From assembly GCA_041660305.1 (NCBI GenBank), contig JBAZWO010000001.1, forward strand, positions 290,268 through 354,267: a stretch of DNA of 64,000 nt. Direction: 5' to 3'. Within the stretch, counting starts at the first letter, position 1; each line of letters starts with the position of its first letter. This document shows, in pieces, positions 1 through 64,000 of the stretch. Made by a program: the position numbers and the translations under genes. The notes beneath the pieces are model-generated. The model was not told where the DNA came from and searched no databases. It saw only the letters and a program-made list of their open reading frames with translations. The stretch is from Patescibacteria group bacterium (GTDB taxonomy: Bacteria; Patescibacteriota; Patescibacteriia; UBA9570).

Positions 1-714
1 CTGTCGATGTTGATTGATATATCCACTCATAAACAATACTGGATAATCAATATATTTTACCAACACTAAATACAATACCATTAAAATACGACCCGTTCTG
101 CCATTTCCATCGTAAAATGGATGAATAGCTTCAAATTGATAATGCAATAATGCCATTCTAACTAATGGGTCAGGATCTACCTGTTTTTGTTCATTATAAT
201 AACTCTCATAATTTTTGAGAAAATCTCGTATGGTTCGTTCTCCTTCTGGTGGCGTATAAATAATTTCATTCGTTAAACTATTTTTAATACTGGTACCGGG
301 TAACTTGCGAATACCACCTTTGGTTGGTTCAATAGTATGTTGAATTGCCAAATAAGAATTAGTGTTTAAAAATTGTTGGTTTTTTAATAACTCAAAACCA
401 TATAATAATGCTTTGGTATAATGCAACGTCTCTTTTTGTTCTTTAGTAATTTCAACATCAGGTAATACTTCAGCCCGAAATATTTCAGCTACTGTAGTAT
501 TAATATTTTCAATTTGTGAACTAGCTACTGCTTCACGGACAGTTAATGGTTTTACCAGTAAATATGGGTTGGGCAATCCAAGTAAAAAGGCATTAAGCCT
601 AGCTAATTGGATATTAGCTCGATTTACGGCTTTTAAAATTTCAACATCATCCAAATTGGTTGGCGGTAAAAGTGGCAAATGGTTATTAGGAATATTTGGC
701 TGAAATTTACTCAT
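1..714 (-). CDS. Fic/DOC family protein, partial (C-terminus runs off the window edge)
   Basis: My own minus-strand translation from ATG (714-712) stays open to base 1: MSKFQPNIPNNHLPLLPPTNLDDVEILKAV... It contains the Fic catalytic motif HPFYDGNGRTGR (His codon at 123-121). SSQIEN matches the [ST]xxxE[GN] auto-inhibition motif. It is absent from the ORF track because no stop lies inside the window. Confidence 0.85.
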   Translation of the reverse strand, partial: MSKFQPNIPNNHLPLLPPTNLDDVEILKAVNRANIQLARLNAFLLGLPNPYLLVKPLTVREAVASSQIENINTTVAEIFRAEVLPDVEITKEQKETLHYTKALLYGFELLKNQQFLNTNSYLAIQHTIEPTKGGIRKLPGTSIKNSLTNEIIYTPPEGERTIRDFLKNYESYYNEQKQVDPDPLVRMALLHYQFEAIHPFYDGNGRTGRILMVLYLVLVKYIDYPVLFMSGYINQHRQ

Positions 715-732
715 GTTCAGTATTCTATATTA

Positions 733-762
733 TTTGGACATGTCTGTCAAATCATGTCCAAA
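733..762. promoter_or_regulatory. Perfect 10-bp inverted repeat upstream of fic (operator-like)
   Basis: TTTGGACATG-N10-CATGTCCAAA (733-742 / 753-762), 19 bp upstream of the fic ATG and next to a TAATAT -10-like box (727-732, minus strand). It could alternatively be a stem downstream of the agmatinase gene, but there is no U-tract. Confidence 0.3.
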
Positions 763-877
763 GGCTACTCATGAACAACGGCTGAATATTTATATCACAG
801 CTTACACAGATGAATTAATTTAATTTGTATTATCAGTGCCATCAGTATTTTATCTGCGACATCTGTGATCCAACTCA

Positions 878-1747
878 TTACAGAAACTTATACCCCAGCA
901 ATTTATACACTAATTTCGCTACCAAAAAATCAGAGGGCTGGCTGTGTTCATGCGGAGCTAGTTCAACTACATCGAAACCCACTATTTCTTTTTGTTTAAA
1001 CAATTTTCTTAAAAATTTTAAAGTGGGATACCATAACAATCCTCCGGGCTCTGGCGTGCCGGTAGCTGGAATAATTGACGGATCAAAACCATCTACATCA
1101 ATAGTAACGTACACATGCTTACTTAGCTTGTTAATAGCCACTTCATGCCAATTATCATTATCAACTATATCTTTAGCATAAAACACTGGATATTTTTTTT
1201 GTTTAATGATTTCGGCTTCTTCTACACATTGGGCGCGAATGCCAATTTGCACCGCCGGACAATAATCTCTAATACGCGCTAACGCGCAGGCATGATTATA
1301 ACGCGAACCTTCATATTCTTCTCGTAAATCAGAATGGGCATCGATTTGTAGCACTGATAAATCACTATATTGCTCTTTTAACGCTTTTACTGCGCCAACA
1401 CTAATGGAATGTTCACCGCCAAAAATCACCGGAAATTTATTATCAGCCAGCACTGTTTTAGCAGCCAAATATAATTGTGCACTGGCATCCTCCGGCTGTT
1501 CCAGGCCAGCAATTGTTTCGGTAGTATGAATGCCCTGCTCAAATACACTGCCATTTAATTCCTCGTCATACAATTCCATATAACGCGACGCGTCCATAAT
1601 GGCGCGCGGTCCTTGCGCCGTGCCCTTCAAATAAGAGGCTGTGCCATCGTAAGCCACTGGAATTATTACCACCTTAGCCGCCGGATAAGCCGCTTGTTCA
1701 TCGGTTAACCCCCCGTAATTAAACTGTACGCGTTTTTTTACATCCAT
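878..1747 (-). CDS. speB: Agmatinase (arginase/ureohydrolase family)
   Basis: 289 aa with ureohydrolase Mn-site motifs GGEHSIS, DAHSDLR and TIDVDGFDPS. It lies directly downstream of a PLP decarboxylase. Confidence 0.85.
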   Translation of the reverse strand: MDVKKRVQFNYGGLTDEQAAYPAAKVVIIPVAYDGTASYLKGTAQGPRAIMDASRYMELYDEELNGSVFEQGIHTTETIAGLEQPEDASAQLYLAAKTVLADNKFPVIFGGEHSISVGAVKALKEQYSDLSVLQIDAHSDLREEYEGSRYNHACALARIRDYCPAVQIGIRAQCVEEAEIIKQKKYPVFYAKDIVDNDNWHEVAINKLSKHVYVTIDVDGFDPSIIPATGTPEPGGLLWYPTLKFLRKLFKQKEIVGFDVVELAPHEHSQPSDFLVAKLVYKLLGYKFL

Positions 1748-1753
1748 AGATAA

Positions 1754-3169
1754 TTAAGCTTTGGGATTATTTTTTTTGCTAATTTGATTTGGTTGATTAG
1801 TGCCCCATAAGCGGTCTAAATTAACGCGGAACAAATTATAGTATTTCTTTAATTCATCCGGATCACCATAGGCTTTTAATACGTCCATTTCCGGGGCGAA
1901 CATTTCGGAGTAGCGATCTCGCCGGCGGATTAATTTACTGGCGCCGTCTTCGTATACCATTACAATTGGGGCACGTTTTAAGGTATTAAAGTTAGAAGCC
2001 ATGACCGTGCTATAAGCCCCGCAATCCATAATCGCTAGCAGATCATCTTCCTGTAAATAAGGTAATTTACGATTCTGGCCAATTACATCTATGCAATCAC
2101 AAGTACAGCCACAAATATTATAAGTATTAGTAGGCTGTTTATCAATTAAATTAACTGGTAAAATATTATAAAATGCTTTTAAAATTAATACATCCGGCAC
2201 AAAACCATAAGTAGAGCCATCGGTAATAACCATTTCTTGCTGGGTTAACTGTTTTTTACTAATTACTTTTACTACCCCAAACGTAGAGTTAGCCACGATA
2301 TATTTGCCTGGCTCTAAAATCAAATACGGCAACACTAAATCGTGTTTTTTTACCAGCTTTCTCAACAAATCAATTAGCTTGCCGCCAAAATCTTCCGGCG
2401 CATACTCTTTGTCTTCCGTATCAATAGGATAACCGCCACCTAAATCTAGTGTTTTTATTTCCACGCCTCTTTTATCACAATACACCATTAAATCCAGCAT
2501 GATTTTTAACACCTCTAAATACACTTGGTATTTTGTAACGTAGCCACCGTGAAAATGAAAACCAATGATATTTAAGTATTCTGATTGTATCGCGTAATCA
2601 ATGGCTTCTTGCACAAACGGCAATGGTATACCGTATTGCTGTTTGGTGCTGGTGTAGCCGTCTATGGTAAGCAAGGGATTCAAGCGGATAAAAATATCCA
2701 CTTTACGATTTATTTTTTCACCCACTTTTTCTATGCGCCGCAATTCCTCCAGGGAATCGGCGGTAATAGCGTGCACGCCAACTTGTGCGGCAAAATGGAT
2801 ATCTTGTTCGCTTTTATATAAATTAGTAAACGTAATTTGGTGCGGTTCAAAATCGGCTAATAACGCCAAAATAATTTCTCCCACGCTGCTAGCATCTATT
2901 TCACCGCCTTCTTCGCGCACGATATTTAAAATCTCTAAATTACTATTGCATTTAGAAGCGTACTGCACACGTAACTTGTGATAAGGAAAAGCGGCTGCGA
3001 AATTGCGAAAATTTTCTCTAATTTTTCTATCTACCGTAACATAGGCTGGCGTACCGTATTTTTTTACAATATCTATCACCGGCACCCCTTCTACCATTAG
3101 CTCGCCGTTTTTAGCGGACAAATAATTCCACCCCGGCTTTAAATAGCTATTCGTTGATATTTTGGCCAT
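1754..3169 (-). CDS. Fold-type III PLP-dependent decarboxylase (Orn/DAP/Arg decarboxylase family), probable arginine decarboxylase
   Basis: 471 aa with a PLP-lysine region (YASKCN), HFHGG, GGGYP, EPGKY and a C-terminal CGCTCDCID motif. Substrate is inferred only from the pairing with agmatinase. Confidence 0.75.
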   Translation of the reverse strand: MAKISTNSYLKPGWNYLSAKNGELMVEGVPVIDIVKKYGTPAYVTVDRKIRENFRNFAAAFPYHKLRVQYASKCNSNLEILNIVREEGGEIDASSVGEIILALLADFEPHQITFTNLYKSEQDIHFAAQVGVHAITADSLEELRRIEKVGEKINRKVDIFIRLNPLLTIDGYTSTKQQYGIPLPFVQEAIDYAIQSEYLNIIGFHFHGGYVTKYQVYLEVLKIMLDLMVYCDKRGVEIKTLDLGGGYPIDTEDKEYAPEDFGGKLIDLLRKLVKKHDLVLPYLILEPGKYIVANSTFGVVKVISKKQLTQQEMVITDGSTYGFVPDVLILKAFYNILPVNLIDKQPTNTYNICGCTCDCIDVIGQNRKLPYLQEDDLLAIMDCGAYSTVMASNFNTLKRAPIVMVYEDGASKLIRRRDRYSEMFAPEMDVLKAYGDPDELKKYYNLFRVNLDRLWGTNQPNQISKKNNPKA

Positions 3170-3212
3170 TTAATTTGACACAATAAATAATTTAATTAAC
3201 AATCACCATATC

Positions 3213-4235
3213 ATGAACCAGTCTATTGTACAAGGCATTATTGCAAAAGTCGAGGAATACTTGGCTGTGCCCGCTGTTATCCGTTTTGAACAAGTTTTTC
3301 TGCGCTATTTAGCGGCTGATTTTAAAAAACTCGGTTGCGCTGTAAATTTATCAAAACATCTATTAATAATCCATAAGCCAACCGCTAAAAATAAGCGCGT
3401 ACTACTTATTCATTGCGATAGAAACGGCTTAATAATAAATGAACAAGGCCATATTGAGTATGCCGATTTTCATGCCAGAAAACATTACAGCGAACCGATT
3501 AATTTTTCTAAACACCTGATTGAATACTGTGCTGATAATTTCCTAAACGAACCGGTGTACGCTTACACTAAAACTGGAAAAACATTAGCTACCGGCATTG
3601 TAACGGCGGCTCGCTATCATGCCCGTAAGCAGCAATTATTATTTAAAATAGCTGGCTTTAAAAAATTACCAATTCATACCCCTATTGCTTATAAACCACA
3701 ACTTTTACAACTTAATACCCGTATCGCCGGACAATTAGATAACGTAATCAGCGTGGCTGTAGCGTATCAACTAGCTAAGCAAGGCTTAAATGTGCATATT
3801 GTTTTTTCTACTGAAGAAGAAATTGGCCGCAGTTGGCGCCACACTATGCCATATCTATCCGCTTTAGCCCATACTCAAGAATTAATTACGTTAGACACCA
3901 CTCCCTATAATCATACCCACGCTATTAATGCAGGGTTGGTAATATTGCGTAACCGTGATGAACATTATCATTTTAACAATAAACTGGTAAACGAGCTGGA
4001 AACTCTTTGTCGACAACAACATATTCCATTTGCATATAAAGATAAACAACCAAAACATAAAATTACCAAAACCATCGGCAAAACTGAACTAGGCCGCATT
4101 GCTCGCGCTACGCAAGGCGTTTGTAATGGTGCTACCATCCAATTGCCAACTTGTTATTATCACACTAACCATGAAACAACCTCGCCGCTGGCTTTGTATA
4201 ATTATTATACTTTAATCGCCAAATGTTTAAAATAA
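3213..4235 (+). CDS. Hypothetical protein, weak M42/M20-like metallopeptidase resemblance
   Basis: 340 aa. It has ordered candidate metal-ligand motifs (IHCDRNG, GQLDN, TEEEIG, ITLDT, C-terminal HTNHE) reminiscent of dinuclear aminopeptidases. This is motif-level evidence only. Confidence 0.4.
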   Translation: MNQSIVQGIIAKVEEYLAVPAVIRFEQVFLRYLAADFKKLGCAVNLSKHLLIIHKPTAKNKRVLLIHCDRNGLIINEQGHIEYADFHARKHYSEPINFSKHLIEYCADNFLNEPVYAYTKTGKTLATGIVTAARYHARKQQLLFKIAGFKKLPIHTPIAYKPQLLQLNTRIAGQLDNVISVAVAYQLAKQGLNVHIVFSTEEEIGRSWRHTMPYLSALAHTQELITLDTTPYNHTHAINAGLVILRNRDEHYHFNNKLVNELETLCRQQHIPFAYKDKQPKHKITKTIGKTELGRIARATQGVCNGATIQLPTCYYHTNHETTSPLALYNYYTLIAKCLK

Positions 4236-6860
4236 ATAAATCATATCGGATTTTTTCTTAGACCGATTATTGCCCTTATCTTTAAATTGAACATATACTC
4301 GTTTTTTACCAGTCTTACTATTGCCACCGTAGCGTGTTTCAGTTAATGACCAGGCTTGTTTTACCTTTTTATATTTTTCCCAAGCTGACCATTTTTTCCC
4401 GTTATTAGAAAAACGCATCTTTTTTACTTTACTACCTGTATCTTTAGCGCTTAATAAAATATCCACGAATATACTATTAGTCAATCCTTGACCATGATTA
4501 AGCACAATAGAACCTTTTGGCGAAATACCATCAATAATTAAACTTGTATCCTCAGATAAATTAGCTGGCAAACCAAATTCTGTGGTGCTGTTATATGCTG
4601 CATCTACAATGCTACCTGTAATTTGTTGCACCGCTAAAACTTGCGTTAAATCACCGGTTTGCACCACATAAGCACAAGTACCGGTTTCCGCTTGACTTAC
4701 TGTTATAGTACAACTTTGATCAATAATACCAGTTTCTAACAATACAGTTATATCTGTAGTAGTAGTGACTAGTTCAGAAAATAATAAACCTACCGTAACA
4801 CTTTGTTTTTTACCAACTACTTTAGTATCAGCTGTAAACTCTACTCCAGTAATAGTAGGCGTTGTCGTATCTATGATAATTACAACCATATCACTTAAAT
4901 TAGCTACTGGCGTAAAATCAGTTATGTTATAATTATCTTCATCCACTACTGTACCAGTAATACTAGCCACGTCTAACGCCGTTACATCATCACCAGCTTG
5001 CACGATATAATCACAACTGCCATTATTAGCACTACTAATATTAAAGGCACAAGTTTTATTGTTATTCAAAGTTACAGTTACTACACCAGTAGCTGTAACT
5101 AATTTGGAAAAATTAACATGAATATCAACTACTTCGCCAACTTTATAACTACCCGCTAACTTATTGGAAGTAATGCTAGATACATAAGCCATATTATCTA
5201 ACTCAGCACAATTTGGTTGTACTCTAGTTTCACCACTACAATAACCAGCCTGATCCATTTCAACCGCTTTGAGAGCTTTTTTTACTTGTTTACAATCGAC
5301 GCTGCTATATAAATCGGCACAAGCAGCTAACAACGCGCTATAAGTTTGATTAAACGTACTACTGGCTGTTAAATAAGTAGTAAGTGCCCGATAAAAAATT
5401 TGTTCCTGTTTGGCTCTACCAAGGCCAGTAATAGAACAACCATTAAACGTACCACCTTGTACCATCAAATAAGCCGCATAACCAGGCACGGTGCCATTAT
5501 GATGTACTCCCCCACCATCGCCGCTACCACAAAAATAATTTTCACTAAAAAACCTATCTGGATACGGTATCGCAAACGTATCGTCTGTCATACCGGCTGG
5601 ATTACTTAAACTACGTAATGGAGCGGACATGCCTGTGGCAGTAATATCTTCTCCAATTTGCCAATCACCGCTGCCTTCATAATAATTTTCAAACGCGTCC
5701 GCAAAAATATCGGAATACGCTTCACTTAACGCACCAGATTCGCCACTATAAATTAAACCACCACCCGGTACAGAATACATTGATACGGCATGGGTGTATT
5801 CATGCCCAACACTGTCTGTGGTAACTAAGCCAGCACAAAAATTAATTGAATAGCCATCAAAATAAGCATTTGGACAATCACCCGGTGTTACACCATCTAA
5901 ATACACAAAACCGTCTGTACTGGTTTCCGGCGCATATAAACCATCACCAATACCGCCTAAATTGTTACCACCATCTCTACCAAATGTTGCTGCATAATAA
6001 TTATGTACGCCATTAACCAGATCATATAAATTATCTAAATCTTCATTGCCATATACCGGATTAGTACCGCGTACAGTTGTACCTTCTGAACGTCCATAGG
6101 TATAACCATAAATAGTAGTATCTAATAAACACGGCCATCCCCAGGTACAATCATAAATCCGCCGACTAACAGCTGTTTGCTGATGAGTAACTTGATACAA
6201 CAAGCTACCGTTTTGCGCATCAATAAAAAATGTTTCGTGTTGTTTAGGTTTTAATTGATTTAATTCTATCACCCAAGCTAAACGATTGTCATTATCATCG
6301 TAATTAAGAATAAATCCTTTATTAAACACTACTAATTGTGCACTCACTACTACTGGGTGAATAGTATTAAATTGGCTTTGCCAATAGCCAGCTGCTCGGC
6401 TACTAGCTTCTTGCTGTGTTAAACTTGGTATAGAATTTATGGCTATATCAGATATAACCCGCCCATTAACCGTGGCTTTACTATTAATATTTTTATAATG
6501 CACCAACATATGTGCTCCATATACTGGCAAACCACGATAAGTTTGCTCGTAACCAATATGATTAATACCAAACCGATCCCGCTCATGAGTAATTGGCTCT
6601 AATGTTGTATCTATATCCGACTGAATACCAGTGTGTTCTGCCGTTTGTTTAAGTAATTGTTTACTAATAGCCACTGGATCCACTTGATTACTAAGACTAT
6701 TACCATTATTAGGATTATTTAAACGTTCTTTATTAAAGATATTAATATTATCTATAGCTTGTGCTGGACAGCTTAAACCAAATACCAAATAATTAACCAC
6801 AAAAAAAACTGTTAACAAAACAGTAAATCGAAAAATTTTCTCCTCCCTAACTTGATACAT
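4227..6860 (-). CDS. Secreted thermolysin-like zinc metalloprotease (peptidase M4) with long C-terminal repeat region
   Basis: 877 aa with an N-terminal hydrophobic anchor/signal. The M4 zinc site is VGHEYTHAV plus GALSEAYSDIF. The C-terminal roughly 300 aa are Thr/Val-rich Ig-like repeats. Confidence 0.85.
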   Translation of the reverse strand: MYQVREEKIFRFTVLLTVFFVVNYLVFGLSCPAQAIDNINIFNKERLNNPNNGNSLSNQVDPVAISKQLLKQTAEHTGIQSDIDTTLEPITHERDRFGINHIGYEQTYRGLPVYGAHMLVHYKNINSKATVNGRVISDIAINSIPSLTQQEASSRAAGYWQSQFNTIHPVVVSAQLVVFNKGFILNYDDNDNRLAWVIELNQLKPKQHETFFIDAQNGSLLYQVTHQQTAVSRRIYDCTWGWPCLLDTTIYGYTYGRSEGTTVRGTNPVYGNEDLDNLYDLVNGVHNYYAATFGRDGGNNLGGIGDGLYAPETSTDGFVYLDGVTPGDCPNAYFDGYSINFCAGLVTTDSVGHEYTHAVSMYSVPGGGLIYSGESGALSEAYSDIFADAFENYYEGSGDWQIGEDITATGMSAPLRSLSNPAGMTDDTFAIPYPDRFFSENYFCGSGDGGGVHHNGTVPGYAAYLMVQGGTFNGCSITGLGRAKQEQIFYRALTTYLTASSTFNQTYSALLAACADLYSSVDCKQVKKALKAVEMDQAGYCSGETRVQPNCAELDNMAYVSSITSNKLAGSYKVGEVVDIHVNFSKLVTATGVVTVTLNNNKTCAFNISSANNGSCDYIVQAGDDVTALDVASITGTVVDEDNYNITDFTPVANLSDMVVIIIDTTTPTITGVEFTADTKVVGKKQSVTVGLLFSELVTTTTDITVLLETGIIDQSCTITVSQAETGTCAYVVQTGDLTQVLAVQQITGSIVDAAYNSTTEFGLPANLSEDTSLIIDGISPKGSIVLNHGQGLTNSIFVDILLSAKDTGSKVKKMRFSNNGKKWSAWEKYKKVKQAWSLTETRYGGNSKTGKKRVYVQFKDKGNNRSKKKSDMIYLF

Positions 6861-6911
6861 TTTTTTAATTTTTATTTTAAATTATAATAATTATATCATT
6901 TTTTTTAAATT

Positions 6912-6939
6912 TTGTAAATACGTAAATTATTGCTACAAT
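6912..6939 (+). promoter_or_regulatory. Sigma70-like promoter TTGTAA-N16-TACAAT, start codon 6 nt downstream (leaderless candidate)
   Basis: TTGTAA at 6912-6917, TACAAT at 6934-6939, ATG at 6946. No SD sequence is present. Confidence 0.5.
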
Positions 6940-6945
6940 ATAACT

Positions 6946-9318
6946 ATGTCTAACTTATTAATTTCATTGTCTGAACTTTCTAAGCAAAATCTTACCCGAG
7001 CCGGTGGTAAAGGCGCCGCTTTAGGTGAATTAATTCAAGCTGGTCTGCCGGTACCTCCTGGCTTTGTAATTTTAGCAGCTACTTTTAAACAAAATTTACC
7101 GGAACAACAAATTCTGGAACAATTTGATAAATTAAACGTAATACAAGTAGCCGTGCGCTCTAGCGCTATTATGGAAGATGGCCAACAAGCCGCCTGGGCC
7201 GGGCAACTAGATAGCGTACTAAATGTTACTAGAAATAATTTAATAATTGCTATTAAAAAATGCAGGGCTTCATTAGATAACGCCCGCGTAAAAGCTTATA
7301 GCCAAGCACATCAACCAGCTGGCGCCACACAAACTATGGCTGTAATCGTACAAGCCATGATTCCTAGTGAGTATTCTGGCGTGATGTTTTCACAACATCC
7401 TACCCAACCCAATAATAATATCGTAATAGAAGCCGTGCCAGGCTTAGGCGAACAACTGGTATCTGGCACTGTAACACCAGATCATTATGAATTAGAAAAA
7501 AACACCTTAACCATTACCAAACAAAACCTAACTAATCAGCAACCATTATTAAATAAAGCATCATTACAAGACCTGGCTAAATTAGTTTTAAAAATAGAGC
7601 ACCATTTTGGTTGGCCGGTAGATGTTGAATGGACGATAGCTAATAAACAAATTTATATTGTCCAAAGCCGACCAATTACTGCATTAAACCAGCCTTTAAT
7701 CCAAGCTGATGTCTGGTCAAACATGAACTTGGCCGAAATATTACCGGGCGTGAACCCACCATTGGTTACTAGTACATTAATCAGCCTGTTTAATCCGGCG
7801 GCTCAAGCTATTTTAAACATAAAAAATCCTATTACATTAATTCGCACTATTAAAGGCCGCTTATATTTTAACGTAACACTATTAAATAGCGCTTTACAAA
7901 ACATTATTCATAATCCAAATTTTTCTCTAACCAAGTTTTTCGGTGGCACCCAAACTACCGCCCAATTAACTACAGCTATTTCTTGGTCAGAAAAATTAAA
8001 TATTGGTTGGTTTGGTTTAAAAAGCCTGCCTCGTATTTATTATCCCACTACGATATTTTATAAACAAATTGCCAAAGTTCCAAAAAAAGTTACCCAACTA
8101 CAAGAGCAAATTAATGCTACTAAATCATTGCCGGCTTTACTAATGCTACAAACCGATTTATTAAATTATGTAAAAACTTACATGATTAATATAATGAAAG
8201 CTTTACTATTACCATTATCCAGTTACTTTATTTATAGCTATTTTTGTCAACGCTGGTTACCAACAAAATATTCTCCTCATGTTTTATTAGCGTCCGGTAA
8301 TGCCCAGCTACACCTAACACAAGCCTTTAATGACTTGTGGGATATTAGTGAAATTATCAAACAATATCCTGAATTATGTAAAAGATTTTTAGATAATTCA
8401 ATTATTACAACCAGTGCGGCTATATTAAATGAACAACCAATCATTACGCAACGTTTAAATAACTTTTTCAAAAATTACGGCTATCGCTGTGTCCAAGAAA
8501 TGAATTTTTCGAAACCACGTTGGCAAGAAGATCGTAGTTTTATTATGCAAATGTTAAAACAGTACATTATTACACCGGCGCAAAACAAGCCCCGGCTTAA
8601 ACAACAGAAAATAATGCAACAACAAACTAAATTATTACAAGATTTAAAGTTAACCTTGCCTCGTTGGAAATACTACTTATTAACTACCTTGTTAAATAAA
8701 GCCAAACGGGCTCAATATAATCGAGAGTGGGCTAAAGATGAGGCGTTAAAAATTATTGCCTGTTTACGAAACTTATATTTAAAAATTGGTCAGCAATTAG
8801 TTACCGAACATTACTTACAAGTACCAAACGATGTTTTTTTGTTAACCCATGAAGAATTACATAAAACCAAGCCAGACCAATATCAAGCTATTATCACCAA
8901 ACATAAACAAGATTACATAAACTACGAAAATGTTATTTTACCAGACATTATCACTAATCTAGATAAAATTGACTCTCCCACATTACCACCAAATACTGCT
9001 ACTAGTTTCACTGGCCTAGGCGTAAGCAATGGTTGTGTTACCGGCCTGGCCAGAATAGTACATAATATTACTGAAATTAATTTAGTACAGCCCGGCGAGA
9101 TTCTTGTTACCGATCACACCGACCCCGGTTGGACACCGGTGTTTGTAATAATTAAAGGTTTAGTTACCAACACTGGCGGCCTATTGTCTCATGCTTCCAT
9201 TGTAGCCCGTGAATATGGTTTGCCTGCGATAGTTAATATACCCCATGCTACCGAATATATAACAGACGGCCAAACCGTTACTGTGGATGCGAATAATGGT
9301 AAGGTGTATTTAAAATAA
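6946..9318 (+). CDS. PEP-utilising-enzyme family phosphotransferase (ATP-grasp N-domain plus swivel phosphohistidine domain, no PEP/pyruvate barrel)
   Basis: 790 aa. The N-terminus has PPDK_N-type motifs (LTRAGGKGAALGEL, VAVRSSAIMED). The C-terminus has TNTGGLLSHASIVAREYGLPA. The roughly 450-aa middle region has no recognisable motif. Confidence 0.75.
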   Translation: MSNLLISLSELSKQNLTRAGGKGAALGELIQAGLPVPPGFVILAATFKQNLPEQQILEQFDKLNVIQVAVRSSAIMEDGQQAAWAGQLDSVLNVTRNNLIIAIKKCRASLDNARVKAYSQAHQPAGATQTMAVIVQAMIPSEYSGVMFSQHPTQPNNNIVIEAVPGLGEQLVSGTVTPDHYELEKNTLTITKQNLTNQQPLLNKASLQDLAKLVLKIEHHFGWPVDVEWTIANKQIYIVQSRPITALNQPLIQADVWSNMNLAEILPGVNPPLVTSTLISLFNPAAQAILNIKNPITLIRTIKGRLYFNVTLLNSALQNIIHNPNFSLTKFFGGTQTTAQLTTAISWSEKLNIGWFGLKSLPRIYYPTTIFYKQIAKVPKKVTQLQEQINATKSLPALLMLQTDLLNYVKTYMINIMKALLLPLSSYFIYSYFCQRWLPTKYSPHVLLASGNAQLHLTQAFNDLWDISEIIKQYPELCKRFLDNSIITTSAAILNEQPIITQRLNNFFKNYGYRCVQEMNFSKPRWQEDRSFIMQMLKQYIITPAQNKPRLKQQKIMQQQTKLLQDLKLTLPRWKYYLLTTLLNKAKRAQYNREWAKDEALKIIACLRNLYLKIGQQLVTEHYLQVPNDVFLLTHEELHKTKPDQYQAIITKHKQDYINYENVILPDIITNLDKIDSPTLPPNTATSFTGLGVSNGCVTGLARIVHNITEINLVQPGEILVTDHTDPGWTPVFVIIKGLVTNTGGLLSHASIVAREYGLPAIVNIPHATEYITDGQTVTVDANNGKVYLK

Positions 9319-9324
9319 GTTTAA

Positions 9325-11778
9325 TTACGACAACTGCAACGATAGCTGCTGCTCATAATCAGCTACGTCTACCCAGGTGCGCAAACACGTATCCGGCGTT
9401 AAAGACATGGTATCGATGCCCTGTTCTACTAAGAACCGAGCGATTTCTGGAAAATCAGATGGAGCTTGGCCGCAAATGCCTATTTTTTTACCAGCGGCAT
9501 GCACCGTTTTAATGGCTTGGGAAATTAATTTTTTTACCGCTTCATTACGTTCATTATAAATATGGGCTACTAATCCAGAATCTCTATCTAAGCCTAACGT
9601 TAATTGAGTAAGATCATTTGAGCCAATCGAAAAACCATCGAATATTTTAATAAACTCTTCTGCTAAAATTACGTTAGACGGAATTTCACACATCATGTAC
9701 ACTTCTAAGCCATTTTCACCCTGCACTAAACCATTAGTCGCCATTTCGGCTATTACTTTGCGGCCTTCTTCTGGCGTACGGCAAAACGGTATCATTAATT
9801 TCATATTAGTTAAGCCCATGTCGTTGCGCACTTTTTTCATGGCACGACACTCTAAGGCAAAAGCCGCTTTATATTCCGTGGAATAATATCGAGAAGCGCC
9901 GCGCCAGCCGATCATGGGATTTTCTTCATGTGGTTCAAATTGCTTGCCGCCTACTAAATTAGCGTACTCATTAGATTTAAAATCAGATAAGCGTACAATT
10001 ACTTGGTAAGGATAATACGCCGCCACAATGCGGCTGACCCCCAAAGCTAATTGATCTACAAAATAATCTGCTTTCACAGTATAATCTCTAGTAATATGAG
10101 CAATTTCTGCTTTTACTTTTTCATCTTTTAACTCATCAAACCGTAACAAAGCTAACGGATGTACTTTAATGGCGTTAAGAATAATCATTTCTAACCGGGC
10201 TAAACCAACACCGCGATTGGGAATATTAGCAAAATCAAAAGCGCGAGCTGGATCGCCAACAATCTGCATAATATCAGTTTTTGGTGGTTTAATGATGCCT
10301 AAATTAGTCCGCTTTACTTCAAATGGAATTTTACCATCATACACAAAACCTTTTTCTCCTTCCGCGCACGATACCGTTACTAGCTGATCCGTTTTTAAAA
10401 TGGTAGTGGCGTGTTTGGTGCCCACTACGCAAGGAATGCCTAATTCACGCGACACAATGGCCGCATGTGAAGTGCGTCCACCGGAATTGGTAACAATGGC
10501 CGCGGCAATTTTCATAATCGGCTCCCAATCCGGATCGGTAATTTCGGTTACCAGTACTTCACCTGGTTTAAAATCGTGAATCGAATTAACATCTTTTAAG
10601 ACGCGCACATTACCTTGGCCAATTTTTGAACCTACGGCCACACCAGCTACTACCGCCGGTTTGTGACCAGCAATGGCATACTCCTCTAAAATTTGCGACG
10701 TGTTTTTGGCATGAACAGTTTCCGGCCGCGCTTGCACAATATATAATTTGTTAGTTAAGCCATCTTTAGCCCATTCAATATCCATTGGCTTACCATAATG
10801 CTGTTCGATTAAAAATGCCCAATAGGCTAATTGCAACACCTCGTCATCGGTTAACACAAACCGTTCTCTATCTTCTTGCGCCACCGGCACTTCTTTAGTT
10901 GGATTATTACCCTCTAAACTGTAAATCATTTTTATTTCCTTGTGGCCTAAACTTTTACCGATAATCGGCCGGAAGTGAAATTTTAACTGGCGATCTTTAG
11001 TACAAGTAGCTCCTTCTACCAAAGTTGGTTTGAACACATAATATTCATCCGGCTCCACTTTGCCTTGCACCACCATTTCACCTAAACCATAAGCCGCGGT
11101 AATAACAGCCGCGTTTTTAAAACCAGATTCAGTATCAATAGAAAACATTACGCCGGAACAAGCCTCATCGGAGCGCACCATTTTTTGCACACCAACAGAT
11201 AACGAAATATTAAAATGATCAAAGCCTTTATCGGCTCGATACGAAATAGCCCGATTGGTAAATAACGAAGCCATACAACGTTTGGTAGCATCAATTACAT
11301 CAAACGCTCCGCGAATATTTAAAAAAGTTTCTTGTTGACCGGCAAATGAAGCATCGGGTAAATCTTCGGCCGTAGCTGAACTACGCACCGCCACGTCCAT
11401 TTCATTATTATTATTCCCTTCTAACTGACACAGTTCGTTATAAGCTGTTTCAATCGCTTGTTTTAAATCAGCTGGTAATTCAGCGGCTAAAATAGCTTCC
11501 CGCACTTTATGGCCATGGTCTTGTAAATTATGTAAATCTTTAGTGTTCAGCGTAGCTAACATGTCCGCAATTTTTTTCTTTAAACCAGTTTTATCTAAAA
11601 AGTATTCGTAAGCATAAGCCGTAATCGCAAATCCGTTCGGCACCGCTACTTCATGCGCTGCCAAATTCTGGTACATTTCCCCTAATGAGGCGTTTTTACC
11701 ACCTACTAACGGCACATCGCCGATAGTAAGTTCTTTAAACCATAAAATGAAAGCATCTTGTTTTGTTGAAGAAACCAT
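9325..11778 (-). CDS. ppsA: Phosphoenolpyruvate synthase (pyruvate, water dikinase)
   Basis: 817 aa with an ATP-grasp N-domain, the phosphohistidine motif GGRTSHAAIVSRELGIPCVVG, and a C-terminal PEP-binding barrel (GSNDLTQLTLG). Confidence 0.92.
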   Translation of the reverse strand: MVSSTKQDAFILWFKELTIGDVPLVGGKNASLGEMYQNLAAHEVAVPNGFAITAYAYEYFLDKTGLKKKIADMLATLNTKDLHNLQDHGHKVREAILAAELPADLKQAIETAYNELCQLEGNNNNEMDVAVRSSATAEDLPDASFAGQQETFLNIRGAFDVIDATKRCMASLFTNRAISYRADKGFDHFNISLSVGVQKMVRSDEACSGVMFSIDTESGFKNAAVITAAYGLGEMVVQGKVEPDEYYVFKPTLVEGATCTKDRQLKFHFRPIIGKSLGHKEIKMIYSLEGNNPTKEVPVAQEDRERFVLTDDEVLQLAYWAFLIEQHYGKPMDIEWAKDGLTNKLYIVQARPETVHAKNTSQILEEYAIAGHKPAVVAGVAVGSKIGQGNVRVLKDVNSIHDFKPGEVLVTEITDPDWEPIMKIAAAIVTNSGGRTSHAAIVSRELGIPCVVGTKHATTILKTDQLVTVSCAEGEKGFVYDGKIPFEVKRTNLGIIKPPKTDIMQIVGDPARAFDFANIPNRGVGLARLEMIILNAIKVHPLALLRFDELKDEKVKAEIAHITRDYTVKADYFVDQLALGVSRIVAAYYPYQVIVRLSDFKSNEYANLVGGKQFEPHEENPMIGWRGASRYYSTEYKAAFALECRAMKKVRNDMGLTNMKLMIPFCRTPEEGRKVIAEMATNGLVQGENGLEVYMMCEIPSNVILAEEFIKIFDGFSIGSNDLTQLTLGLDRDSGLVAHIYNERNEAVKKLISQAIKTVHAAGKKIGICGQAPSDFPEIARFLVEQGIDTMSLTPDTCLRTWVDVADYEQQLSLQLS

Positions 11779-11809
11779 ATTTTAAAATTAATACCTCTAA
11801 TTATTTTAT

Positions 11810-11888
11810 TCCCCTCTCCTGTCCGCCAGAGGCGGATCCACCTTTGGTGGAATAGAAGAGGGGTGCCCGAAAGGGCGGGGTGAGGTAG
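11810..11888. repeat. GC-rich modular palindromic element, locus R1
   Basis: An outer stem CCCCTCT/AGAGGGG encloses hairpins CCGCC-AGA-GGCGG and CCACC-TTT-GGTGG. These are followed by GCCC-GAAA-GGGC and the family terminus GGGGTGAGGTAG. It lies between the pyk stop and the ppsA start. Confidence 0.8.
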
Positions 11889-11952
11889 TTCGGCTTATTA
11901 TAACCTAGCTACTTGCTTTGACAAGCTAAATTATCATAACTAATAAAACACC

Positions 11953-13377
11953 TTATATTTCTTGCAATTTTACCATGTTGGCGCCATGAGTTTTGCCTAC
12001 CGGGTGCCCGGTTACCAATACTAATTTATCACCAGGGCTGACTAATTTACGTTGTTTCATTATTTTTACTGATTGTTGCAATAATTTATCTAATGTTCTA
12101 CAAGTAGGCACTAAATAAGCTTCCACACCCCAACTCAACGTTAGTTGTTGTTGTGTTAAACGATGATTGGTTAACACGGCAATTAGTTTTTCTGGACGAT
12201 GCCGAGCAATTAACCGCGCCGCTTGGCCAGACAACGAATTAACCACAATGGCTTTAACGCCGGCGTGTTGCGCTAAATCATACGCAATTACCGAAATGGC
12301 ATCGGCAATAGCTGGTTGCACTAATTTTAAATAATGAGCCGGCACATCATCGTATTTTGAAGCCTCGGTTTCCTTAATAATACTGGTCATGGTTTTTACG
12401 GCTTCTACTGGATATTTGCCAAAGGCTGATTCAGCCGATAACATCACAGCATCGGTATGATCGATGACCGCATTAGCCACATCGGAAACTTCGGCTCGCG
12501 TGGCGCGCGGATTAATCGTCATGGATTCTAACATTTGGGTAGCTACAATTACTGGCTTGCCTACTTCTAAACATTGCTGAATCATACTCTTTTGTAGTAA
12601 CGGCACATCCGCTGGATTAATTTCTATGCCTAAATCACCCCGCGCTACCATAATACCATCGGTAACTTTTAAAATGTGCTTAAAATTCTTCACCGCTTCA
12701 GCCCGTTCAATTTTAGCTACTATTTGCACCGGGTGTTTACCTAATAATTTACGCAATTCCAAAATATCAGCCGAATCTTTTACAAATGATAAAGCCACAA
12801 AATCAATGCCTTGTTTTAAACCAAAGGCTAAATCTTGCTTATCTTTAGCAGTAATTACATCGGTAATAATATTTGTACTAGGTAAATTTATACCTTTATG
12901 TGAAAAAATTATTCCCGGGCGCACCACACTGCCGAAAATCATTTTATCTTTAACTTGCTCAATCATGATATCGATTAAACCATCGTTGATTAATACATGT
13001 TTACCAACACTGGCAAATTTATATAATTCCGGGTAATCAATGGGAATAATTTTATCGTTACCGGTAGTAAGTAATTTGTAATTAATTAAATTATTAGGCA
13101 CTAACACTACCGATTCTTTGCGCACTAATTCAATACCATCACGGTGTACACTGCCTACTCTAATACGTGGCCCTTGTAAATCCTGCATTAATCCCACGAT
13201 TTTACCAACTTTGGCTGCCGCTAACCGAATATTTTTAATTAACACCGCGTGTTCAGCATACGTGCCATGCGAAAAATTTAAACGCGCTACATTCATGCCG
13301 TGCTTAATCATTTGCTCCAACACCGCCGGTTTAGACGACGCCGGCCCTAATGTACACACTATTTTGGTTCGTTTCAT
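11953..13377 (-). CDS. pyk: Pyruvate kinase
   Basis: 474 aa, starting MKRTKIVCTLGPAS, with full-length PK barrel and C-terminal domain pattern. Confidence 0.92.
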   Translation of the reverse strand: MKRTKIVCTLGPASSKPAVLEQMIKHGMNVARLNFSHGTYAEHAVLIKNIRLAAAKVGKIVGLMQDLQGPRIRVGSVHRDGIELVRKESVVLVPNNLINYKLLTTGNDKIIPIDYPELYKFASVGKHVLINDGLIDIMIEQVKDKMIFGSVVRPGIIFSHKGINLPSTNIITDVITAKDKQDLAFGLKQGIDFVALSFVKDSADILELRKLLGKHPVQIVAKIERAEAVKNFKHILKVTDGIMVARGDLGIEINPADVPLLQKSMIQQCLEVGKPVIVATQMLESMTINPRATRAEVSDVANAVIDHTDAVMLSAESAFGKYPVEAVKTMTSIIKETEASKYDDVPAHYLKLVQPAIADAISVIAYDLAQHAGVKAIVVNSLSGQAARLIARHRPEKLIAVLTNHRLTQQQLTLSWGVEAYLVPTCRTLDKLLQQSVKIMKQRKLVSPGDKLVLVTGHPVGKTHGANMVKLQEI

Positions 13378-13410
13378 AAATCTTATAGTAACACAAAAAA
13401 TGCTTCTATT

Positions 13411-13495
13411 CTACCTCTATCCCCAACCCTTTCCCCTAAACTTCCTACCTCGCCCTGTCCTTCGGACATCCCTCTCCTATTAGGAGAGGGAGAGG
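13411..13495. repeat. GC-rich modular palindromic element, locus R2
   Basis: It starts CTACCTCTATCCCCAACCCTTTCCCCTAAAC. It contains TGTCC-TTCG-GACA and the imperfect stem CCCTCTCCTA/TAGGAGAGGG (near-contiguous arms, at most ~2 unpaired central nt). It lies between the efp stop and the pyk start. Confidence 0.8.
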
Positions 13496-13500
13496 CAATT

Positions 13501-14064
13501 CTATTTATTCACTCGTTCCACGTACTCGCCGGTTTCGGTATTAATGCGAATTACTTCGCCTTCTTTAATAAATAGCGGCACAGAAATTTCGTGACCAGTT
13601 TCCAATTTTACCCGTTTGGTAGCATTAGAAGCTGAATCACCTTTTACGCCTGGCGGAGATTCTACTACTTTTAGTTCTACCTTAGGCGGTAATGACACGG
13701 CTACTGGTTTATCATTATAAATCATTACATCTAAATCCTCCCCTTCGCGTACATAATTTGAGATATCACCAATTTGCTCTAAATCAAAAGCAAATTGTTC
13801 ATAACTAACATTATCCATGAAATTAAAGGAATTACCTTCTCGATACATGAAATTGGCTTTACCGCGCCCTAAATTAGCTTCATCAATTTTATCACCCGGT
13901 TTAAACGTTTTTTCCAATACATTACCTGTAATTAAATTGCGTAATTTAGTGCGTTTTACTGGTTTACGTTGCGCTGTGCGCATAAAATCGGCCCAAACTA
14001 CTTGGTATGGTGCCCCATCAATATCAAGCACCTTGCCTAGCCGTACTTCGTTCATTGTTAACAT
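13501..14064 (-). CDS. efp: Elongation factor P
   Basis: 187 aa with full-length EF-P-like sequence (VLDIDGAPYQVV... C-terminal GEYVERV). Confidence 0.9.
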   Translation of the reverse strand: MLTMNEVRLGKVLDIDGAPYQVVWADFMRTAQRKPVKRTKLRNLITGNVLEKTFKPGDKIDEANLGRGKANFMYREGNSFNFMDNVSYEQFAFDLEQIGDISNYVREGEDLDVMIYNDKPVAVSLPPKVELKVVESPPGVKGDSASNATKRVKLETGHEISVPLFIKEGEVIRINTETGEYVERVNK

Positions 14065-14095
14065 AATTTTTTAAATAAATAATTTATTTAACTCC

Positions 14096-14318
14096 CTACC
14101 TCACCTCCCGGCCTCCTCTCCTTAAAACTACCTTCCTCCCTAACCCTCCTTCCTCAAAGGCAGGAGGGAATAATTTCTTTAATTATCATTTCTTATCCCC
14201 CTCTCTCCTTAGAGGAGAGAGGGGGTTGGGGGGAGTGAGGTAGGTTGTTTAGGGGAGAGGGGGTTAGGCCATCGGCTCTGAGGCTCTGGCTCGAAGAGGG
14301 GAGAGGTAGTCTACCTCC
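14096..14318. repeat. GC-rich modular palindromic element, composite locus R3 (inverted partner of R4)
   Basis: It starts CTACCTCACCTCCC and ends GAGAGGTAG/CTACCTCC. About 170 bp match the reverse complement of 15677-15857. The rpsR stop codon (14311-14313) lies at its edge. Confidence 0.85.
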
Positions 14319-14532
14319 TAGTATACTGCAACAAGGCCATATAACGCGCGCGTTTAATGGCTTGGCTAAGTTTGCGCTGAATTTTGGCACTGACACCGAT
14401 ACGTTTAGCTGGTAAAATTTTGGCGTAATTAGAAATCACTTTACGTAACAAGACAATATTTTTGTAATCAATATTAGTTTCATCAACAATTAATTTTTCA
14501 CGCACTGGTTTATGAGAATGATTCATGGACAT
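14311..14532 (-). CDS. rpsR: 30S ribosomal protein S18
   Basis: 73 aa with the S18 pattern IDYKNIVLLRKVISNYAKILPAKRIGVSAKIQRKLSQAIKRARYMALL. Confidence 0.9.
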   Translation of the reverse strand: MSMNHSHKPVREKLIVDETNIDYKNIVLLRKVISNYAKILPAKRIGVSAKIQRKLSQAIKRARYMALLQYTRR

Positions 14533-14556
14533 AAAAAAACAAATAAATAATTTTTA

Positions 14557-15000
14557 TTAAAATGGAATATCTTCAACCCTAATTTCTTCACTAGGATTAT
14601 TCGTAACCGGTTCTGGTGCGGTTTGGGCTGGCTTTGACATAGTAGGATTGGCCGCTGCTACACCACTATTTCCCCTGCTATCTAACATAATCATGTTTTC
14701 CGCAACAATCTCCGTACGATATTTTTTTACGCCTTGTGGATCAGTCCAAGATCGAGTTTCTACTCGTCCTTCAATGTAAATTTTTGAGCCTTTTTTTACA
14801 TACTGTTGAATAATTTCCGCTAATTTACGCCAAGCTACAATGTTATGAAATTCGGCTTTGTCTTGCTTCTGCCCGGCCTGATCGGTCCATTGTCTATTTG
14901 TGGCCATAGCAAACGTGGCTACACTTTGCCCAGATGGAATAGTGCGCACTTCTGGATCGCGAGTTACGCGACCAATTAACATTACTTTGTTTAAATCCAT
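14557..15000 (-). CDS. ssb: Single-stranded DNA-binding protein
   Basis: 147 aa with an OB-fold N-terminus (MDLNKVMLIGRVTRDPE) and an acidic tail ending EDIPF. Confidence 0.9.
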   Translation of the reverse strand: MDLNKVMLIGRVTRDPEVRTIPSGQSVATFAMATNRQWTDQAGQKQDKAEFHNIVAWRKLAEIIQQYVKKGSKIYIEGRVETRSWTDPQGVKKYRTEIVAENMIMLDSRGNSGVAAANPTMSKPAQTAPEPVTNNPSEEIRVEDIPF

Positions 15001-15019
15001 AAAAATAAGTAATTAGTAA

Positions 15020-15547
15020 TTACAATTTTAAACCAATATCAGTATCATCTAAAATGGCGTCTAGCTTTTTATCAAGCTCTTCAATCGATACTGGTGTTTT
15101 GTCTTTTTTCTTTTCTTCTACCTTACTTGTTTCTACCACAGGTTTTTCTACAGTAGGTTCGGTAATTATCTTAGCCACTGGTGTAGCTGATACTACTGGT
15201 TTCTCTTCTGCTTTTGGTAGAGCGGCCGTAAAGTACGCTTGAATTTGTTCAGACGTAGCTGGTTTTGTTTTTATTAACAAATAACGCAACTTCACTTGAT
15301 TCAAGCTTAACACTTTATTTAATGACACTAGTTCTTTCGATTCCATATCGAAGTGTCTAACCACATAATAACCGTAACCCTGATCGTTAATTGGGTAGGC
15401 TAGGCGGCGGCGGGGCAAATCACAGGCCGCTGTGATAGTGCCGGCTCGTTCAGTAATAAAAGTTACTACCTGTTGTTTGGCTTCGGCTAATTTAGCCTCA
15501 TCCATGGTGCCAGGAAATACCACCATTAATTCATAATGTTGCAACAT
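15020..15547 (-). CDS. rpsF: 30S ribosomal protein S6 with Glu/Lys/Pro/Val-rich C-terminal tail
   Basis: The ORF track starts at 15652, but S6 homology begins at the internal MLQHYELMVVF (ATG at 15547-15545). An AAGGAAA sequence lies 8 nt upstream of that ATG. Confidence 0.8.
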   Translation of the reverse strand: MLQHYELMVVFPGTMDEAKLAEAKQQVVTFITERAGTITAACDLPRRRLAYPINDQGYGYYVVRHFDMESKELVSLNKVLSLNQVKLRYLLIKTKPATSEQIQAYFTAALPKAEEKPVVSATPVAKIITEPTVEKPVVETSKVEEKKKDKTPVSIEELDKKLDAILDDTDIGLKL

Positions 15548-15676
15548 GTTCAATTTTCCTTGTTGCGCTCTATCTATTACAGCGTTAAATGGGCTGTAAT
15601 TTGGATTAAAAGATAGATCACGCTTAAATATTAAGTATTTATAAGTTAGCAAAGATGGCTTTGTGAGTCAAGTACA

Positions 15677-15857
15677 CTACCTCTATCCCCAACCCTTTCC
15701 CCTAAACAACCTACCTCACTCCCCCAACCCCCTCTCTCCTCTAAGGAGAGAGGGGTATAAGAAATGATAATTAAAGAAATTATTCCCTCCTGCCTTTGAG
15801 GAAGGAGGGTTAGGGAAGAAGGTAGTTTTAAGGAGAGGGGGCTAGGGGGTGAGGTAG
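15677..15857. repeat. GC-rich modular palindromic element, composite locus R4 (inverted partner of R3)
   Basis: It starts CTACCTCTATCCCC and ends GGGGGTGAGGTAG. It is the reverse complement of most of R3, including the AT-rich core aataatttctttaattatcatttcttat. Confidence 0.85.
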
Positions 15858-15861
15858 TATT

Positions 15862-16326
15862 CTATCTTTCATCCGAGCCGTAGATAAAATTATCATCTAT
15901 CTTGGCGTAGGAAAATAATTCTTCTGATTTGAAAAATCTAGGAATTTCTTGTTGAGCAGTAGCTACAGAATCGGAGGCGTGAATAATATTATATTGTACA
16001 CTCATAGCAAAATCACCCCGAATGCTACCAGCATCAGCCGCTCGCCCTTTGGTAGGGCCAACAATTAACCGAATCGCCGCAATGGCTTCATAGCCTTCTA
16101 GTGCCATTACCACTACCGGCGAAGATTGCATGAACCGTTTTAAATCAGCAAAAAAAGGCTTGTCTTGATGATGAGCATAGTGTTCCGCAATTTTCACATC
16201 ATCAATCGCCATCATTTTTAAGCCAACTATTTTTAATCCTTTGCGTTCAAATCTACGAATTATCTCCCCTAATAAATTCCTTTGTAACGCATCTGGTTTT
16301 ACGATAATTAAAGATCGTTCCATCAT
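15862..16326 (-). CDS. ndk: Nucleoside diphosphate kinase
   Basis: 154 aa with ERSLIIVKPDA and the active-site region NIIHASDS. Confidence 0.92.
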   Translation of the reverse strand: MMERSLIIVKPDALQRNLLGEIIRRFERKGLKIVGLKMMAIDDVKIAEHYAHHQDKPFFADLKRFMQSSPVVVMALEGYEAIAAIRLIVGPTKGRAADAGSIRGDFAMSVQYNIIHASDSVATAQQEIPRFFKSEELFSYAKIDDNFIYGSDER

Positions 16327-16342
16327 AAATTAATTAATATAA

Positions 16343-16726
16343 TTATACAGCCTTAGTTTTACTTTTTAATAAATTATCTACTTTATCCACTACCTCCTGT
16401 GGTGTATGATTAGCTTTAATAAAATAATCATCCGCTCCTAACTCTTTACCTTTCTTTACATCTTCTTCCTGACCTAAATTAGTTAACAAAATAACTGGAA
16501 TATTCACTGTAGCCGGATTTTTGCGCATTTTTTTCAACGCCACAAAACCGTCCATTTTTGGCATAATCACATCTAATAAAATTAAATCGGGCTGTTCTGC
16601 TTCAGCTAATTTTACTCCGTCTGCGCCATTATAAGCTGAAACAACTGTATAACCATGGTTTTTAAACTTCTGGGTATACATGTCGTGAAGCATTTCGTCA
16701 TCTTCAACTAAAAGAATTTTAGCCAT
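16343..16726 (-). CDS. Stand-alone response-regulator receiver domain (CheY-like)
   Basis: 127 aa with an acidic pocket (VEDDE) and phospho-acceptor context LILLDVIMPKMDG. There is no output domain and no kinase gene nearby. Confidence 0.85.
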   Translation of the reverse strand: MAKILLVEDDEMLHDMYTQKFKNHGYTVVSAYNGADGVKLAEAEQPDLILLDVIMPKMDGFVALKKMRKNPATVNIPVILLTNLGQEEDVKKGKELGADDYFIKANHTPQEVVDKVDNLLKSKTKAV

Positions 16727-16786
16727 ATATTTTTCCTCCTTAATTTATATATAGTTTATTACCAAATTATTATAGCATTTTTATTA

Positions 16787-18205
16787 TTACTTGTACAACT
16801 GTTCAATTATCGCGCCAAATTGCAACAAGCTATCTTCAGAAAATTGCCTTCCTATTAACTGAACGCCTATTGGCAGCTGCTTAAGCTGTCCAGCCGGTAC
16901 GGCTAAACCAGGTAAGCCGGCTAATGAAACCGCGGCTAAATAAATATCGGCTAAATACATTTCTAGTGGATCCTGCGCTTTCTCCCCTACAGCAAAAGCC
17001 GTGTTTGGAGTAGTTGGAGTAATTATCACGTCTACCTCTTGGAAAGCTTTGGTAAAATCTTGTTTTATTAATGTGCGCACTTTAGCTGCCTTTAAATAAT
17101 AGGCCTCGTAATACCCAGCCGATAAAGCATAGGTGCCTAACATAATTCTACGCTTTACTTCATCGCCAAAACCTTCCGCCCGAGATTGGGCATACACCGA
17201 AAATAAATCTTCCACTTGTTCTGAACGATAACCATATTTAATACCATCGTATCTGGCCATGTTTGAACTTACTTCACACGGACATAAAACATAATAAGTA
17301 GGAATAGCAAATTGAGTATGTGGTAAAGAAATTTCTTTTACAGTTATTTTATATTGCTTTTTTAATTGAGCAATAACCTCTTCTATACGCTGTCGAACTG
17401 TTTCATTTAAACCAGCTACTGAAAAATATTCTTTTGGTACACCAATGGTTATTTTATTTAATTCGATTTTTTTAGAATTTTGTTTTACAACATTAGTACT
17501 AGCAATCGTAGTACTATCTAACGGATCAATACCAGTGATTTCTTGTAATACTGCTTGTGCGTCCGCGCAGGTAGTAGTGATTGGCCCAATGGTATCTAAC
17601 GATGAGGCCATAGAAATAACACCGTAACGCGATACTAGACCATACGTAGGCCGCAAACCAGCCACCCCACAATATGCCGCCGGTAAACGAATAGAACCAC
17701 CCGTATCCGTGCCCAGAGCAAACACCGCTAAATCAGCCGCCACGGCCGCCGCTGAACCACCGGAAGAACCGCCGGCAACCTTAGTAATATCATGCGGATT
17801 ACGCGTAACACCAAAACAAGAATTTTCCGTAGAGGCACCCATAGTAAACTCATCCGTATTGGTTTTGCCTAATAATACCGCCCCTTGATTATATAATTTT
17901 TTCGCTACAGTACCGGTATACGGCGGTATATACCCCTTTAAAATATTAGAACAAGCCGTGGTTTCAATACCATCCACACAAAACACATCTTTTAAAGCAT
18001 ATGGAATACCAGTCAGCGGCTGAATATCGCCCTTGGCAATTCGAACATCCGCTTGTTTGGCTTGCTCTAACGCGTAATCTTCCAACACCAATACATAAGC
18101 GTTTAACTCTGGATTGCGTTTTTTAATCCGCGCTAAATATTGTTGAGTTAATTCAACTGCAGAGATTTTTTTACTGTCTAATTTTTCTCGTAACTCTTTT
18201 ATCAT
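16787..18205 (-). CDS. gatA: Glutamyl-tRNA(Gln) amidotransferase subunit A
   Basis: 472 aa with the amidase signature GGSSGGSAAAVAA. Confidence 0.92.
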   Translation of the reverse strand: MIKELREKLDSKKISAVELTQQYLARIKKRNPELNAYVLVLEDYALEQAKQADVRIAKGDIQPLTGIPYALKDVFCVDGIETTACSNILKGYIPPYTGTVAKKLYNQGAVLLGKTNTDEFTMGASTENSCFGVTRNPHDITKVAGGSSGGSAAAVAADLAVFALGTDTGGSIRLPAAYCGVAGLRPTYGLVSRYGVISMASSLDTIGPITTTCADAQAVLQEITGIDPLDSTTIASTNVVKQNSKKIELNKITIGVPKEYFSVAGLNETVRQRIEEVIAQLKKQYKITVKEISLPHTQFAIPTYYVLCPCEVSSNMARYDGIKYGYRSEQVEDLFSVYAQSRAEGFGDEVKRRIMLGTYALSAGYYEAYYLKAAKVRTLIKQDFTKAFQEVDVIITPTTPNTAFAVGEKAQDPLEMYLADIYLAAVSLAGLPGLAVPAGQLKQLPIGVQLIGRQFSEDSLLQFGAIIEQLYK

Positions 18206-18212
18206 GGGATAG

Positions 18213-18244
18213 TTCCCCCTTTAGGGGGTTAGGGGGCTGGGGCC
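18213..18244. repeat. GC-rich palindromic element fragment, locus R5 (gatC tail / gatA leader)
   Basis: Contains the CCCCC-TTTA-GGGGG hairpin (18215-18228) plus TTAGGGGGCTGGGGCC. The gatC stop (18221-18223) sits in the hairpin loop. Confidence 0.7.
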
Positions 18245-18523
18245 AAATACTCCTTTAACTTTTAAATGATCTTCCGCTGTTTCAATGGCCGATTTAAACA
18301 TTTGTTCTCTAGTAAACTGATAATCAATAACATCCGGCCTGGTTTTATTGGCTAGGCCGGTAATTTGATACGTGGGCGTAACTTGGCTAGTATCCACCTG
18401 ATTTAATTGTTCCACAAATTTTAAAATAGTAGCAAATTCACCTTGAAAATGCTTAATTTCCGCTTCAGTTAGGTTAATTCTAGATAGTTTAGCAATTTTT
18501 TCCACTTCGGCTTTAGATAACAT
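18221..18523 (-). CDS. gatC: Glutamyl-tRNA(Gln) amidotransferase subunit C
   Basis: 100 aa with a GatC-like sequence. The last residues (GPSPLTP) are encoded by repeat R5. Confidence 0.85.
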   Translation of the reverse strand: MLSKAEVEKIAKLSRINLTEAEIKHFQGEFATILKFVEQLNQVDTSQVTPTYQITGLANKTRPDVIDYQFTREQMFKSAIETAEDHLKVKGVFGPSPLTP

Positions 18524-18529
18524 GGAATG

Positions 18530-18535
18530 ATTATA
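18530..18535 (-). promoter_or_regulatory. TATAAT -10 box 6 nt upstream of the gatC ATG (leaderless candidate)
   Basis: The minus strand reads ...TATACTATAATCATTCC-ATG. There is no SD. Confidence 0.4.
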
Positions 18536-18655
18536 GTATATTTTAACAAATATTGAAACTCACCTACTGCTTGCACATTTTATGTTAACTTGTTAAACTG
18601 GCGCGGTTATAAAAACCGCTCTTTGAAAAAAATTATGCATCCGGTAATTAAATTT

Positions 18656-18740
18656 GACCCTTCCCCCTACCCCCTTCCCTGCAAGGCAGGGGGTTTAACT
18701 CCATCCCTCTTGGCAGGAGGGAGGGCTGGGGTGGGAGGTC
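18656..18740. repeat. GC-rich palindromic element, locus R6 (inverted partner of R7)
   Basis: 85 bp, GACCCTTCCCCCTACCCCC...GGGGTGGGAGGTC. It differs at only 2 positions from the reverse complement of 21109-21193. Confidence 0.9.
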
Positions 18741-18859
18741 GAATCTATTTCTCGGGTGCATAATGGAAGATGCACAAGACTTAACTTGTTTAAGCTTCGT
18801 TCACAATTGGGTTGAATGAAGCAAAAATAAGTTGAGCAACAAACTTCCTAGAAAGGATT

Positions 18860-20700
18860 ATCGTAAAAGCCCAGCGGTTGCTGGTGCTTGGTCACAATAA
18901 CAATAATGTAATTGTGACCCGGTATGTTGTCAGCCAACTGTTCGAACCGCCGTGAGAAACCAATGACACAAAATAGTGTGTCTTGATTCGCTCGCGGCAA
19001 CTTGGGAGAAAGCAAAATGCAACTGAAACGTCTTTGGGGTTTAATACCCCTGAGTCTGTTGATGGTTGGTGTACAGGAGTGTCCGACCACGACAACGCCG
19101 CCGGAGTATGAGCGCACTATCATCAACTATGACCATGTCGCACTCAACTTTGATCCGAGTGGCACAATCACGGTCGATGCAGACGTGACCGTGGCGGATG
19201 GTGATCAGGGTGTGGCAGTCGATGTTGGGGACTTTGTTCCAACCTACTCCACAACAACATTCCACCAGGACGGTGCATATGAAATCTACGACGTACCGAC
19301 CGGTGGTGAGCAGACATTCCACTTATCCGGCAACACGACCTTGCAAAATTCGTGGCAGGGAGTCTCCTACATGGTTCACCCCGACTACGGATATTCAAGT
19401 GTACAATCGATCATCTGGCCGTACAACGGTGTCAACGTCGGTCCCTACCAGAACGACTCATTCTCGCGCCCTGATGGTATGGTGAAGTTCACATGGGGGG
19501 GAATCTACGGACTTGAAAACATGTTCGGTGGTCAGACACCCATCATCCTGCGAGGTGACACGGAAGGACCTGGTGGATCTGCCTACACGGCATTCGCATT
19601 GGCAGCAAGTCCTGACTACGACCTTTACGAAGTAGGGACGTCAAACGGAGGGGTTCTTCTCCGTTCGTACTATTTCAAATCTGATCCAGAACAGCCAGGA
19701 AAAGTCGCCTATTTGAACCGATACACACTATCTATGATGAACTGGCTCGAGAAAAACTTCGGACCCTATCCTCAAACCAAGTACACGAGCGCATCAGTTC
19801 TGCTCGGAACCGGCGGTGGTATGGAAGGTCCAGTCGTCATGTATGACAATCTCAACAGTGGCGACGCTTCCTGGTACGGCGGTGACCATGAACCGCCGCA
19901 CGCCTTCATCGGGACCAGTGTTAGAACAGGAGACCCTATCTACCAAGCCTTCAATGAGGGTACGGTAGTGAGTCTACAGACCGCTCATCTGAACGAAGAC
20001 GGTAGCCCAGCAGATTTCAAAACCGTCACTGACTTCCTCTGTGATATGATTCCCTACGCTGCTACGTATGAAAGGAACTTTGTGCCTTGGCCGGCAGGAC
20101 AGGAAGGAATGTATGCTCTGGATGAGATGACACGAGGAAGTACGTACTACAAAACTGGATTTATCTCGTGGATGCTCCAGGAAGAGCGCGGATACTCCGG
20201 CTACGTGAAAGGTGTGGACTTGTTTATTCAGCGACATCGAGACAATACCTTTACGGATGAGGAATTCATTCGCGACATGACCGATGGGTACGAAGGTGCT
20301 GTCAGCTATGACGAAATCTACACCAGATATGCTGAATTGCAAAACCCTAATTCTGTGTACCCTGCGGGCTACGAAACCTACTGTCCAGACGCCGCAAAAA
20401 CGTGGAAAACCCGCGACGAAAACTACTGGAAGATGCATGGCATCACATATCGTCTTCATCCGGGCATGCCGGCCTGGGGCGAGTACGTGAACTAAAACCA
20501 TCCTCCCCTTTTTTTTGAGAAGCACCCGGCGCTGACCTGAAAGCGCCGTGATCGGAGGATCTTCGCTTCTCCCTACCCAACAGGCCGCTCACCTGATCTC
20601 CCCGCCTTTCCCACCGAAAGCCGCGCGACGATAAAATGAGCAAATTCCTAGTGTTCATCTCTGCTACGCTAAAGCTACGCAGAAGGTGGGTAGTAGATAA
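18860..20700. other. Compositional island 1 (GC-rich relative to flanks)
   Basis: The line starting at 19081 has 34/60 G+C, against 17-19/60 in typical host lines. Boundaries are approximate. Confidence 0.7.
19017..20495 (+). CDS. Secreted M1-family (gluzincin) zinc metallopeptidase
   Basis: HEPPH followed exactly 18 residues later by E (FNEG) gives the HExxH-X18-E gluzincin motif. The upstream GGGMEG resembles the GxMEN exopeptidase motif. There is an N-terminal signal (MQLKRLWGLIPLSLLMVGVQEC). The ATG at 19017 is preferred over the track's TTG at 19002 because GGGAGA lies 7 nt upstream. Confidence 0.75.
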   Translation: MQLKRLWGLIPLSLLMVGVQECPTTTTPPEYERTIINYDHVALNFDPSGTITVDADVTVADGDQGVAVDVGDFVPTYSTTTFHQDGAYEIYDVPTGGEQTFHLSGNTTLQNSWQGVSYMVHPDYGYSSVQSIIWPYNGVNVGPYQNDSFSRPDGMVKFTWGGIYGLENMFGGQTPIILRGDTEGPGGSAYTAFALAASPDYDLYEVGTSNGGVLLRSYYFKSDPEQPGKVAYLNRYTLSMMNWLEKNFGPYPQTKYTSASVLLGTGGGMEGPVVMYDNLNSGDASWYGGDHEPPHAFIGTSVRTGDPIYQAFNEGTVVSLQTAHLNEDGSPADFKTVTDFLCDMIPYAATYERNFVPWPAGQEGMYALDEMTRGSTYYKTGFISWMLQEERGYSGYVKGVDLFIQRHRDNTFTDEEFIRDMTDGYEGAVSYDEIYTRYAELQNPNSVYPAGYETYCPDAAKTWKTRDENYWKMHGITYRLHPGMPAWGEYVN

Positions 20701-20725
20701 TATCTCAAAGGTTTTGGGATAAAAA

Positions 20726-21100
20726 TTATATTGATAACGTATCCAAAATGATTTTTAGTACACTATCAATATTTTTTAATATCTTATCATTACTAAATCG
20801 CAGAATATTACAGCCATATAATTGTAATACAAAATCACGCCCTTGATCTCGTTGCTGTTGATAGTTATGAATCTCACCATCAACTTCAATGACTAATTTC
20901 TTTTCGTGACAATAAAAATCAACAATAGAAGAATACAAAGGATATTGCCTACGAAATTTATATCCTAACATTTTACTACGCTGCAAATAATACCATAATT
21001 TCTCTTCTGCTTGAGTAGGATTATGACGTAAACTCTTAGCAAGATAATGCAGTTTATTTTGCAAAGTAATATCTCGAGATTGTTTGGATTGTGTTAACAT
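20726..21100 (-). CDS. DUF559 / Vsr-like endonuclease-domain protein
   Basis: Contains LWYYLQRSKMLGYKFRRQYPLYSSIVDFYCHEKKLVIEVDGEIH...ILRF, typical of DUF559. The ORF-track N-terminus MAGGRAGEGGQTH is read-through into repeat R7, so the ATG at 21100-21098 is preferred. Composition is host-like and AT-rich. Confidence 0.75.
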   Translation of the reverse strand: MLTQSKQSRDITLQNKLHYLAKSLRHNPTQAEEKLWYYLQRSKMLGYKFRRQYPLYSSIVDFYCHEKKLVIEVDGEIHNYQQQRDQGRDFVLQLYGCNILRFSNDKILKNIDSVLKIILDTLSI

Positions 21101-21108
21101 GTGCGTTT

Positions 21109-21193
21109 GACCTCCCTCCCCAGCCCTCCCTCCTGCCAAGAGGGAGGGAGTTAAACCCCCTGCCTTGCAGGGAAGGGGGTAGGGGGAAGGGTC
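21109..21193. repeat. GC-rich palindromic element, locus R7 (inverted partner of R6)
   Basis: 85 bp, GACCTCCCTCCCCAGCC...GGGGGAAGGGTC. The ligA TGA stop (21192-21194) overlaps its last bases. Confidence 0.9.
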
Positions 21194-23180
21194 ATTTTAT
21201 TAATTTTAGGAATTCCTGTTCAGATAAAATTTTCACTCCTAATTTTTTCGCTGTATTATATTTCGAGCCCGGCTCTTCTCCGGCTACTACATAATCGGTG
21301 CTTTTGCTCACGCTACTGGAAATTTTGCCGCCGGCTTGGCGGATTTTAGCTTTGGCTTCGTCCCGCAACATGGTTTTTAGAGTGCCGGTTAGCACAAAAG
21401 TTTTGCCGGTTATCTTATTGGTAGAGACAGATTGCAATCTGTCTCTACCAATTACGGATTGCACCTGAACATATTTCAATAATTCATCTAATTGAGCTTG
21501 CTGTTTTTTATTATGAAAATAATCATAAACACTTTTGGCTACTATTGGACCAATTTCTGGAATAGCTTGTAATTGTTCCAAATTATTATTACGTAATGCG
21601 GTGATGGTGGTAAATTGATTTGCTAACAAAATAGCGGTTTCTTCACCTACATGGCGAATACCTAAGGCATATAACAAACGAGGCAATGATACGTTTCGAG
21701 CTTGTTGAATTTCTTGCACCAAATTAGCGGCCGATTTATCGGCAAACCGATCTAGCGGCTCTAATACTACTTTGGTTAATTTAAAAATATCAGCAAAATT
21801 ATTCACTAACCCGGCTTGCATTAATTGATCGATTATTTTCGGTCCTAAACCTTCAATATCCAAGCCTTTTTTAGACACAAAATGATATAAGCGCTCTTGT
21901 TCCTGGGCAAAACACGCTGGATTAGTACAGTAATACGCTACTTCACCGGTTTTACGCGTTACTGCCGCGCCACAAACCGGACATTTATTTGGAAACATGT
22001 ATGGCTTACTATGTTTTGGTCGTAATGCCGGCAACACCTGCACTACATCGGGAATAATATCACCGGCTTTTTCTATAATTACCGTATCGCCTATTCGAAC
22101 ATCTAGCCGCTTGATTTCATCTTCATTATGCAATGTAGCCCGAGATACTGTAGAGCCAGCTACGGTAACCGGTCGTAAATGCGCTACCGGTGTTAACGCG
22201 CCAGTGCGCCCTACTTGCACTTGAATGTCTGCTACAATAGTAGTGGTTTGTTGTGCCGGGAATTTGTATGCCACTGCTCCGCGTGGCGCTTTACCTACCA
22301 CGCCTAATTGTTTAAAAATATTAATATTATCCACATTTATCACCATACCGTCTATCCAATAGGGTAATTTTTCTCTTATTTTCATTAATTGTTCGTAATG
22401 TTTTTGTACAGCGGCTAAATTATTACAACGTAAATTATTAGCATTAGACGGAAAACCTAATGTTTGTAAATATTCGTGCACCGCGGAATGATTTAAAATG
22501 GCCAAATTGGTTGCGCAATCATAGGCCATAAAGCTCAATTTCCTAGCCGCTACTACTTTAGGATCCAGCTGGCGAATACTGCCGGCGGCTACGTTTCTTG
22601 GGTTAGCGAATTTTTGTTCCGCTGTTTTATTAATCAGCTCAAATTGCTGTTTGGTCATGTACACTTCTCCTCTTACTTCTATGTGTTCTGGGTAATCCCC
22701 TTGCAACTGTAACGGTATTGCCTCAATGGTTTTTAAATTTTCGGTAACATCTTCACCAATTTTACCATCGCCCCGGGTGGAACCACGAACAAATTTACCT
22801 TGTTTATATTCTAACGCTACCGCTAAACCGTCCATTTTTATTTCTGTGTAATAAGCTAATGGCTCGTTAGTAAGCTTGGTTAAACGCTGTTCCCAAGCTT
22901 GTAATTCTGCAAAAGAAAAAATGTCGTTCAATGATAGCATTTTTACCGCGTGTGTTACTTTGGAAAAATTAGCCAATGGCAAACCACCAACTCGCTGACT
23001 GGGTGAATCCGGTGTAATTAAATCTGGATATTGATTTTCTAACTGTGTTAATTCATGTTTTAAAGAATCCAGCGCCGCTTCCGAAATTTCTTGTTTATCT
23101 AATACATGATAAAGATAACGATAATGCTCTATTTCTTTACACAGCTGTTTTAGACGAGTTTTAGCTTGGGATTTGGTCAT
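21192..23180 (-). CDS. ligA: NAD-dependent DNA ligase
   Basis: 662 aa with the adenylation motif EIKMDGLAV, a Zn finger CPVCG...CTNPAC, HhH repeats and a C-terminal BRCT domain (GKTFVLTGTL). Confidence 0.93.
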   Translation of the reverse strand: MTKSQAKTRLKQLCKEIEHYRYLYHVLDKQEISEAALDSLKHELTQLENQYPDLITPDSPSQRVGGLPLANFSKVTHAVKMLSLNDIFSFAELQAWEQRLTKLTNEPLAYYTEIKMDGLAVALEYKQGKFVRGSTRGDGKIGEDVTENLKTIEAIPLQLQGDYPEHIEVRGEVYMTKQQFELINKTAEQKFANPRNVAAGSIRQLDPKVVAARKLSFMAYDCATNLAILNHSAVHEYLQTLGFPSNANNLRCNNLAAVQKHYEQLMKIREKLPYWIDGMVINVDNINIFKQLGVVGKAPRGAVAYKFPAQQTTTIVADIQVQVGRTGALTPVAHLRPVTVAGSTVSRATLHNEDEIKRLDVRIGDTVIIEKAGDIIPDVVQVLPALRPKHSKPYMFPNKCPVCGAAVTRKTGEVAYYCTNPACFAQEQERLYHFVSKKGLDIEGLGPKIIDQLMQAGLVNNFADIFKLTKVVLEPLDRFADKSAANLVQEIQQARNVSLPRLLYALGIRHVGEETAILLANQFTTITALRNNNLEQLQAIPEIGPIVAKSVYDYFHNKKQQAQLDELLKYVQVQSVIGRDRLQSVSTNKITGKTFVLTGTLKTMLRDEAKAKIRQAGGKISSSVSKSTDYVVAGEEPGSKYNTAKKLGVKILSEQEFLKLIK
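21418..21451. repeat. 34-bp perfect palindrome inside ligA (GTAGAGAC family)
   Basis: TTGGTAGAGACAGATTG|CAATCTGTCTCTACCAA. It encodes IGRDRLQSVSTN in the linker before the BRCT domain. Confidence 0.85.
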
Positions 23181-23205
23181 AAAGGGAGAAATTAATCTGT
23201 ATTAT

Positions 23206-23279
23206 TCCCCCTCTCCTCAGAGGAGAGGGGGTTAGGGGGTGAGGTAGGATGTTTAGGGGAGGTAAAGAGGGAGAGGTAG
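23206..23279. repeat. GC-rich modular palindromic element, locus R8
   Basis: Contains CCCCCTCTCC-TCAGA-GGAGAGGGGG, then TTAGGGGGTGAGGTAG and GAGAGGTAG. It lies between the ligA start and the stop of the last pilin gene. Confidence 0.8.
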
Positions 23280-23282
23280 TTA

Positions 23283-24116
23283 TTATTTCGTTACCTTCTC
23301 CTCCGAAAATAACACATAATCAAAATAATTATTTAGAGGCGACCGCCATAACATGTTCGCCGTAACGGTTTGCTGATATTGCCCGGTGGTGCTAACACTA
23401 CTGATGGTAATTGTTTCTTTTAGCGGCACAAATTTAGTAGAGTCATTAATATCTAAAGCTTTAACTGATAAATCTGTAATATCACAATACAAGGCTTTTA
23501 AGCGCAGCTTATAAAGATAATCACGAGTTAAACCAAAACTACACCCATTATTGCATTCGTTATATACCCAACGTGTTTTTTGCATAGCTGTATTTTTAGT
23601 TTCACTATCCCATTCTTGTACCGTCCAAGCGGTGTCACTAATTTCTAATGTATTCACGTGCCCATCTCCACAGCTATTATTTGTCCAAGAAAACTGCACT
23701 GAACCAATATTATCCGGTACAGTAGTTAAGTAACTTAATGTTTTATTATAACTTTCCGTATAAAGATGCAGCTGATTCACTTCATTCTCAGCTAACGATA
23801 ATATTAATTCTTCATCCTGTGCTTGCGTAATTATGGTTTTACCAGCCGTAATAGTTTGTAACCGTTCATTCAGTGTAGTTGGATCTATTGTTTTAGCTGT
23901 TCGCGCCGACTGGGCATAATACAAACCCTGTTCCACTCCACTTTCAGCCGTCATAAAACCTAACGTGCTTTGCTTATAACTGGTAACAAAGCGTAAATTA
24001 TTTAAAATAATTAACGCTAACGTGCTAATAATCGCCGCAAAAATTATCAGCATAATCATTACAATTACTAACACCGAGCCGGCTTGATTAGTGGATAATT
24101 TAGCTTTAGCGTGCAT
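23283..24116 (-). CDS. PilX-like minor pilus protein (N-terminal hydrophobic helix)
   Basis: 277 aa with N-terminus NQAGSVLVIVMIMLIIFAAIISTLALI. It is the last gene of the pilin cluster. Confidence 0.5.
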   Translation of the reverse strand: MHAKAKLSTNQAGSVLVIVMIMLIIFAAIISTLALIILNNLRFVTSYKQSTLGFMTAESGVEQGLYYAQSARTAKTIDPTTLNERLQTITAGKTIITQAQDEELILSLAENEVNQLHLYTESYNKTLSYLTTVPDNIGSVQFSWTNNSCGDGHVNTLEISDTAWTVQEWDSETKNTAMQKTRWVYNECNNGCSFGLTRDYLYKLRLKALYCDITDLSVKALDINDSTKFVPLKETITISSVSTTGQYQQTVTANMLWRSPLNNYFDYVLFSEEKVTK

Positions 24117-24648
24117 AGTATCTACTAGTAGTTAAAGTTTGAAAATGCGTAGTAATTTTTGGATCATCAGCGCGCTGGGCATCTATTACCATCATTACTG
24201 CCGGCTGATTATTAACTGAACTACCATCGGCTTGAATAACTGTTGGGTCAGCGTTTGGATAAATATAAAATTGCAAGTTAGTTATTTTAACATTATTTCC
24301 GGTTAACAAATTAGTATCTATAGTAATATTACCATTTGTAGATAACTCTATTATATGCGTTTCACCCGTAACCGTGGTAACCGTTAAAAAATCAGTATAC
24401 GCTGTAGCTGCGGTATAATTAAAACTTTTTCCTTCCCGAATATAGCGCGCAATTTCACTGGTAGCATAAGTTACTTGTTCTTCCAGTTGTTTTTTACGAA
24501 TTTGCTGCAATGGCCCGCGTAAAAACATAATGAGTAATTGCATAACTGTAACTATAACAATAGCAAACACGGCTGTGGCCACTAACATTTCCACTACGGT
24601 AAAACCTTCTACTCGTTTATGTTTATTTAGTAATGATAGGATCGGCAT
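24106..24648 (-). CDS. Minor pilin with prepilin-type N-terminal cleavage/methylation motif
   Basis: 180 aa with KRVEG|FTVVEMLVATAVFAIVIV. Confidence 0.7.
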   Translation of the reverse strand: MPILSLLNKHKRVEGFTVVEMLVATAVFAIVIVTVMQLLIMFLRGPLQQIRKKQLEEQVTYATSEIARYIREGKSFNYTAATAYTDFLTVTTVTGETHIIELSTNGNITIDTNLLTGNNVKITNLQFYIYPNADPTVIQADGSSVNNQPAVMMVIDAQRADDPKITTHFQTLTTSRYYAR

Positions 24649-25327
24649 ATTTCCAATTATATAATTTTTCAGTAAAAATACGTTCTTGCTGTTCTCCGGC
24701 CTGTTGCCATATTACCTGTACCATAACCTGCACACCAATATCAATGTATCCACCGTCAACACAAGTAAGCGCTTCTGCACGCACTATTTCTGCCTGTGTT
24801 AAATCAGGTTCATTCGGATTAAAACAAATGGGAAATAACGTTACTAAGCGTTTAAATGGTGTGGCTGTTAAACCGATAAAATCATTGCCGCTGATTTGTA
24901 GATAATTTCCAGCCGTATCTTGCCGCACAATGGCTCTAGCATCCGATTCGTTGTCTACCGAAAAATCAAATTTAATAGCTAAATTAGGATCAACCTCGCT
25001 AGGTGTCCAAATATAGATAGCACTATAATCAACATTATCTGTGACAGTTTTACCATACAAACCTGTGTTATATCCTAATAAATTACTAGTAGCACTATCG
25101 GTAATACCAGCTTCCCGTTTTAGCCAGTTGCTATCGCGCACATAACGCGCCGCCTCGATAGCTTCCTGGCCAAGCTGAGTAGCTCTAGTTTCTGCTAACG
25201 CTCTAGAACTAGTAGACCATAAATTTACCAACAACGAAGCTAAACTAACAACACCAATTAAGATAATAGCAATCGCCATTAATGATTCTAATAAAGTTTG
25301 GCCGGATTGATTAGGTTGTTTCAACAT
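24623..25327 (-). CDS. Minor pilin with prepilin-type N-terminal motif
   Basis: 234 aa with NQSG|QTLLESLMAIAIILIGV. Confidence 0.65.
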   Translation of the reverse strand: MLKQPNQSGQTLLESLMAIAIILIGVVSLASLLVNLWSTSSRALAETRATQLGQEAIEAARYVRDSNWLKREAGITDSATSNLLGYNTGLYGKTVTDNVDYSAIYIWTPSEVDPNLAIKFDFSVDNESDARAIVRQDTAGNYLQISGNDFIGLTATPFKRLVTLFPICFNPNEPDLTQAEIVRAEALTCVDGGYIDIGVQVMVQVIWQQAGEQQERIFTEKLYNWKYADPIITK

Positions 25328-25333
25328 AATTTA

Positions 25334-25876
25334 TTACTCAATTAACGCGCTAGGATAATATAATGTTACTGGATTTTTTATTTGTTTTGTAGCTACATCT
25401 TGAAATACCACTTGAACGTTACCATTACTATTATAAACCGTGCCCCAATCTTTAGCATCAATAGTTACGGCTGTACTATTATTCCCTAAATAAAACATAA
25501 TGTCTTTAAAAATACCATCTGGTTCAACTTTTGTGTCAAAGTTTGTTGTAGACAAAATAACATCTTCAGTATTAGCTTGGTAACTTGGCGCATTATTTAA
25601 TTCCGCGTATAAGTTAATGGCCTTGTCCGTGCTATCAATGAACACGCCGTAGGCTTGCGGCGCTTGATTATTACAACACGTTTTTCCTGTTCTGGCATAC
25701 GTGCGCGCTAAGGTTAAGCTAGAACGATATTGATTCGCCGCTTCGGTAACCAAATCTTCCGGACTGCGCTGGCGAAAACTTAATAACGTAATAGTAGATA
25801 ACACCGCTATCATGCCCATTACGGTTACTAATTCAACTAATGAAAAGCCTGTTTTATCGCCACACATATAACACAT
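25334..25876 (-). CDS. Minor pilin with prepilin-type N-terminal motif (FimT/GspH-like)
   Basis: 180 aa with DKTG|FSLVELVTVMGMIAVLS. Confidence 0.7.
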   Translation of the reverse strand: MCYMCGDKTGFSLVELVTVMGMIAVLSTITLLSFRQRSPEDLVTEAANQYRSSLTLARTYARTGKTCCNNQAPQAYGVFIDSTDKAINLYAELNNAPSYQANTEDVILSTTNFDTKVEPDGIFKDIMFYLGNNSTAVTIDAKDWGTVYNSNGNVQVVFQDVATKQIKNPVTLYYPSALIE

Positions 25877-26630
25877 TGTGCATATACCAATAAACTAACG
25901 GCGTACCGTATAATAATCCTAACCAAGTGGCCACGCTTAAAAATGTACCAAACGGCAGACGATCTTGCATGGTTTTGCGGCGCCAAATTAACAACGGCAC
26001 CGCTACTACCGTGCCCAGCGCGTAAGCCAACAATAACGTAACTGTAATATTTGGCCAGCCTACCATAGCCCCCATTAGCGCCCCAAAACGCACATCGCCT
26101 CCGCCTACCCATTTGCCACGTGAAATTAAAAACTGCATTAAGAAAAAACCAGCTCCGGTTATTATACCAAGCATTATATTAATAGGATTCATGCCTAATA
26201 ATAAACCGCCTATTATTGCTATCATAATACCCGGCAACGTAAACCTATCCGGCAACAAATAATATTTTAAATCATACACAAATAACACTATTAACAACGC
26301 GCTGTACACGGCATAAATTGTTAATTTAAGCGGCTCTGCCCAAAACCAGGCACCTAGTATTCCAAAAATAATCGCCGTAACGCTTTCCACTACTGGATAC
26401 TGCCAAGCAATACCAGCTTTACAATGCAAACACCGGCCGCGAATGCCGATATACGAAGCTACCGGAAATAATTCGTACCAACTTAATGTAGTTAAACAAG
26501 CCGGGCAGTGCGACCGTCCCAGCCAAGATTCTTTACTGTTCGTGCGCAATATCACCACATTCAAAAAGCTTCCTATACCTAAACCAGCTAATACCGTAAT
26601 AATAATGATAACTATCGGCCAAAGTAACAT
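25854..26630 (-). CDS. pilD: Prepilin peptidase (A24 family)
   Basis: 258 aa, polytopic. It has the Cys motif CPACLTTL...GRCLHCKA and the catalytic-Asp context GGGDVRFGALMG. Confidence 0.9.
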   Translation of the reverse strand: MLLWPIVIIIITVLAGLGIGSFLNVVILRTNSKESWLGRSHCPACLTTLSWYELFPVASYIGIRGRCLHCKAGIAWQYPVVESVTAIIFGILGAWFWAEPLKLTIYAVYSALLIVLFVYDLKYYLLPDRFTLPGIMIAIIGGLLLGMNPINIMLGIITGAGFFLMQFLISRGKWVGGGDVRFGALMGAMVGWPNITVTLLLAYALGTVVAVPLLIWRRKTMQDRLPFGTFLSVATWLGLLYGTPLVYWYMHNVLYVWR

Positions 26631-26655
26631 GTTTTATATTATACCATATAACACC

Positions 26656-26684
26656 AAGAGGCCGCAGATCTGCGGCCTCTTTTT
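26656..26684. terminator. 26-bp perfect palindrome hairpin between pilA and pilD
   Basis: AAGAGGCCGCAGATCTGCGGCCTCTT followed by a T-run on the plus strand. On the minus (gene) strand it is preceded by an A-run and followed by GGUGUUAUAU. This is the usual position for attenuation after a major pilin gene. Confidence 0.5.
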
Positions 26685-26712
26685 CAGATGCTTACTTAAT
26701 AATTTTTATAAA

Positions 26713-27300
26713 TTATTCAGAAACACAGTAAACATATGGGCCGCTACCATCTTCACAAGTAGCAAATGCATCTGGTGAACTAACCGAGTAAATAACACTA
26801 GTAGCAAAATCAGCGTTCGCCCAACCTGGATGATCAGTTGTGGTAGTACTTAAATACTTCGTATCATCATCCCCACTAAGGGCAGGGTTATTATCTTCCA
26901 ATTTTGATACAACAAAAACATATTGCGTTGCGTCGCCAGAAGTTTGCGATGCACTATTGTTAGAGTAAGCGTAATAATCTGAGGCGTCATTGTCTGGAGC
27001 AGCTGGCGCTTGAGTAATAAATTCACCAATACCACCGCTTGCTGCCGTAGTAGTAATAGATGTGTCATTAGCAACAAAAGCTGCCCAGTTGGCCGGATCT
27101 GGATACTCGTTGTATTTGTTATAGAACAATTCAATGGCTCCCTGGTATTGTTTAGCGTCGGCAACACGTTTAGTATCACGGGCTTTTCGTTGTGCACCAG
27201 TTAAGGACACAATGGCTAAGGTAGCTAACAAACCGATAATCGCGATAACGATTAATAGTTCGATTAGCGTAAAACCTCCTGTTTTTTTATGCTGTTGCAT
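26713..27300 (-). CDS. pilA: Major type IV pilin
   Basis: 195 aa with KKTGG|FTLIELLIVIAIIGLLATLAIVSL, the canonical class III signal. Confidence 0.85.
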   Translation of the reverse strand: MQQHKKTGGFTLIELLIVIAIIGLLATLAIVSLTGAQRKARDTKRVADAKQYQGAIELFYNKYNEYPDPANWAAFVANDTSITTTAASGGIGEFITQAPAAPDNDASDYYAYSNNSASQTSGDATQYVFVVSKLEDNNPALSGDDDTKYLSTTTTDHPGWANADFATSVIYSVSSPDAFATCEDGSGPYVYCVSE

Positions 27301-27344
27301 AAGTATGATATAGGCTAATGTTTAATTAATTAATTTATGTGCAC

Positions 27345-27373
27345 ATTATAGCATATATGGAAAATGGGGGCAA
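27345..27373 (-). promoter_or_regulatory. pilA promoter candidate TTGCCC-N17-TATAAT
   Basis: On the minus strand, TATAAT is at 27350-27345 and TTGCCC at 27373-27368, giving a roughly 38-nt leader. Confidence 0.4.
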
Positions 27374-27374
27374 G

Positions 27375-27415
27375 GTCTTGAACTATGATTTTTGTGATTA
27401 TTGAATCACTGAGAA
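27375..27415. promoter_or_regulatory. Conserved ~42-bp element, copy 1 (abuts the pilA -35)
   Basis: GTCTTGAACTATGATTTTTGTGATTATTGAATCACTGAGAA. The 16-bp core is identical in all three copies. Confidence 0.6.
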
Positions 27416-27449
27416 TTCTGAAAAATACTGACAATGCTGATAATACAAA

Positions 27450-28124
27450 TTAATTTAATTTTAATATCCGCTTAGTCACAACTGGTATTTCTTTTTGAAA
27501 ATATTTTTTTACTTGCGCCCAGGTAGTATCAAAAAATATTTCAGGCATTGGATCAATTTCCGCATCTGCAAAATACATTAAACTTTTCATAATATGATGA
27601 TAATCATGTGCCACCGTAGGATATTGCCTTGCTACACGTAAAATAATATCAAACAGGGATTCACAATGATGTAAATACCAATACAAATCAAAAAAATCAC
27701 GTTTTTTACCACGTTGGCTAATAGCTATTATTTTCATTACCGCAATATCACGCTTATCCACTATTGCCACATTACCAAAGTACAAAACTGGTTGCTCTGG
27801 AATAAAAAATGGATAGGCAATAAAACTAATTTTAGCATTATATAAACGTCCGTACACCGTTCCTTCTTCATTTACATCAGTATGCCAGATAGTTCCAGGA
27901 AAGTGTTTTAATAACACCGTTGTACGAAAATCTTTTTTTGGTAGAAAAAAATCAAGATCAAGTGATAAACGATGACCTACTTGTAATGTTAAGGCTGTGC
28001 CACCAGCTAAATACCAATCAGTGCCTTTTAACCAAGACTGGTTTGATAAATACTCCAAAGCCAGTCTGGTGTTTTTTGGAATATTATTAAGATGCCAGAT
28101 TATGTTTTGCTTAGTGCTAGCCAT
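27450..28124 (-). CDS. Nucleotidyltransferase AbiEii/AbiGii-family toxin (type IV TA)
   Basis: 224 aa with the hallmark LAGGTALTLQVGHRLSLDLDFF. Confidence 0.8.
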   Translation of the reverse strand: MASTKQNIIWHLNNIPKNTRLALEYLSNQSWLKGTDWYLAGGTALTLQVGHRLSLDLDFFLPKKDFRTTVLLKHFPGTIWHTDVNEEGTVYGRLYNAKISFIAYPFFIPEQPVLYFGNVAIVDKRDIAVMKIIAISQRGKKRDFFDLYWYLHHCESLFDIILRVARQYPTVAHDYHHIMKSLMYFADAEIDPMPEIFFDTTWAQVKKYFQKEIPVVTKRILKLN

Positions 28125-28351
28125 AACAAACGAGTTTTGTCTCGTAAAGATCGTGATTGTTTAGCGACATCGACCAACAGAGTATGAGAGTAAGTCTGCC
28201 ACATCCAGCGAGCTTCTTTATCTGTACCAAAATCCATAATCCGTTCAATAACGTAACGAGCATGTTTTTTTGGGTTAATAGTTTTTGGATCCACATCCCA
28301 AAACAAAGTTTTCCGCCGTGGCATTTTTTGTAACATGTTAGAAGATTTCAT
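28100..28351 (-). CDS. Small upstream partner of the AbiEii toxin (candidate antitoxin)
   Basis: 83 aa, overlapping the toxin gene by 25 nt. It contains FWDVDPKTINPKKHARYVIERIMDFG. I could recognise no wHTH, so the role is inferred from position. Confidence 0.45.
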   Translation of the reverse strand: MKSSNMLQKMPRRKTLFWDVDPKTINPKKHARYVIERIMDFGTDKEARWMWQTYSHTLLVDVAKQSRSLRDKTRLLWLALSKT

Positions 28352-28357
28352 ACCCTA

Positions 28358-28386
28358 ATTATAGCACGTTTTATGATTTTTTCATA
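28358..28386 (-). promoter_or_regulatory. TA-pair promoter candidate; TATAAT 6 nt upstream of the ATG (leaderless candidate)
   Basis: The minus strand reads GTGCTATAATTAGGGT-ATG. The -35 position coincides with the distal half of element copy 2. Confidence 0.4.
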
Positions 28387-28421
28387 GTCTTCATTTAATC
28401 AAACTAATCATAGTTCAAGAC
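28381..28421. promoter_or_regulatory. Conserved ~42-bp element, copy 2 (inverted orientation)
   Basis: Its reverse complement reads GTCTTGAACTATGATTAGTTTGATTAAATGAAGACTATGAA. It lies 6 bp downstream of the pilC stop. Confidence 0.6.
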
Positions 28422-28426
28422 AATTT

Positions 28427-29638
28427 TTACTGCATATTACTACTAGCCGTATAGATTGGCATTAAAATTCCTGTTACCATAATACCAGCACCAATACCAA
28501 GAGCAATAATAACTACCGGCTCAATTAAGCTGGTTAACGTAGCTAACATGCCATCAACTTCTCGCGTATAAAATTGCGCCAATTTATTTAACACTTCATC
28601 TAACCTACCAGTTTCTTCTCCCACCGTCATCATTTGTGGCATAATTACTGGAATATTTTTATCATGCATAAACACTGTAGCAATAGAATTGCCCCCTTCT
28701 ACTTCTTTAACCGCTTTTCTAATTAATGTTTGGTATACTAAATTATCTACCACATCAGCAGAAATTTCCAACGATTTAGTTACTGGCACACCACTGGATA
28801 ATAAACTAGATAAACTAATGGCAAAACGAGTAAGCGCAATTTGTTGATATAATTTCCCCAACACCGGAATTTTCAGCTTCCATTGATCTAAATAATAAGC
28901 CCCCTGGTCAGTTCTAGCAAAGGCCGCCACTGCTACAATAATCAAAGCTAACAAAAATAAAATTAACCACCAATAATGTGCTAAAATATAGCTAGTACTT
29001 AATAAAATTTTGGTAGTCCAGGGTAATTCAGAACCACTTTGAGTAATAACTTCTGCCAATTTTGGCACTACATAAATCATCATAATAGCACCAATCACAA
29101 CCATAGCACTGATAATCACAATTGGATAAATCATGGCGCCACGAATGCGACTTTTTAAGCTGTAATCTTTTTCTTTTTGTTCAGCTAAATACTCTAATAC
29201 TTTATCTAAACGACCAGTGGTTTCACCGGCTTTAATCATGTTTACAAAAAATTGATCAAATATTTTTGGATACCGCGCCATGGCTACTGATAATTTAGCA
29301 CCGCCTTCTACTGCAGCCGCAATATCAGCCACCGCTAATTTAAACGTTGGATTATCAATTTGTTTGGTAAGAGTTTTTAACGCTCGTACCACCGGAATAG
29401 AAGCATTAATTAATACCGCAAATTGTCGGGCAAAAAATGCTATCTCTTTTACACTCACATGTGCCAACCAACTTTTTATGGTGTTAACTAAAATTGATTG
29501 CGGTTGTTCTTTTACAGCTATAACAATTAATTGTCGATCTTGTAATAATTGTTGCGCATCACTTAGCGTATTAGCCTCTACCGTGCCACTAACTGTTTGA
29601 CCGGTTTGATACTTGGCTGTGTAGGTAAAATTTGCCAT
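28427..29638 (-). CDS. pilC: Type IV pilus platform protein PilC (GspF family)
   Basis: 403 aa with a duplicated GspF-type domain and three TM segments. Confidence 0.9.
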   Translation of the reverse strand: MANFTYTAKYQTGQTVSGTVEANTLSDAQQLLQDRQLIVIAVKEQPQSILVNTIKSWLAHVSVKEIAFFARQFAVLINASIPVVRALKTLTKQIDNPTFKLAVADIAAAVEGGAKLSVAMARYPKIFDQFFVNMIKAGETTGRLDKVLEYLAEQKEKDYSLKSRIRGAMIYPIVIISAMVVIGAIMMIYVVPKLAEVITQSGSELPWTTKILLSTSYILAHYWWLILFLLALIIVAVAAFARTDQGAYYLDQWKLKIPVLGKLYQQIALTRFAISLSSLLSSGVPVTKSLEISADVVDNLVYQTLIRKAVKEVEGGNSIATVFMHDKNIPVIMPQMMTVGEETGRLDEVLNKLAQFYTREVDGMLATLTSLIEPVVIIALGIGAGIMVTGILMPIYTASSNMQ

Positions 29639-29653
29639 GGTAATATGATTAAA

Positions 29654-31390
29654 TTATGTTTTAGTGGCATTCCACACTTCTTCTAAAGTAGTTAAACCAC
29701 GAAATACTTTTATTAAACCATCTTGCCGTAAAGTGAACATACCTTGTCGTTCTCCTTCAACTTGCATAACAGCGCTATCAGACCCTTGTTTTTCGCCAAT
29801 AATTTTACTAAGTGTTTTGGTGTTTTCTAACACTTCGTTAATAGCAATTCTACCATGATAACCGGTTCCCTCACAATAATTACAACCCGCTCCTTTAAAC
29901 GCTTTAAACGGTGGAAATAATTTAACATTGGTGGGCAAAAAACGCTTGGGCATTTGTTTTATTTCGGTAATAATTTCCTGTTCCGCGTCTTTGTGTAATT
30001 CCACTGGCTGCCGACAATGTTCACAAATTTTTCGTACTAAACGTTGTGCTACCACCACATTCAGCGCACTAGCAATTAAAAACGGCTCTACTCCCATATC
30101 CATTAACCGAGGAATCGCTCCAAAAGCATCATTAGTATGCAAAGTAGATAGTACCATATGTCCAGTTAAGGCAGCGTGCACGGCTAATTCAGCTGTTTCG
30201 TTATCACGAATTTCTCCTACCATCACTATATCCGGATCTTGCCGCAATACCGAGCGTAACCCCGTAGCAAAAGTTAAACCAATTTCTGGCTTCATTTGTG
30301 ATTGAGCAATCCCCGGTAAATTATATTCTACTGGGTCTTCCAAAGTAATAATATTTACCCCTTCTTTATTAATAATAGAAATCATGGAATAAAGCGTGGT
30401 GCTTTTTCCAGAACCAGTTGGACCAGTAACTAATAATAAACCATGTGGCCGATTTAGGTGTTGTGATATACGTTCTAAATTACGATCTTGAAAACCTAAT
30501 GACACTAAACTAAGAATACTAGCTGACGTATCTAAAATACGTAATACTACTTTTTCATTATTTAGCAAGGGCAAAGTTGATACGCGAAACTCAATATCCC
30601 GTCCATCCACCTTCATTTTAAAACGACCATCTTGTGGTAACCGGCTTTCATCTAATTTTAGATTGGCTAATACTTTAATGCGTGCAATTAACGCTTTATG
30701 CACTTTAATGGGTAACACTAAAGAAGTGTGTAAAATGCCGTCTACTCTATAACGTACTCGCGTTTCATCGTTTACTGGCTCAATATGCACATCGGAAGCG
30801 GCGCCTTCAATAGCGTGTTTTAAAATTACCGAAATCATTTTCGATACTGGCGCGGTTTTAATCACTTCTTTACTATCTTCTTCCGGTAAATCAAAATCCA
30901 CATCACCAATATCCGCTGTAGCTAAAGCTTCTTCTACGGCAATATTTAAATTTTCATATTGCTGTAAAACATGTTTTAAACTAGTTACGGTTGTAAGATA
31001 ATATTTAAAACGCCATTTTTGTTGTTGTCCAATAAAATCCAATACTTCTACCGCGCGATAATCTTCTGGATGTAAGCAGGCTACGCTAACCTCTCCTGCG
31101 GCCAATTTAAACGGCACTAATTGGTAATTCTCGGCAGTTTCTTGCGGAATAGTTTTTAATACATCAGCGGCCACCTGTTGTTTTGTTAAATCAATGGCTG
31201 GCAACTTTAATATTTCGGCTTTAATAGCTAAGAGCGTTTCTTCGGGCACTAAATTATTTTGTTCAACAACAGTTAAAGCGGCGGCTTTATTATTATTGCT
31301 TTGCTGTAAAACCTGCTGAATCTGCTCGGCGGTTAATAATTGTTTAGCTTGTAAGATATCTAAAACTTGTGTAGCAAAATCAGCCCCCAT
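29654..31390 (-). CDS. pilB: Type IV pilus assembly ATPase PilB (GspE family)
   Basis: 578 aa with Walker A GPTGSGKSTT, Asp/His boxes and the tetracysteine motif CEHC...CNYCEGTG. Confidence 0.92.
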   Translation of the reverse strand: MGADFATQVLDILQAKQLLTAEQIQQVLQQSNNNKAAALTVVEQNNLVPEETLLAIKAEILKLPAIDLTKQQVAADVLKTIPQETAENYQLVPFKLAAGEVSVACLHPEDYRAVEVLDFIGQQQKWRFKYYLTTVTSLKHVLQQYENLNIAVEEALATADIGDVDFDLPEEDSKEVIKTAPVSKMISVILKHAIEGAASDVHIEPVNDETRVRYRVDGILHTSLVLPIKVHKALIARIKVLANLKLDESRLPQDGRFKMKVDGRDIEFRVSTLPLLNNEKVVLRILDTSASILSLVSLGFQDRNLERISQHLNRPHGLLLVTGPTGSGKSTTLYSMISIINKEGVNIITLEDPVEYNLPGIAQSQMKPEIGLTFATGLRSVLRQDPDIVMVGEIRDNETAELAVHAALTGHMVLSTLHTNDAFGAIPRLMDMGVEPFLIASALNVVVAQRLVRKICEHCRQPVELHKDAEQEIITEIKQMPKRFLPTNVKLFPPFKAFKGAGCNYCEGTGYHGRIAINEVLENTKTLSKIIGEKQGSDSAVMQVEGERQGMFTLRQDGLIKVFRGLTTLEEVWNATKT

Positions 31391-31396
31391 AAATAA

Positions 31397-32293
31397 TTAT
31401 AAATTGGTAATAAATGGTTGCGCGTTACCATAAGGTGCTAGCGCATAATTTTTAGCTGATTCATTACCAGCTTCATCTGTAGCCGTAACACTATAATAAT
31501 ATGTTATACCGGCTTGCTCAGTACTGTCTAACCAAGTAGTACTGGTAGCAGTGGTAGTAGTTATAACTTCTCCGGCTAAACCAGGCTGTTCCGAACGATA
31601 AATATTATATTGCACCACATCGTTTTCCGGAGTAGCTTGCCAAGTAATTTCAATAGCCGTTGGATTAGCAGCGCTAACCTTAACCGCGGTTAAGGCTGGA
31701 GCTATCGGTGCTATACTATCAGTAATGGTAACCATATATGTTTCCGATAACGCCGAGGTTTTTACAGAACCATCCGCTAATTGCCGATAAGTTTGTGCCG
31801 TATAATAATACACTTGATTATTAGTTACGGTATTATCATGATAATTTCCATTAACCTGCTTAACCTTAGTTAGCTCGGTGCCAGGTACATTAACTTCATT
31901 AGACCGATAAATAATAATTCCATCATAATCATTCGTTTCTCCAAACCATTCAATAAAGGCTTGCTGTCCAAAACCAGTATCCTGTACTGTTACCATCATT
32001 GGTAAAGCTGGCGTTGGATAGGGGTGGGCTCGTGCCGCTAATTGTTCTAAATAAGCCCCTTTATTAAATTGCTTTAAACGATATACTTGCGCCGTAGCTA
32101 AAGAATCAAGTGGTAAATTTTTTACAATGGCCGCATTAACCATTTGCTGTTGACTACTTACTTGTCCACTAATCATTTGCTCTTGTACAGCGCTGTATTG
32201 TTTAATCCACCAAACTACCGCCGCCAATATTAACAATAGTCCAATTAAAACTAGCGTAGCCCGAGTGATATAAGTGCGTATATCTTGTTTCAT
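31397..32293 (-). CDS. Membrane-anchored protein with two fibronectin-III-like domains
   Basis: 298 aa with an N-terminal TM helix and FN3-like endings YYYTAQTY and YYYSVTATDEAGNES. Confidence 0.5.
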   Translation of the reverse strand: MKQDIRTYITRATLVLIGLLLILAAVVWWIKQYSAVQEQMISGQVSSQQQMVNAAIVKNLPLDSLATAQVYRLKQFNKGAYLEQLAARAHPYPTPALPMMVTVQDTGFGQQAFIEWFGETNDYDGIIIYRSNEVNVPGTELTKVKQVNGNYHDNTVTNNQVYYYTAQTYRQLADGSVKTSALSETYMVTITDSIAPIAPALTAVKVSAANPTAIEITWQATPENDVVQYNIYRSEQPGLAGEVITTTTATSTTWLDSTEQAGITYYYSVTATDEAGNESAKNYALAPYGNAQPFITNL

Positions 32294-32907
32294 GGCGTAG
32301 TTAAATTACGTTGATAAACCTGTAATAACAAGGTGAAACTATCGGCTCCCGGACTATATGATAACGAGCTTAATTCTAATATCCGAGCATTATTTTCTAG
32401 TTGCTGCAATAATTTCTTAAAATCTTCATAATTAGTATTATTGCCCACGATATTAACCGTTACTTGCGTACGCGTAAAACCTTTTGGCACACCGGTATTA
32501 TTTGTTGCTCCGCTTGCCGGACTTGTAGTAGGACTAGTTGGTGCAGTATTAGCAATATTAATGCTTTGCACAGTAAAATTAGTCTTGCTAAACACTGCTT
32601 CAATTTCGGCAAATAATTGCTCGGTTGTAGCTGCCGGCAAAACCTGATTAACCACCACGAGCAATCGTTTATCCAATTGTTGATAATATTGCTCCATAGT
32701 TTTTAAATCTGCTAAATATTGTTGGCGTTGCTCTAACACAGTTACGGATTGTTGGTAAGTTTGCTTGCCAGAATTTTGAAATTTTACATATTGCGGATAA
32801 ATAATAAAATATCCACCAAATAAAATAAGTACTCCAAATATAATGGCTAAACTATAAGCAAAATATTTATCTACTATTTGATATATTTTATTTTTTGAAA
32901 TATCCAT
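32290..32907 (-). CDS. pilO: PilO-like pilus alignment protein
   Basis: 205 aa with a single TM helix, a coiled-coil and a small C-terminal domain, positioned after pilN. Confidence 0.55.
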   Translation of the reverse strand: MDISKNKIYQIVDKYFAYSLAIIFGVLILFGGYFIIYPQYVKFQNSGKQTYQQSVTVLEQRQQYLADLKTMEQYYQQLDKRLLVVVNQVLPAATTEQLFAEIEAVFSKTNFTVQSINIANTAPTSPTTSPASGATNNTGVPKGFTRTQVTVNIVGNNTNYEDFKKLLQQLENNARILELSSLSYSPGADSFTLLLQVYQRNLTTP

Positions 32908-34420
32908 TATGATAGAAAGTTAATACTTCGGGATTCAGCTGTAAACTAATATTAAATGTTACTACTCCATTATTTACCACTGGAGTTACTGGAACAGTTG
33001 CAGCGGTAGTTTTAGTTACAGCTGATTCAACACCACTAGTAGCCGTAACTACTTGAACCGATTGAATGTATTTATCGGCCTGTTTAAAAACTGCTAATTG
33101 ATGACTAATACTGGCATAATCCGAAGTAACTGCTTGCAATGTAACTACCCCTTTTTCATCCGCATTAACCAAAGTAAAATAAACATTAGGTAATGTATAC
33201 TGTTCTAATATAGTAAAAATATTAGTCCAATAATGATGTTGCTCCAAGGCCTGATTAACTGTAGTAATTTGGTTAGTTAAATTATTAATATTTTGTTGCA
33301 ATGGCTGATAAGCTACAATATTAGTTTCTAATGCTGTAATTTGTTCTAAATTAGCATTGGTACGTAACACATAATATGTTTGATAGCCCAATAATAATAA
33401 ATAACCAACTGCCAAACTCACCACCGCTAACAATCCTGTATTAATTAATTGCTGAATTTTATGAACCAATGGGGTTAAAGTAATACGAAAATGCGGTAAT
33501 AAATTAATATGCAGTAAATTGGCTGACACTTTATCTGGGTTAGTAGTTTGTCCGGCAAATTCAGCTACATTTTGTGCTCGTACATCACCTAGCTGAGTTT
33601 TTTGTGCCACCGCTGGTTTTAAAACAGTTTTATCAACTTTATCACTATTTTTATCACTCAGCTTACTTTGATTATTATTTTGAATAACAGTGGCTGTTGC
33701 TTTGTTACTAACTGTTCTAAGGCTAGCCGGTACACCTTTTAATGGAGCTAGTGGTGCTGGTGGTAATGTTTTAATAGCTACCGGCTTTGGCATTGGTACT
33801 GGCACAGGAATTTTTGACGCAATAATTGTTGGCGGTGCTGGTGGTGCAGGAATAACACGCAGGGCGGTTATTGTTTGCGTAGTAACACTGTGCGGAGCTG
33901 GTTTAATTTTCATTAACACGGTTTTTTCAGGCTTTTTTACCACGTTAATTGGAACTGATTGTATTTTTGGAATAATTGAAATAGCGGGAGTAGTTGTTAC
34001 AACTGGTTGACTAGCTTGATTAATAATAGGCTGATTAACGGTAGTTTTAGTTAACGGTTGTAACGAAGGGGCTAACTTAGTAGCTGTTTTTTCAATCACT
34101 ATATCATGAACTGGCATTACATTGGCCTGAGTAAGTGTATTGTTCGCTGTTTGAATAGGAGTAATCTCTGGTTTAGCTTGAGCTTGTGCTTGATTGCTAG
34201 CTGGAGCGTTTGACGCTGGTAGAGGACTCATTAACTTTACTGGCACCACTGGCGTAGCTGCTGATACTACATGTTTACGTTTACCTTTAAACCAATCTAA
34301 CCAACCACGCAAAGAGCGCTTGGATTGATTAGGGGTGGTATATTCCACAGCATAATGCTTCGGCTTAGTAGTAGCTGAATTATTATTGCCGCTTTGTTTT
34401 ACAAAATTTATATCACTCAT
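32888..34420 (-). CDS. pilN: PilN-like protein with ~300-aa Pro/Ala/Thr/Val-rich N-terminal extension
   Basis: 510 aa. The conserved PilN motif INLLP (LLHINLLPHF) and the TM helix occur only around residue 300. The preceding region is low complexity. Confidence 0.6.
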   Translation of the reverse strand: MSDINFVKQSGNNNSATTKPKHYAVEYTTPNQSKRSLRGWLDWFKGKRKHVVSAATPVVPVKLMSPLPASNAPASNQAQAQAKPEITPIQTANNTLTQANVMPVHDIVIEKTATKLAPSLQPLTKTTVNQPIINQASQPVVTTTPAISIIPKIQSVPINVVKKPEKTVLMKIKPAPHSVTTQTITALRVIPAPPAPPTIIASKIPVPVPMPKPVAIKTLPPAPLAPLKGVPASLRTVSNKATATVIQNNNQSKLSDKNSDKVDKTVLKPAVAQKTQLGDVRAQNVAEFAGQTTNPDKVSANLLHINLLPHFRITLTPLVHKIQQLINTGLLAVVSLAVGYLLLLGYQTYYVLRTNANLEQITALETNIVAYQPLQQNINNLTNQITTVNQALEQHHYWTNIFTILEQYTLPNVYFTLVNADEKGVVTLQAVTSDYASISHQLAVFKQADKYIQSVQVVTATSGVESAVTKTTAATVPVTPVVNNGVVTFNISLQLNPEVLTFYHNGYFKK

Positions 34421-34436
34421 TAGACTATAAGCTATT

Positions 34437-35558
34437 TTATACTATTTCACGCATCGCTAAACCAATGGCCACCGATAAACGTGGGCCAATTTCGCTAAGC
34501 ACAGATTTTAATTCTACCGGATACACCACTCTAGCCCAAGGATCACCAATTACTACTTTCATATTTAAAACTTGCGACAAATATTGTGGTAAATTAGGTA
34601 ACCAAGCTGAGCCACCAGTTAGAATTATTTTTTCAATTTGATAACTGCTCTGATTATGATAAAGATTCAACACATACCGAATTTCGTTCACTACTGAGGC
34701 TACCATAAATTCAATGCGTTTGGGAATTTGGTTGCCCGTAGCCGTAGACGGAATTAAACCAAAATCACGTTTAAATTGCTCGGCTCTATCTACATCTACA
34801 TTTAAACTAGTAGCCACGGTTTTAGTAATAGCCTGCCCGCCTAAATCGATGCTACGATTTACTACTGGCACGCTAGCTACTACTACCGAAATATTGGTAG
34901 TAGCCGAACCAATATCCACCATCATCATTGGCATTCGATCGTGTCCTACTAATGACCGTTCCATGGCAAAAGCTTCGGTTTCCAAACTAATCAAATTCAT
35001 TCCGGCCATCTTAAAAATATCAATGTAATGATTCACTAAATCAGCTGGTGCGGCCGTTAATAATATTTTGTGATACTTGCGTGGTTGACTAGTAATTTGT
35101 GCCTGATTATTACTATCATTAGCACTAACATTAGCCGCTGGCATAGCCCCAGCCATAAAACCTGGCTCGTTATCTAATAATTTCCAATCCAAGATCATTT
35201 TCTCAATCGGCATTGGTACAAATTTTTTCGCTTCCCATTGCACCGCGGCGTCCAATTCCCGCTTGTTCATTTCTGGTAACGTAATAACCGAAGAAAACAC
35301 CGTGTAACTAGGCAAGGCCGCTACCACATTATTAGTAGTAACTTTGGCTTTATCAGCCACTTGTTTAATAGTGGCCACAATGTTTTGTTTGGCTTCCGGA
35401 CTGTTAAATTTCAATAACTTGCTCGGCCGCTCAATATAACCATAGGTAACCAATTTTGGCCGCCCTTTATCATTGTGCAATTCCGCCATTTTTAAAGACG
35501 AACTGCCAATGTCGATACCAATGTAATTATCCGATAAATGTAATGCCATACTGCGCAT
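34437..35558 (-). CDS. pilM: Type IV pilus assembly protein PilM (actin-like ATPase fold)
   Basis: 373 aa with the IGIDIGSSSLKMAEL phosphate-1 motif and PilM-like length. Confidence 0.85.
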   Translation of the reverse strand: MRSMALHLSDNYIGIDIGSSSLKMAELHNDKGRPKLVTYGYIERPSKLLKFNSPEAKQNIVATIKQVADKAKVTTNNVVAALPSYTVFSSVITLPEMNKRELDAAVQWEAKKFVPMPIEKMILDWKLLDNEPGFMAGAMPAANVSANDSNNQAQITSQPRKYHKILLTAAPADLVNHYIDIFKMAGMNLISLETEAFAMERSLVGHDRMPMMMVDIGSATTNISVVVASVPVVNRSIDLGGQAITKTVATSLNVDVDRAEQFKRDFGLIPSTATGNQIPKRIEFMVASVVNEIRYVLNLYHNQSSYQIEKIILTGGSAWLPNLPQYLSQVLNMKVVIGDPWARVVYPVELKSVLSEIGPRLSVAIGLAMREIV

Positions 35559-35593
35559 TATTATAGCACAAAATATTACTTGGCGTCTATACG

Positions 35594-38500
35594 TTATTTT
35601 ATCGTTGGCAAACTTTTGCTTAAATCTTCCAGGCCAGGCGGTGGATTGGTAATTAAGCGGGTATCATAAATAATACGTTCAGAAGCTTTATTACCAGATT
35701 CTGTGCCGATATTTTTTCTACCAAAATTAAATTTACGCGCTAATACCAAACCTTTAATTTCCAGCTGCAACGTACTAGGGTCGGTAATAAACGTAGCAAT
35801 ACTATCATCCGTTGGATTATCTAACGCAATATATGCTCCAGCTAATTTTGTTACCGCTGGCTTAATAGTAATTTTACCAGTAGCAATCCAAGCTACGGAA
35901 GCAATATTATAAATATTGCTAATTGACGTATCATAATAAAACGAATTAGCCGCTATTTCTAAATCACCTTCTACTACAACAGTACCGGATCCTAACTTAT
36001 CTGGTGTATTAGCAAAAATTAAATTATTATTAATGATTAACTTATTGTTTATAGCATCTGTTTTACAATAATACACTTTACCGCCTAATGATATATGATT
36101 TATAGATAATGTATTTAAGGCATTCATTAATTCAATACAAGAATTATAAGCCGTGCCCTGTTGCTTGGCTTGTTCAATTAATTCACTTACATGTAAATCG
36201 CCAATACTGCCTCGATATACTTGTGTACTGTTATTAGTTGGTACATTAACATTTCCATACGCCGGATTTTTGGCATAGTCCGTAGCGTTTTTTTCAGCAA
36301 ACTCACTAGTAAACCCAGTGATGGTATCATTGGCTTGAATTAAATAAGTGGCATTATATTGTCCAACCGGAGGTGTAGTATTAGCCGTAAAGCCTTTTTT
36401 AGCATATACATCGCCATATAAAGTCTGTAACCAAGCTTTGGTAGCACTACTAACATCGGCATCAAAGCGCATCCAGCCTAAACCGCTACCAGTGATAAAA
36501 TTATTAGCACCATCTGTGCCATTGCCATTCCAACTAAATCCAGAAAACTGCCGAGCTGTGGTGTCATAGTATACTCCATAATTTCCGGTAACATTACCTG
36601 AACTATCTTTAACATCGCCACGCAATTTTACCCAACCCCAATCATTAACGTTATACAAATCTTTACCGTGATTACTAATACTTGTCCACCGTGCCCAACC
36701 ACTCACCACACCCGTACGTTCGTCCCAATAGGCTGTTTTGTCTACAAAATCAGGCTTACTAGTTAAATCTGGCTGAAATTCTAACCAACCTAATGTTTTA
36801 GCTTTATCAACAAACACGTCTGATACCGCATAATTCCCGACCCAAGCGAAACCTTTTATTAAACAATTCTCCGCGCAATCATCACCAATTTCTAATTGCA
36901 CACCGTATTTTGGCGTATCAGTTGCCACTGAATTTTCTGAAGCAAAACTAATAAACCCTACTCCACCACATTTACCTGGCAATAAAACACTTGGTACACA
37001 AGTTTCCTCCGCTGCATTGCCAATCCAGCCATAACCTTGGGCATTAGTATATAATGGAAATTGAATTACCTGCCAATACTGGTTGTTTAAATCGCTTTCA
37101 CCGTTTTCATCACTCCGCCAAAACGAAGCGGTAATTTTATCCTTGGCTGTTAATTGCGTTAACCAACGATTACGCGGAAACTCTTGTCCAGTACCTTTGG
37201 TAGTATTAGTAACAAACGCGAATGCTTTGTTGGTAGTATCTACCACTTTTGGTAAAGTAATTTCTTGATCATAGCGTTCGCCATCCGATTCAGTAGAGTT
37301 ATTTTCAACCACATTTTGCTGCGTAATTACAGTATTTTCCGGAAACGCAATCGCATAATAATTAATAGTGTTTACATATTCACCAGCTTCACTACGAGAA
37401 AACTCGGCTGTATTACCACCATCTGTGTTATTACAACCAACTGCTGCCGCGGCTATGCTATCTCCAGTAGTATTATAGGAACAATACAGCCATATCCTGT
37501 CTTGGCTGGCATTTAAACTATCAACGGTGGCAGAAACATCGCTAAAATTTGCTGGAATGGCTGTTTCGCCAGCTAGTATTTTTACATTCGAGGATTCAGA
37601 AAACGTTACTACTTCATAACGCGCCAAAGTGGTAGCTGTACTACCTCCACGAGCCACCTCTACAGTTTTATTATTTTTTAATTTACCAGTTACTAAACCA
37701 TTTTTTTCGGTAACTTGCGTATCGGCCGTACGAGAAGATACTAAAACCAGTGAGCGCGCGCTATCAACTATTGGAGTTAAATCGTTTGAATCGGCAAATG
37801 ATTCTTCATTATTAATAGTAATTTCACCGCGCTGCACCGAAAATTCATCTAGTTTACATTCCACTAACGTATATGATATTTGTGCCGTACCGGCCGTACC
37901 AATACGTTCAAACACTAATTCGGAAGCACTGGAAATATAACCACTCACCAAATGATCTGCAGCATTAACCACGTTACTATCTCCCGTACTGTTCACTAAC
38001 AAAAGCGCTTTGGTAATATTGGTTAACGACTTATCTAAAGTAACAGTCACACTGGTTTTATTTTCTCCGGTATCTGTGATGGTAGTTTCTCCTTGTTCTA
38101 CGCGGCACTGCGACCAATCAATTAATGGGACACTATTATTGGTAGTCTCTGCCGAACCGGTACCTTTTAGAGCAACACTTTGCAATTTTGGAGTAACCGC
38201 TGTATCACTAGTATTAAAAAATAATTTATATTGAATATATTGTTGTTTCATGTTTGCTAAAGCATAATAAGGCGCTCCATCAGCATTACTATCTAAATCA
38301 TTATAATAAGTACTGTCTCCATTGGGTCCAGTAAAGTTTTCTGTATCACAATTCACATCATCACACACTCGTAATTGCACGCCAAATTGCACTGCCCCCC
38401 TCATATACATATTTTCCACCTCCGTTGCAGACAATGCTCGCTTGAACACCGCCACTTCATCCATGTCGCCATAATATTGATTCTTGCCGGAAGTACCAAA

Positions 38501-40585
38501 GGCTTGCGTAGTGCCGAAACCAAAACGATCACCTTGTGCACCAGTAGGAACAGTAGTGGTATAAACTGACTGGCCGTTTTTATATAGTGTTACTTGGCCA
38601 CCACTATAGCTAATAGCCATGTGCTGCCATGTATCATAGGTAACTGGCACATTGGTATTGATAAAATAAGGCTGTGTCCAACTACCGTTACTAATGTAAT
38701 AATTATTTTGATAAATTTGAATGTTTCTACCATTGCTGTTATCACTTAACACAAAATGATAATTTGTGTCGTAATCTGCAACTGTAGCTGGTTTAGTTGG
38801 CTTAATCCAAACAGACCAAGTGGTGTTAGGCATAACACTATAGTTTAAATTAAGCCTTGGCGAGCTATAATCGTTACTAATATATTGATTAGTCTTTGTA
38901 AACGACGCTCCTTTAGCAAATACTGTATTAATATTTAATGTTGGGCAATTGTAAGACCCTCCCTGTTCAACGCCCAATACAGTTAGTGTGTGAATACCAC
39001 AGGTAAATTTATTGTTATCGGTAGTGCTAGCTTTATTAACAAATAAATTTGTGTTTTCATCGAGATGCCACAAGCCCACGATATCGTTCATGGACAGATT
39101 GTTGCTATAGCCTGTTTCTGAAGCACCAAAATCTGGGAGTGGTTTTTGGTAGGCCTGATAAGGTTGCCAACCTAAATAGTCCCATACCGTATTACTGTAA
39201 CCAGAATCTTTTATAGAAGAGGTAAACGTACCAGCTGTAACATATTTTCCTAAGCCATCATCAGCTAATTGCAAAAACGCTGTGCCGCCTGTACTAGCAA
39301 TGTCCGTATCATCATAATCTCCTCCGTCGTTAAAATTATTAGCCGCCGAATCTTCAATATCTGTAGAAGTAGTAATAGTAGCTCCTTGCACAGTAACATT
39401 AGATAATACCGGTGTAACACCAGAATCACTGGTAATAAAATCGGCTTTATATTGAATGTATTGGCTGGTATCCATTAATAAATTTTGAAACACTGGTGCC
39501 TCGTTAGTAGTATTTCCAGCATCAGTAAAAAAAGATCCACTAGTACCATCTGGCCCCATATAATTTCCTTGGCTACAAGTAGCATCGTTACATGCCCGTA
39601 ACTGAAATTTTATATCCGCCACTCCCCGCGCATACATATTTTCAATCTCCGCTTGCTCTAGCGTCCGATTAAACACCGCCACTTCGTCCATTTGCCCATG
39701 ATATTGATTGGCAGTAATGTTTGCGCCAGTATTCCCTCCCAACGTAAATTGGGTTCCTTGTGCCGTAATAGCCGCAACCGTTGTAGAAAATTGTAGTATC
39801 CCGTTTTTATAAAAACTAAGTTTTTTATTATCAAATACAACTACTAAATGCTGCCACTTATCATAATCTACTGTCACTGGTGTATATATAAAATTCCAAT
39901 TACCATAATAAAAAGAATAATAAAGTGATTGGGACGTGGCAGTACTATTTGGCCTATTTATTTGAATACCACGACCAGCATTAGCATCACTAATTACATA
40001 GTGTTGCTGACCATCATTGTTACTTGCGGTCGGTTTAATCCAAACTGACCAAGTGGTAGTAGGTAAAGTACTAGGATTTAATGGAGTGGTTATGTACTGT
40101 CGCTGCGCGTTAAAATTAACGCTAGTACCAAATTTACCAGTCGGTTCAAGCGCTGGACAATAAGTATTGTATGTTGTCGCGCAAGTGCCATTATTTAACC
40201 CCACTAGATTAGCCGTATCTTTAAAAGGGGCTGTAGCTTCATCTAAATGCCACAAGCCCACAATACCGTTCATGGACAGATTGTTGCTATAGCCTGTTTC
40301 TGAAGCACCAAAATCTGGGAGTGGTTTTTGGTAGGCTTGTTGTGGTTGCCAACTAAACTTACTCCAATCGGTTACGCCGCCAGAATTTTTAATATTTGAA
40401 GTATAGGTTCCTGATAACAATGTTTTATTATTCAGTTCTACCGCGTTAGCAACATTTAATTTAGTGTTACTAGTATAAGCACCGGCATCAAATTCGGCTT
40501 TTGTATCATCGGTAGCTAAATACGCCAAACTTAACCTTGGCAACAACACAAACACTAGCCCAAACATGATAATTCTTGCTTTCAT
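35594..40585 (-). CDS. Giant secreted protein with two LamG/ConA-like lectin domains; first gene of the pilus locus
   Basis: 1663 aa with signal peptide MKARIIMFGLVFVLLPRLSLA. It carries a duplicated roughly 394-aa unit. Each unit ends in the LamG_3-type motif W.H....YDG..L.LY.NG...QY.G.MDEVAVF.R.L...E.ENMY. Confidence 0.7.
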   Translation of the reverse strand: MKARIIMFGLVFVLLPRLSLAYLATDDTKAEFDAGAYTSNTKLNVANAVELNNKTLLSGTYTSNIKNSGGVTDWSKFSWQPQQAYQKPLPDFGASETGYSNNLSMNGIVGLWHLDEATAPFKDTANLVGLNNGTCATTYNTYCPALEPTGKFGTSVNFNAQRQYITTPLNPSTLPTTTWSVWIKPTASNNDGQQHYVISDANAGRGIQINRPNSTATSQSLYYSFYYGNWNFIYTPVTVDYDKWQHLVVVFDNKKLSFYKNGILQFSTTVAAITAQGTQFTLGGNTGANITANQYHGQMDEVAVFNRTLEQAEIENMYARGVADIKFQLRACNDATCSQGNYMGPDGTSGSFFTDAGNTTNEAPVFQNLLMDTSQYIQYKADFITSDSGVTPVLSNVTVQGATITTSTDIEDSAANNFNDGGDYDDTDIASTGGTAFLQLADDGLGKYVTAGTFTSSIKDSGYSNTVWDYLGWQPYQAYQKPLPDFGASETGYSNNLSMNDIVGLWHLDENTNLFVNKASTTDNNKFTCGIHTLTVLGVEQGGSYNCPTLNINTVFAKGASFTKTNQYISNDYSSPRLNLNYSVMPNTTWSVWIKPTKPATVADYDTNYHFVLSDNSNGRNIQIYQNNYYISNGSWTQPYFINTNVPVTYDTWQHMAISYSGGQVTLYKNGQSVYTTTVPTGAQGDRFGFGTTQAFGTSGKNQYYGDMDEVAVFKRALSATEVENMYMRGAVQFGVQLRVCDDVNCDTENFTGPNGDSTYYNDLDSNADGAPYYALANMKQQYIQYKLFFNTSDTAVTPKLQSVALKGTGSAETTNNSVPLIDWSQCRVEQGETTITDTGENKTSVTVTLDKSLTNITKALLLVNSTGDSNVVNAADHLVSGYISSASELVFERIGTAGTAQISYTLVECKLDEFSVQRGEITINNEESFADSNDLTPIVDSARSLVLVSSRTADTQVTEKNGLVTGKLKNNKTVEVARGGSTATTLARYEVVTFSESSNVKILAGETAIPANFSDVSATVDSLNASQDRIWLYCSYNTTGDSIAAAAVGCNNTDGGNTAEFSRSEAGEYVNTINYYAIAFPENTVITQQNVVENNSTESDGERYDQEITLPKVVDTTNKAFAFVTNTTKGTGQEFPRNRWLTQLTAKDKITASFWRSDENGESDLNNQYWQVIQFPLYTNAQGYGWIGNAAEETCVPSVLLPGKCGGVGFISFASENSVATDTPKYGVQLEIGDDCAENCLIKGFAWVGNYAVSDVFVDKAKTLGWLEFQPDLTSKPDFVDKTAYWDERTGVVSGWARWTSISNHGKDLYNVNDWGWVKLRGDVKDSSGNVTGNYGVYYDTTARQFSGFSWNGNGTDGANNFITGSGLGWMRFDADVSSATKAWLQTLYGDVYAKKGFTANTTPPVGQYNATYLIQANDTITGFTSEFAEKNATDYAKNPAYGNVNVPTNNSTQVYRGSIGDLHVSELIEQAKQQGTAYNSCIELMNALNTLSINHISLGGKVYYCKTDAINNKLIINNNLIFANTPDKLGSGTVVVEGDLEIAANSFYYDTSISNIYNIASVAWIATGKITIKPAVTKLAGAYIALDNPTDDSIATFITDPSTLQLEIKGLVLARKFNFGRKNIGTESGNKASERIIYDTRLITNPPPGLEDLSKSLPTIK
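39065..39154. repeat. 90-bp near-identical patch, copy B (inside the giant ORF)
   Basis: 88/90 identical to 40247-40336. It encodes AYQKPLPDFGASETGYSNNLSMNDIVGLWH. Confidence 0.9.
40247..40336. repeat. 90-bp near-identical patch, copy A (inside the giant ORF)
   Basis: See copy B. The offset is 1182 bp (394 codons). Confidence 0.9.
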
Positions 40586-40592
40586 TGCAGAA

Positions 40593-40621
40593 ATTATACC
40601 ATTTTTTGAATGGTTTTGCCA
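40593..40621 (-). promoter_or_regulatory. Pilus-operon promoter candidate with extended -10 (TGGTATAAT), ATG 7 nt downstream (leaderless candidate)
   Basis: The minus strand reads TGGCAA-N17-TATAAT-TTCTGCA-ATG, with TATAAT at 40598-40593 and TGG at 40601-40599. Confidence 0.5.
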
Positions 40622-40633
40622 GACCAGAAACGG

Positions 40634-40675
40634 GTCTTGAACTATGATTTGTCTGATTATGTGATAGACTATGAA
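40634..40675. promoter_or_regulatory. Conserved ~42-bp element, copy 3 (upstream of the pilus-operon promoter)
   Basis: GTCTTGAACTATGATTTGTCTGATTATGTGATAGACTATGAA. It has the same orientation as copy 1 relative to the downstream gene. Confidence 0.6.
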
Positions 40676-40852
40676 ATTATAACATTTACGCTAACATGCA
40701 CATGATTTACATACAAGCGTGAATAGTCGACGGCGCTGAAATATTTATTTTTACCAATCCGCTGCACAAAAACTGGTTGTGCACTGGATTGGTGAGGAGG
40801 CGCAGGCAGGACACAAGATAAATTGTGCACGCGCCTCCCCTATCGTCTGCGA

Positions 40853-41602
40853 CTAGCCGTCCTGGCCATTGCAGTTTTGATCGATGTCGTCACCGTAAGG
40901 ATCGGGGGCGCCGGAGTAAATAGTTGGATCATTGTCATTGCAATCTGCTGCTGGCGACATAGGATCACACGACCCGCTGTAACCATCACCGTCACCATCG
41001 GGATCATCTTTGATCCCATTGCAGTTATTGTCCATACCATTACACATTTCTGGTGCCCCTGGATATATGTTCCGGTTATTGTCATTGCAGTCCTGGTTAT
41101 TTGTTACATAACCATATGGAGTGCTACAAGCTTGTGTAAAAACTTCAGGACTACCATAACTGTCATCATCAGCATCCTGGTAGTATGTGTTCTCCACATC
41201 TTCATCCACCTGACCATCACAATCATTATCCATAATGTCACAGCTCTCCGCAGCACCAGGATAAGAGTTAGTATTAGTATCGTCACAGTCATCTGTAGCA
41301 GTTACCCATCCTGGCAGCGGAGCACATGCCTCTCCTACTGCCACGGAAGTTCCGTATCCGTCGTTGTCCGCGTCCGGGTAATAAATGGTCTTCACACTAT
41401 CGTCAACCACGCCATCACAGTCATCATCCATCTCGTTGCAGCTTTCGGCCGCACCAGGATAGACCTGGTCATTCTGGTCATTGCAGTCGCCGTCAGCGAC
41501 CGAATAACCATCGACATCGACATCTTCAGTATCGGGACAGCCCTCTGCCCCAACGAACACAAACGCCGCCAAAAGAGGCAGCGCCTTCAGCCAGTTTCTC
41601 AT
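40853..41602 (-). CDS. Secreted Cys/Asp-rich repeat protein (MopE-type putative metal-binding motif, 4 repeats)
   Basis: The repeat is D.DGY....DC(N/D)D.....YPGA.E.C(N/D).(M/I)D(N/D)(D/N)C(D/N)G..D. The signal is MRNWLKALPLLAAFVFVGAEGC. The ATG at 41602 is preferred over the track's 41623 because AAGGAGG lies 5 nt upstream. Confidence 0.7.
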   Translation of the reverse strand: MRNWLKALPLLAAFVFVGAEGCPDTEDVDVDGYSVADGDCNDQNDQVYPGAAESCNEMDDDCDGVVDDSVKTIYYPDADNDGYGTSVAVGEACAPLPGWVTATDDCDDTNTNSYPGAAESCDIMDNDCDGQVDEDVENTYYQDADDDSYGSPEVFTQACSTPYGYVTNNQDCNDNNRNIYPGAPEMCNGMDNNCNGIKDDPDGDGDGYSGSCDPMSPAADCNDNDPTIYSGAPDPYGDDIDQNCNGQDG

Positions 41603-41914
41603 GGCTTCCTCCTTAAAAAACATTATCTCTATGTAAACAAGTATCCTGAAAAAATTATCAGGTTACTTGGAATTTTTAAAGAACAAAAAAATCCCCTGCT
41701 GTATATATAAAAGGATTAACTAAAATAATACTAGGGTATGTTGGCGACGGCGCTGCTAAAAAAACATCATTTTAGCTGTTGTAGTTAATAACCTAACGCC
41801 TGGGGATAAAATTTATACCGACGGCGCTAAAAATGTCTGGAACTATTCAATAAATCCACTAGGAACCTCTTCAAGAGATTCATACTGGATTTAGAGGCGG
41901 CGGGTTGAAATATA

Positions 41915-42667
41915 TTATTTCAAACACCGGCGCCTCCTTGTTATGGTGAGAAAAAGGGCGGTAAGAACCACCGCCAGACCCAGGGGCGGTCTGGCGGCCG
42001 ACTGCGTCGTAGAGCACGAGCAGCCGGGAACGGGGGGCGGCGAGACGAACTGATCGTCGTCGCCCGTGGTGTCGTCATCCCCCGCAGTGGCCGGGGGGGT
42101 GGGAGAAACGTCCGGAGTCGGCGAGACCTCCGGCGTGGGGGTGGGCGAGTCCCCCGTGGCATCGTCGTCGCCCGTCGAGTCGTCATCCCCGCCTTCAGGG
42201 GTCGGGGAGACGGGATCCGGAGTCGGCGTGGCCGTGGGCTCCGGGGTGGGGGGAGGCGAGTCCCCCGTGGCATCGTCATCGCCCGTGGCGTCATCGTCAC
42301 CCGCCACCGGTGTGGCTGGGGGGGTGGGAGAAACGTCCGGAGTCGGCGAGACCTCCGGCGTGGGGGTCGGCTCCGGAGTCGGACTGACCTCCGGGATGGG
42401 GGTGGAGATACAGTCCCCCGCGACCGACCCCTCGTCGGTCAGACCATCACAGTCGTTGTCTATACTGTCGCAAACTTCGGGAGCTCCCGGATATGTGTCC
42501 GGGTCGTCATCCCGACAGTCCCCAGTTGCACAACTAGGGTAGTCTGCCGAACACGACGACCCGTAGGCTCCCCATCCGTCGGCATCCTCATCGGTCCAAA
42601 CGGCCGACGCGGACGGGACGACGTATAGTGCTCCGAGAATCGTAAGGATCATGAACAAGTGCTTCAT
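41915..42667 (-). CDS. Secreted Pro/Thr-rich repeat protein with one MopE-type motif and a Cys-containing C-terminal sorting-signal-like tail
   Basis: 250 aa with signal MKHLFMILTILGALYVVPSASA and a tandem repeat EVSPTPDVSPTPPAT...GDDDxTGDDD. The C-terminus reads GCSCS, then a hydrophobic helix, then RRRRCLK. An AAGGAGGG SD is present. Confidence 0.65.
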   Translation of the reverse strand: MKHLFMILTILGALYVVPSASAVWTDEDADGWGAYGSSCSADYPSCATGDCRDDDPDTYPGAPEVCDSIDNDCDGLTDEGSVAGDCISTPIPEVSPTPEPTPTPEVSPTPDVSPTPPATPVAGDDDATGDDDATGDSPPPTPEPTATPTPDPVSPTPEGGDDDSTGDDDATGDSPTPTPEVSPTPDVSPTPPATAGDDDTTGDDDQFVSPPPVPGCSCSTTQSAARPPLGLAVVLTALFLTITRRRRCLK

Positions 42668-42759
42668 GGTCCCTCCTTATCTTTGCCAGCCCTCTTCACC
42701 GTATCCTGCACCATGCAAGAATTCAGATCAGAAAGCTGGACTTGTTGAAACAGAACATA

Positions 42760-42807
42760 CTACCTCTATCACCCCAGCCCCCTTTCCCCTAAACAGGGGA
42801 AAGGGGG
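42760..42807. repeat. GC-rich modular palindromic element, locus R9
   Basis: CTACCTCTATCACCCCAG then the imperfect hairpin CCCCCTTTCCCC-TAAA-CAGGGGAAAGGGGG (arms unequal by one base, so the stem has one unpaired/mismatched position). It sits at the right edge of island 2. Confidence 0.8.
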
Positions 42808-43040
42808 AATAAAAAAATAGAGCTTTTATATTCCATGTCTTCAATAATACCTCGTAATATAATGCTATGTTTTCAATGTGCAAAACTTACATGTATATCA
42901 TATTTCAACAAATTTGTCAATACCAAAAAAATGTTAGACTCCTCCAATTTTAATTATACGGACAAACCGCTTTTAAACGCAAGCAAAAACGTATGTTTTT
43001 TACACAGTTTACGCACTATATCGGAAACCACTGGCCGATA

Positions 43041-45893
43041 TCAATATTGATTTAAAGTCTGACAACTGCCTGAACTGGACGGAACACTTAATGATCCTCC
43101 ATTATTACTCACCTTCACGCAATATACATTACCATTATCATCCATTATATTAATACCTTTATACGCCCACGGTTGACCATAACTGCCACTGCCTTGGCCG
43201 GAAAAAAATCGGCGCAAACTAGTACCAGTTGAATACCAAATATAAGTACCGTCAAATTCAATATCACCGATAATAGTACCATTAGCAAGAAACTTATTTT
43301 CTGAACTAACATTGGAATCACTTGGTAATAAACGTTGCAAATAATTTTCAGTATTAAACCAAATATAACTGCCGTCAAATACTAGGCCATTTGGTTTACC
43401 GTAAATTGTATTGATTTCTTGAATATCAATATTATCAAACACATTAACCTTATTTAAACTACCATTGGAACCACCAGAACCATTGTTTTGCATGGCTACC
43501 CATAAATAATGGCCATCAAACGTCATACTTTTGGCTGTTTGTTGCTTTGTGGCAGAAGTATTGTATGGTAACGTGTAAGTCAGTTGAACACTGCTAGTAA
43601 ATGGGGTATTTTTAAAGTCAGTTACATTCATCTTGATTATTTTATCATTAGTAGAAGACATGTCTACTAAAGCATATAAATCTGTTCCATTTAAAATAAA
43701 TTTTAAAATACTACCCCCCGCTGAAATATTAGAATCTGTATAAGCTATTAAATTACTGGCATTTGTACTATAAATTCTCCCATCAGATGTACCAATAACA
43801 TAATAACCATCTTTAACATATAAGCCAGTTGTAACAATTTTATTAAGTAATGAGCTAGGAGAAGATGCTGCTACACTAGATTGTACACCTGATTTTGATA
43901 ACCAGTTATATTTAACCACACTACCAGTACTACTCCAAAACATAACTCCCTGTACACCTTGTACACCAGCTGCTATTAAATTACTAGTTGTTCCTATATT
44001 AGAAAAATTATAGTCTTTTATTAATTGTAAATCTAATGGATAAAAACGAGATAATGTAGCATTACTACCAGAATTAGCTAACACAAATAATTCTGAACTA
44101 TCAAAGAAAATAGATTTTGTGCCTGTAAGTGTTTTATCAATACCAAGTGTTTTAGAATCCAAAACACTTGTATCTAATACTGAATATTTTTTTGTTTCAA
44201 TTAACCTATCGGCTACAATCTGCCCCTCAAATTTCCCCGCATATGTTTTACCTTTGCTATACAATCCAATTCCACCTTCCGATTTTGCTTCCACGCCATA
44301 ACTAGTACCACCAGAACTGCCGTATACGCCAGCTTTAGGATTGTTTACTGGCGCGTAACCCCATATTCCATAACCATCCTTTGATGCTTCACCATATACA
44401 CCTGCTTTTTGAGCATTACCACCAGTAACTTTTCCTACTATTCCATAGCCACCTACACCGCTAGTAGAATCATAACCTGTCCCTTCTGCATATAAACCGT
44501 TAGCATATAAATCATTGCCTTTAAAATAACCACCAAAACCACCACGACCATTAGCAATACCATACACACCATAATTACTTCCTATACTATCAACTCCAAT
44601 GGTTCCCGATGCAGAAATCCCAACCGTATTACCTTGCGCTATTACAGCTGATCCTTGCCAACTAATTGCTTCTACCCCTGTATAACCAAAAAAATGTCCA
44701 CCTACTGATTTTGTATTATCTTGATTAGCTTCCCCTTGCACTCCATAAGAATCACCGTCTGCACTATTAGATACTCCGTACACCCCTACTCCAGCATAGC
44801 TAGAATCAGCTTGTCCTTTTACAGCTTTTTGATAATCACCTATTGTAGTTCCTAATACTCCAGGATTGCCATTACCATGCACACCAGGAACACCAGAACC
44901 ATACACTCCAGCAACCATGCCAATAGCAACACCTTGTACACCATAACTGTCTCCAGTACCTTCACCATAAACAGCTGCTTTATCAGTAGAATCACTTCTA
45001 CCATAAACACCATAATTAGTATTGCTAAATCCTACTATTCCTATACCACTGTCTGATTCACCAAACACTCCCATACCACTTGACGTACTTTTACCATATA
45101 CACCAGCCGCGCCAAAACCAGATCCACCGGCTTCGCCATATACACCATAATTCCAATCCGTACCGGAATTTTTTCCATATAAACCAGCTATATTTCCGTA
45201 ACCAACTATTCCATATCGAGCACCACTACCTTCAATACCAATACCATTATCGTCTGAATTATTACCAATAATTACACCACCAGTTGAATTTTTTGCATTC
45301 ACTTGCAAAACACCACTCATGCTATCCCCTGTTGTATTCACCCAAATATCCGAAATACCAACCGCGTTACTAGGTAAAGTACCATATACTTCTGCATTAT
45401 TTTTTTCCGCTTGTGTACTACTGTCATTAGCCCATTTATTTAAATCCACTGCCGGCGTACTACCACCTCGTACAAACTTAGATGACGTTAAATCATCATT
45501 AACCATACCATCGCTAACTGAATTGCCGGGCAATATTAAATACCAATTATAATCATAATCACCGCTGTTGCTGTAAGTAACATAATAAGGTTCGTCTGGA
45601 TAGGCGCTAACAGCGTATGGATAAGAATATAGCGTGTTAATATCAATTGTTGTGTTTTTGTAAGGCAATAAACCAAAACCACTTTGCGCGGTAATACTCC
45701 CCAACTTCGTCTGCCTCGCCTCCGAAACATTTAATGGCGCCGAAATATTGCAGCCCTCGGCACCTGGATCCACTGCCGGATCACAGGTTGGCTCCTGCCA
45801 AGCGGCTAAAACACCACGCTGTACACCAAACAAAATTACTAGTGTACTAATCGCAAATATTAATGTAATTTTTTTCCAAATCATTAACCGCAT
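43041..45893 (-). CDS. Large secreted protein: Gly/Tyr-rich short-repeat solenoid region plus C-terminal FDGxY(I/L)W repeats
   Basis: 950 aa with an N-terminal anchor/signal. About 400 aa consist of (G/S)xYG(V/I)xG-type repeats. The C-terminus has FDGHYLW, FDGSYIW and FDGTYIW, which look like propeller blades. The promoter geometry favours a start at Met4 (45884). Confidence 0.6.
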   Translation of the reverse strand: MRLMIWKKITLIFAISTLVILFGVQRGVLAAWQEPTCDPAVDPGAEGCNISAPLNVSEARQTKLGSITAQSGFGLLPYKNTTIDINTLYSYPYAVSAYPDEPYYVTYSNSGDYDYNWYLILPGNSVSDGMVNDDLTSSKFVRGGSTPAVDLNKWANDSSTQAEKNNAEVYGTLPSNAVGISDIWVNTTGDSMSGVLQVNAKNSTGGVIIGNNSDDNGIGIEGSGARYGIVGYGNIAGLYGKNSGTDWNYGVYGEAGGSGFGAAGVYGKSTSSGMGVFGESDSGIGIVGFSNTNYGVYGRSDSTDKAAVYGEGTGDSYGVQGVAIGMVAGVYGSGVPGVHGNGNPGVLGTTIGDYQKAVKGQADSSYAGVGVYGVSNSADGDSYGVQGEANQDNTKSVGGHFFGYTGVEAISWQGSAVIAQGNTVGISASGTIGVDSIGSNYGVYGIANGRGGFGGYFKGNDLYANGLYAEGTGYDSTSGVGGYGIVGKVTGGNAQKAGVYGEASKDGYGIWGYAPVNNPKAGVYGSSGGTSYGVEAKSEGGIGLYSKGKTYAGKFEGQIVADRLIETKKYSVLDTSVLDSKTLGIDKTLTGTKSIFFDSSELFVLANSGSNATLSRFYPLDLQLIKDYNFSNIGTTSNLIAAGVQGVQGVMFWSSTGSVVKYNWLSKSGVQSSVAASSPSSLLNKIVTTGLYVKDGYYVIGTSDGRIYSTNASNLIAYTDSNISAGGSILKFILNGTDLYALVDMSSTNDKIIKMNVTDFKNTPFTSSVQLTYTLPYNTSATKQQTAKSMTFDGHYLWVAMQNNGSGGSNGSLNKVNVFDNIDIQEINTIYGKPNGLVFDGSYIWFNTENYLQRLLPSDSNVSSENKFLANGTIIGDIEFDGTYIWYSTGTSLRRFFSGQGSGSYGQPWAYKGINIMDDNGNVYCVKVSNNGGSLSVPSSSGSCQTLNQY

Positions 45894-45920
45894 TATACAA
45901 TATTTTCTATTTTTTTACAA
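45892..45920 (-). promoter_or_regulatory. Promoter candidate TTGTAA-N17-TATAAT overlapping the annotated ATG
   Basis: TATAAT is at 45897-45892 on the minus strand. The ATG of Met4 (45884) lies 7 nt downstream, giving leaderless geometry. Confidence 0.4.
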
Positions 45921-46046
45921 CTGGAATTTCCAATGCTTGAATCACAGATAATACAAATTTAATTAATTGAATTTATCTGCCCGCCTAGCCGGCGAGGCTG
46001 GTGTCATCAGAAATTTTATCAGTGTAATCAGTGTTTCTAGCATTTT

Positions 46047-46076
46047 TTGACAATTCTCCACAAAAACCAGTATAAT
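46047..46076 (+). promoter_or_regulatory. Sigma70 consensus promoter TTGACA-N18-TATAAT upstream of lemA
   Basis: TTGACA at 46047-46052, TATAAT at 46071-46076. Confidence 0.55.
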
Positions 46077-46125
46077 GAGCTTAGTAATTAGTTTTTAGTT
46101 ATAATAATTAACCGTAATAAACAAT

Positions 46126-46689
46126 ATGATTGGATTATATATAGTAATTGGCTTAATCGTTGTAATAGCCGCTTGGTTTATAGCTGTATACAACGGTTTA
46201 ATTCGCTTACGTAACCAGGTAGACGAAAGCTGGTCCGACATCGACGTGCAATTAAAACGCCGCCACGATTTGATTCCAAATTTGATAGAGAGCGTAAAAG
46301 GCTACATGAAACACGAACGTGAGTTATTGGAGAACATTACTAAAGCTCGTAGCCAAGCCATGACCGCGCAAGCTGGTGGTAATGCTACCGAATTAGCCAA
46401 GGCCGAAAATACCTTGGGTGGTTTGCTCGGTAACCTACGCGTAGCCTTTGAAGCTTACCCCGATTTGAAAGCTAATCAGAACATGTCTAAGTTAATGGAT
46501 GAATTATCGGATACGGAAAATAAAATTCAAGCTTCCCGCCGCTTTTACAACGGCATGGTACGCGATTTCAACACCAAATTACAGGTGTTTCCTACCAATA
46601 TGATTGGTAACATGCTTGGCTTTAAAGCCCGTAATTTCTTTGAACTGGAAGATGTTAGTGAACGAAAAAATGTGGAAGTGAAATTCTAA
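46126..46689 (+). CDS. lemA: LemA family protein
   Basis: 187 aa with an N-terminal TM helix and NGLIRLRNQVDESWSDIDVQLKRRHDLIPNL. Confidence 0.9.
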   Translation: MIGLYIVIGLIVVIAAWFIAVYNGLIRLRNQVDESWSDIDVQLKRRHDLIPNLIESVKGYMKHERELLENITKARSQAMTAQAGGNATELAKAENTLGGLLGNLRVAFEAYPDLKANQNMSKLMDELSDTENKIQASRRFYNGMVRDFNTKLQVFPTNMIGNMLGFKARNFFELEDVSERKNVEVKF

Positions 46690-47579
46690 TGAACATTTAT
46701 CAACAAATTGAATCCAACAAACGCCGCAGTGTTTTATTAGTAATACTGTTTATTGTGTTTATTATCGCCTTAGGCTACACGTTTGCGTATATTAATGATA
46801 GCCCGGGGTTATTGCTATTAGCGATACCAATTTCTATTATCATGTCGCTGACTAGTTATTATAGTGGTGATAAAATTGCCCTATGGAGTAGTGGCGCGCA
46901 AGGACCAATTAAAAAAGAAGCTAACCCTTATGTGTACCGCCTAGTAGAAAACTTGTGCATTACCGCCGGTCTGCCGATGCCAAAGATTTATCTTATTAAT
47001 GATAGTGCGCCAAATGCTTTTGCTACCGGCCGCGATCCACAACACGCCTCTATAGCCATGACTACCGGCATTATTCAGCTATTAGAAAATGAAGAACTAG
47101 AAGGTGTAATTGCCCATGAATTATCACATATTAAAAATTACGATATTCGCTTAATGATGATTGTAATTATTTGTGTAGGCATTGTAAGCCTGTTAGCGAA
47201 TTGGTTTTTACGCTTTAGTTTTTTCGGCCGCGGTGGTCGCCGTGATAAAAATGGCGCGGGATTAATTTTTATGTTAATTGGTGTTATACTAATGATACTG
47301 TCGCCGTTAATTGCCAAATTAATCCAGCTAGCGGTATCACGTAAGCGCGAATTCCTAGCTGATGCTTCCGCAGTATTATTAACCCGCTATCCAGCAGGCT
47401 TAGCTAAAGCGCTGGAAAAAATATCAGCCGCAGCTCAACCACTGCAACGCACCAATCCGGCCACCGCCCATTTATTTATTGCTAGCCCATTTGGCGCCAC
47501 CAAACATAGTTGGCGCAATTTATTTTCCACGCACCCACCTATTAGTGAGCGTGTGAAAGCCTTAAGATCTATTGCCTAA
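46689..47579 (+). CDS. htpX: HtpX-like M48 zinc metalloprotease
   Basis: 296 aa with HELSHIKNYD and four TM segments. Its start overlaps the lemA stop. Confidence 0.88.
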   Translation: MNIYQQIESNKRRSVLLVILFIVFIIALGYTFAYINDSPGLLLLAIPISIIMSLTSYYSGDKIALWSSGAQGPIKKEANPYVYRLVENLCITAGLPMPKIYLINDSAPNAFATGRDPQHASIAMTTGIIQLLENEELEGVIAHELSHIKNYDIRLMMIVIICVGIVSLLANWFLRFSFFGRGGRRDKNGAGLIFMLIGVILMILSPLIAKLIQLAVSRKREFLADASAVLLTRYPAGLAKALEKISAAAQPLQRTNPATAHLFIASPFGATKHSWRNLFSTHPPISERVKALRSIA

Positions 47580-47587
47580 TAAAAATT

Positions 47588-48394
47588 ATGCCTCGGACTA
47601 CCACCCACCAAACCATGTTGCCCTTTAGTACATTATTACGTAACGCTCTGTTGTTATTTGAAGAAAAAATCATGCTGTTTGTGGCAGTTACAGCTATACC
47701 ATTATTCGTGAGTTATGCTATTTATTGGTTATTACTAAATAAAATCATTAACACCTTAGCTACTGTTCATTCTGTAGAGCAACTGCAAGCCATGTTTTCT
47801 TTAAATAGTTCTACTACTTATTTAAGTAGCGCTGCTTTTTTAGTAATCGCTTTAATAAATATCTTTGGTTTAATAGCCAATCCAATTGTTGCCTCGTACA
47901 ATAAACATATCACTTGGAAAACCATTATTCCAGAATCCGCTAAATTCTTTTTTAGCTACATTGGTTTAACCATTTTAATTAGTTTAAGTTTGTTTGGCAT
48001 ATTAATAGTTAGTTATCTGGTTTGTACTATTATTGCTAGCATCTTTGGTTATATTAATCATAGTTATTTAAATACTGTGTTCTTTTTACTTATTCCATTA
48101 GTGCCAAATGTACTAGTGTTATTTAGTGGCATTTTCTTTGTGTTTGCGCCTTTTGCGTTAGTAACCAATCAAGCTGGCGCCTGGGCGGCTTTATTAACTA
48201 GTTGGCGCCTAGTAAAACAACATTTTTTTGGCATAGTGATACGTTTAGGATTAATATTAATAATACTAATATTACTTACTACGCTTTTGCAATTTATTCC
48301 CTTGGTTGGCTGGTCATTAGCTATTCTTATTAGCAATATTACTTTAACTGTATTCAATTATACCTTGTATTTGCATCTCACTACCAATGAATAA
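47588..48394 (+). CDS. Polytopic membrane protein, unknown function
   Basis: 268 aa with about 6 hydrophobic helices and no recognisable motif. Confidence 0.5.
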   Translation: MPRTTTHQTMLPFSTLLRNALLLFEEKIMLFVAVTAIPLFVSYAIYWLLLNKIINTLATVHSVEQLQAMFSLNSSTTYLSSAAFLVIALINIFGLIANPIVASYNKHITWKTIIPESAKFFFSYIGLTILISLSLFGILIVSYLVCTIIASIFGYINHSYLNTVFFLLIPLVPNVLVLFSGIFFVFAPFALVTNQAGAWAALLTSWRLVKQHFFGIVIRLGLILIILILLTTLLQFIPLVGWSLAILISNITLTVFNYTLYLHLTTNE

Positions 48395-50902
48395 ATGGCT
48401 TTAGATATTTTAAATAAATTTACCAATCATTTAAAAAACACGCTGGTAGAAGCAATTAATGTTTCCATTCGCTTAAAACATCCTCAAGTATTGCCAGTAC
48501 ATTTATTAATTGGTTTAAGCAAACAAACCGGCAGTATTGCCACAGAAATTATTAATCAACACAAGCTTACTACTAAAACTTTACAGCCTCATTTAGAACA
48601 CATGCGCTGGATTAACCAGCAACGCATGTATACCCTACCACAATTATCTGCTGAAGCAATTCGCATTCTAGAACACGCAGCTGTAATTGCCTTTGAATGT
48701 AAACACAAGTATGTTGGCACCGAACATCTGTTGTTAAGTTTATTAGATTTAGCTAATGACCAATTAACTCATATATTTAAAGCTCATCAGGTAAATTTAG
48801 AACAGATCCGTAAACAAATTATTAATATATTAAATAGTACTTCGCGGTTTCCGGATGTGGCTAATTTATTTCAAGAGGATGCTGAAGTGGTAGTAGAAAC
48901 TGCCACTGGAGAGCAGTTGTCTCCCCGCGCTGTTACTAATCTGGGCACACCGGCTTTAGATTTTTTCTGTGTTAATCTAACCGATGCTACCATTCAGAAA
49001 ACTATCGATCCAGTAATTGGCCGCTCGGCCGAAATTGAGCAATTAATTCATGTATTATCTCGGCGCACCAAAAATAACCCTGTACTATTAGGTGAGCCTG
49101 GCGTAGGCAAAACCGCTATTATTGAAGGCTTAGCCAAACAAATTTTACAAGGCAATGTACCGGCTATATTATTACGTAAAAAAATTTACCGCTTAGATTT
49201 AAGCTTAGTGGTAGCCGGCTCTATGTATCGTGGTGAATTTGAGGCTCGCTTTAAACAAATTATTGAAGAATTAAAAATTCATACCAATATTATTTTATTT
49301 ATTGATGAAATCCACACTATTATTGGTGCCGGCGGCTTAGGCGCCAATGCCATGGACGCGGCTAATATCTTAAAGCCTGGTTTAGCGCGCGGCGAAATTC
49401 GCTGCATTGGTGCTACTACTATTAATGAGTACCAAAAATACATTGAGTCCGATGCTGCGTTAGAGCGTAGGTTTAGACCAATTTACGTAACCGAACCAAG
49501 CAGTGCTGAAGCTATTACCGTACTGCAAGGTATTAAAAACAGCTACGAAAAATTTCATCGCGTAACTATTTCCAACGAAGCTATCACCGCAGCGGTTAAT
49601 TTTTCTACTCGTTACATTCAAGATAAATTTTTACCAGATAAAGCTATTGATTTAATCGATGAAGCGGCCGCTCGTTATAAAGTTACTACTCCTACTAACC
49701 CTTTAGAAAAAAACCTACTAGCTTTAGAACAACAACTAGAAACCATTCAAACCCAAAAATTAACTTTAGTAAAACAAGAAAAATTTGAGCAGGTGTTGGC
49801 TTTAAAAAAGCAAGAAAAACAGCTTAAAGACCAATTAGCCACTGTACATAATAAACTAACTGCTACCCAGCCGGTTGTACATGGTATTATTACCGCTTTA
49901 GATATTGCTCAAGTAATTGCGCAAAATACTGGCATTCCTCTGCCTGAATTGGTTACTCCAGAAAAAAAACGTTTACTTAATTTACAAACCGAATTAAATA
50001 AGCGCGTCATTGGCCAAACCGACGCTACTGCTCTAGTAGCTAAATTAATTCAACGTTCCCGCACTGGTTTAGCTAGGCCAAATCGCCCAATTGGTTCGTT
50101 TATGTTTTTAGGGCCCTCCGGCGTAGGAAAAACGGAACTAGCTAAAACACTGGCTAACCAAGTATTTGGCAGTGAAAAAAATATGTTGCGCCTAGACATG
50201 TCTGAATTTTCTGAAAGCTTTACCATCTCAAAATTAATTGGTGCGCCAGCCGGCTATGTTGGCTATAAAGACGGCGCCAAATTAACCGATCAAATTAAAC
50301 ATAAGCCCTATGCTTTGGTACTCTTTGATGAAATTGAAAAGGCTCATCCTGATGTTTTTAATATTTTATTACAAATATTAGATGAGGGTACTTTAACTGA
50401 TGCCGCTGGTAAAAAAATTAACTTTAAAAACACTATTATTGTCTTAACTTCCAATATCGGTTTACAACATTTTCAACAGCAGGCTGCTTTAGGCTTTCAA
50501 ACAAAAACCACCAACAAACTTACTAATGAAAAAATAACTAAACAAGTAACCAGTGAATTACATGATGTGTTTAAGCCAGAATTTTTAAATCGCATCGATA
50601 ATATAGTAATATTTAAACCACTCACAAAAACTAGTTTAATTAAAATAGTCACTTTACAACTTAACGAATTGTTTGCCCGAGCTAAAGACCAACATATTTA
50701 TTTAACCGCTACTCTAGCGTTACACCGCCACCTGGCTAATATTAGCTACACGCCAACTGAAGGAGCCCGCGCTATTCATCACCATATTCAAAACGATATT
50801 GAAAATGTCCTCGCCGAAAAAATCCTTAAAGATGAAATTAAATCTGGTGATAAAGTTACTATAGATTTTAAACAAGGGAAAATAGTGTTTACGAAAAAAT
50901 AA
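48395..50902 (+). CDS. clpC: Clp/Hsp100 AAA+ chaperone, ClpC-type
   Basis: 835 aa with Clp_N repeats, two Walker A motifs (GEPGVGKT, GPSGVGKT), a short UVR-like middle motif and an LGF tripeptide loop (ALGFQ) that suggests ClpP docking. Confidence 0.85.
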   Translation: MALDILNKFTNHLKNTLVEAINVSIRLKHPQVLPVHLLIGLSKQTGSIATEIINQHKLTTKTLQPHLEHMRWINQQRMYTLPQLSAEAIRILEHAAVIAFECKHKYVGTEHLLLSLLDLANDQLTHIFKAHQVNLEQIRKQIINILNSTSRFPDVANLFQEDAEVVVETATGEQLSPRAVTNLGTPALDFFCVNLTDATIQKTIDPVIGRSAEIEQLIHVLSRRTKNNPVLLGEPGVGKTAIIEGLAKQILQGNVPAILLRKKIYRLDLSLVVAGSMYRGEFEARFKQIIEELKIHTNIILFIDEIHTIIGAGGLGANAMDAANILKPGLARGEIRCIGATTINEYQKYIESDAALERRFRPIYVTEPSSAEAITVLQGIKNSYEKFHRVTISNEAITAAVNFSTRYIQDKFLPDKAIDLIDEAAARYKVTTPTNPLEKNLLALEQQLETIQTQKLTLVKQEKFEQVLALKKQEKQLKDQLATVHNKLTATQPVVHGIITALDIAQVIAQNTGIPLPELVTPEKKRLLNLQTELNKRVIGQTDATALVAKLIQRSRTGLARPNRPIGSFMFLGPSGVGKTELAKTLANQVFGSEKNMLRLDMSEFSESFTISKLIGAPAGYVGYKDGAKLTDQIKHKPYALVLFDEIEKAHPDVFNILLQILDEGTLTDAAGKKINFKNTIIVLTSNIGLQHFQQQAALGFQTKTTNKLTNEKITKQVTSELHDVFKPEFLNRIDNIVIFKPLTKTSLIKIVTLQLNELFARAKDQHIYLTATLALHRHLANISYTPTEGARAIHHHIQNDIENVLAEKILKDEIKSGDKVTIDFKQGKIVFTKK

Positions 50903-50905
50903 ATC

Positions 50906-51067
50906 CTACCTCACCTCCCGGCCTCCTCTCCTCTACCTTCCATCCCCGACCCTTCCCTCCTATAAAGAGGGAAGGGAGAATTACGAAATTATTCCCTCCT
51001 GCCTTAGAGGAAGGAGGGTTAGGGAGGAAGGTAGTTTTAAGGAGAAGGGGGCTAGGGGGAGAGGTAG
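50906..51067. repeat. GC-rich modular palindromic element, composite locus R10
   Basis: The 5' end matches the 5' end of R3 (CTACCTCACCTCCCGGCCTCCTCTCCT). The 3' half matches the 3' half of R4 (ATTATTCCCTCCTGCCTT.GAGGAAGGAGGGTTAGGGA...GAGGTAG). Confidence 0.85.
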
Positions 51068-51072
51068 GAAGT

Positions 51073-51101
51073 TTGCTAATCTAAAAAAGATTTGCTAAAA
51101 T
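51073..51101 (+). promoter_or_regulatory. Promoter candidate TTGCTA-N17-TAAAAT upstream of comF
   Basis: Hexamers at 51073-51078 and 51096-51101. TTTGCTAA occurs as a direct repeat. Confidence 0.35.
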
Positions 51102-51152
51102 AGCTTTAATTGAGCGCTCATTTTGTGATGGAAATGAAGCGTTTTTTTATTT

Positions 51153-51776
51153 ATGTTAAATTGGCTCTTAGATTGGATTTTTCCCGTCCGCTGTTTAGGC
51201 TGTAAACAGTGGGATGTTTGGTTATGTAAACACTGTTTAGCTACACTACAACCAAATAATCATTCTATACATTATCGCTTATTAAATATACCTGCTGGTA
51301 TTAAAAATCTTTACTATTTAAACCGTTACCAACACTCTTTATTACAGCTAGCTATTCATACTTTAAAATACGATGCCGTTTTTAAGCTAAGCGTACCCTT
51401 AGGTAATTTATTAGCCGAACTATTACCAAAAGACGCTTATTATGATTATGTTATACCTGTGCCAATTCATCCACAACGTTACCGTGAACGCGGCTTTAAC
51501 CAAAGCACGTTATTAGCCAAACAACTACCTTTTACATTAAATGAACAATTAAAACGTATCCGCTATACCACCGCGCAAGCTAATCTAAAGCGCGCTGAGC
51601 GTTTAACCAATATGAATCAGGCCTTTTATTATTACCCAACTATTCCTTTAATCAATAAAAAAATCTTATTAATAGATGATGTATATACTACTGGCACCAC
51701 CTTAAATACTTGCGCTAATATATTATACAAACACAACGCTAAGCAAGTAGATGGCTTGGTGTTAGCGCTAGACTAA
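51153..51776 (+). CDS. comF: ComF-family competence protein (phosphoribosyltransferase domain)
   Basis: 207 aa with the N-terminal Zn-ribbon CLGC...CKHC and the PRTase motif LLIDDVYTTGTT. Confidence 0.85.
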   Translation: MLNWLLDWIFPVRCLGCKQWDVWLCKHCLATLQPNNHSIHYRLLNIPAGIKNLYYLNRYQHSLLQLAIHTLKYDAVFKLSVPLGNLLAELLPKDAYYDYVIPVPIHPQRYRERGFNQSTLLAKQLPFTLNEQLKRIRYTTAQANLKRAERLTNMNQAFYYYPTIPLINKKILLIDDVYTTGTTLNTCANILYKHNAKQVDGLVLALD

Positions 51777-51807
51777 AACCAATAAATATATTACAATGTA
51801 ATTATCT

Positions 51808-52302
51808 ATGGCTGTTGGACATAATACAAAATATGGCAAGATTTTAGCTGAATGGCAAGTGCCAGAATATATTAAATATCAGCACTTTTTTGGCTGGTAT
51901 TTAGGCGCTGGCTTAATTGGCGGTTTTTTCTTTATTCACGCTTTAATTAATCGCAATTTTCTGTTTGTAATCATTATCGCTTTGATAGCTCTGATTTCTT
52001 ATTTGCATGAGCGTAATGAGCCAGCCTTAATTGAATTACTTATTACTGAAGATGGCCTAGTATTTGGTGAAAAATTTTATCCTTACCGAGAATTTACATC
52101 TTTTTGGATTGTTTATGAGCCACCTGACGTGAAAACACTTTACTTTACCAATAATAAAACCTTACGTTCAGAATTCCCAATTCACCTGGAAAATCAAAAT
52201 CCCATTACCATTCGTCAACTTTTGTTAAATTATTTACCAGAAGATATTGAAAAAGAAGAAGAGGCCATAGAAGAAAAACTTGGTCGCGCCTTCCGCATTT
52301 AG
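51808..52302 (+). CDS. Hypothetical membrane protein
   Basis: 164 aa with two TM helices followed by a soluble domain. No motif was recognised. Confidence 0.45.
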   Translation: MAVGHNTKYGKILAEWQVPEYIKYQHFFGWYLGAGLIGGFFFIHALINRNFLFVIIIALIALISYLHERNEPALIELLITEDGLVFGEKFYPYREFTSFWIVYEPPDVKTLYFTNNKTLRSEFPIHLENQNPITIRQLLLNYLPEDIEKEEEAIEEKLGRAFRI

Positions 52303-52367
52303 TTTATTAATTACTTGGGTTTACATAAAATACTTTATTTGCTAAGATAGCGCTGTTGTTTATGTTA

Positions 52368-52440
52368 GCCCTGGTAGCTCAGTGGATAGAGCATTCGGTT
52401 GCGGTCCGAAGGGTCGCAGGTTCGATTCCCGCCCAGGGCA
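52368..52440 (+). tRNA. tRNA-Arg (anticodon GCG)
   Basis: Hand-folded cloverleaf of 73 nt. The acceptor stem is GCCCTGG/CCAGGGC and the D arm is GCTC-AGTGGATA-GAGC, with A20. The anticodon arm is TTCGG-TTGCGGT-CCGAA with GCG at 52401-52403. The T arm is GCAGG-TTCGATT-CCCGC with one A-C mismatch. The discriminator is A. No CCA is encoded. Confidence 0.9.
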
Positions 52441-52448
52441 CATTTAAA

Positions 52449-52487
52449 ACGTAGAGACGCATTGCAAGGCGTCTCTACGTTTTTTTT
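52449..52487 (+). terminator. Intrinsic terminator after tRNA-Arg (member of the GTAGAGAC palindrome family)
   Basis: ACGTAGAGACGC-ATTGCAAG-GCGTCTCTACGT followed by T8. Confidence 0.8.
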
Positions 52488-52546
52488 AAATTTATGTTTT
52501 TTTGGTTGATTTTCGGTTACTTTTATAGTAAAATTACTATAATCTT

Positions 52547-52954
52547 ATGGACATTACTGTACAACAACAATTAGGCAGAACTTTGGCGGCACAGCGTCAA
52601 CAAGATCGCCAAACTTGGTTAGATAATGAGTTAAACGAAGACGCTGCTACCACTAAACCGCCGGCCTGGTTAATAAAACAACAAACTACTCAACAACAGT
52701 TAGCGCAACGTTTAACGAATCATTTTCAACAATTACTGCAACAATTGCCTGTGGTAGCTAATACAAATAACTTAGCTGCTAAACAAACATTTTTACGTAC
52801 CATTACAACTGAACTAGCTAAAATATATTATTTACGTTTGCGCATGGTAGAACTAAACGATCAATTAACTCCTGCAACCAAACAAGCTCGCTTACAGCAA
52901 CTAGCGCAAGACTGCCAACAGCAAGCTCAAACTATTATTAATTTATTAGGCTAA
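52547..52954 (+). CDS. Hypothetical Gln-rich protein
   Basis: 135 aa with Q/L/A-rich helical composition and no motif. Confidence 0.4.
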   Translation: MDITVQQQLGRTLAAQRQQDRQTWLDNELNEDAATTKPPAWLIKQQTTQQQLAQRLTNHFQQLLQQLPVVANTNNLAAKQTFLRTITTELAKIYYLRLRMVELNDQLTPATKQARLQQLAQDCQQQAQTIINLLG

Positions 52955-52963
52955 CTTCTACTT

Positions 52964-54391
52964 ATGGAACAACCTAATAATCCACTAGCCAATTCTGAAC
53001 AAACCAATCCAATTGTAGACCATCTGGAACAAGACATGGCTAATTTATTAAATAAAGATGGCTTGAATATTCGCTTGCCAAAAGCAGCCATGTTAAGCGT
53101 GCTTAAAAAAGCTTTAGGCCAGGTTAAGTTAACGCCAGAAAATATTACTAAATTAGAAAATGCTCACGTGCAACTAGCTGTTATTAATAAAATAGCCTTA
53201 GCTGATTTAGCTAATCGAGTGGCTAATGGCATGGGCGAATCATTAGATGAAGCGCCACCAGCTGGCGTAACCGAAGCCGTGCAGGCTTTGCCAAATCAAT
53301 TTAATTCTTTTGGCAACATGCCTGATAATCTACCAACCATGGCTATGCCTGCTACTTCAAGACCGCCTACAAATTTAGCTCACCAAACTCAACCAAGGCC
53401 AAGTAATGATATGGCTATGCCCGGCGAAGGCGTTGGTGATGATGAACCAACTCCTAATAAACCGGCTGCCGGCCAACAAGCAACCACACAACCAACTCAA
53501 CCAGCTAACGCCCCGGCCAATTTCCCCGGCTTAAACGCTCCGTCTGCTCAACCGGTAATGCCTACCGCGCAACCTGGCGCTGATAGCAGCTTCCCTTATC
53601 AAGGCACGCCTGAACAGCAAAAACAAGCCGAACCGCCTTTTGCTCAAAATGCATTAGCTAATCAAGACGCACAGCCTACTCCTCCACCAACTGCTGGATC
53701 ACCCACTCCAGCTGGTGCCACTAATACTCCACCTCCTGGTACTCCGCCACCGGCTGCCGGTGCACCTGGCACGCCTAATAATCAACCGGCCGGCGCCACT
53801 TCTAATGCCGCTAATCCTGCAACACAACCACAGGCCCAAACCGGCGGCCAACCTACTGCTGGAACAACCCCTAATAATAACACAGCTACTCAAAAAAAAA
53901 CCAAGCAAGTTGGCCCAATAGGTAACCTATTCAATCGTATACATAGACGCGGAAAAATAAATGCAGTCAATACAAAAATTAAGGATACACAAAATAAATT
54001 AAAAGATGTATCATTTCAGTTTGCTACAGAATACTTTGTTATTGTTTGTTTTAAAGAATTACTAGATTTTTTAATGACACTATTAGATGCTACCGGCTTC
54101 ATGATTATTATTTGCACGGCTATTAGTGCCGCCTGTGGCTCTGTAATCGGCTTAATTATTTGGTGGCAAACTAAAACTTGGAAAAAAGAAGTATTTAATA
54201 ATAAAATAGCGCTCCAAGCTATAGTAGCTTTTCTTTTAGAGTTAATTCCTATTATACAATTACTACCATTAAATATTGCTATGGCTTACGCCTTAACTAT
54301 TCAAACCGAACGGCGCAAAAAACATCATGAAAATAAATTAGACAAACTACAAAAAGAAAAACATAAGTTAATCAATCAGAAAAAAATATGA
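52964..54391 (+). CDS. Hypothetical Pro/Gln/Ala/Thr-rich protein with C-terminal TM helices
   Basis: 475 aa. A central roughly 200-aa low-complexity region is followed by 2-3 TM helices. The stop overlaps the recG start (ATGA). Confidence 0.45.
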   Translation: MEQPNNPLANSEQTNPIVDHLEQDMANLLNKDGLNIRLPKAAMLSVLKKALGQVKLTPENITKLENAHVQLAVINKIALADLANRVANGMGESLDEAPPAGVTEAVQALPNQFNSFGNMPDNLPTMAMPATSRPPTNLAHQTQPRPSNDMAMPGEGVGDDEPTPNKPAAGQQATTQPTQPANAPANFPGLNAPSAQPVMPTAQPGADSSFPYQGTPEQQKQAEPPFAQNALANQDAQPTPPPTAGSPTPAGATNTPPPGTPPPAAGAPGTPNNQPAGATSNAANPATQPQAQTGGQPTAGTTPNNNTATQKKTKQVGPIGNLFNRIHRRGKINAVNTKIKDTQNKLKDVSFQFATEYFVIVCFKELLDFLMTLLDATGFMIIICTAISAACGSVIGLIIWWQTKTWKKEVFNNKIALQAIVAFLLELIPIIQLLPLNIAMAYALTIQTERRKKHHENKLDKLQKEKHKLINQKKI

Positions 54392-56502
54392 TGCTGACCG
54401 GCCTGCACGGCGTTGGCACGGCTATACAACAAAAACTGCGCCGGTTAGCTATTACTACTTTAACCGATTTGTTATATCACTTTCCGGCTCATTACGAGGA
54501 TTTTTCAAATATCACCGCTATTACTGCTTGCGCAACGGATCAAGCCGTTACCATATTAGGCACAATAAAAAAAATTAGCACACGGCGTAGCTGGAAACGG
54601 CGCCGGTTTACCATTACCGAAGCTACCATTACAGATGCTAGTGGTGACATGAGGGTAATTTGGTTTAATCAAGCATATATTGCCGAACAACTACCGGCCA
54701 ACACTTTGGTTTATTTATCCGGAAAAATAACCCTTTACCAAAAAAAATTAGTGCTTAATAACCCTGTTTATGAACTATACAAAACCGAAACGGTTCATAC
54801 GGCCAGAATTGTACCGCGTTACGCGTTAACTACCGGTTTAACCCATAAACAACTACGCTATTTTATAAAACAAGCCCTACAAATACAAACTACTAATTAC
54901 TCCATTATTAAAGACTGGCTACCAGCTAATATATTAGATCAATATCAATTACTGCCCATTACTCAAGCTCTGCAAGCCATTCATTTTCCAAATAGCTGGG
55001 CAGAATTAGAGCAAGCCAAATATCGTTTAGGGTTTGATGAATTATTATTAGTACTGTTATTTGTACAAGCTACGCGCGCTAGTTTAGCTAAAGAAACGGC
55101 TCCTAGTATCCCGTTTGCCAAAACGCCTACTAAAACATTAGTGGATCGGCTCCCTTTTCAGCTCACGAATGATCAACGCGTAGCTGCTTGGGATATTATT
55201 AAAGACTTACAGCACACTACGCCCATGAACCGCTTACTAGAAGGCGATGTGGGCTCTGGTAAAACCGTAGTGGCCGCGTTGGCTATGTACAACGTAGCCC
55301 TAGCTTGTTATCAAGCCGTGCTTATGGCGCCTACTGAATTATTAGCCGAACAGCATTATCACACGATTAAACAATTATTTAGCCATACTAATATTAACGT
55401 GGGCTTGTGGACGCGTAGTAAAAAGATTGCTGCCTCGTTTCCAAGCGTCCTACCTCACCCCCCAACCCCCTCTCCTCTGAGGAGAGGGGGAGAATTTCTC
55501 CCTTCTCCTTTGAGGAGAAGGGCTGGGGATGAGGTAGGTAGCGGCGAGATTATTATTGGCACCCAAGCTTTGATTCAAAAAAATGTTCATTTTCCAAAAT
55601 TGGCGTTGGTGGTGGTGGATGAACAACACCGTTTTGGTGTTACCCAACGACAACAGCTAAAACAAGTAGCGACGCCCCGCGGGGCGTCTCTACTGACCCC
55701 TCATTTATTATCCATGACCGCTACGCCGATTCCCCGATCACTCGCCTTAACTATTTACGGTGATTTAGATTTATCATTATTAGCCCAGCTCCCAAAAAAC
55801 CGTAAACCTATTATTACTAAATTGTTTTCCACTGAACAACGTTTAGTTTTACAAAAAATTATTACTGAACACTTAGCTAATCAAGCGCAAATTTATGTAG
55901 TAGTACCAAGAATTGAAGAAAAAGATGACGGCGCTCGTTCTGTACAGACTGAGTATAAACACTGGCAAAAATTATTTCCAAATTATCGAATAGCTTATTT
56001 ACACGGCCAATTGCCAACCGAAGAAAAACAAGCGGTTATGGAGCAATTCCGCGCTGGAAAAATTGCGGTGTTAATAACTACCACGGTAATTGAAGTAGGG
56101 GTAGACGTACCTAATGCTACCGTAATGATTATAGAAGGGGCTGAACACTTTGGTCTAGCGCAGCTACATCAATTACGCGGTCGCGTGGGACGCTCACACC
56201 AACAATCCTATTGCTATGTTTGTACTGACGTGGCGTATCCCATAAAACGTTTGCAATATTTTGTAAAAAATCATAATGGGTTTGCCTTAGCAGACTACGA
56301 TTTAAAACTGCGCGGCCCCGGCGCTGTCTACGGCGCCATCCAATCCGGCTACTTCAACCAATTTAAAATAGCTACCTTAAGTAACACCAAACAACTCCAA
56401 CAAGTTAAAGCCGCTGCCGCCACACTTTACCCAAACATTAAACGCTACCCCGCTTTACACGCCAAACTGCAACACATGATAAAGCGGGTGCATTTAGAGT
56501 GA
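54388..56502 (+). CDS. recG: ATP-dependent DNA helicase RecG (carrying two palindromic-element insertions)
   Basis: 704 aa with a wedge domain, motif I GDVGSGKT, DEQHRFGV, TATPIPRSLA and QLRGRVGR. The reading frame is intact across the repeat at 55450-55537. Confidence 0.9.
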   Translation: MMLTGLHGVGTAIQQKLRRLAITTLTDLLYHFPAHYEDFSNITAITACATDQAVTILGTIKKISTRRSWKRRRFTITEATITDASGDMRVIWFNQAYIAEQLPANTLVYLSGKITLYQKKLVLNNPVYELYKTETVHTARIVPRYALTTGLTHKQLRYFIKQALQIQTTNYSIIKDWLPANILDQYQLLPITQALQAIHFPNSWAELEQAKYRLGFDELLLVLLFVQATRASLAKETAPSIPFAKTPTKTLVDRLPFQLTNDQRVAAWDIIKDLQHTTPMNRLLEGDVGSGKTVVAALAMYNVALACYQAVLMAPTELLAEQHYHTIKQLFSHTNINVGLWTRSKKIAASFPSVLPHPPTPSPLRRGGEFLPSPLRRRAGDEVGSGEIIIGTQALIQKNVHFPKLALVVVDEQHRFGVTQRQQLKQVATPRGASLLTPHLLSMTATPIPRSLALTIYGDLDLSLLAQLPKNRKPIITKLFSTEQRLVLQKIITEHLANQAQIYVVVPRIEEKDDGARSVQTEYKHWQKLFPNYRIAYLHGQLPTEEKQAVMEQFRAGKIAVLITTTVIEVGVDVPNATVMIIEGAEHFGLAQLHQLRGRVGRSHQQSYCYVCTDVAYPIKRLQYFVKNHNGFALADYDLKLRGPGAVYGAIQSGYFNQFKIATLSNTKQLQQVKAAAATLYPNIKRYPALHAKLQHMIKRVHLE
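55450..55537. repeat. GC-rich modular palindromic element, locus R11, inside the recG ORF
   Basis: CTACCTCACCCCCC...GGGGATGAGGTAG with hairpins CCCCCTCTCC-TCTGA-GGAGAGGGGG and CCCTTCTCC-TTTGA-GGAGAAGGG. It is translated as LPHPPTPSPLRRGGEFLPSPLRRRAGDEVG. Confidence 0.85.
55666..55693. repeat. GTAGAGAC-family palindrome inside recG
   Basis: GTAGCGACGCCCC|GCGGGGCGTCTCTAC, with one stem mismatch. It encodes VATPRGASLL between helicase motifs II and III. Confidence 0.75.
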
Positions 56503-57876
56503 TCACGTACAATCATCCGCTGAATTAGCTGTATTATAATCAGAACAATATGGTTCTGTATAAAGTTTGTTTTCATCAGGTATGCCACGTGAAAAACCGC
56601 AACCTTGATCGGCATTTTTACAACCTAATTCTTCATATTTATCATATCCATTAGGACATTTATCCACCGTACTATTTGTTGTGCATGTTGCAAAAGTAGT
56701 ATCTCTATTAGCAGAATTTAAACAATAATAATTAGCCGACACTCTTTCAGGCATATCGCTCCTTTTATAAGCCGGATTTAATAGAACACATTTATTCATT
56801 TTATTTGTGGCACCAACATAATTATCGCCACATCGTTGTAAATAATTAAAATGCCACCATTCTCCGGAATCACGAACAAATTTTCCACCAGATAATTGCT
56901 CCATAATTTTTTTCAACATATCCTGATTAGCTTTTAAATCTTCTTTATCAGGATTACCACTTCCTCCCGGACCGCCATTATTATACATAGCCGCTCTATA
57001 GTCTTTAGATGAAAAACCAGCTGAAGGAGCACCTTCTAACCATAAATCCAGAGCTACTCCTGATTCATGTTTACTAGTGCATACAGCGCTGGCTGGATTG
57101 CATGTTCTACAATCAGTAGTACAACAACCAACGCCAGCCGTACAACCTTCGGCTTTTGCCTTAAGATAACAGTCGCGCAGCTTAACTTGACTTTCATGTG
57201 ACCGATAAGCACTACCAACACCAATTTTACAAGTAGGACACAACGCTGCCTGTCCATAACCTGCACCGTTACGCATAGCATCAGTAATTTCTTCTAACCC
57301 ATCAGCGACTGATTTACATGCTTGTAATCCATTACCAATTAATCCTGCCGTATTTGGTATAGTTACAATAGGAGTTGGTACTGGTGTATCACAATAAGCA
57401 TCTTCTGATTTTGGAACAATCTTTAACACCGCTAACTTCATGTTCACAAAATTAGGATTAATCAAATATAAGATACTGTAGGAAAATAAGGCTAAGACTA
57501 AACCAATCACAGCGGAAGTAATGAGTTCTTTGCCTTGAGTAATGCTTTGCTCATTACCAGCGGAAGTTAACCACATTACTCCACCGGCCATAATTAACAC
57601 CGTAGCAATAATGCCTACTAAGCCTAAAGCGTAACGATAAACCAAGTTAATATATTGGCCTAAATTAGTTATGGTAGTTTGGGTACCTAGTGGTTGTTCT
57701 AGGGTGTATGGTTCCACTAAACCACCAATGTATTCTTCATCAACGGATTGCTTTGGATCTGATCCATCTGACGCTAGCACTAAACTAGGCAACAAACAAA
57801 ACCAACATAGCACAATTAATAATAATTTAGTTTGTTTTAAAAATTTATAATAAAAATTACTTACTAATAACAGCAT
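56503..57876 (-). CDS. Fusion: T4SS-pilin-like two-TM N-module plus Cys-rich M15 (VanY-like) peptidoglycan peptidase
   Basis: 457 aa. The N-module (residues 67-153) is shared with the 58624-60057 gene. LAS/M15 motifs present are GSAYRSHESQ, SKHESGVALDL and EWWHFNY. There are more than 25 Cys. Confidence 0.7.
   Translation of the reverse strand: MLLLVSNFYYKFLKQTKLLLIVLCWFCLLPSLVLASDGSDPKQSVDEEYIGGLVEPYTLEQPLGTQTTITNLGQYINLVYRYALGLVGIIATVLIMAGGVMWLTSAGNEQSITQGKELITSAVIGLVLALFSYSILYLINPNFVNMKLAVLKIVPKSEDAYCDTPVPTPIVTIPNTAGLIGNGLQACKSVADGLEEITDAMRNGAGYGQAALCPTCKIGVGSAYRSHESQVKLRDCYLKAKAEGCTAGVGCCTTDCRTCNPASAVCTSKHESGVALDLWLEGAPSAGFSSKDYRAAMYNNGGPGGSGNPDKEDLKANQDMLKKIMEQLSGGKFVRDSGEWWHFNYLQRCGDNYVGATNKMNKCVLLNPAYKRSDMPERVSANYYCLNSANRDTTFATCTTNSTVDKCPNGYDKYEELGCKNADQGCGFSRGIPDENKLYTEPYCSDYNTANSADDCT
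57418..57678. repeat. 261-bp near-identical module, copy A
   Basis: It differs from 59644-59904 at 2 positions by eye (57421 C/T and 57493 T/C). Both differences are synonymous. Confidence 0.9.
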
Positions 57877-58579
57877 CTATGGTTTTAGTTAATTGCTCAA
57901 GAGTTAATGGTTCGCTATACATAGCATCATTTACAAACAACGTATGCCTATTAGTAACACCTAAGGCTTGGCCATTATAATAGGCGTAATTAATCATAGC
58001 TTGATAGCGTTTTTCGTTCACACATGTTTCTAAATCAACACTACTGGCTCCGGCACTAGATAATTTAGTATAATCTAATGCTGTATTCGCTTTAGCTACA
58101 GTAATAATATTTTGTGTACTATTCCAAAACTTATCTTGTTCATCTAAACAATGAATCGCTTGTGTTAAATTCGTAGCTGTATCCGTATAATCTTTCCATA
58201 CGAGCATTAATTGTGAATATTGCTTGATTAAATCATTTGCCCAAGTTAAGTATTGCTGCGTAGTAGCATCATTAATATCACCATAAATAATTAAAAATAC
58301 TTCTGCTTGTACATTGCCTAATTTTGGATCCAAGTCCGAAACAAATACTTTAGTTTTGCGATTGATTTGTTGTTGATTAGTAGGTACTGTGGTAATTAAT
58401 GGATCTGGTAATATAACCTTATTTTTGTTGGTAATTGTGTTTGTACTATTAATCTTATTGCCTAATAATAGAAAATCCCTATTTTTAATAGCTGGTAACA
58501 TAATAATTATCACAAAAAAAGTACACAAAATAATTCCAGCTAAAATTAAAAGAATATAAGGAATGATACGCTTTAACAT
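57857..58579 (-). CDS. Membrane-anchored DsbA-like thioredoxin-fold protein lacking the CxxC active site
   Basis: 240 aa. It has the DsbA-family pattern (AEVFLIIYGD..., QDKFW, GVTNRHTLFVND), but the CxxC position reads NDAT and the cis-Pro loop reads RHT. Confidence 0.45.
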   Translation of the reverse strand: MLKRIIPYILLILAGIILCTFFVIIIMLPAIKNRDFLLLGNKINSTNTITNKNKVILPDPLITTVPTNQQQINRKTKVFVSDLDPKLGNVQAEVFLIIYGDINDATTQQYLTWANDLIKQYSQLMLVWKDYTDTATNLTQAIHCLDEQDKFWNSTQNIITVAKANTALDYTKLSSAGASSVDLETCVNEKRYQAMINYAYYNGQALGVTNRHTLFVNDAMYSEPLTLEQLTKTIDAVISK

Positions 58580-58623
58580 ATAAGTACTATTATAGTATTA
58601 TTCTATATTAAGATCAAACTTTG

Positions 58624-60057
58624 CTACATGGCATCTTTACATTTAGGTTTACTAGTATACAAATTACTAACACCGCCATAATTCTTGACGCTGGAAAAAT
58701 CCCAAAATGGTATATCGTCTGCACTGGGAGTATCATACATACAAGGCCCTGTGTCTTTAAACATTAGAGTAAAATCAGCTACTGTGGGACACACAATATT
58801 AGAACCACCACAAATAGCGTAACTATAAACTGTATCTTTATCAGCGGTACCCATATCAGCCTCATCTGTCTCAGCTTCGCTAGTACAATATCCATTAATA
58901 GCCACTTCTATAGCACCCTCCGCCGTATTTACCGGTCTACATAGTTGATTATCCTGACAAATATCATCACGCATTTTCAAAAATTGATCGCCGCTTAATT
59001 TTGGATTTTCACTATGACAACGCTCCGGATAATCTGCTGGACAATAATAAGAGGCTACTCCAGCACCACAATTAATACTAGATTTCCAGATATTCCAACC
59101 ACAATGATAAGCTCCTAATATAGTTCTTGAATCAGTTGAATTTAATCCTTTACTAAAATCAGCAAATATTTTTACACCAGCACACACGCCTACTTCTGGA
59201 TTCGTAGCCATAAAATTACAAATACTTTGCCAGTCTGTTCCATTAGACTGGTTATAAGCTAAGCCTGCTTTATCGGCGCATACTGCAATAATTTGATTAT
59301 TGTCTGAAATATTTTGTTCTTTTCTGGAATTCCATAAATATCCAGGTAATGTACCCATCAAACCACAGGCATTGGATTTTGGATCGGGATTATGTGCATT
59401 AATACAATAACCACTTTCATGTTTAACAATAGCTTTCATCATAGTTAAACTAAGCCCTGAATTAAACGCCTTCACATATTTAGTAATCCACTTATTTAAG
59501 TCTGTACTACTATAACTAGTTTTCGCACCACTAGGTAATGGTATAGTACTACCTCCTGAACAAGTTTTTAAACCAGTTTTTTCAATTAACGGCTTATCAT
59601 TCACACAAGCATTATCTGGATTAGCTAATTCAGCTGGAACAGGAATTTTTAACACCGCTAACTTCATGTTCACAAAATTAGGATTAATCAAATATAAGAT
59701 ACTGTAGGAAAATAAGGCCAAGACTAAACCAATCACAGCGGAAGTAATGAGTTCTTTGCCTTGAGTAATGCTTTGCTCATTACCAGCGGAAGTTAACCAC
59801 ATTACTCCACCGGCCATAATTAACACCGTAGCAATAATGCCTACTAAGCCTAAAGCGTAACGATAAACCAAGTTAATATATTGGCCTAAATTAGTTATGG
59901 TAGTGATGGAACTAAGGGGTTGTTCTAGGGTATAGTTGATATCAGTAACATATTGATCCTCCGTTTGGTCAGAATCTGCCGCTTGTCCTACAAAACCAAA
60001 ACTAAGCCCAGCTAATATCACAAAAACTATTAAAAACTTACGCAACAAAAACTTCAT
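58624..60057 (-). CDS. Fusion: T4SS-pilin-like two-TM N-module plus Cys-rich lytic transglycosylase (SLT/VirB1-like)
   Basis: 477 aa. SLT motifs present are IVKHESGY (catalytic Glu-Ser) and ACGLMG. The N-module is identical in protein sequence to the paralogue. Confidence 0.7.
   Translation of the reverse strand: MKFLLRKFLIVFVILAGLSFGFVGQAADSDQTEDQYVTDINYTLEQPLSSITTITNLGQYINLVYRYALGLVGIIATVLIMAGGVMWLTSAGNEQSITQGKELITSAVIGLVLALFSYSILYLINPNFVNMKLAVLKIPVPAELANPDNACVNDKPLIEKTGLKTCSGGSTIPLPSGAKTSYSSTDLNKWITKYVKAFNSGLSLTMMKAIVKHESGYCINAHNPDPKSNACGLMGTLPGYLWNSRKEQNISDNNQIIAVCADKAGLAYNQSNGTDWQSICNFMATNPEVGVCAGVKIFADFSKGLNSTDSRTILGAYHCGWNIWKSSINCGAGVASYYCPADYPERCHSENPKLSGDQFLKMRDDICQDNQLCRPVNTAEGAIEVAINGYCTSEAETDEADMGTADKDTVYSYAICGGSNIVCPTVADFTLMFKDTGPCMYDTPSADDIPFWDFSSVKNYGGVSNLYTSKPKCKDAM
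59644..59904. repeat. 261-bp near-identical module, copy B
   Basis: See copy A. The offset is 2226 bp. Confidence 0.9.
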
Positions 60058-60064
60058 GTGGAAC

Positions 60065-61348
60065 TTATTTAAGATTAATTTTCCTTAATTGCTTAGTAAC
60101 AGCTTCTTGATAGTAAAGTGTTTTTTCATTGGCATCCACCAGCACATTATTAATACCGTTCAAACTAGTGCCTTTAACATTATCGGCTGGTATAGCGATT
60201 TTTTCTGTAGTGCCAGCGGCTAAATTAATCCGATAAATTTCGTGCGGTACGGTATCTAGTTTTTCTGGAGCAATGGCTGCGCCAGTTGGTTGTTGGGTAG
60301 GCACGGCACAATACAAGGTTGTGCCGGAACTATTATAAGCACATTTATCCACTGTGGTATTTAAGCCTAGGGTTGTTTTACTTGTTCCCACGGTATCGCC
60401 CTCTACTTTAGCAACACCGAGCGTATAATTATAATTAGTGGCCGTGGAATAAGTGGCATACAGCATAGTATCACCGCTTGGTGACCATTTTGTTTGCAAA
60501 CCACGACCATTTACTACGAAGGCTTTATAGTTTTCACCTTTTAAACCAACTGGAATTACTTTCTGATTAATATTATCCACATATTCTTGAAACGTGCCTA
60601 TCATTTTACCAGATGGAGACCAGTCCACAATTACTTTATCGGCATTATCACCCAATGGCTCAATGCCTTGCACTTGGCTACCGTCTGGATTAGAAACTCC
60701 TAACCAACGATCATTGGTATTGGCCACCATATATTTAAAACCAATTTGCGTATCGTTAGCGGAAAAATCCACCTCTTGAATATCTTTATTTAACGTATAT
60801 TGTTTTTTATTGGTAAAATCATACATTAATTTGTTGCCATCTTCAAATTGTAGCACCGCTTTATTATTATCATTCGACCAAGCCACCTCATTTACCCCTT
60901 TAAACACCTGTTCACTAATAGGAATTACGTTGCCATTAGCATCTACTCGGTAAAATTTACCATCCGCCGCGTTATAAAACGATACTAGCCCGGTATTGTT
61001 CAGTGTTGGAGACTGTGTTTCACCATTATAAACCACCGCGGACAAAGTTTCTTTACCACGCGCTACCGCATCAATAATCGGTAAACCGCCGTTCACATTA
61101 TTAGTATTTATTAAAACTGGATTATTATCTAAGTTTATATCCGGTAATTGCCCGTTACTAACCACCGCCGTGTTATCATTGGTGGTACTGGTTTGAAAAA
61201 TCGGCTTAAAAAATATAAAATAAATCAACCAACCAATAAAAACCGCCCCAATTAATAATACACTAACTAATAAAATCCGTTGTTGTACATAACTTAATTG
61301 TTGATACCAGCGTCTTATTTTATCTAACTGCTGCCTTAACCAAAACAT
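60065..61348 (-). CDS. Membrane-anchored beta-propeller protein (TolB/PD40-like repeats)
   Basis: 427 aa with an N-terminal TM helix and repeated WSPSG/WSNDN blade motifs. Confidence 0.55.
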   Translation of the reverse strand: MFWLRQQLDKIRRWYQQLSYVQQRILLVSVLLIGAVFIGWLIYFIFFKPIFQTSTTNDNTAVVSNGQLPDINLDNNPVLINTNNVNGGLPIIDAVARGKETLSAVVYNGETQSPTLNNTGLVSFYNAADGKFYRVDANGNVIPISEQVFKGVNEVAWSNDNNKAVLQFEDGNKLMYDFTNKKQYTLNKDIQEVDFSANDTQIGFKYMVANTNDRWLGVSNPDGSQVQGIEPLGDNADKVIVDWSPSGKMIGTFQEYVDNINQKVIPVGLKGENYKAFVVNGRGLQTKWSPSGDTMLYATYSTATNYNYTLGVAKVEGDTVGTSKTTLGLNTTVDKCAYNSSGTTLYCAVPTQQPTGAAIAPEKLDTVPHEIYRINLAAGTTEKIAIPADNVKGTSLNGINNVLVDANEKTLYYQEAVTKQLRKINLK

Positions 61349-61354
61349 AGAAAA

Positions 61355-61960
61355 TTATTTATTATTTAACCATTTAAATGTATCCACTTGCCAGGTTTGA
61401 TTGGTTTTCTTTAACTGTAAGCGAGCCGTTTGAGAAAATTGTTTAGTAGCACCAGCTATAGTTTCTACTCTACGCGTGCTTACTTCTACTGTAGCCCCCG
61501 TAGCCGCTTCGTCATAATCCACTAACTCTATATTTACCGCCGTGGTAATAACAGTATAAGCACTATTACTATTAGCTGTATTAGTGGAATTATTAATATT
61601 ATTAGCCACTACGCTTTTCATGTTTTCCGTCATGAACGCTTGCAAACTAATAATATTTTCCTGGCCGGTAGTGGTGGAAAAAGAACCGTACCGCTCGGTA
61701 AAAAAGCGCGCCGTGTTATAAATGCTCGTTTTATTATCTAGCGGTACATTAGTAACTGTATTAGCTGTATTAGTAGTAGTTGTATTGCTATTGTTAACCG
61801 CATTATTCGTAACTGAATTATTAGCGTTAATTACTGCCGGGTTATTATTACTATTAGTATTAGTAGTTGGCTGGCGTTTAATTACCACTAACAACACAAT
61901 AATACCAATTAATAAAATTCCAGCTATTGTACTTAATATAATTAATGTTTTTTTGTTCAT
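61355..61960 (-). CDS. Membrane-anchored protein, Asn/Thr-rich linker plus small C-terminal domain (VirB8-like candidate)
   Basis: 201 aa with a TM helix, a low-complexity N/T stretch and a roughly 120-aa C-terminal domain. Size and topology fit NTF2-like VirB8 proteins. This is a weak call. Confidence 0.35.
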   Translation of the reverse strand: MNKKTLIILSTIAGILLIGIIVLLVVIKRQPTTNTNSNNNPAVINANNSVTNNAVNNSNTTTTNTANTVTNVPLDNKTSIYNTARFFTERYGSFSTTTGQENIISLQAFMTENMKSVVANNINNSTNTANSNSAYTVITTAVNIELVDYDEAATGATVEVSTRRVETIAGATKQFSQTARLQLKKTNQTWQVDTFKWLNNK

Positions 61961-61975
61961 ATTGATTGATTTATT

Positions 61976-62019
61976 TCTCCCCCTCTCCAGAAAGGAGAGG
62001 GGGCTGGGGGGTGAGGTCG
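61976..62019. repeat. GC-rich modular palindromic element, locus R12
   Basis: CCCCCTCTCC-AGAAA-GGAGAGGGGG then CTGGGGGGTGAGGTCG. It lies between the VirB4 stop and the next gene start. Confidence 0.8.
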
Positions 62020-62020
62020 A

Positions 62021-63925
62021 TTAATCTGGTTGATTATAATTATTTGCAAACTCTTTTTTTGCCTCTTCAATTTCCAATAACTGCTTAGGATCGGAAGTAA
62101 TAATCTGATCCTCCGTATAAGAGGCGATAATTTTAATAGCCGCATGTTTTGGTCCAGCAAAAAATATCCCCTCACCAACATTACCTTCCAATAATAAATA
62201 TTTTTCGCCATTAGTTAGCAAAAAGGTTTTTTGCACATTATCAATTGAAGCCGGTGATTGTTTTAATAGTATTTGTAAAGCAGAATTAGTAACAATCGCC
62301 CGACCATATGGTGATAACAAGAAATCATTCACATCTTGCGTAATGGTAGTAACACCTAAATAATATTTTCGACAGCGTTTTACCAGCGCAAAAATAAATT
62401 TAGCCGAATCCTCATTCTGCATCAGCCACCAGGCTTCATCAATTACCAAGATTCTTCGTTTTAATTCCGACCGGACAATATTCCAAATAAAACTAACAAT
62501 AGTATAAATACCAATTGGCCGCAACTCATCTTCTAAATCGCGCACTGAAAATACCACTAACTGATTATTTAAATCAATGTTGGTAGAGCTAGAAAATAAA
62601 CCAGCAAAAGTACCCTCGGTGTATTTTTTTAAACGTAGTACTAAATCCTGGCTACCTTCAAAACCAGTTAAAATATCTTGAAATTCTCTTAAAATTGGTG
62701 CTTCAACTTTAGATAAATCGGCATCGGGCGTAATATCTTTTTTCGCGTAAGTTTCTATTAAGGCGCGGTCAATAATGGAATCTTCGGCTGGAGTAATGTT
62801 ACCCAACATAATACGCAGCAACCCCTTTAAAGTAATTACAGCTGAACGTAAAATATCAGCTGGCCGATCGGCTCCGCCAACTGGTTTTGGTAAATCAAAC
62901 GGATTTATTTTGGCTTCAGAATTAAGGGAAATGGGAATAAACGTACCACCAACTGCATCCGATAAATATTTATACTCGTTTTCCGGATCAATCACAATTA
63001 CCTGTGTGCCCATCATTAAACTGCGTAAAATTTCTAATTTAATAGCATAGCTTTTACCGGCGCCTGATGTAGCAAATACCACTGAATTAGCATTTTGTAA
63101 AGCAAACCGATCGAATAAAATTAAGCTGTTATTATGCCGATTAATACCATATAAAATACCATTATCACTACTTAGTTCCGCTGAAATAAATGGAAACGAC
63201 GAAGCACATGGCGATGAATTCATGTTAAAATACACCTGTAACTGATCATTGGCTAGTGGTAATGTGGAATCAAACCCCTGTTCCGCTTGATAATACACCC
63301 GTTTCGCTACTACTAATTTGGAACCAAATTCTTCATCTAAGCGCTCCATAATATCTTCTAACGATTTTTCGTTATCAGCATAAGCCGTTAAATAAAGCGC
63401 GTATTGAAAAAATTTCTCCGTACCCTGAGTTAAGCTATCCCGTAAGTTTTCAATGTCTTTTAAAGCCGTTTCTTTCATTGGATCGCGCGGCGCGCCTTTT
63501 TCCGCATCGGAAATAATTTCCGCTTCTAGCGCACCCACTTTCTTTTTTAATTGTTTTAAAATAACCGAGGGCTTGACCGGATAAAAATACATGGCAATAT
63601 CCAACGATAAATTAAGTGTAATCATGGGCGCAAACCAACCAACCGCAATATACCGTGGATAAGTAACTACAAACATGGTAGAAGCTAATTTACCACCCAA
63701 ATCTATCCAACGTGATTGCACTTTTAAAGCGGCCGGCGCAATAATATCTAAAATAGACCTTACTCCTTCGGCATAAACTTTGGCTGCTTCTAACAATTCC
63801 CTAGTTTCTTGAGCCTCGGCTAATTTACGCTGTCGTTCCAAGGTTAACTCGGCCTTGGTTTTTGGTGTAAACGGGTTAGGTGTAACCTTTTTTTCGGCAA
63901 TGGCTGTTTGTTTTAAATTAATCAT
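62021..63925 (-). CDS. VirB4/TraC-type type IV secretion ATPase
   Basis: 634 aa with Walker A FATSGAGKSYAIK and Walker B RILVIDEAWWLM, in a Gram-positive TrsE/PrgJ-like layout. Confidence 0.85.
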   Translation of the reverse strand: MINLKQTAIAEKKVTPNPFTPKTKAELTLERQRKLAEAQETRELLEAAKVYAEGVRSILDIIAPAALKVQSRWIDLGGKLASTMFVVTYPRYIAVGWFAPMITLNLSLDIAMYFYPVKPSVILKQLKKKVGALEAEIISDAEKGAPRDPMKETALKDIENLRDSLTQGTEKFFQYALYLTAYADNEKSLEDIMERLDEEFGSKLVVAKRVYYQAEQGFDSTLPLANDQLQVYFNMNSSPCASSFPFISAELSSDNGILYGINRHNNSLILFDRFALQNANSVVFATSGAGKSYAIKLEILRSLMMGTQVIVIDPENEYKYLSDAVGGTFIPISLNSEAKINPFDLPKPVGGADRPADILRSAVITLKGLLRIMLGNITPAEDSIIDRALIETYAKKDITPDADLSKVEAPILREFQDILTGFEGSQDLVLRLKKYTEGTFAGLFSSSTNIDLNNQLVVFSVRDLEDELRPIGIYTIVSFIWNIVRSELKRRILVIDEAWWLMQNEDSAKFIFALVKRCRKYYLGVTTITQDVNDFLLSPYGRAIVTNSALQILLKQSPASIDNVQKTFLLTNGEKYLLLEGNVGEGIFFAGPKHAAIKIIASYTEDQIITSDPKQLLEIEEAKKEFANNYNQPD

Positions 63926-63928
63926 ACG

Positions 63929-64000
63929 TTAATTCTGGTCAATTTGCAGCTTATTTAACACCGGCAATTGTCGCGCACTGCCTCGCGTTGGATTATATAA
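63929..64000 (-). CDS. 3' end of an upstream ORF (partial, 23 codons + stop)
   Basis: Own translation gives ...LYNPTRGSARQLPVLNKLQIDQN*. The stop lies 3 nt before the VirB4 ATG, so the two are probably co-transcribed. Confidence 0.3.
   Translation of the reverse strand, partial: LYNPTRGSARQLPVLNKLQIDQN

Follow-up and report, generated by a model that had tools for sequence, protein, structure and literature searches.

Our results indicate that the recG gene of a Patescibacteria genome very probably carries a pair of triplex motifs (TMs) that was inserted in frame in a variable loop of RecG in this lineage and is tolerated as a passenger. The gene is located in the window, by which we mean the whole 64-kb stretch of DNA that was analysed. 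The element inside recG consists of two copies, arranged head to head, of the G/C-rich intrastrand triplex motif, a PIT/TMECO/BoxC-like repeat that is not private to this genome, and its status as a tolerated passenger is the most likely reading of the insert. It appears to be the first in-frame case reported for the Patescibacteria and for the triplex-motif class.

The recG gene is 2115 bp long, and its product contains the Pfam domains RecG_wedge, DEAD, Helicase_C and RecG_dom3_C. In an alignment of 33 sequences, the motif residues of GSGKT, DEQH, SMTATPIP, QLRGRVGR and the C-terminal RGPG..QSG are invariant, and the ORF and this alignment agree with the first-pass annotation, which had described a continuous ORF of 704 aa that keeps its helicase motifs. 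The translation also contains the in-frame peptide LPHPPTPSPLRRGGEFLPSPLRRRAGDEVG that had been reported ahead of GEIIIGTQAL, in the context ...AASFPSV-LPHPPTPSPLRRGGEFLPSPLRRRAGDEVG-SGEIIIGTQAL. The suspicion that the insert could be an assembly artefact is not borne out, the recG DNA with its insert being 100% identical in three independent assemblies from different samples and in the MAG. The first-pass description of recG as an essential gene is an assumption; in E. coli, recG is dispensable.

The insert had been placed at 55450-55537 and described as having family termini and two perfect hairpins of 9-10 bp. The termini and the perfect pairing are present, but the hairpins are slightly longer (11 bp and 10 bp), and the inverted termini (CCTACCTCA...TGAGGTAGG) reach one base further on each side, so that the element extends over 55449-55538 and measures exactly 90 bp or 30 codons. 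Two of its six frames are free of stop codons, and the recG ORF is open because the element comprises exactly 30 codons and is read in one of only these two frames. Its GC content is 0.60, compared with 0.42 for the rest of recG. With Watson-Crick pairs as the only ones modelled, the insert folds at -63.9 kcal/mol as RNA (z -6.7 against shuffles) and at -34.7 kcal/mol as DNA (z -7.2 against shuffles). The coordinates of the element and of the other features discussed are collected in Table 1.

Table 1. Repeat elements and associated genes in the 64-kb window, with positions counted from its first nucleotide.
Feature	Position	Strand	Basis or remark
Intergenic TM pair, efp/ssb gap (14130-14168 minus, 14197-14240 plus)	14130..14240		Motif scan
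Intergenic TM pair, rpsF/ndk gap (15714-15756 minus, 15785-15823 plus)	15714..15823		Motif scan
Mini-TM CCCCCTTTAGGGGGTTAGGGGG at gatC 3' end	18215..18236	+	Same 22-mer in frame in the RecG loop of the relative
TM pair (18659-18693 minus, 18701-18737 plus)	18659..18737		97% identity over 89 nt to 21106-21194
DUF559 (Vsr-like endonuclease) gene, 124 aa as annotated (P0121)	20726..21100	-	Domain search
TM pair (21110-21148 minus, 21156-21190 plus), abutting DUF559 gene 5' end and ligA 3' end	21110..21190		Motif scan
Family-B palindrome in frame in ligA (21192..23180, minus strand), HhH-BRCT linker	21421..21448		Sequence, domain search
Solo TM upstream of ligA, most similar to the left recG unit (49 nt, 94%)	23207..23245	+	Sequence comparison
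Intergenic TM pair downstream of ClpB-like gene (50935-50976 minus, 50994-51032 plus)	50935..51032		Motif scan
Family-B palindrome right after tRNA gene (52368-52440), followed by T-run	52451..52478		Terminator-like
recG ORF, 704 aa, intact, all helicase motifs	54388..56502	+	ORF, Pfam, alignment
Palindromic TM pair in recG, 90 bp = 30 codons, in frame, encoding (V)LPHPPTPSPLRRGGEFLPSPLRRRAGDEVG	55449..55538		Sequence, fold, motif scan
Left terminal inverted repeat CCTACCTCA	55449..55457	+	Pairs with TGAGGTAGG at 55530-55538
Left TM: CCCCCTCTCCT-CAG-AGGAGAGGGGG-TTG-GGGGGTGAGGT	55452..55490	-	Hairpin and mirror third strand, no mismatches
Central spacer separating the two TMs	55491..55499		Sequence, motif scan
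Right TM: CCCTTCTCCT-TTG-AGGAGAAGGG-CTG-GGGATGAGGT	55500..55535	+	No mismatches
Right terminal inverted repeat TGAGGTAGG	55530..55538	+	Sequence, fold
In-frame palindrome GTAGCGACGCCCC-GC-GGGGCGTCTCTAC, encoding VATPRGASLL	55666..55693		43 codons downstream of the first element
Solo TM between two type IV secretion genes	61979..62017	+	43 nt 91% identical to the recG copy

In a TM unit, a pyrimidine-rich stem is joined by a 3-nt loop to its purine complement, and a linker, likewise of 3 nt, connects this purine stem to a G-rich mirror of it. The motif definition asks for a hairpin with a stem of 6-15 nt, a loop of 1-6 nt and at most one mismatch, which in recG takes the form of an 11-nt stem with a CAG loop on the left and a 10-nt stem with a TTG loop on the right. 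It further asks for a second loop of 1-6 nt and a G-rich mirror third segment (G.G-C and A/T.A-T triads) with no more than one mismatch, found here without mismatches as TTG plus GGGGGTGAGGT and CTG plus GGGATGAGGT, and for many conserved copies far above scrambled sequence; 14 full TM units occur in the 64-kb window versus 0 in 20 shuffles. The terminus CTACCTCACCCC, with at most one mismatch, occurs 12 times in the window versus 0.11 expected, and both counts bear out the earlier proposal of a dispersed repeat family. An intergenic location, stated for E. coli TMs, does not form part of the motif definition and does not apply to the recG pair; the window's other 12 units lie between genes or run across a gene end. 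A stretch of 49 nt of the recG insert is 94% identical to the intergenic copy at 23206-23254.

The right and left TMs of recG differ by matched changes in all three strands, and across units the third strand tracks the stem, its match being 8.13/9 with its own stem and 6.72/9 with other stems, a value reached by none of 20000 permutations. When each distinct stem was represented only once (n=10), the observed value was reached by 2 of 20000 permutations. The units for this test were selected by their hairpin only, and the mirror strand was not presupposed.

Exact copies of the 25-nt core AGGAGAGGGGGYTRGGGGGTGAGGT are spread over many phyla, in a total of more than 117 genome stretches. Their sources include Bacteroidota, Chloroflexota, Cyanobacteria, Armatimonadota, Planctomycetota, Proteobacteria and several CPR groups, as well as plasmids and viral contigs; we estimate the chance expectation at below 0.1 matches for the approximately 1.2e12 positions searched. 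This distribution contradicts the initial view of a mini-element particular to one lineage. The recG element fits the description by Holder et al. 2015 (PMC4666352) in its pattern, in the sequences given there as examples and in the 'palindromic TM' layout: a C-rich stem, a 3-6-nt loop, the complementary G-rich stem, a 3-nt linker (TTA/CTG/TTG) and a mirror G-rich segment. The sequence logic is nearly identical, with CCCTCTCCC...GGGAGAGGG-TTA-GGGTGAGGG in E. coli and CCCCCTCTCCT...AGGAGAGGGGG-TTG-GGGGGTGAGGT in recG. Dispersed and highly conserved copies, 'palindromic' pairs on opposite strands and the absence of a transposase nearby are likewise shared. In that study, TMECO were counted in proteobacterial genomes, E. 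coli TMs were always intergenic, and triplex formation in vivo could not be shown (PMC4666352). The present copies differ in their AT-rich Patescibacteria host, their 10-12-nt stems and the translation of one pair within a conserved enzyme.

The insert site is in a loop of the first RecA-like domain, between the strand that follows motif Ia and the strand that enters motif II; in Thermotoga maritima RecG (1GM5), 'LIGATTPS' and 'VVIGTHAL' flank the equivalent segment. The insert segment exceeds its counterparts in 1GM5 and chain 9wm0 by about 19 and about 23 residues, respectively; the RecG of the nearest relative, at 63% identity, has 30 aa fewer and shows a 31-column gap at the insert site. 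All three are shorter, as expected from the first-pass statement that the segment is some 20 residues longer than in known RecGs. An insert-like peptide was found in none of 119 other RecG homologues; together with the gap in the nearest relative, this result of the orthologue alignment defines the segment as an insertion with respect to the orthologues. A protein-database search with the insert peptide in its native flanks gave no match, the parent protein included, presumably through composition filtering, and is uninformative. A search for an empty-site allele gave none (the closest RecG shares 63% identity, and a metagenome scan gave relatives at 35-38% only), and therefore we infer from the alignment, rather than from a polymorphism, that the TM pair was probably gained in the lineage of this Patescibacteria genome.

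Loop length at this position varies among the aligned orthologues. Without the 90 bp, the loop measures 15 residues, equal to that of P0004, and another aligned sequence, P0014, has an equally long but unrelated low-complexity insert in the same loop. In the predicted model of RecG, which has a mean pLDDT of 83.7, residues 352-379 are coil with pLDDT below 50, so that structure prediction, a check proposed at the outset, places the insert in a variable surface loop of low confidence. The encoded peptide, rich in Pro, Ser, Gly and Arg, is predicted to be disordered, and no confident structure is assigned to it.

The same loop is occupied by a different repeat in the nearest relative, where the mini-TM CCCCCTTTAGGGGGTTAGGGGG lies in frame 7 codons upstream of the insert site (L133, 3541-3562). 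This different mini-TM in the same RecG loop is a new observation, as is the presence of in-frame TMs in real genes of several phyla. These include an insert of 32 aa in a LigA adenylation domain, copies in valS and in a RefSeq UvrD-like helicase, and others in an IcmF-like fusion, a molybdopterin oxidoreductase, a penicillin amidase and a GH38 mannosidase.

The palindrome that had been noticed downstream in recG, at 55666-55693 and encoding VATPRGASLL, is present as well. It is 28 bp long, with 13-bp arms and one mismatch, and the RecG loop at this position exceeds that of the nearest relative by 3 codons. It had been called unrelated to the first element, which holds with respect to the TM family, but it belongs to a widespread family of its own, family B (GTAGAGAC...GTCTCTAC), which is represented three times in the window, once in frame within ligA, and by at least 120 matching stretches in viral contigs. 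Like the GTAG-tagged REPs, the family-B palindrome is a short (20-40 bp) multi-copy stem-loop; GTAG is present and pairs with the CTAC of the opposite end.

In-frame palindromic DNA is a known phenomenon, as the first-pass annotation had stated with reference to the Rickettsia RPEs, and it is probably tolerated in recG, but it is not limited to RPEs (PMC3733652, PMC10969869). Di Nocera, De Gregorio and Rocco (2013; PMC3733652) described in-frame GTAG/CGTC REPs, many of them in replication and repair genes; more than half are dimers or grouped repeats, coding for 20-30 aa, and REP termini often give stop codons to adjoining ORFs. The recG pair resembles these short, GC-rich, mostly head-to-head dimeric palindromes, whose in-frame cases include a DNA ligase and which the authors argue to be tolerated in linkers and loops. 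In contrast to TMs, those REPs have no mirror third strand, and the hallmark of their families is a GTAG or CGTC tag left unpaired; the GTAG REPs are tied to RAYT transposases, whereas the partner protein of the TMs here appears to be DUF559. Neither recG nor Patescibacteria are among the cases of PMC3733652. According to the accounts in PMC10969869 and PMC3733652, the RPEs of Ogata et al. 2000 lie in frame in many unrelated functional genes at fold-compatible sites. The resemblance, namely in-frame palindromic repeats in a small-genome bacterium, appears to be functional only; the RPEs (about 100-150 bp, AT-richer, Rickettsia-specific, with conserved peptides of their own) are set apart from TMs by length, composition and range. 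MITEs such as ERIC/RU-1, RU-2 and RU-3 (Delihas 2007, PMC2759123) and Coxiella QMITE1/2 (PMC5896051) are also small, non-autonomous and bounded by terminal inverted repeats; they are usually intergenic and sometimes form in-frame fusions with host ORFs, which have been called 'not unusual' (PMC10969869). Terminal inverted repeats are present in the recG element (CCTACCTCA/TGAGGTAGG) and extend imperfectly inwards. MITEs normally have, however, a target-site duplication and a parent IS with matching terminal repeats, and neither was found for the recG element: its flanks (...AAGCGT/TAGCGGC...) have no direct repeat in common, and the window holds no such parent IS.

The ORFs of the window were also surveyed for mobilising enzymes; none was found near recG, and Pfam detected no transposase, integrase, RAYT or Y1 protein among the approximately 50 ORFs that make up essentially all of the 64-kb window. 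The TM motif was found linked to DUF559, and no protein partner other than DUF559 was detected. The MAG has a second DUF559 paralogue (P0123) in addition to P0121. When all TM variants were searched, DUF559 was bracketed by TMs in 6 of 6 loci selected for their TMs; with the exact 25-mer only, it was present in 5 of 117 loci, with 2 matches within 300 bp. A set of 18 DUF559 loci was chosen regardless of TMs; in 13 of these, a strict TM lies no more than 150 bp from at least one gene end, in 7 this holds for both ends, and the other 5 have shorter or degenerate look-alikes but no strict TM nearby. TM density at the DUF559 gene ends was 9.3-fold above that of the rest of the same 18 loci, an enrichment that is likewise a new observation; the pooled p-value overstates independence, as TMs cluster. 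TM-encoded peptides occur in 2 of 120 DUF559 protein sequences, a comparison that is uninformative since the motifs flank the ORFs without overlap. In E. coli, TMECO #9 is located 168 bp from the DUF559 gene ycjD, which presumably adjoins the locus where BoxC was first described; 23 TMs are set against the one DUF559 gene examined there (ycjD), so that most of these TMs are solo.

DUF559 has been grouped with Vsr and a homing endonuclease (PMC3424549), and it shares a Vsr-like fold with the homing endonuclease I-Bth0305I (PDB 3r3p). The arrangement recalls the REPtron, a RAYT gene flanked by its REPs, in that a small nuclease gene lies between inverted repeats that are also dispersed as solo copies. 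DUF559 is, however, of PD-(D/E)xK type, unlike the HUH/Y1 transposases, and the arrangement involves neither an intron nor an intein. We regard DUF559 as a candidate TM nuclease only; its association with TMs is absent from PMC4666352. The link is an association, and could equally reflect DUF559 homing into existing TM pairs or TMs gathering at small inserted genes. Tentatively, and with somewhat less than even confidence, we propose that small cassettes, each with a DUF559 gene flanked by outward-facing TMs, gave rise to the solo TM pairs as MITE-like forms that lack the gene. Spread would then proceed by nuclease-initiated breaks repaired from another TM copy, in a homing-like manner or by gene conversion, and would need no classical transposase.

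Other routes of origin were considered. It is rather unlikely that the element is a non-autonomous transposon of REP/MITE type moved by a tyrosine (RAYT/IS200-like) or other transposase elsewhere in the genome, with DUF559 incidental. Most TM termini here end in ...GAGGTAG, which contains the GTAG typical of RAYT-mobilised REPs, and the head-to-head dimer is the predominant REP layout (PMC3733652); the missing target-site duplication fits movement of IS200/IS605 type, and composite blocks of 66-137 nt that are 95-97% identical between sites point to copy-and-paste of whole units. The ...GGTAG ending is, however, seen in this genome only and not in other phyla, where varied bases rather than AG follow the motif, so the GTAG tag does not appear to be a feature of the TM family. 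No transposase of any kind is encoded in the 64-kb window, Holder et al. saw none near E. coli TMs (PMC4666352), and DUF559 is the only protein found linked to the motif. Near-identical TM blocks at distant sites and different TM-family members in the same RecG loop of two relatives could also result from replication or repair errors alone, by template switching or ectopic gene conversion between TMs at a stalled fork with no dedicated enzyme. Holder et al. tie TMs to local instability, deletions and rearrangements and proposed fork stalling and error-prone repair (PMC4666352). Template switching, however, makes inverted and not mirror repeats and leaves unexplained why the third strand tracks the stem, as well as the DUF559 association, and an exact 25-mer shared across phyla requires either that a defined element was transferred or that convergent selection was strong; we consider this origin unlikely.

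The insert could also have been recruited, to tune the activity or partners of RecG, or to throttle its expression through an mRNA structure of -64 kcal/mol or a DNA triplex or cruciform that stalls polymerases, giving a more mutable lineage; for REP-tagged repair genes, repair-deficient and more mutable lineages have been the subject of speculation (PMC3733652). Both genes of the window with in-frame palindromes act on DNA (recG with two families, ligA with one), other in-frame TMs are in a second LigA and a UvrD-like helicase, the nearest relative has its own mini-TM in the same loop, the same bias towards replication and repair is reported in PMC3733652, and both recG units are mismatch-free, unlike most intergenic copies. 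Nevertheless, recruitment is very unlikely, given that in-frame TMs also occur in metabolic enzymes (the IcmF-like fusion, the oxidoreductase, the amidase, the mannosidase and valS), that the peptide is of low complexity, predicted to be disordered and found in no other RecG, and that large multidomain proteins with long linkers are easier targets. Absence of the insert from the gene product, through an assembly chimera, removal as an intron, intein or translational bypass, or decay of recG to a pseudogene, is extremely improbable. GC-rich repeats often break short-read assemblies, the relative's contig L133 terminates in a TM and numerous DUF559 contigs measure less than 2 kb, but the 2115-bp gene is identical in the three assemblies and the MAG, and its catalytic motifs are all intact. 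The insert contains no stop codon and so needs no removal; an intein would be far longer than 30 aa and a group I or II intron longer than 90 nt, and Rfam is blank at this position. A native RecG loop that resembles the repeat by accident has a negligible probability. Loop length is variable and P0014 has its own long insert, but this reading is effectively refuted by the 91-94% identity of the DNA to intergenic copies over 43-49 nt, the perfect TM anatomy, the jump in GC to 0.60 and the absence of the peptide from the 119 homologues.

As a tolerated passenger, the TM pair would form a very stable structure in the mRNA that the ribosome would have to unwind, and the product would have an extra floppy loop of 30 residues on the outer face of the domain, with RecG presumably still working. 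Insertions elsewhere in recG or in other frames were probably purged by selection, which would explain why the sole fully intragenic pair among the 14 units lies in a permissive loop.

It is possible, at a little under an even chance, that the pan-bacterial TMs represent the ends of a tiny, widespread selfish DUF559 cassette, whose solo pairs are regularly fixed in frame in permissive loops, perhaps preferentially of DNA-repair proteins. If true, DUF559 would gain a function and the TMs a mechanism. We know of no mobilising activity of TM repeats (BoxC/PIT/TM) since their description, and the concentration of TMs at both ends of DUF559 genes opens simple biochemical and comparative tests of how they spread. 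The recG insert adds a further clean case of selfish or structure-forming DNA absorbed as a disordered loop of a conserved enzyme, and has a bearing on how new protein loops originate. For annotation, ...PSPLRRGGE... or ...KERGLGGEV... in conserved proteins should be read as repeat insertions and not as domains.

Two inverted repeats in the window, I1 (137 nt, flanking 14096-15857 and enclosing rpsF-ssb) and I2 (89 nt, flanking 18655-21194), were considered as IS ends and rejected. TM pairs are themselves palindromic, so any two copies score as inverted repeats, and I1 and I2 are thus no evidence for an IS. At the gathering threshold, Rfam reported one tRNA in the window and nothing at the recG insert site. 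The family-B palindrome at 52451-52478 is terminator-like on account of the T-run that follows it.

Our results indicate that the insert in recG is real and was well described by the first-pass annotation. Most probably, it is carried as a neutral passenger within a permissive loop. The recG ORF runs uninterrupted over 2115 bp, carries the Pfam domains RecG wedge, DEAD, Helicase_C and RecG C-terminal, and keeps all helicase motif residues invariant in an alignment of 33 sequences, in agreement with the continuous 704-aa gene, quoted peptide included, that had been reported. The palindrome with inverted termini was also recovered, but the boundaries had to be moved, as the termini CCTACCTCA ... 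TGAGGTAGG run one base further on each side and bound an element of exactly 90 bp, or 30 codons. Its two hairpins are perfect, as claimed, but measure 11 and 10 bp instead of 9-10 bp. The insert folds much more stably than shuffled controls, at -63.9 kcal/mol as RNA (z -6.7) and at -34.7 kcal/mol as DNA (z -7.2), and 12 copies of the family termini were counted in the window for an expectation of 0.11. The window, part of a Patescibacteria (CPR) metagenome-assembled genome, is AT-rich with a GC content of about 38%, and that of the insert is 0.60 versus 0.42 in the remainder of recG. Only two of the six frames of the element are free of stop codons, and recG reads through one of them.

The nearest RecG (P0002) shares 63% identity with the window protein and comes from a locus syntenic with the window. 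It reads ...SSKKI-QPPNPLKGEIVIGTHAL where the window protein has ...RSKKIAASFPSV[30 aa]SGEIIIGTQAL, leaving a 31-column alignment gap, and without the 90 bp the loop has the same length as that of another RecG homologue (P0004). The ortholog alignment proposed in the first-pass annotation thus bears out an insertion, a peptide of this type being absent from all 119 other closest RecG proteins. The insert is 94% identical over 49 nt to an intergenic copy in the window and 91% identical over 43 nt to a further intergenic copy. An assembly chimera, the artefact that had been considered, is excluded because the 2115-bp gene was recovered base for base from three independent assemblies of different samples, all representing one strain. 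No empty-site allele was found, and a metagenome scan for closer relatives yielded only RecGs at 35-38% identity.

No other part of the alignment varies as much in length as the segment from the strand after motif Ia to the 'IIIGTHAL' strand, which leads into motif II; this segment spans between about 8 and about 45 residues. In an AlphaFold2 model built on the RecG alignment (mean pLDDT 83.7), pLDDT falls below 50 at residues 352-379, which are assigned coil, and otherwise only in two short C-terminal stretches. The suspected loop was therefore seen as a low-confidence coil. In comparison with the T. maritima RecG structure (1GM5), the insert maps to the first RecA-like domain, between 'LIGATTPS' and 'VVIGTHAL', and from the general SF2 helicase architecture it would lie on the outer face of this domain, away from the ATP cleft.

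The element had been regarded as new and specific to this lineage, a view that does not survive comparison with other genomes, as it belongs to a known, cross-phylum repeat class. Its most conserved 25 nt, AGGAGAGGGGGYTRGGGGGTGAGGT, gave more than 117 matching stretches in a scan of one genome per species. Among the matches listed were Bacteroidota (Hymenobacter, Arcicella, Fibrella), Chloroflexota, Cyanobacteria, Armatimonadota, Planctomycetota, Ignavibacteria, Gemmatimonadota, Proteobacteria, Spirochaetes, and several CPR groups. The same hairpin lies upstream of every match listed, often in a head-to-head pair as in recG. The 25 nt are also present on 12 viral contigs and on cyanobacterial and Hymenobacter plasmids. 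This is the G/C-rich intrastrand triplex motif (TM), formerly named PIT motif and overlapping BoxC, whose single strand folds into a stable triplex in vitro, as was not shown in vivo (Holder et al. 2015, PMC4666352). In that study, TMs were associated with local genome instability, 'palindromic' pairs on opposite strands were described, E. coli copies were always intergenic, and a transposase or integrase was never found nearby (PMC4666352).

A purpose-written finder detected 14 TM units in the window and none in 20 shuffles; four units, including both in recG, have no mismatch. This finder presupposes the third strand; the covariation test instead used hairpins and any G-rich segment downstream. 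Stems were mirrored by their own downstream segment at 8.13 of 9 positions, versus 6.72 for the segments of other stems, a value reached in 0 of 20000 permutations, and in 2 of 20000 when one representative per distinct stem was retained (n=10). Because template copying cannot yield mirror symmetry, the third strand is under a constraint of its own, as the triplex model predicts.

In-frame palindromic repeats outside Rickettsia, for which recG had been proposed as the first case, are already on record, repair genes included. GTAG- and CGTC-tagged REPs inside genes of several species have been catalogued; dimers or grouped repeats that code for 20-30 aa make up more than half of them, they often occupy replication and repair genes (uvrABCD, recBCD, polA, dnaE2, a DNA ligase), and their tolerance in linkers or loops has been argued (Di Nocera et al. 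2013, PMC3733652). In-frame MITE fusions are 'not unusual' according to a 2024 review (PMC10969869). Cases from Enterobacteria and Coxiella have also been published. Our literature search found no report of in-frame triplex motifs, of such repeats in Patescibacteria, or of recG as host gene.

Among the fetched loci, in-frame TMs are in fact common; in 22 of 132 motif hits, an open frame passes through the motif and extends for 80 codons or more in both directions. Hosts confirmed by Pfam are an IcmF-like MeaB-mutase fusion, an NAD-dependent DNA ligase, a molybdopterin oxidoreductase, a penicillin amidase and a GH38 mannosidase. Compared with the window LigA, this ligase, encoded in another AT-rich MAG, carries 32 extra aa as an insert in the adenylation domain; a valS on a CPR contig from the same samples holds one TM in frame, and a RefSeq-annotated UvrD-like protein of a Pseudanabaena plasmid (WP_281009861.1) contains a whole pair. 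The recG of P0002 itself carries a miniature TM, the 22-mer CCCCCTTTAGGGGGTTAGGGGG, which is read in frame as QPPNPLKG and lies in the same loop, 7 codons before the insertion point of the window gene; the window has an identical copy (0.02 expected) at the 3' end of its gatC. Two related genomes have thus fixed different TM-family members at different positions of one RecG loop, as a permissive-site filter predicts.

A gene for a DUF559 protein (Vsr-like endonuclease) is abutted at its 5' end by a TM pair in the window, and TMs bracket the gene on both sides in each of the six fetched loci that matched DUF559, usually as TM(-) ... gene ... TM(+), facing outward like a solo pair. These six loci had been selected through their TMs, and the test was repeated from DUF559 genes chosen regardless of TMs. 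In eight independent loci from the protein database, a TM lay within 150 bp of 11/16 DUF559 gene ends versus 4/41 ends of other genes of these loci (Fisher p = 2e-5). Ten further loci came from annotated plasmids or chromids of Cyanobacteria, Alpha-, Beta- and Gammaproteobacteria, and Deinococcota. In the pooled 18 loci, a strict TM was found within 150 bp of a gene end in 13 and at both ends in 7, and the strict-negative loci mostly have shorter hairpin-plus-G-run look-alikes at the same positions. TM density was 4.74 per kb near DUF559 ends and 0.51 per kb elsewhere in these loci (9.3-fold), a pooled figure for which per-locus counts are the safer guide because TMs cluster. The association is statistically solid for a small sample.

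DUF559 cassettes are wedged into operon spacers (sufB-sufC, umuD-umuC and the hpa cluster), and on a Spirulina contig a TM-flanked DUF559 segment lies in frame within a 1268-codon restriction-modification/methylase-like ORF. In E. coli K-12, TM copy TMECO #9 lies 168 bp from the 3' end of ycjD, a DUF559 gene beside fabI, a locus which we take to be the site where BoxC was first noted. On plasmid pGJ3-1 of Photobacterium sp. GJ3, a 1.4-kb array of at least 17 TMs, in which two stem types alternate, begins 58 bp downstream of a DUF559 gene. For many DUF559 homologues, the only known sequences come from contigs of 0.5-2 kb, and the contig carrying the recG of P0002 ends inside a TM; the short contigs are consistent with multi-copy genes whose flanking repeats interrupt short-read assemblies.

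Neither a transposase, an integrase nor a RAYT gene was found in the window, and no target-site duplication was found at the recG insert. DUF559 has been placed in one class with Vsr and a group-I-intron homing endonuclease (PMC3424549). We tentatively suggest, with rather less than even confidence, that solo TM pairs may be gene-less derivatives of DUF559 cassettes and may spread by nuclease-initiated repair. The bracketing of DUF559 genes by TMs equally allows the reverse order of events, in which these genes home into pre-existing TM pairs. The papers found to mention DUF559 contained nothing on repeats, and no publication on its flanking by TMs was found. The DUF559-triplex-motif association is a lead of wider interest and is directly testable.

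Coordinates of the features discussed (positions in the window unless a fetched locus, L, or an accession is given)
Feature	Location	Remarks
recG ORF	54388..56502	
TM pair in recG	55449-55538	
Predicted tryptic peptides	RecG residues 345-390	GGEFLPSPLR, AGDEVGSGEIIIGTQALIQK
Intergenic copy	23206-23254	
Further intergenic copy	61975-62017	
Miniature TM	L133 3541-3562	recG of P0002
Miniature TM	18215-18236	gatC
In-frame TM	L101 about 6650-6790	LigA
In-frame TM	L148 4185-4220	valS
In-frame TM	L146 2501-2596	UvrD-like helicase
In-frame TM	L022 7268-7449	IcmF-like fusion
In-frame TM	L105	molybdopterin oxidoreductase
In-frame TM	L108	penicillin amidase
In-frame TM	L117	GH38 mannosidase
DUF559 gene	20726-21100	
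DUF559 loci compared for flanking TMs	20726-21194; L147, L113, L024, L050, L032, L093, L148, L150-L156, L278-L287; NC_000913.3 1351204-1351760	last entry, E. coli
DUF559 cassettes in operon spacers	L155 2949-3389; L282 1448-1893; L283 1415-1803	
In-frame DUF559 segment	L113 about 750-1290	Spirulina
TM array	L285 1852-3294	Photobacterium
Second-family palindrome	55666-55693	recG
Second-family palindrome	21421-21448	in frame in ligA, linker between HhH and BRCT domains
Second-family palindrome	52451-52478	directly after tRNA gene, before T-run; terminator-like
Segment between TM pairs	18655-21194	
497-aa ORF	19002-20495	
Repeat-packed gene	41915-42667	
291-nt duplication	57418-57708; 59644-59934	
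T4SS-pilin-like genes	56503..57876; 58624..60057	
Type IV pilus cluster	24106-35558	
Laminin_G_3 protein	35594-40585	

A second palindrome family, separate from the TMs, is also represented in recG, by GTAGCGACGCCCC-GC-GGGGCGTCTCTAC, whose outer stem is common to two further copies in the window. This palindrome does not look like a clean insertion; the RecG loop is 3 codons longer than that of the nearest relative, and the LigA linker with its copy is about 1 residue longer than that of E. coli. The family has a wide distribution, and in viral contigs alone the pattern GTAGAGACG-N4-16-CGTCTCTAC was matched in at least 120 stretches (L158-L277), with a conserved outer stem around 10 inner nt that vary yet are self-complementary. 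The palindrome contains two inverted CGTCTC sites. The family is not strictly a GTAG-REP because its GTAG is base-paired, and no description of it was found in the literature, where text matches were cloning primers only.

Other features of the window were recorded as well. A 2.4-kb segment bounded by two 89-nt TM pairs of 97% identity holds, besides the DUF559 gene, a 497-aa ORF that has a lipoprotein-like signal, a HEPPH zinc-peptidase motif and no Pfam hit; this ORF (GC about 52% versus 38% for the genome) looks horizontally acquired. Another gene of composition atypical for the genome (GC about 45%) has a MopE-like metal-binding motif and is packed with 30-110-nt direct repeats (families D5, D11, D12). 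A 291-nt duplication, 97% identical, lies in the 5' parts of neighbouring T4SS-pilin-like genes, and the TraG-like ATPase and thioredoxin-like genes around them make up a cluster resembling those for conjugation or type IV secretion, with synteny in the nearest relative. A 1663-aa protein that has Laminin_G_3 domains, and whose internal repeats (D6, D16, D19) are spaced at about 1.2 kb, adjoins a type IV pilus cluster comprising prepilins, a prepilin peptidase, and PilB/PilC/PilM-like proteins.

Follow-up and report, generated by a model that had tools for sequence, protein, structure and literature searches.

Background

Candidatus Southlakia epibionticum has an essential array of six genes (SEML1_0014-0019) encoding VirB2-like pilins of the PF18895 family (PMC10633639; PMC12102498). 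Pilins of this family in Patescibacteria have a signal peptide and a two-helix hairpin, and their genes cluster with those for PrgI and a monoderm-type VirB4. They are stand-alone proteins of about 110-190 amino acids that end right after helix 2, and the reported identity between paralogues within arrays averages 25% with a maximum of 54%. Directly downstream of virB4 in S. epibionticum are SEML1_0007, annotated with a DD-peptidase fold, and SEML1_0006, annotated with two lysozyme-like domains and a cysteine proteinase, both listed as essential (PMC10633639 supplement).

Wall hydrolases are also part of Gram-positive type IV secretion systems (T4SSs), in the form of the VirB1-like proteins TraG of pIP501, PrgK of pCF10 and CwlT of ICEBs1 (PMC12857230; cited in PMC12102498). 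These are membrane-tethered, extracytoplasmic enzymes with glycan- and peptide-cleaving activities that are encoded in the T4SS operon and needed for passage through the thick monoderm wall. Both activities are found on one polypeptide with a simple N-terminal transmembrane helix, and the peptidase is of the CHAP, NlpC/P60 or LytM type.

Concerted evolution by gene conversion is a general phenomenon among tandem virB2 and pilin paralogues and other surface-protein modules. In such cases a short tract is homogenised non-reciprocally between nearby direct repeats, with sharp edges and identity at synonymous sites.

Genes A and B described here lie in a window of 64,000 nucleotides (the whole stretch of DNA analysed) from an ultrasmall bacterium that probably belongs to the Kerfeldbacteria/Falkowbacteria group of the Patescibacteria/CPR. 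Their predicted pilin module belongs to the same Pfam family as the Patescibacteria pilins, has the same signal peptide and hairpin, aligns colinearly with them and is likewise encoded with PrgI and a monoderm-type VirB4, but each copy bears an enzyme of about 300 amino acids and a Cys-rich tail, with 100% protein identity between the two module copies. The predicted hydrolases share with the VirB1-like enzymes the properties listed above but are divided between two polypeptides, each with a pilin hairpin as anchor, an M15/LAS enzyme as the peptidase and a common type of Cys-rich tail. The pair of a LAS/M15-fold peptidase and a lysozyme-superfamily glycosidase in the same position relative to virB4 resembles SEML1_0007 and SEML1_0006 when compared by annotation and not by sequence; those proteins are much larger (1,113 and 643 amino acids), their supplement rows list no PF18895, and the pilins of S. 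epibionticum are separate genes. In cultivated relatives this secretion machine is essential, and the fusion physically joins its pilin-like component to its wall-degrading one.

Structure of the two fusion proteins

The features of the locus are listed in Table 1.

Table 1. Positions in the window of the fusion genes, their predicted domains and the neighbouring genes
Feature	Position	Strand	Remarks
Gene A, 457 aa	56503..57876	-	ORF; signal peptide, VirB2-like pilin module, Pro-rich linker, M15/LAS zinc peptidase, Cys-rich tail
Cys-rich C-terminal tail of A, aa 351-457	56506..56826	-	Homologous to tail of B-type proteins
Putative M15/LAS peptidase catalytic domain of A, aa 165-350	56827..57384	-	Alignment, Foldseek, profile against PDB
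Module copy A	57418..57708	-	57418-57678, near-identical tract of 87 codons; 57679-57708, upstream YTLEQPL region, ~80% identity
Thioredoxin-fold (DsbA-like) protein, 240 aa, membrane-anchored	57857..58579	-	Between the two fusions; Pfam Thioredoxin_4, 39.6 bits
Gene B, 477 aa	58624..60057	-	ORF; signal peptide, same pilin module, linker, SLT lytic transglycosylase, Cys-rich tail
Putative SLT catalytic domain of B, aa ~186-345	59023..59502	-	Alignment, Pfam, profile against PDB
Module copy B	59644..59934	-	59644-59904, tract of 87 codons
427-aa protein, one N-terminal TM helix	60065..61348	-	Same operon; faint beta-propeller-like matches only; syntenic genes of ~426-431 aa in L001-L005
201-aa protein, one N-terminal TM helix and Asn-rich linker	61355..61960	-	Directly downstream of virB4; syntenic genes of ~197-206 aa in all related loci
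VirB4-like T4SS ATPase, monoderm (CD1110, MPF-FATA-like) type	62021..63925	-	Pfam P-loop_TraG, 98.4 bits; NCBIfam conju_CD1110, 346 bits (cutoff 325)

Against Pfam T4SS_pilin (PF18895, cutoff 26.6 bits), protein A scores 32.9 bits, protein B 32.8 bits and the module alone 37.3 bits. The module is colinear with six stand-alone Saccharibacteria T4SS pilins and the Gly positions are near-invariant. These comparisons support a VirB2-like pilin hairpin as the likely identity of the module. An initial annotation of the sequence had compared it with VirB2/TrbC-type pilins, which is borne out for PF18895 but not for the classical TrbC/VirB2 family (PF04956), where the score of 17.3 bits is under the cutoff of 27.9; nor did a search of PDB structures with the module profile find any solved VirB2 or TraA by sequence. 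The two transmembrane helices proposed in the same annotation agree with the hydrophobic spans of copy A (76-107 and 117-144) and with an AF2 model of A, in which a helical hairpin (72-104 and 109-139) has pLDDT values of 62-79 in a model of moderate quality as a whole (pLDDT 54); the model of B (pLDDT 35) is unusable. Proteins with 2-11 tandem modules exist. After cleavage of the signal peptide the hairpin would insert with both ends outside the cell.

The C-terminal domains were annotated as an M15/VanY-like peptidase in A and an SLT transglycosylase in B, and both assignments hold up. The motifs SAYRSHESQ, HESGVALDL and EWWHFNY (A) and KHESGY and ACGLMG (B) are present in the open reading frames. 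In A, R225, Q230, H270-x6-D277 and E339-W-W-H342 are invariant in the alignment. Single-sequence scores for Pfam Peptidase_M15 and VanY are below cutoff, the family profile matches VanX (1r44, E=3.5e-7) in the PDB, and the top Foldseek matches are VanY (5hnm) and VanX (1r44). Gene B scores 25.8 bits for SLT (Pfam cutoff 21.3); the catalytic E214-S215 is invariant and the ACGLM motif is present, whereas the third motif is degenerate (AYHCG, compared with AAYNGG in relatives). The SLT-type family profile finds only Slt70-type lytic transglycosylases in the PDB (best E=0.003). This evidence supports a putative M15/LAS zinc peptidase of VanX/VanY type, which would cut peptide stems, and a putative SLT lytic transglycosylase, which would cut glycan strands.

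Protein A has 22 Cys residues, 20 of them after the module, and all 18 in protein B follow it; among relatives the number is even in 85% of the extensions. This distribution suggests that the enzymes are extracytoplasmic, with a disulfide-rich enzyme and tail on the outer face of the membrane. The tails of M15-type and SLT-type proteins are related to each other (hhalign probability 97.3%, E=2.7e-11, 91 columns).

The type IV secretion locus

The gene order is PrgI, TraC-like, VirB4, 201-aa protein, 427-aa protein, pilin-SLT, thioredoxin-like protein and pilin-M15, with small or negative intergenic gaps, and it is the same in the related loci L001-L004. This conserved synteny with virB4 supports the link between both hydrolases and a T4SS that had been suggested from the window alone. 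The part upstream of virB4 is seen in contig L005, which is identical to the window in the overlap and encodes PrgI, a TraC-like protein and three further proteins of 592 aa, 978 aa and 3,793 aa, the second of which has several hydrophobic spans. PrgI/VirB3, the TraC-like protein and a polytopic VirB6-like candidate lie just past the end of the window. A VirB8-like role is possible for the 201-aa protein. The thioredoxin-like gene is a conserved partner of pilin-M15 with its position kept in L001-L004; it runs at its 3' end 20 nt into the beginning of gene A, and the CxxC motif is absent in the window copy and in four orthologues.

The pilin-M15 fusion was found in at least 14 related loci at species level, which carry the labels Kerfeldbacteria and Falkowbacteria. 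The fusion is thus recurrent in this CPR clade and not unique to the organism of the window. The second pilin fusion varies by genome and carries SLT or a Cys-rich domain of another kind, or is absent. The fusion had been called unusual from the window sequence; its recurrence qualifies this, although no description of a pilin-hydrolase fusion was found in the literature searched. A public protein (P0006) that is 100% identical to the product of gene B is already named 'MAG: pilin' by NCBI. No stand-alone pilin was found in the cluster or in the other loci of the clade, and if the module polymerises, each subunit would carry a domain of about 300 residues unless it is processed.

Repeat structure and probable gene conversion

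A repeat search of the window shows the two module copies as a direct repeat of 291 nt with 97% identity and a spacing of 2,226 nt. Residues 67-153 of A match residues 52-138 of B at all 87 positions. The encoding 261 nt have only two differences, both of them synonymous, as the initial annotation had stated; they are TTA/TTG at codon 62 and AAG/AAA at codon 86. Identity drops at once to background 3' of codon 87 but continues at the lower level given in Table 1 for about 30 nt on the 5' side.

That the identity is an artefact of assembly or polishing, with truly divergent copies, is extremely improbable. Short-read assemblies of the organism do break exactly at the repeat, which marks the region as hard to assemble, but the break pattern itself proves that identical sequence occurs in two contexts. 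Contigs L005 (ENA, MEGAHIT k141) and L006 (JGI), from two independent short-read assemblies, match the window with 100% identity over about 4.2 kb and stop inside the perfect tract of copy B, at 59764 and 59782, after 141 nt (the k-mer length) and 123 nt of it. The partial protein of a third contig (P0002) has its start about 123 nt ahead of the first A-specific SNP and continues into the M15 domain of A. Breaks about one k-mer into the repeat are expected from a de Bruijn graph at a genuine two-copy repeat, so the collapse considered in the initial annotation does not explain the data. In addition, the two copy-specific SNPs are kept, and direct repeats in the order X-R-Y-R-Z allow only a single linear path through all segments. 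It is very unlikely that one of the genes arose recently by duplication or domain shuffling and that the identity stems from this event. The sharp tract edges, with a 3' edge roughly at the domain boundary, and the differing second pilin fusion among genomes would fit such an event. However, L001 has the same layout of pilin-SLT, thioredoxin-like and pilin-M15 genes with modules that are 71% identical in nucleotides, compared with 99% including synonymous sites in the window, so both fused genes predate its split from the lineage of the window. The signal peptides and Cys-rich tails of A and B have also diverged, and partial tracts of differing age in L002 and L011 fit repeated conversion.

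Third-position identity of co-resident modules is 0.96 in the window, 0.74 in L011 and 0.66 in L002, compared with 0.34 as the median and 0.58 as the highest value among 516 between-genome pairs. The longest exact runs between co-resident modules are 185 and 68 nt, compared with at most 27 between genomes. No clear excess of similarity over orthologues is seen for the co-resident modules of L001, L004 and L015. The gene conversion proposed in the initial annotation is supported by the other comparisons, and the near-identity of the modules in the window is supported as the likely result of a very recent conversion across the whole module. Since A and B would rely on a single type of module for a single interaction, and the direct repeats are only 2.2 kb apart, conversion would repeatedly replace the sequence of one copy by that of its partner; the homogenisation might be advantageous, but it could also be a neutral consequence of how close and how similar the copies are. 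The virB2 paralogue arrays of pathogens are reported to diversify for antigenic variation, whereas conversion here would homogenise a module of otherwise unrelated enzymes.

Possible function of the fusion proteins

It is reasonably probable that A and B are dedicated wall hydrolases of a chromosomal monoderm-type (MPF-FATA-like) T4SS, targeted or tethered by the pilin module, whose copies are homogenised by conversion. The hairpin would take the place of a plain N-terminal anchor, and would target or co-assemble both enzymes at the site of the T4SS pilin platform.

The modules might instead polymerise, with each other or jointly with further pilins, to form a VirB2-type filament that displays both enzymes and digests the wall of a host bacterium, and identical modules would then be selected since both subunits have to fit one helical lattice. 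This is conceivable but rather unlikely, and a host wall as the target of the enzymes is speculation. The hairpin topology, which would place both termini outside the cell, agrees with such a filament, because the termini of VirB2 and TraA in solved conjugative pili are on the outer surface. The module is also more constrained than the enzymes, the tandem-module proteins suggest hairpins packing side by side in parallel, and in S. epibionticum, where reviewers speculate on a pilus, the T4SS and the pilin array are essential for epibiotic growth. Moreover, translational coupling links the membrane-anchored thioredoxin-like gene to pilin-M15 in every syntenic locus, and its CxxC-less product might be a chaperone or a self-protection factor. 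On the other hand, a VirB2 lattice may have no steric room for a globular load of about 300 residues on each subunit, neither a processing site nor a tip-specific feature was found, and the Gram-positive VirB1-like enzymes, which act on the producer's own wall, are a simpler analogy.

It is unlikely that the module is a generic membrane anchor and that the enzymes are housekeeping wall remodellers, such as a VanY-like DD-carboxypeptidase and a transglycosylase for wall turnover, adjoining the T4SS by chance. The closest solved relatives of the M15 domain, VanX and VanY, are trimmers of wall precursors, and the cluster is chromosomal with recG, clpB and a tRNA among its housekeeping flanks and with no relaxase or coupling protein nearby. 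A generic anchor was also the alternative raised in the initial annotation, but the module scores above the cutoff for PF18895 and can be aligned with bona fide pilins of T4SS clusters. A mere anchor is expected to be the least conserved part, whereas the module is the best-conserved segment between orthologues in both proteins (53-71%, compared with 29-47% for the catalytic domains). The place downstream of virB4 is kept across many genomes and parallels that of the essential peptidase and lysozyme genes in the S. epibionticum T4SS cluster.

The direct repeat and its two genes

Gene A, a fusion of a pilin module with an M15 peptidase domain, and gene B, a fusion of the same module with an SLT domain, share one long direct repeat of 291 nt with 97% identity (copies A and B in the table). 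Residues 67-153 of A are identical in register to residues 52-138 of B, and the 261 coding bases differ at two sites, codon 62 (TTA/TTG) and codon 86 (AAG/AAA), both synonymous. On the 3' side the identity falls to background right past codon 87, and on the 5' side about 30 nt more, encoding YTLEQPL, are about 80% identical. The near-identical module described in the initial annotation is confirmed by ORF and repeat comparison, and its coordinates, counts and motifs for both genes were all right. Gene B is a 100% match to a public protein called "MAG: pilin" by NCBI, which is encoded on a contig of 491,640 bp.

Features of the window, with positions and strand
Feature	Position	Strand	Remarks
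virB4	62021-63925	minus	NCBIfam conju_CD1110 (monoderm type), 346 bits against a cutoff of 325
Single-TM protein		minus	201 aa; next after virB4 in the string
Single-TM protein		minus	427 aa; between the 201-aa gene and gene B
Gene B (pilin-SLT)	58624-60057	minus	ORF, 477 aa
Module copy B	59644-59934		
Cys-rich C-terminal tail of B	58627-59022		also in relatives; no Pfam match
Thioredoxin-fold (DsbA-like) protein	57857-58579	minus	240 aa; between genes A and B; orthologues in L001-L004
Gene A (pilin-M15)	56503-57876	minus	ORF, 457 aa; last in the string
Module copy A	57418-57708		
Cys-rich C-terminal tail of A	56506-56826		also in relatives; no Pfam match
Laminin_G_3 (concanavalin-like lectin) protein	35594-40585	minus	1,663 aa
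Gene set beyond recG	51808-52302; 52547-54391	plus	synteny kept in L002-L004
GC-rich island	40823-42700		
First island protein	40853-41623	minus	PF11617, 136 bits
Second island protein	41915-42667	minus	
REP/MITE-like copies	55452-55494; 61975-62017; 23207-23231; 13470-13492; 14199-14221; 15732-15754		
Related REP/MITE-like copies	near 50904 and 51046		

The shared module

The module had been likened to VirB2/TrbC-type T4SS pilins, and this held for one pilin family and failed for the other. The Pfam family PF18895 (T4SS_pilin, gathering threshold 26.6 bits) is matched by A with 32.9, by B with 32.8 and by the module alone with 37.3 bits, spanning profile positions 5-70 of 71, and it is also matched by 106 of 109 close relatives (the single-module proteins among 144 top matches). 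In contrast, the classical TrbC/VirB2 family PF04956 remains below its threshold of 27.9 bits (A 17.3, module alone 14.8), and a sequence search of the PDB with the module profile found no VirB2 or TraA chain. The module is therefore classified as a VirB2-like member of PF18895 and not as a member of PF04956, and any structural kinship to solved conjugative pilins is putative. A sub-threshold match in NCBIfam is to a mycoplasma ICE "pilin-like conjugal transfer protein".

Both proteins have an N-terminal signal-like hydrophobic segment followed by two hydrophobic spans with a short polar loop. The AF2 model of A, with an overall pLDDT of 54 and used for the hairpin and the M15 core only, shows a helical hairpin with helices at 72-104 and 109-139 (pLDDT 62-79). 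In a Saccharibacteria locus (L027), six stand-alone pilins encoded in tandem are colinear with the modules; these pilins stop just past helix 2, and the glycines are near-invariant in the alignment. Orthologues are 53-71% identical in the module, 29-47% in the catalytic domains and 11-35% in the tails, so that the module is the best conserved part, the reverse of what is expected from a generic anchor. In one string of co-directional genes the fusions follow virB4 at distances of 2 and 4 kb, as befits PF18895 genes in a T4SS cluster, and the same is found in the related loci L001-L004.

A word-indexed homologue search with the module alone gave one partial protein only, and an exhaustive search of 1.84 billion representatives was used instead. 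It returned 34,354 proteins at E<=1e-3, of which 4,414 reached E<=1e-10.

Gene conversion between the copies

Both gene types occur in the related locus L001, where their modules share only 71% of nucleotides. This shows that both fusions predate the split of L001 from the lineage of the window and that the near-identity in the window is secondary. The initial annotation explained the likeness by gene conversion, and the expected marks are present: synonymous-site identity is higher within than between genomes, and the tracts are discrete. When the modules of all loci with two or more module genes are aligned, identity at third codon positions within a locus is 0.96 in the window, 0.74 in L011, 0.66 in L002 and 0.53-0.57 in L007, L022 and L004, compared with a median of 0.34 and a maximum of 0.58 for 516 between-genome pairs. 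Exact matches extend over as much as 185 nt in the window and 68 nt in L002, compared with 27 nt at most between genomes, and the conversion tract of L002 is internal and about 165 nt long. Homogenisation is not evident in L001, L004 and L015. It is thus recurrent, with differing ages and lengths, and not universal; among these cases of concerted evolution, the near-identical copies in the window are the most recent. The identities of the window module to M15-type orthologues (68-70%) and to SLT-type orthologues (64-71%) overlap and favour neither copy as the donor. In a survey of Patescibacteria the paralogues of VirB2 arrays are at most 54% identical (PMC12102498).

An assembly collapse would also give identical modules, and this explanation is ruled out by the contig ends in two other assemblies. 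The contigs L005 (ENA, MEGAHIT k141) and L006 (JGI 3300014208) carry the virB4 side of the locus and are 100% identical to the window over about 4.2 kb. L005 ends at window position 59764, which is 141 nt into the perfect tract of copy B, and L006 ends at 59782, 123 nt into it. The partial protein P0002, from the same MAG as L006, starts at codon 22 of the module, some 123 nt ahead of the first A-specific SNP, and runs on through all of the C-terminus of A; the break point of its contig is deduced from this partial protein only. Contigs that stop about one k-mer into the tract are the expected de Bruijn output when a genuine repeat has two exits. Direct repeats in the order X-R-Y-R-Z moreover allow a single linear path, which puts the gene order beyond doubt.

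Short-read metagenome assemblies of this organism break inside the 291-nt repeat, and the fragments are found in GenBank as 'hypothetical protein' WCW27_06265 and WCW27_06460 (P0001 and P0002). Because the repeat systematically breaks such assemblies at these genes, pilin-hydrolase fusions are probably under-counted in MAG surveys.

Catalytic domains and Cys-rich tails

The family alignment of gene A has invariant R225, Q230, H270-x6-D277 and E339-W-W-H342. These residues correspond to the LAS/M15 signature (SxHxxGxAxD ... ExxH), with the zinc ligands H-x6-D and a distal His and the catalytic Glu. The single sequence scores below the Pfam peptidase cutoffs (22.4 against 27 and 14.2 against 25). 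In the PDB the family profile finds VanX 1r44 with E=3.5e-7 and several VanY structures (VanY at 3e-4), and the top two Foldseek hits of the model are VanY 5hnm and VanX 1r44. By sequence and modelled fold, gene A is a predicted M15/LAS zinc peptidase of the VanX, VanY and LdcB group.

Gene B matches the Pfam family SLT (PF01464) with 25.8 bits against a gathering threshold of 21.3. The catalytic Glu-Ser (E214-S215) and the ACGLM motif are invariant in the family alignment, and the third SLT motif is degenerate in the window copy. All PDB matches of the family profile are Slt70-type lytic transglycosylases (best E=0.003), and gene B is a predicted SLT lytic transglycosylase. An AF2 model of B from a 3-sequence alignment had a pLDDT of 35 and was discarded.

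A relation that goes beyond the initial annotation was found in the C-terminal tails. These Cys-rich tails of about 100 residues follow two unrelated catalytic domains but share homology (hhalign probability 97.3%, E=2.7e-11), meaning that A and B are both built up by a signal peptide, a pilin module, a swappable catalytic domain and a common tail. The tail constitutes an undescribed domain of about 90 aa, possibly a wall- or host-binding module. Nearly all cysteines of A and B are placed after the module, which fits an extracytoplasmic, disulfide-bonded location of enzymes and tails.

The T4SS cluster and its surroundings

The string of genes on the minus strand runs from virB4 through the 201-aa, 427-aa, pilin-SLT and thioredoxin-fold genes to pilin-M15, with gaps of 60, 6, 7, 44 and -20 nt. 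Just beyond the end of the window, contig L005 encodes a TraC-like protein, PrgI/VirB3 (PrgI with 36.4 bits against a cutoff of 27) and proteins of 592, 978 and 3,793 aa. The TraC-like protein is found among the precomputed PF26593 matches and scores weakly in a separate TraC_F_IV scan (17.0 against 28.1 bits), and the 978-aa protein, with multiple hydrophobic spans, is a VirB6-like candidate. With VirB4, PrgI/VirB3 and a TraC-like protein, the cluster is a predicted monoderm (MPF-FATA-like) Patescibacteria T4SS.

A scan of the ORFs between 35.6 and 64 kb, all but about 10 small ones, found no relaxase or VirD4-type coupling protein, and neither did a scan of four genes within the roughly 6 kb past the window or the precomputed matches for the rest. 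The scanned genes thus lack the relaxase and coupling protein that a conjugative T4SS encodes with the system. The cluster is flanked by recG, clpB, tRNA-Arg and other housekeeping genes, and it matches the published description of Patescibacteria T4SS as chromosomal, MPF-FATA-related and relaxase-less (PMC12102498).

All syntenic loci keep the thioredoxin-fold gene, which in the window, L001 and L003 reaches with its 3' end about 20 nt into the start codon region of pilin-M15. Its product is a likely partner of pilin-M15. The CxxC motif is absent in five of five genomes while two other conserved cysteines are kept, and the protein appears to be redox-inactive. A role as a disulfide-forming DsbA for the Cys-rich domains is unlikely for the same lack of CxxC.

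Two giant surface-type proteins that flank the system are candidate adhesins: the Laminin_G_3 protein, and the 3,793-aa protein (L005 1-4043) directly upstream of the VirB6-like, PrgI and VirB4 genes. The gene set beyond recG encodes proteins of 164, about 145 and about 460 aa, none with a family match. The longest has a low-complexity N-terminal half rich in Pro, Ala and Gln and C-terminal TM helices. Relatives also have a type IV (N_methyl) pilin gene within this set.

Distribution of the fusion

The loci L001-L004 have a common frame of virB4, a protein of about 200 aa, (pilin-X), a protein of about 430 aa, the Trx-like protein, pilin-M15 and a convergent recG, where X is SLT (window, L001), an uncharacterised Cys-rich domain (L002, L004) or absent (L003). 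At least 14 loci with the pilin-M15 fusion turned up when species-representative genomes were scanned, and many of them bear the label Ca. Kerfeldbacteria, Falkowbacteria or Patescibacteria. Most of these have a second fusion of pilin and Cys-rich domain 2-3 kb upstream, and no stand-alone pilin was seen in them.

Among the closest 155 module-bearing representatives, 120 have a single module. An extension longer than 100 aa is present in 106 of the 120 (median 194 aa), and the extensions have a median of 14 cysteines, with an even number in 85%. A minority of these single-module proteins match Pfam families (M15/VanY, SLT/SLT_2/SLT_3, 3D, glucosaminidase, GDSL) and the remainder have no Pfam match. 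As this survey of extensions and domains shows, the architecture is recurrent in the databases and no singleton oddity. The fusions form a sizeable family in one CPR clade, and no description of a pilin-hydrolase fusion was found in the literature searched, a set that most subscription journals lie outside.

Another 34 of the 155 have 2-11 tandem pilin modules per polypeptide with a period of about 70-95 aa (P0101, P0102, P0109, P0050, P0025 and others), with no room for internal signal peptides. Such 'poly-pilins' would be polytopic membrane proteins, or read-through from wrong genetic-code calls.

Seven species-representative records (L010, L012, L014, L017, L021, L022 and L023) are titled 'uncultured Gammaproteobacteria bacterium' (TPA_asm MAGs) though they carry CPR-type fusions, and they are probably mislabelled. 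In L010 pilin-M15 is split into overlapping ORFs (3794-4183 and 4024-5205) by a frameshift or as a pseudogene.

Possible function of the fusions

The Patescibacteria T4SS is the first shown to be essential for the growth of its owner, and its function is unknown (PMC10633639, PMC12857230). In the essential cluster of the cultivated Saccharibacteria relative Ca. Southlakia epibionticum, PrgI is SEML1_0010 and VirB4 is SEML1_0008. SEML1_0007, directly downstream of virB4, has a C-terminal Hedgehog/DD-peptidase fold (LAS superfamily), SEML1_0006 has two lysozyme-like domains and a cysteine proteinase domain, and there are six separate PF18895 pilins (SEML1_0014-0019). The same three ingredients, peptidase, glycosidase and pilin, are thus found at the same place, but in the window the peptidase and the glycosidase are each fused to a pilin module, whereas the pilins of S. 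epibionticum are separate. Two puzzles of these systems are here covalently joined: that a monoderm system has VirB2-like pilins, and that genes for a peptidase and a lysozyme beside virB4 are essential. Such a "Rosetta-stone" fusion argues that pilin and wall hydrolases work at one place, and it is chiefly this relation that suggests that A and B are the T4SS's own wall hydrolases.

From the observed domain composition, intact catalytic residues, T4SS synteny and gene conversion, a mechanism may be proposed for A and B that draws on sequence alone. The proteins would be exported by Sec and their signal peptides cleaved, leaving the hairpin with both ends outside the cell and the enzyme and tail at the external surface of the membrane. 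The pilin module would bring both enzymes to the site that handles the pilin-like subunits of the T4SS, where a glycan cutter and a stem-peptide cutter could together open the wall. By analogy with VirB1-like enzymes, they most likely clear the producer's own wall for the apparatus. The initial annotation saw the hydrolases as delivered or positioned by the secretion apparatus, possibly aimed at a host wall. Its interpretation was supported wherever it was testable, and the aim at a host wall is speculative.

The host wall would be the target if the module polymerises and presents the enzymes to it. This is compatible with the proposed termini-out topology, with the strong constraint on the module and with the existence of proteins with 2-11 tandem modules; a pilus in Patescibacteria T4SS is treated in the literature as a possibility only, and we consider this alternative unlikely. 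Slightly less probable still is that the VirB2-like modules co-polymerise into an enzyme-armed T4SS filament or membrane-proximal conduit with which an ultrasmall epibiont bores through host peptidoglycan. Gene conversion would then keep differently armed subunits fit for one lattice, the apparent lack of a separate VirB1 in most Patescibacteria genomes that have VirB2 homologues (PMC12102498) would be explained, and the essential T4SS of the phylum would have a concrete function.

The fusion family, with its modular build and recurrent homogenisation of the module, is common in a single large environmental CPR clade. It yields testable predictions on assembly, on whose wall is cut and on the evolution of the system, and should be of interest to T4SS and CPR specialists.

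Other features of the window

The GC-rich island reaches 66-69% GC at 41.9-42.5 kb, compared with 38.8% for the window, and gives the impression of a horizontally acquired or possibly chimeric segment. Two secreted proteins are encoded on it, both with Cys/Asp metal-binding motifs of the MopE type. Tandem repeats rich in Pro, Thr and Asp are a further feature of the second, which ends in a sorting-like tail ('PGCSCS, hydrophobic stretch, RRRR').

A GC-rich palindromic REP/MITE-like element with the core CCCCCTCTCCTCTGAGGAGAGGGGG is present in six or more copies, against a chance expectation of none. Among them are an in-frame copy within the coding sequence of recG (…PSPLRRGGEFLPSPLRRRAGDEVG…) and one that separates virB4 from the gene that follows. 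In the related protein P0007, the N-terminal sequence (…SHEEKGLGDEVG…) appears to derive from read-through of an element of this kind.
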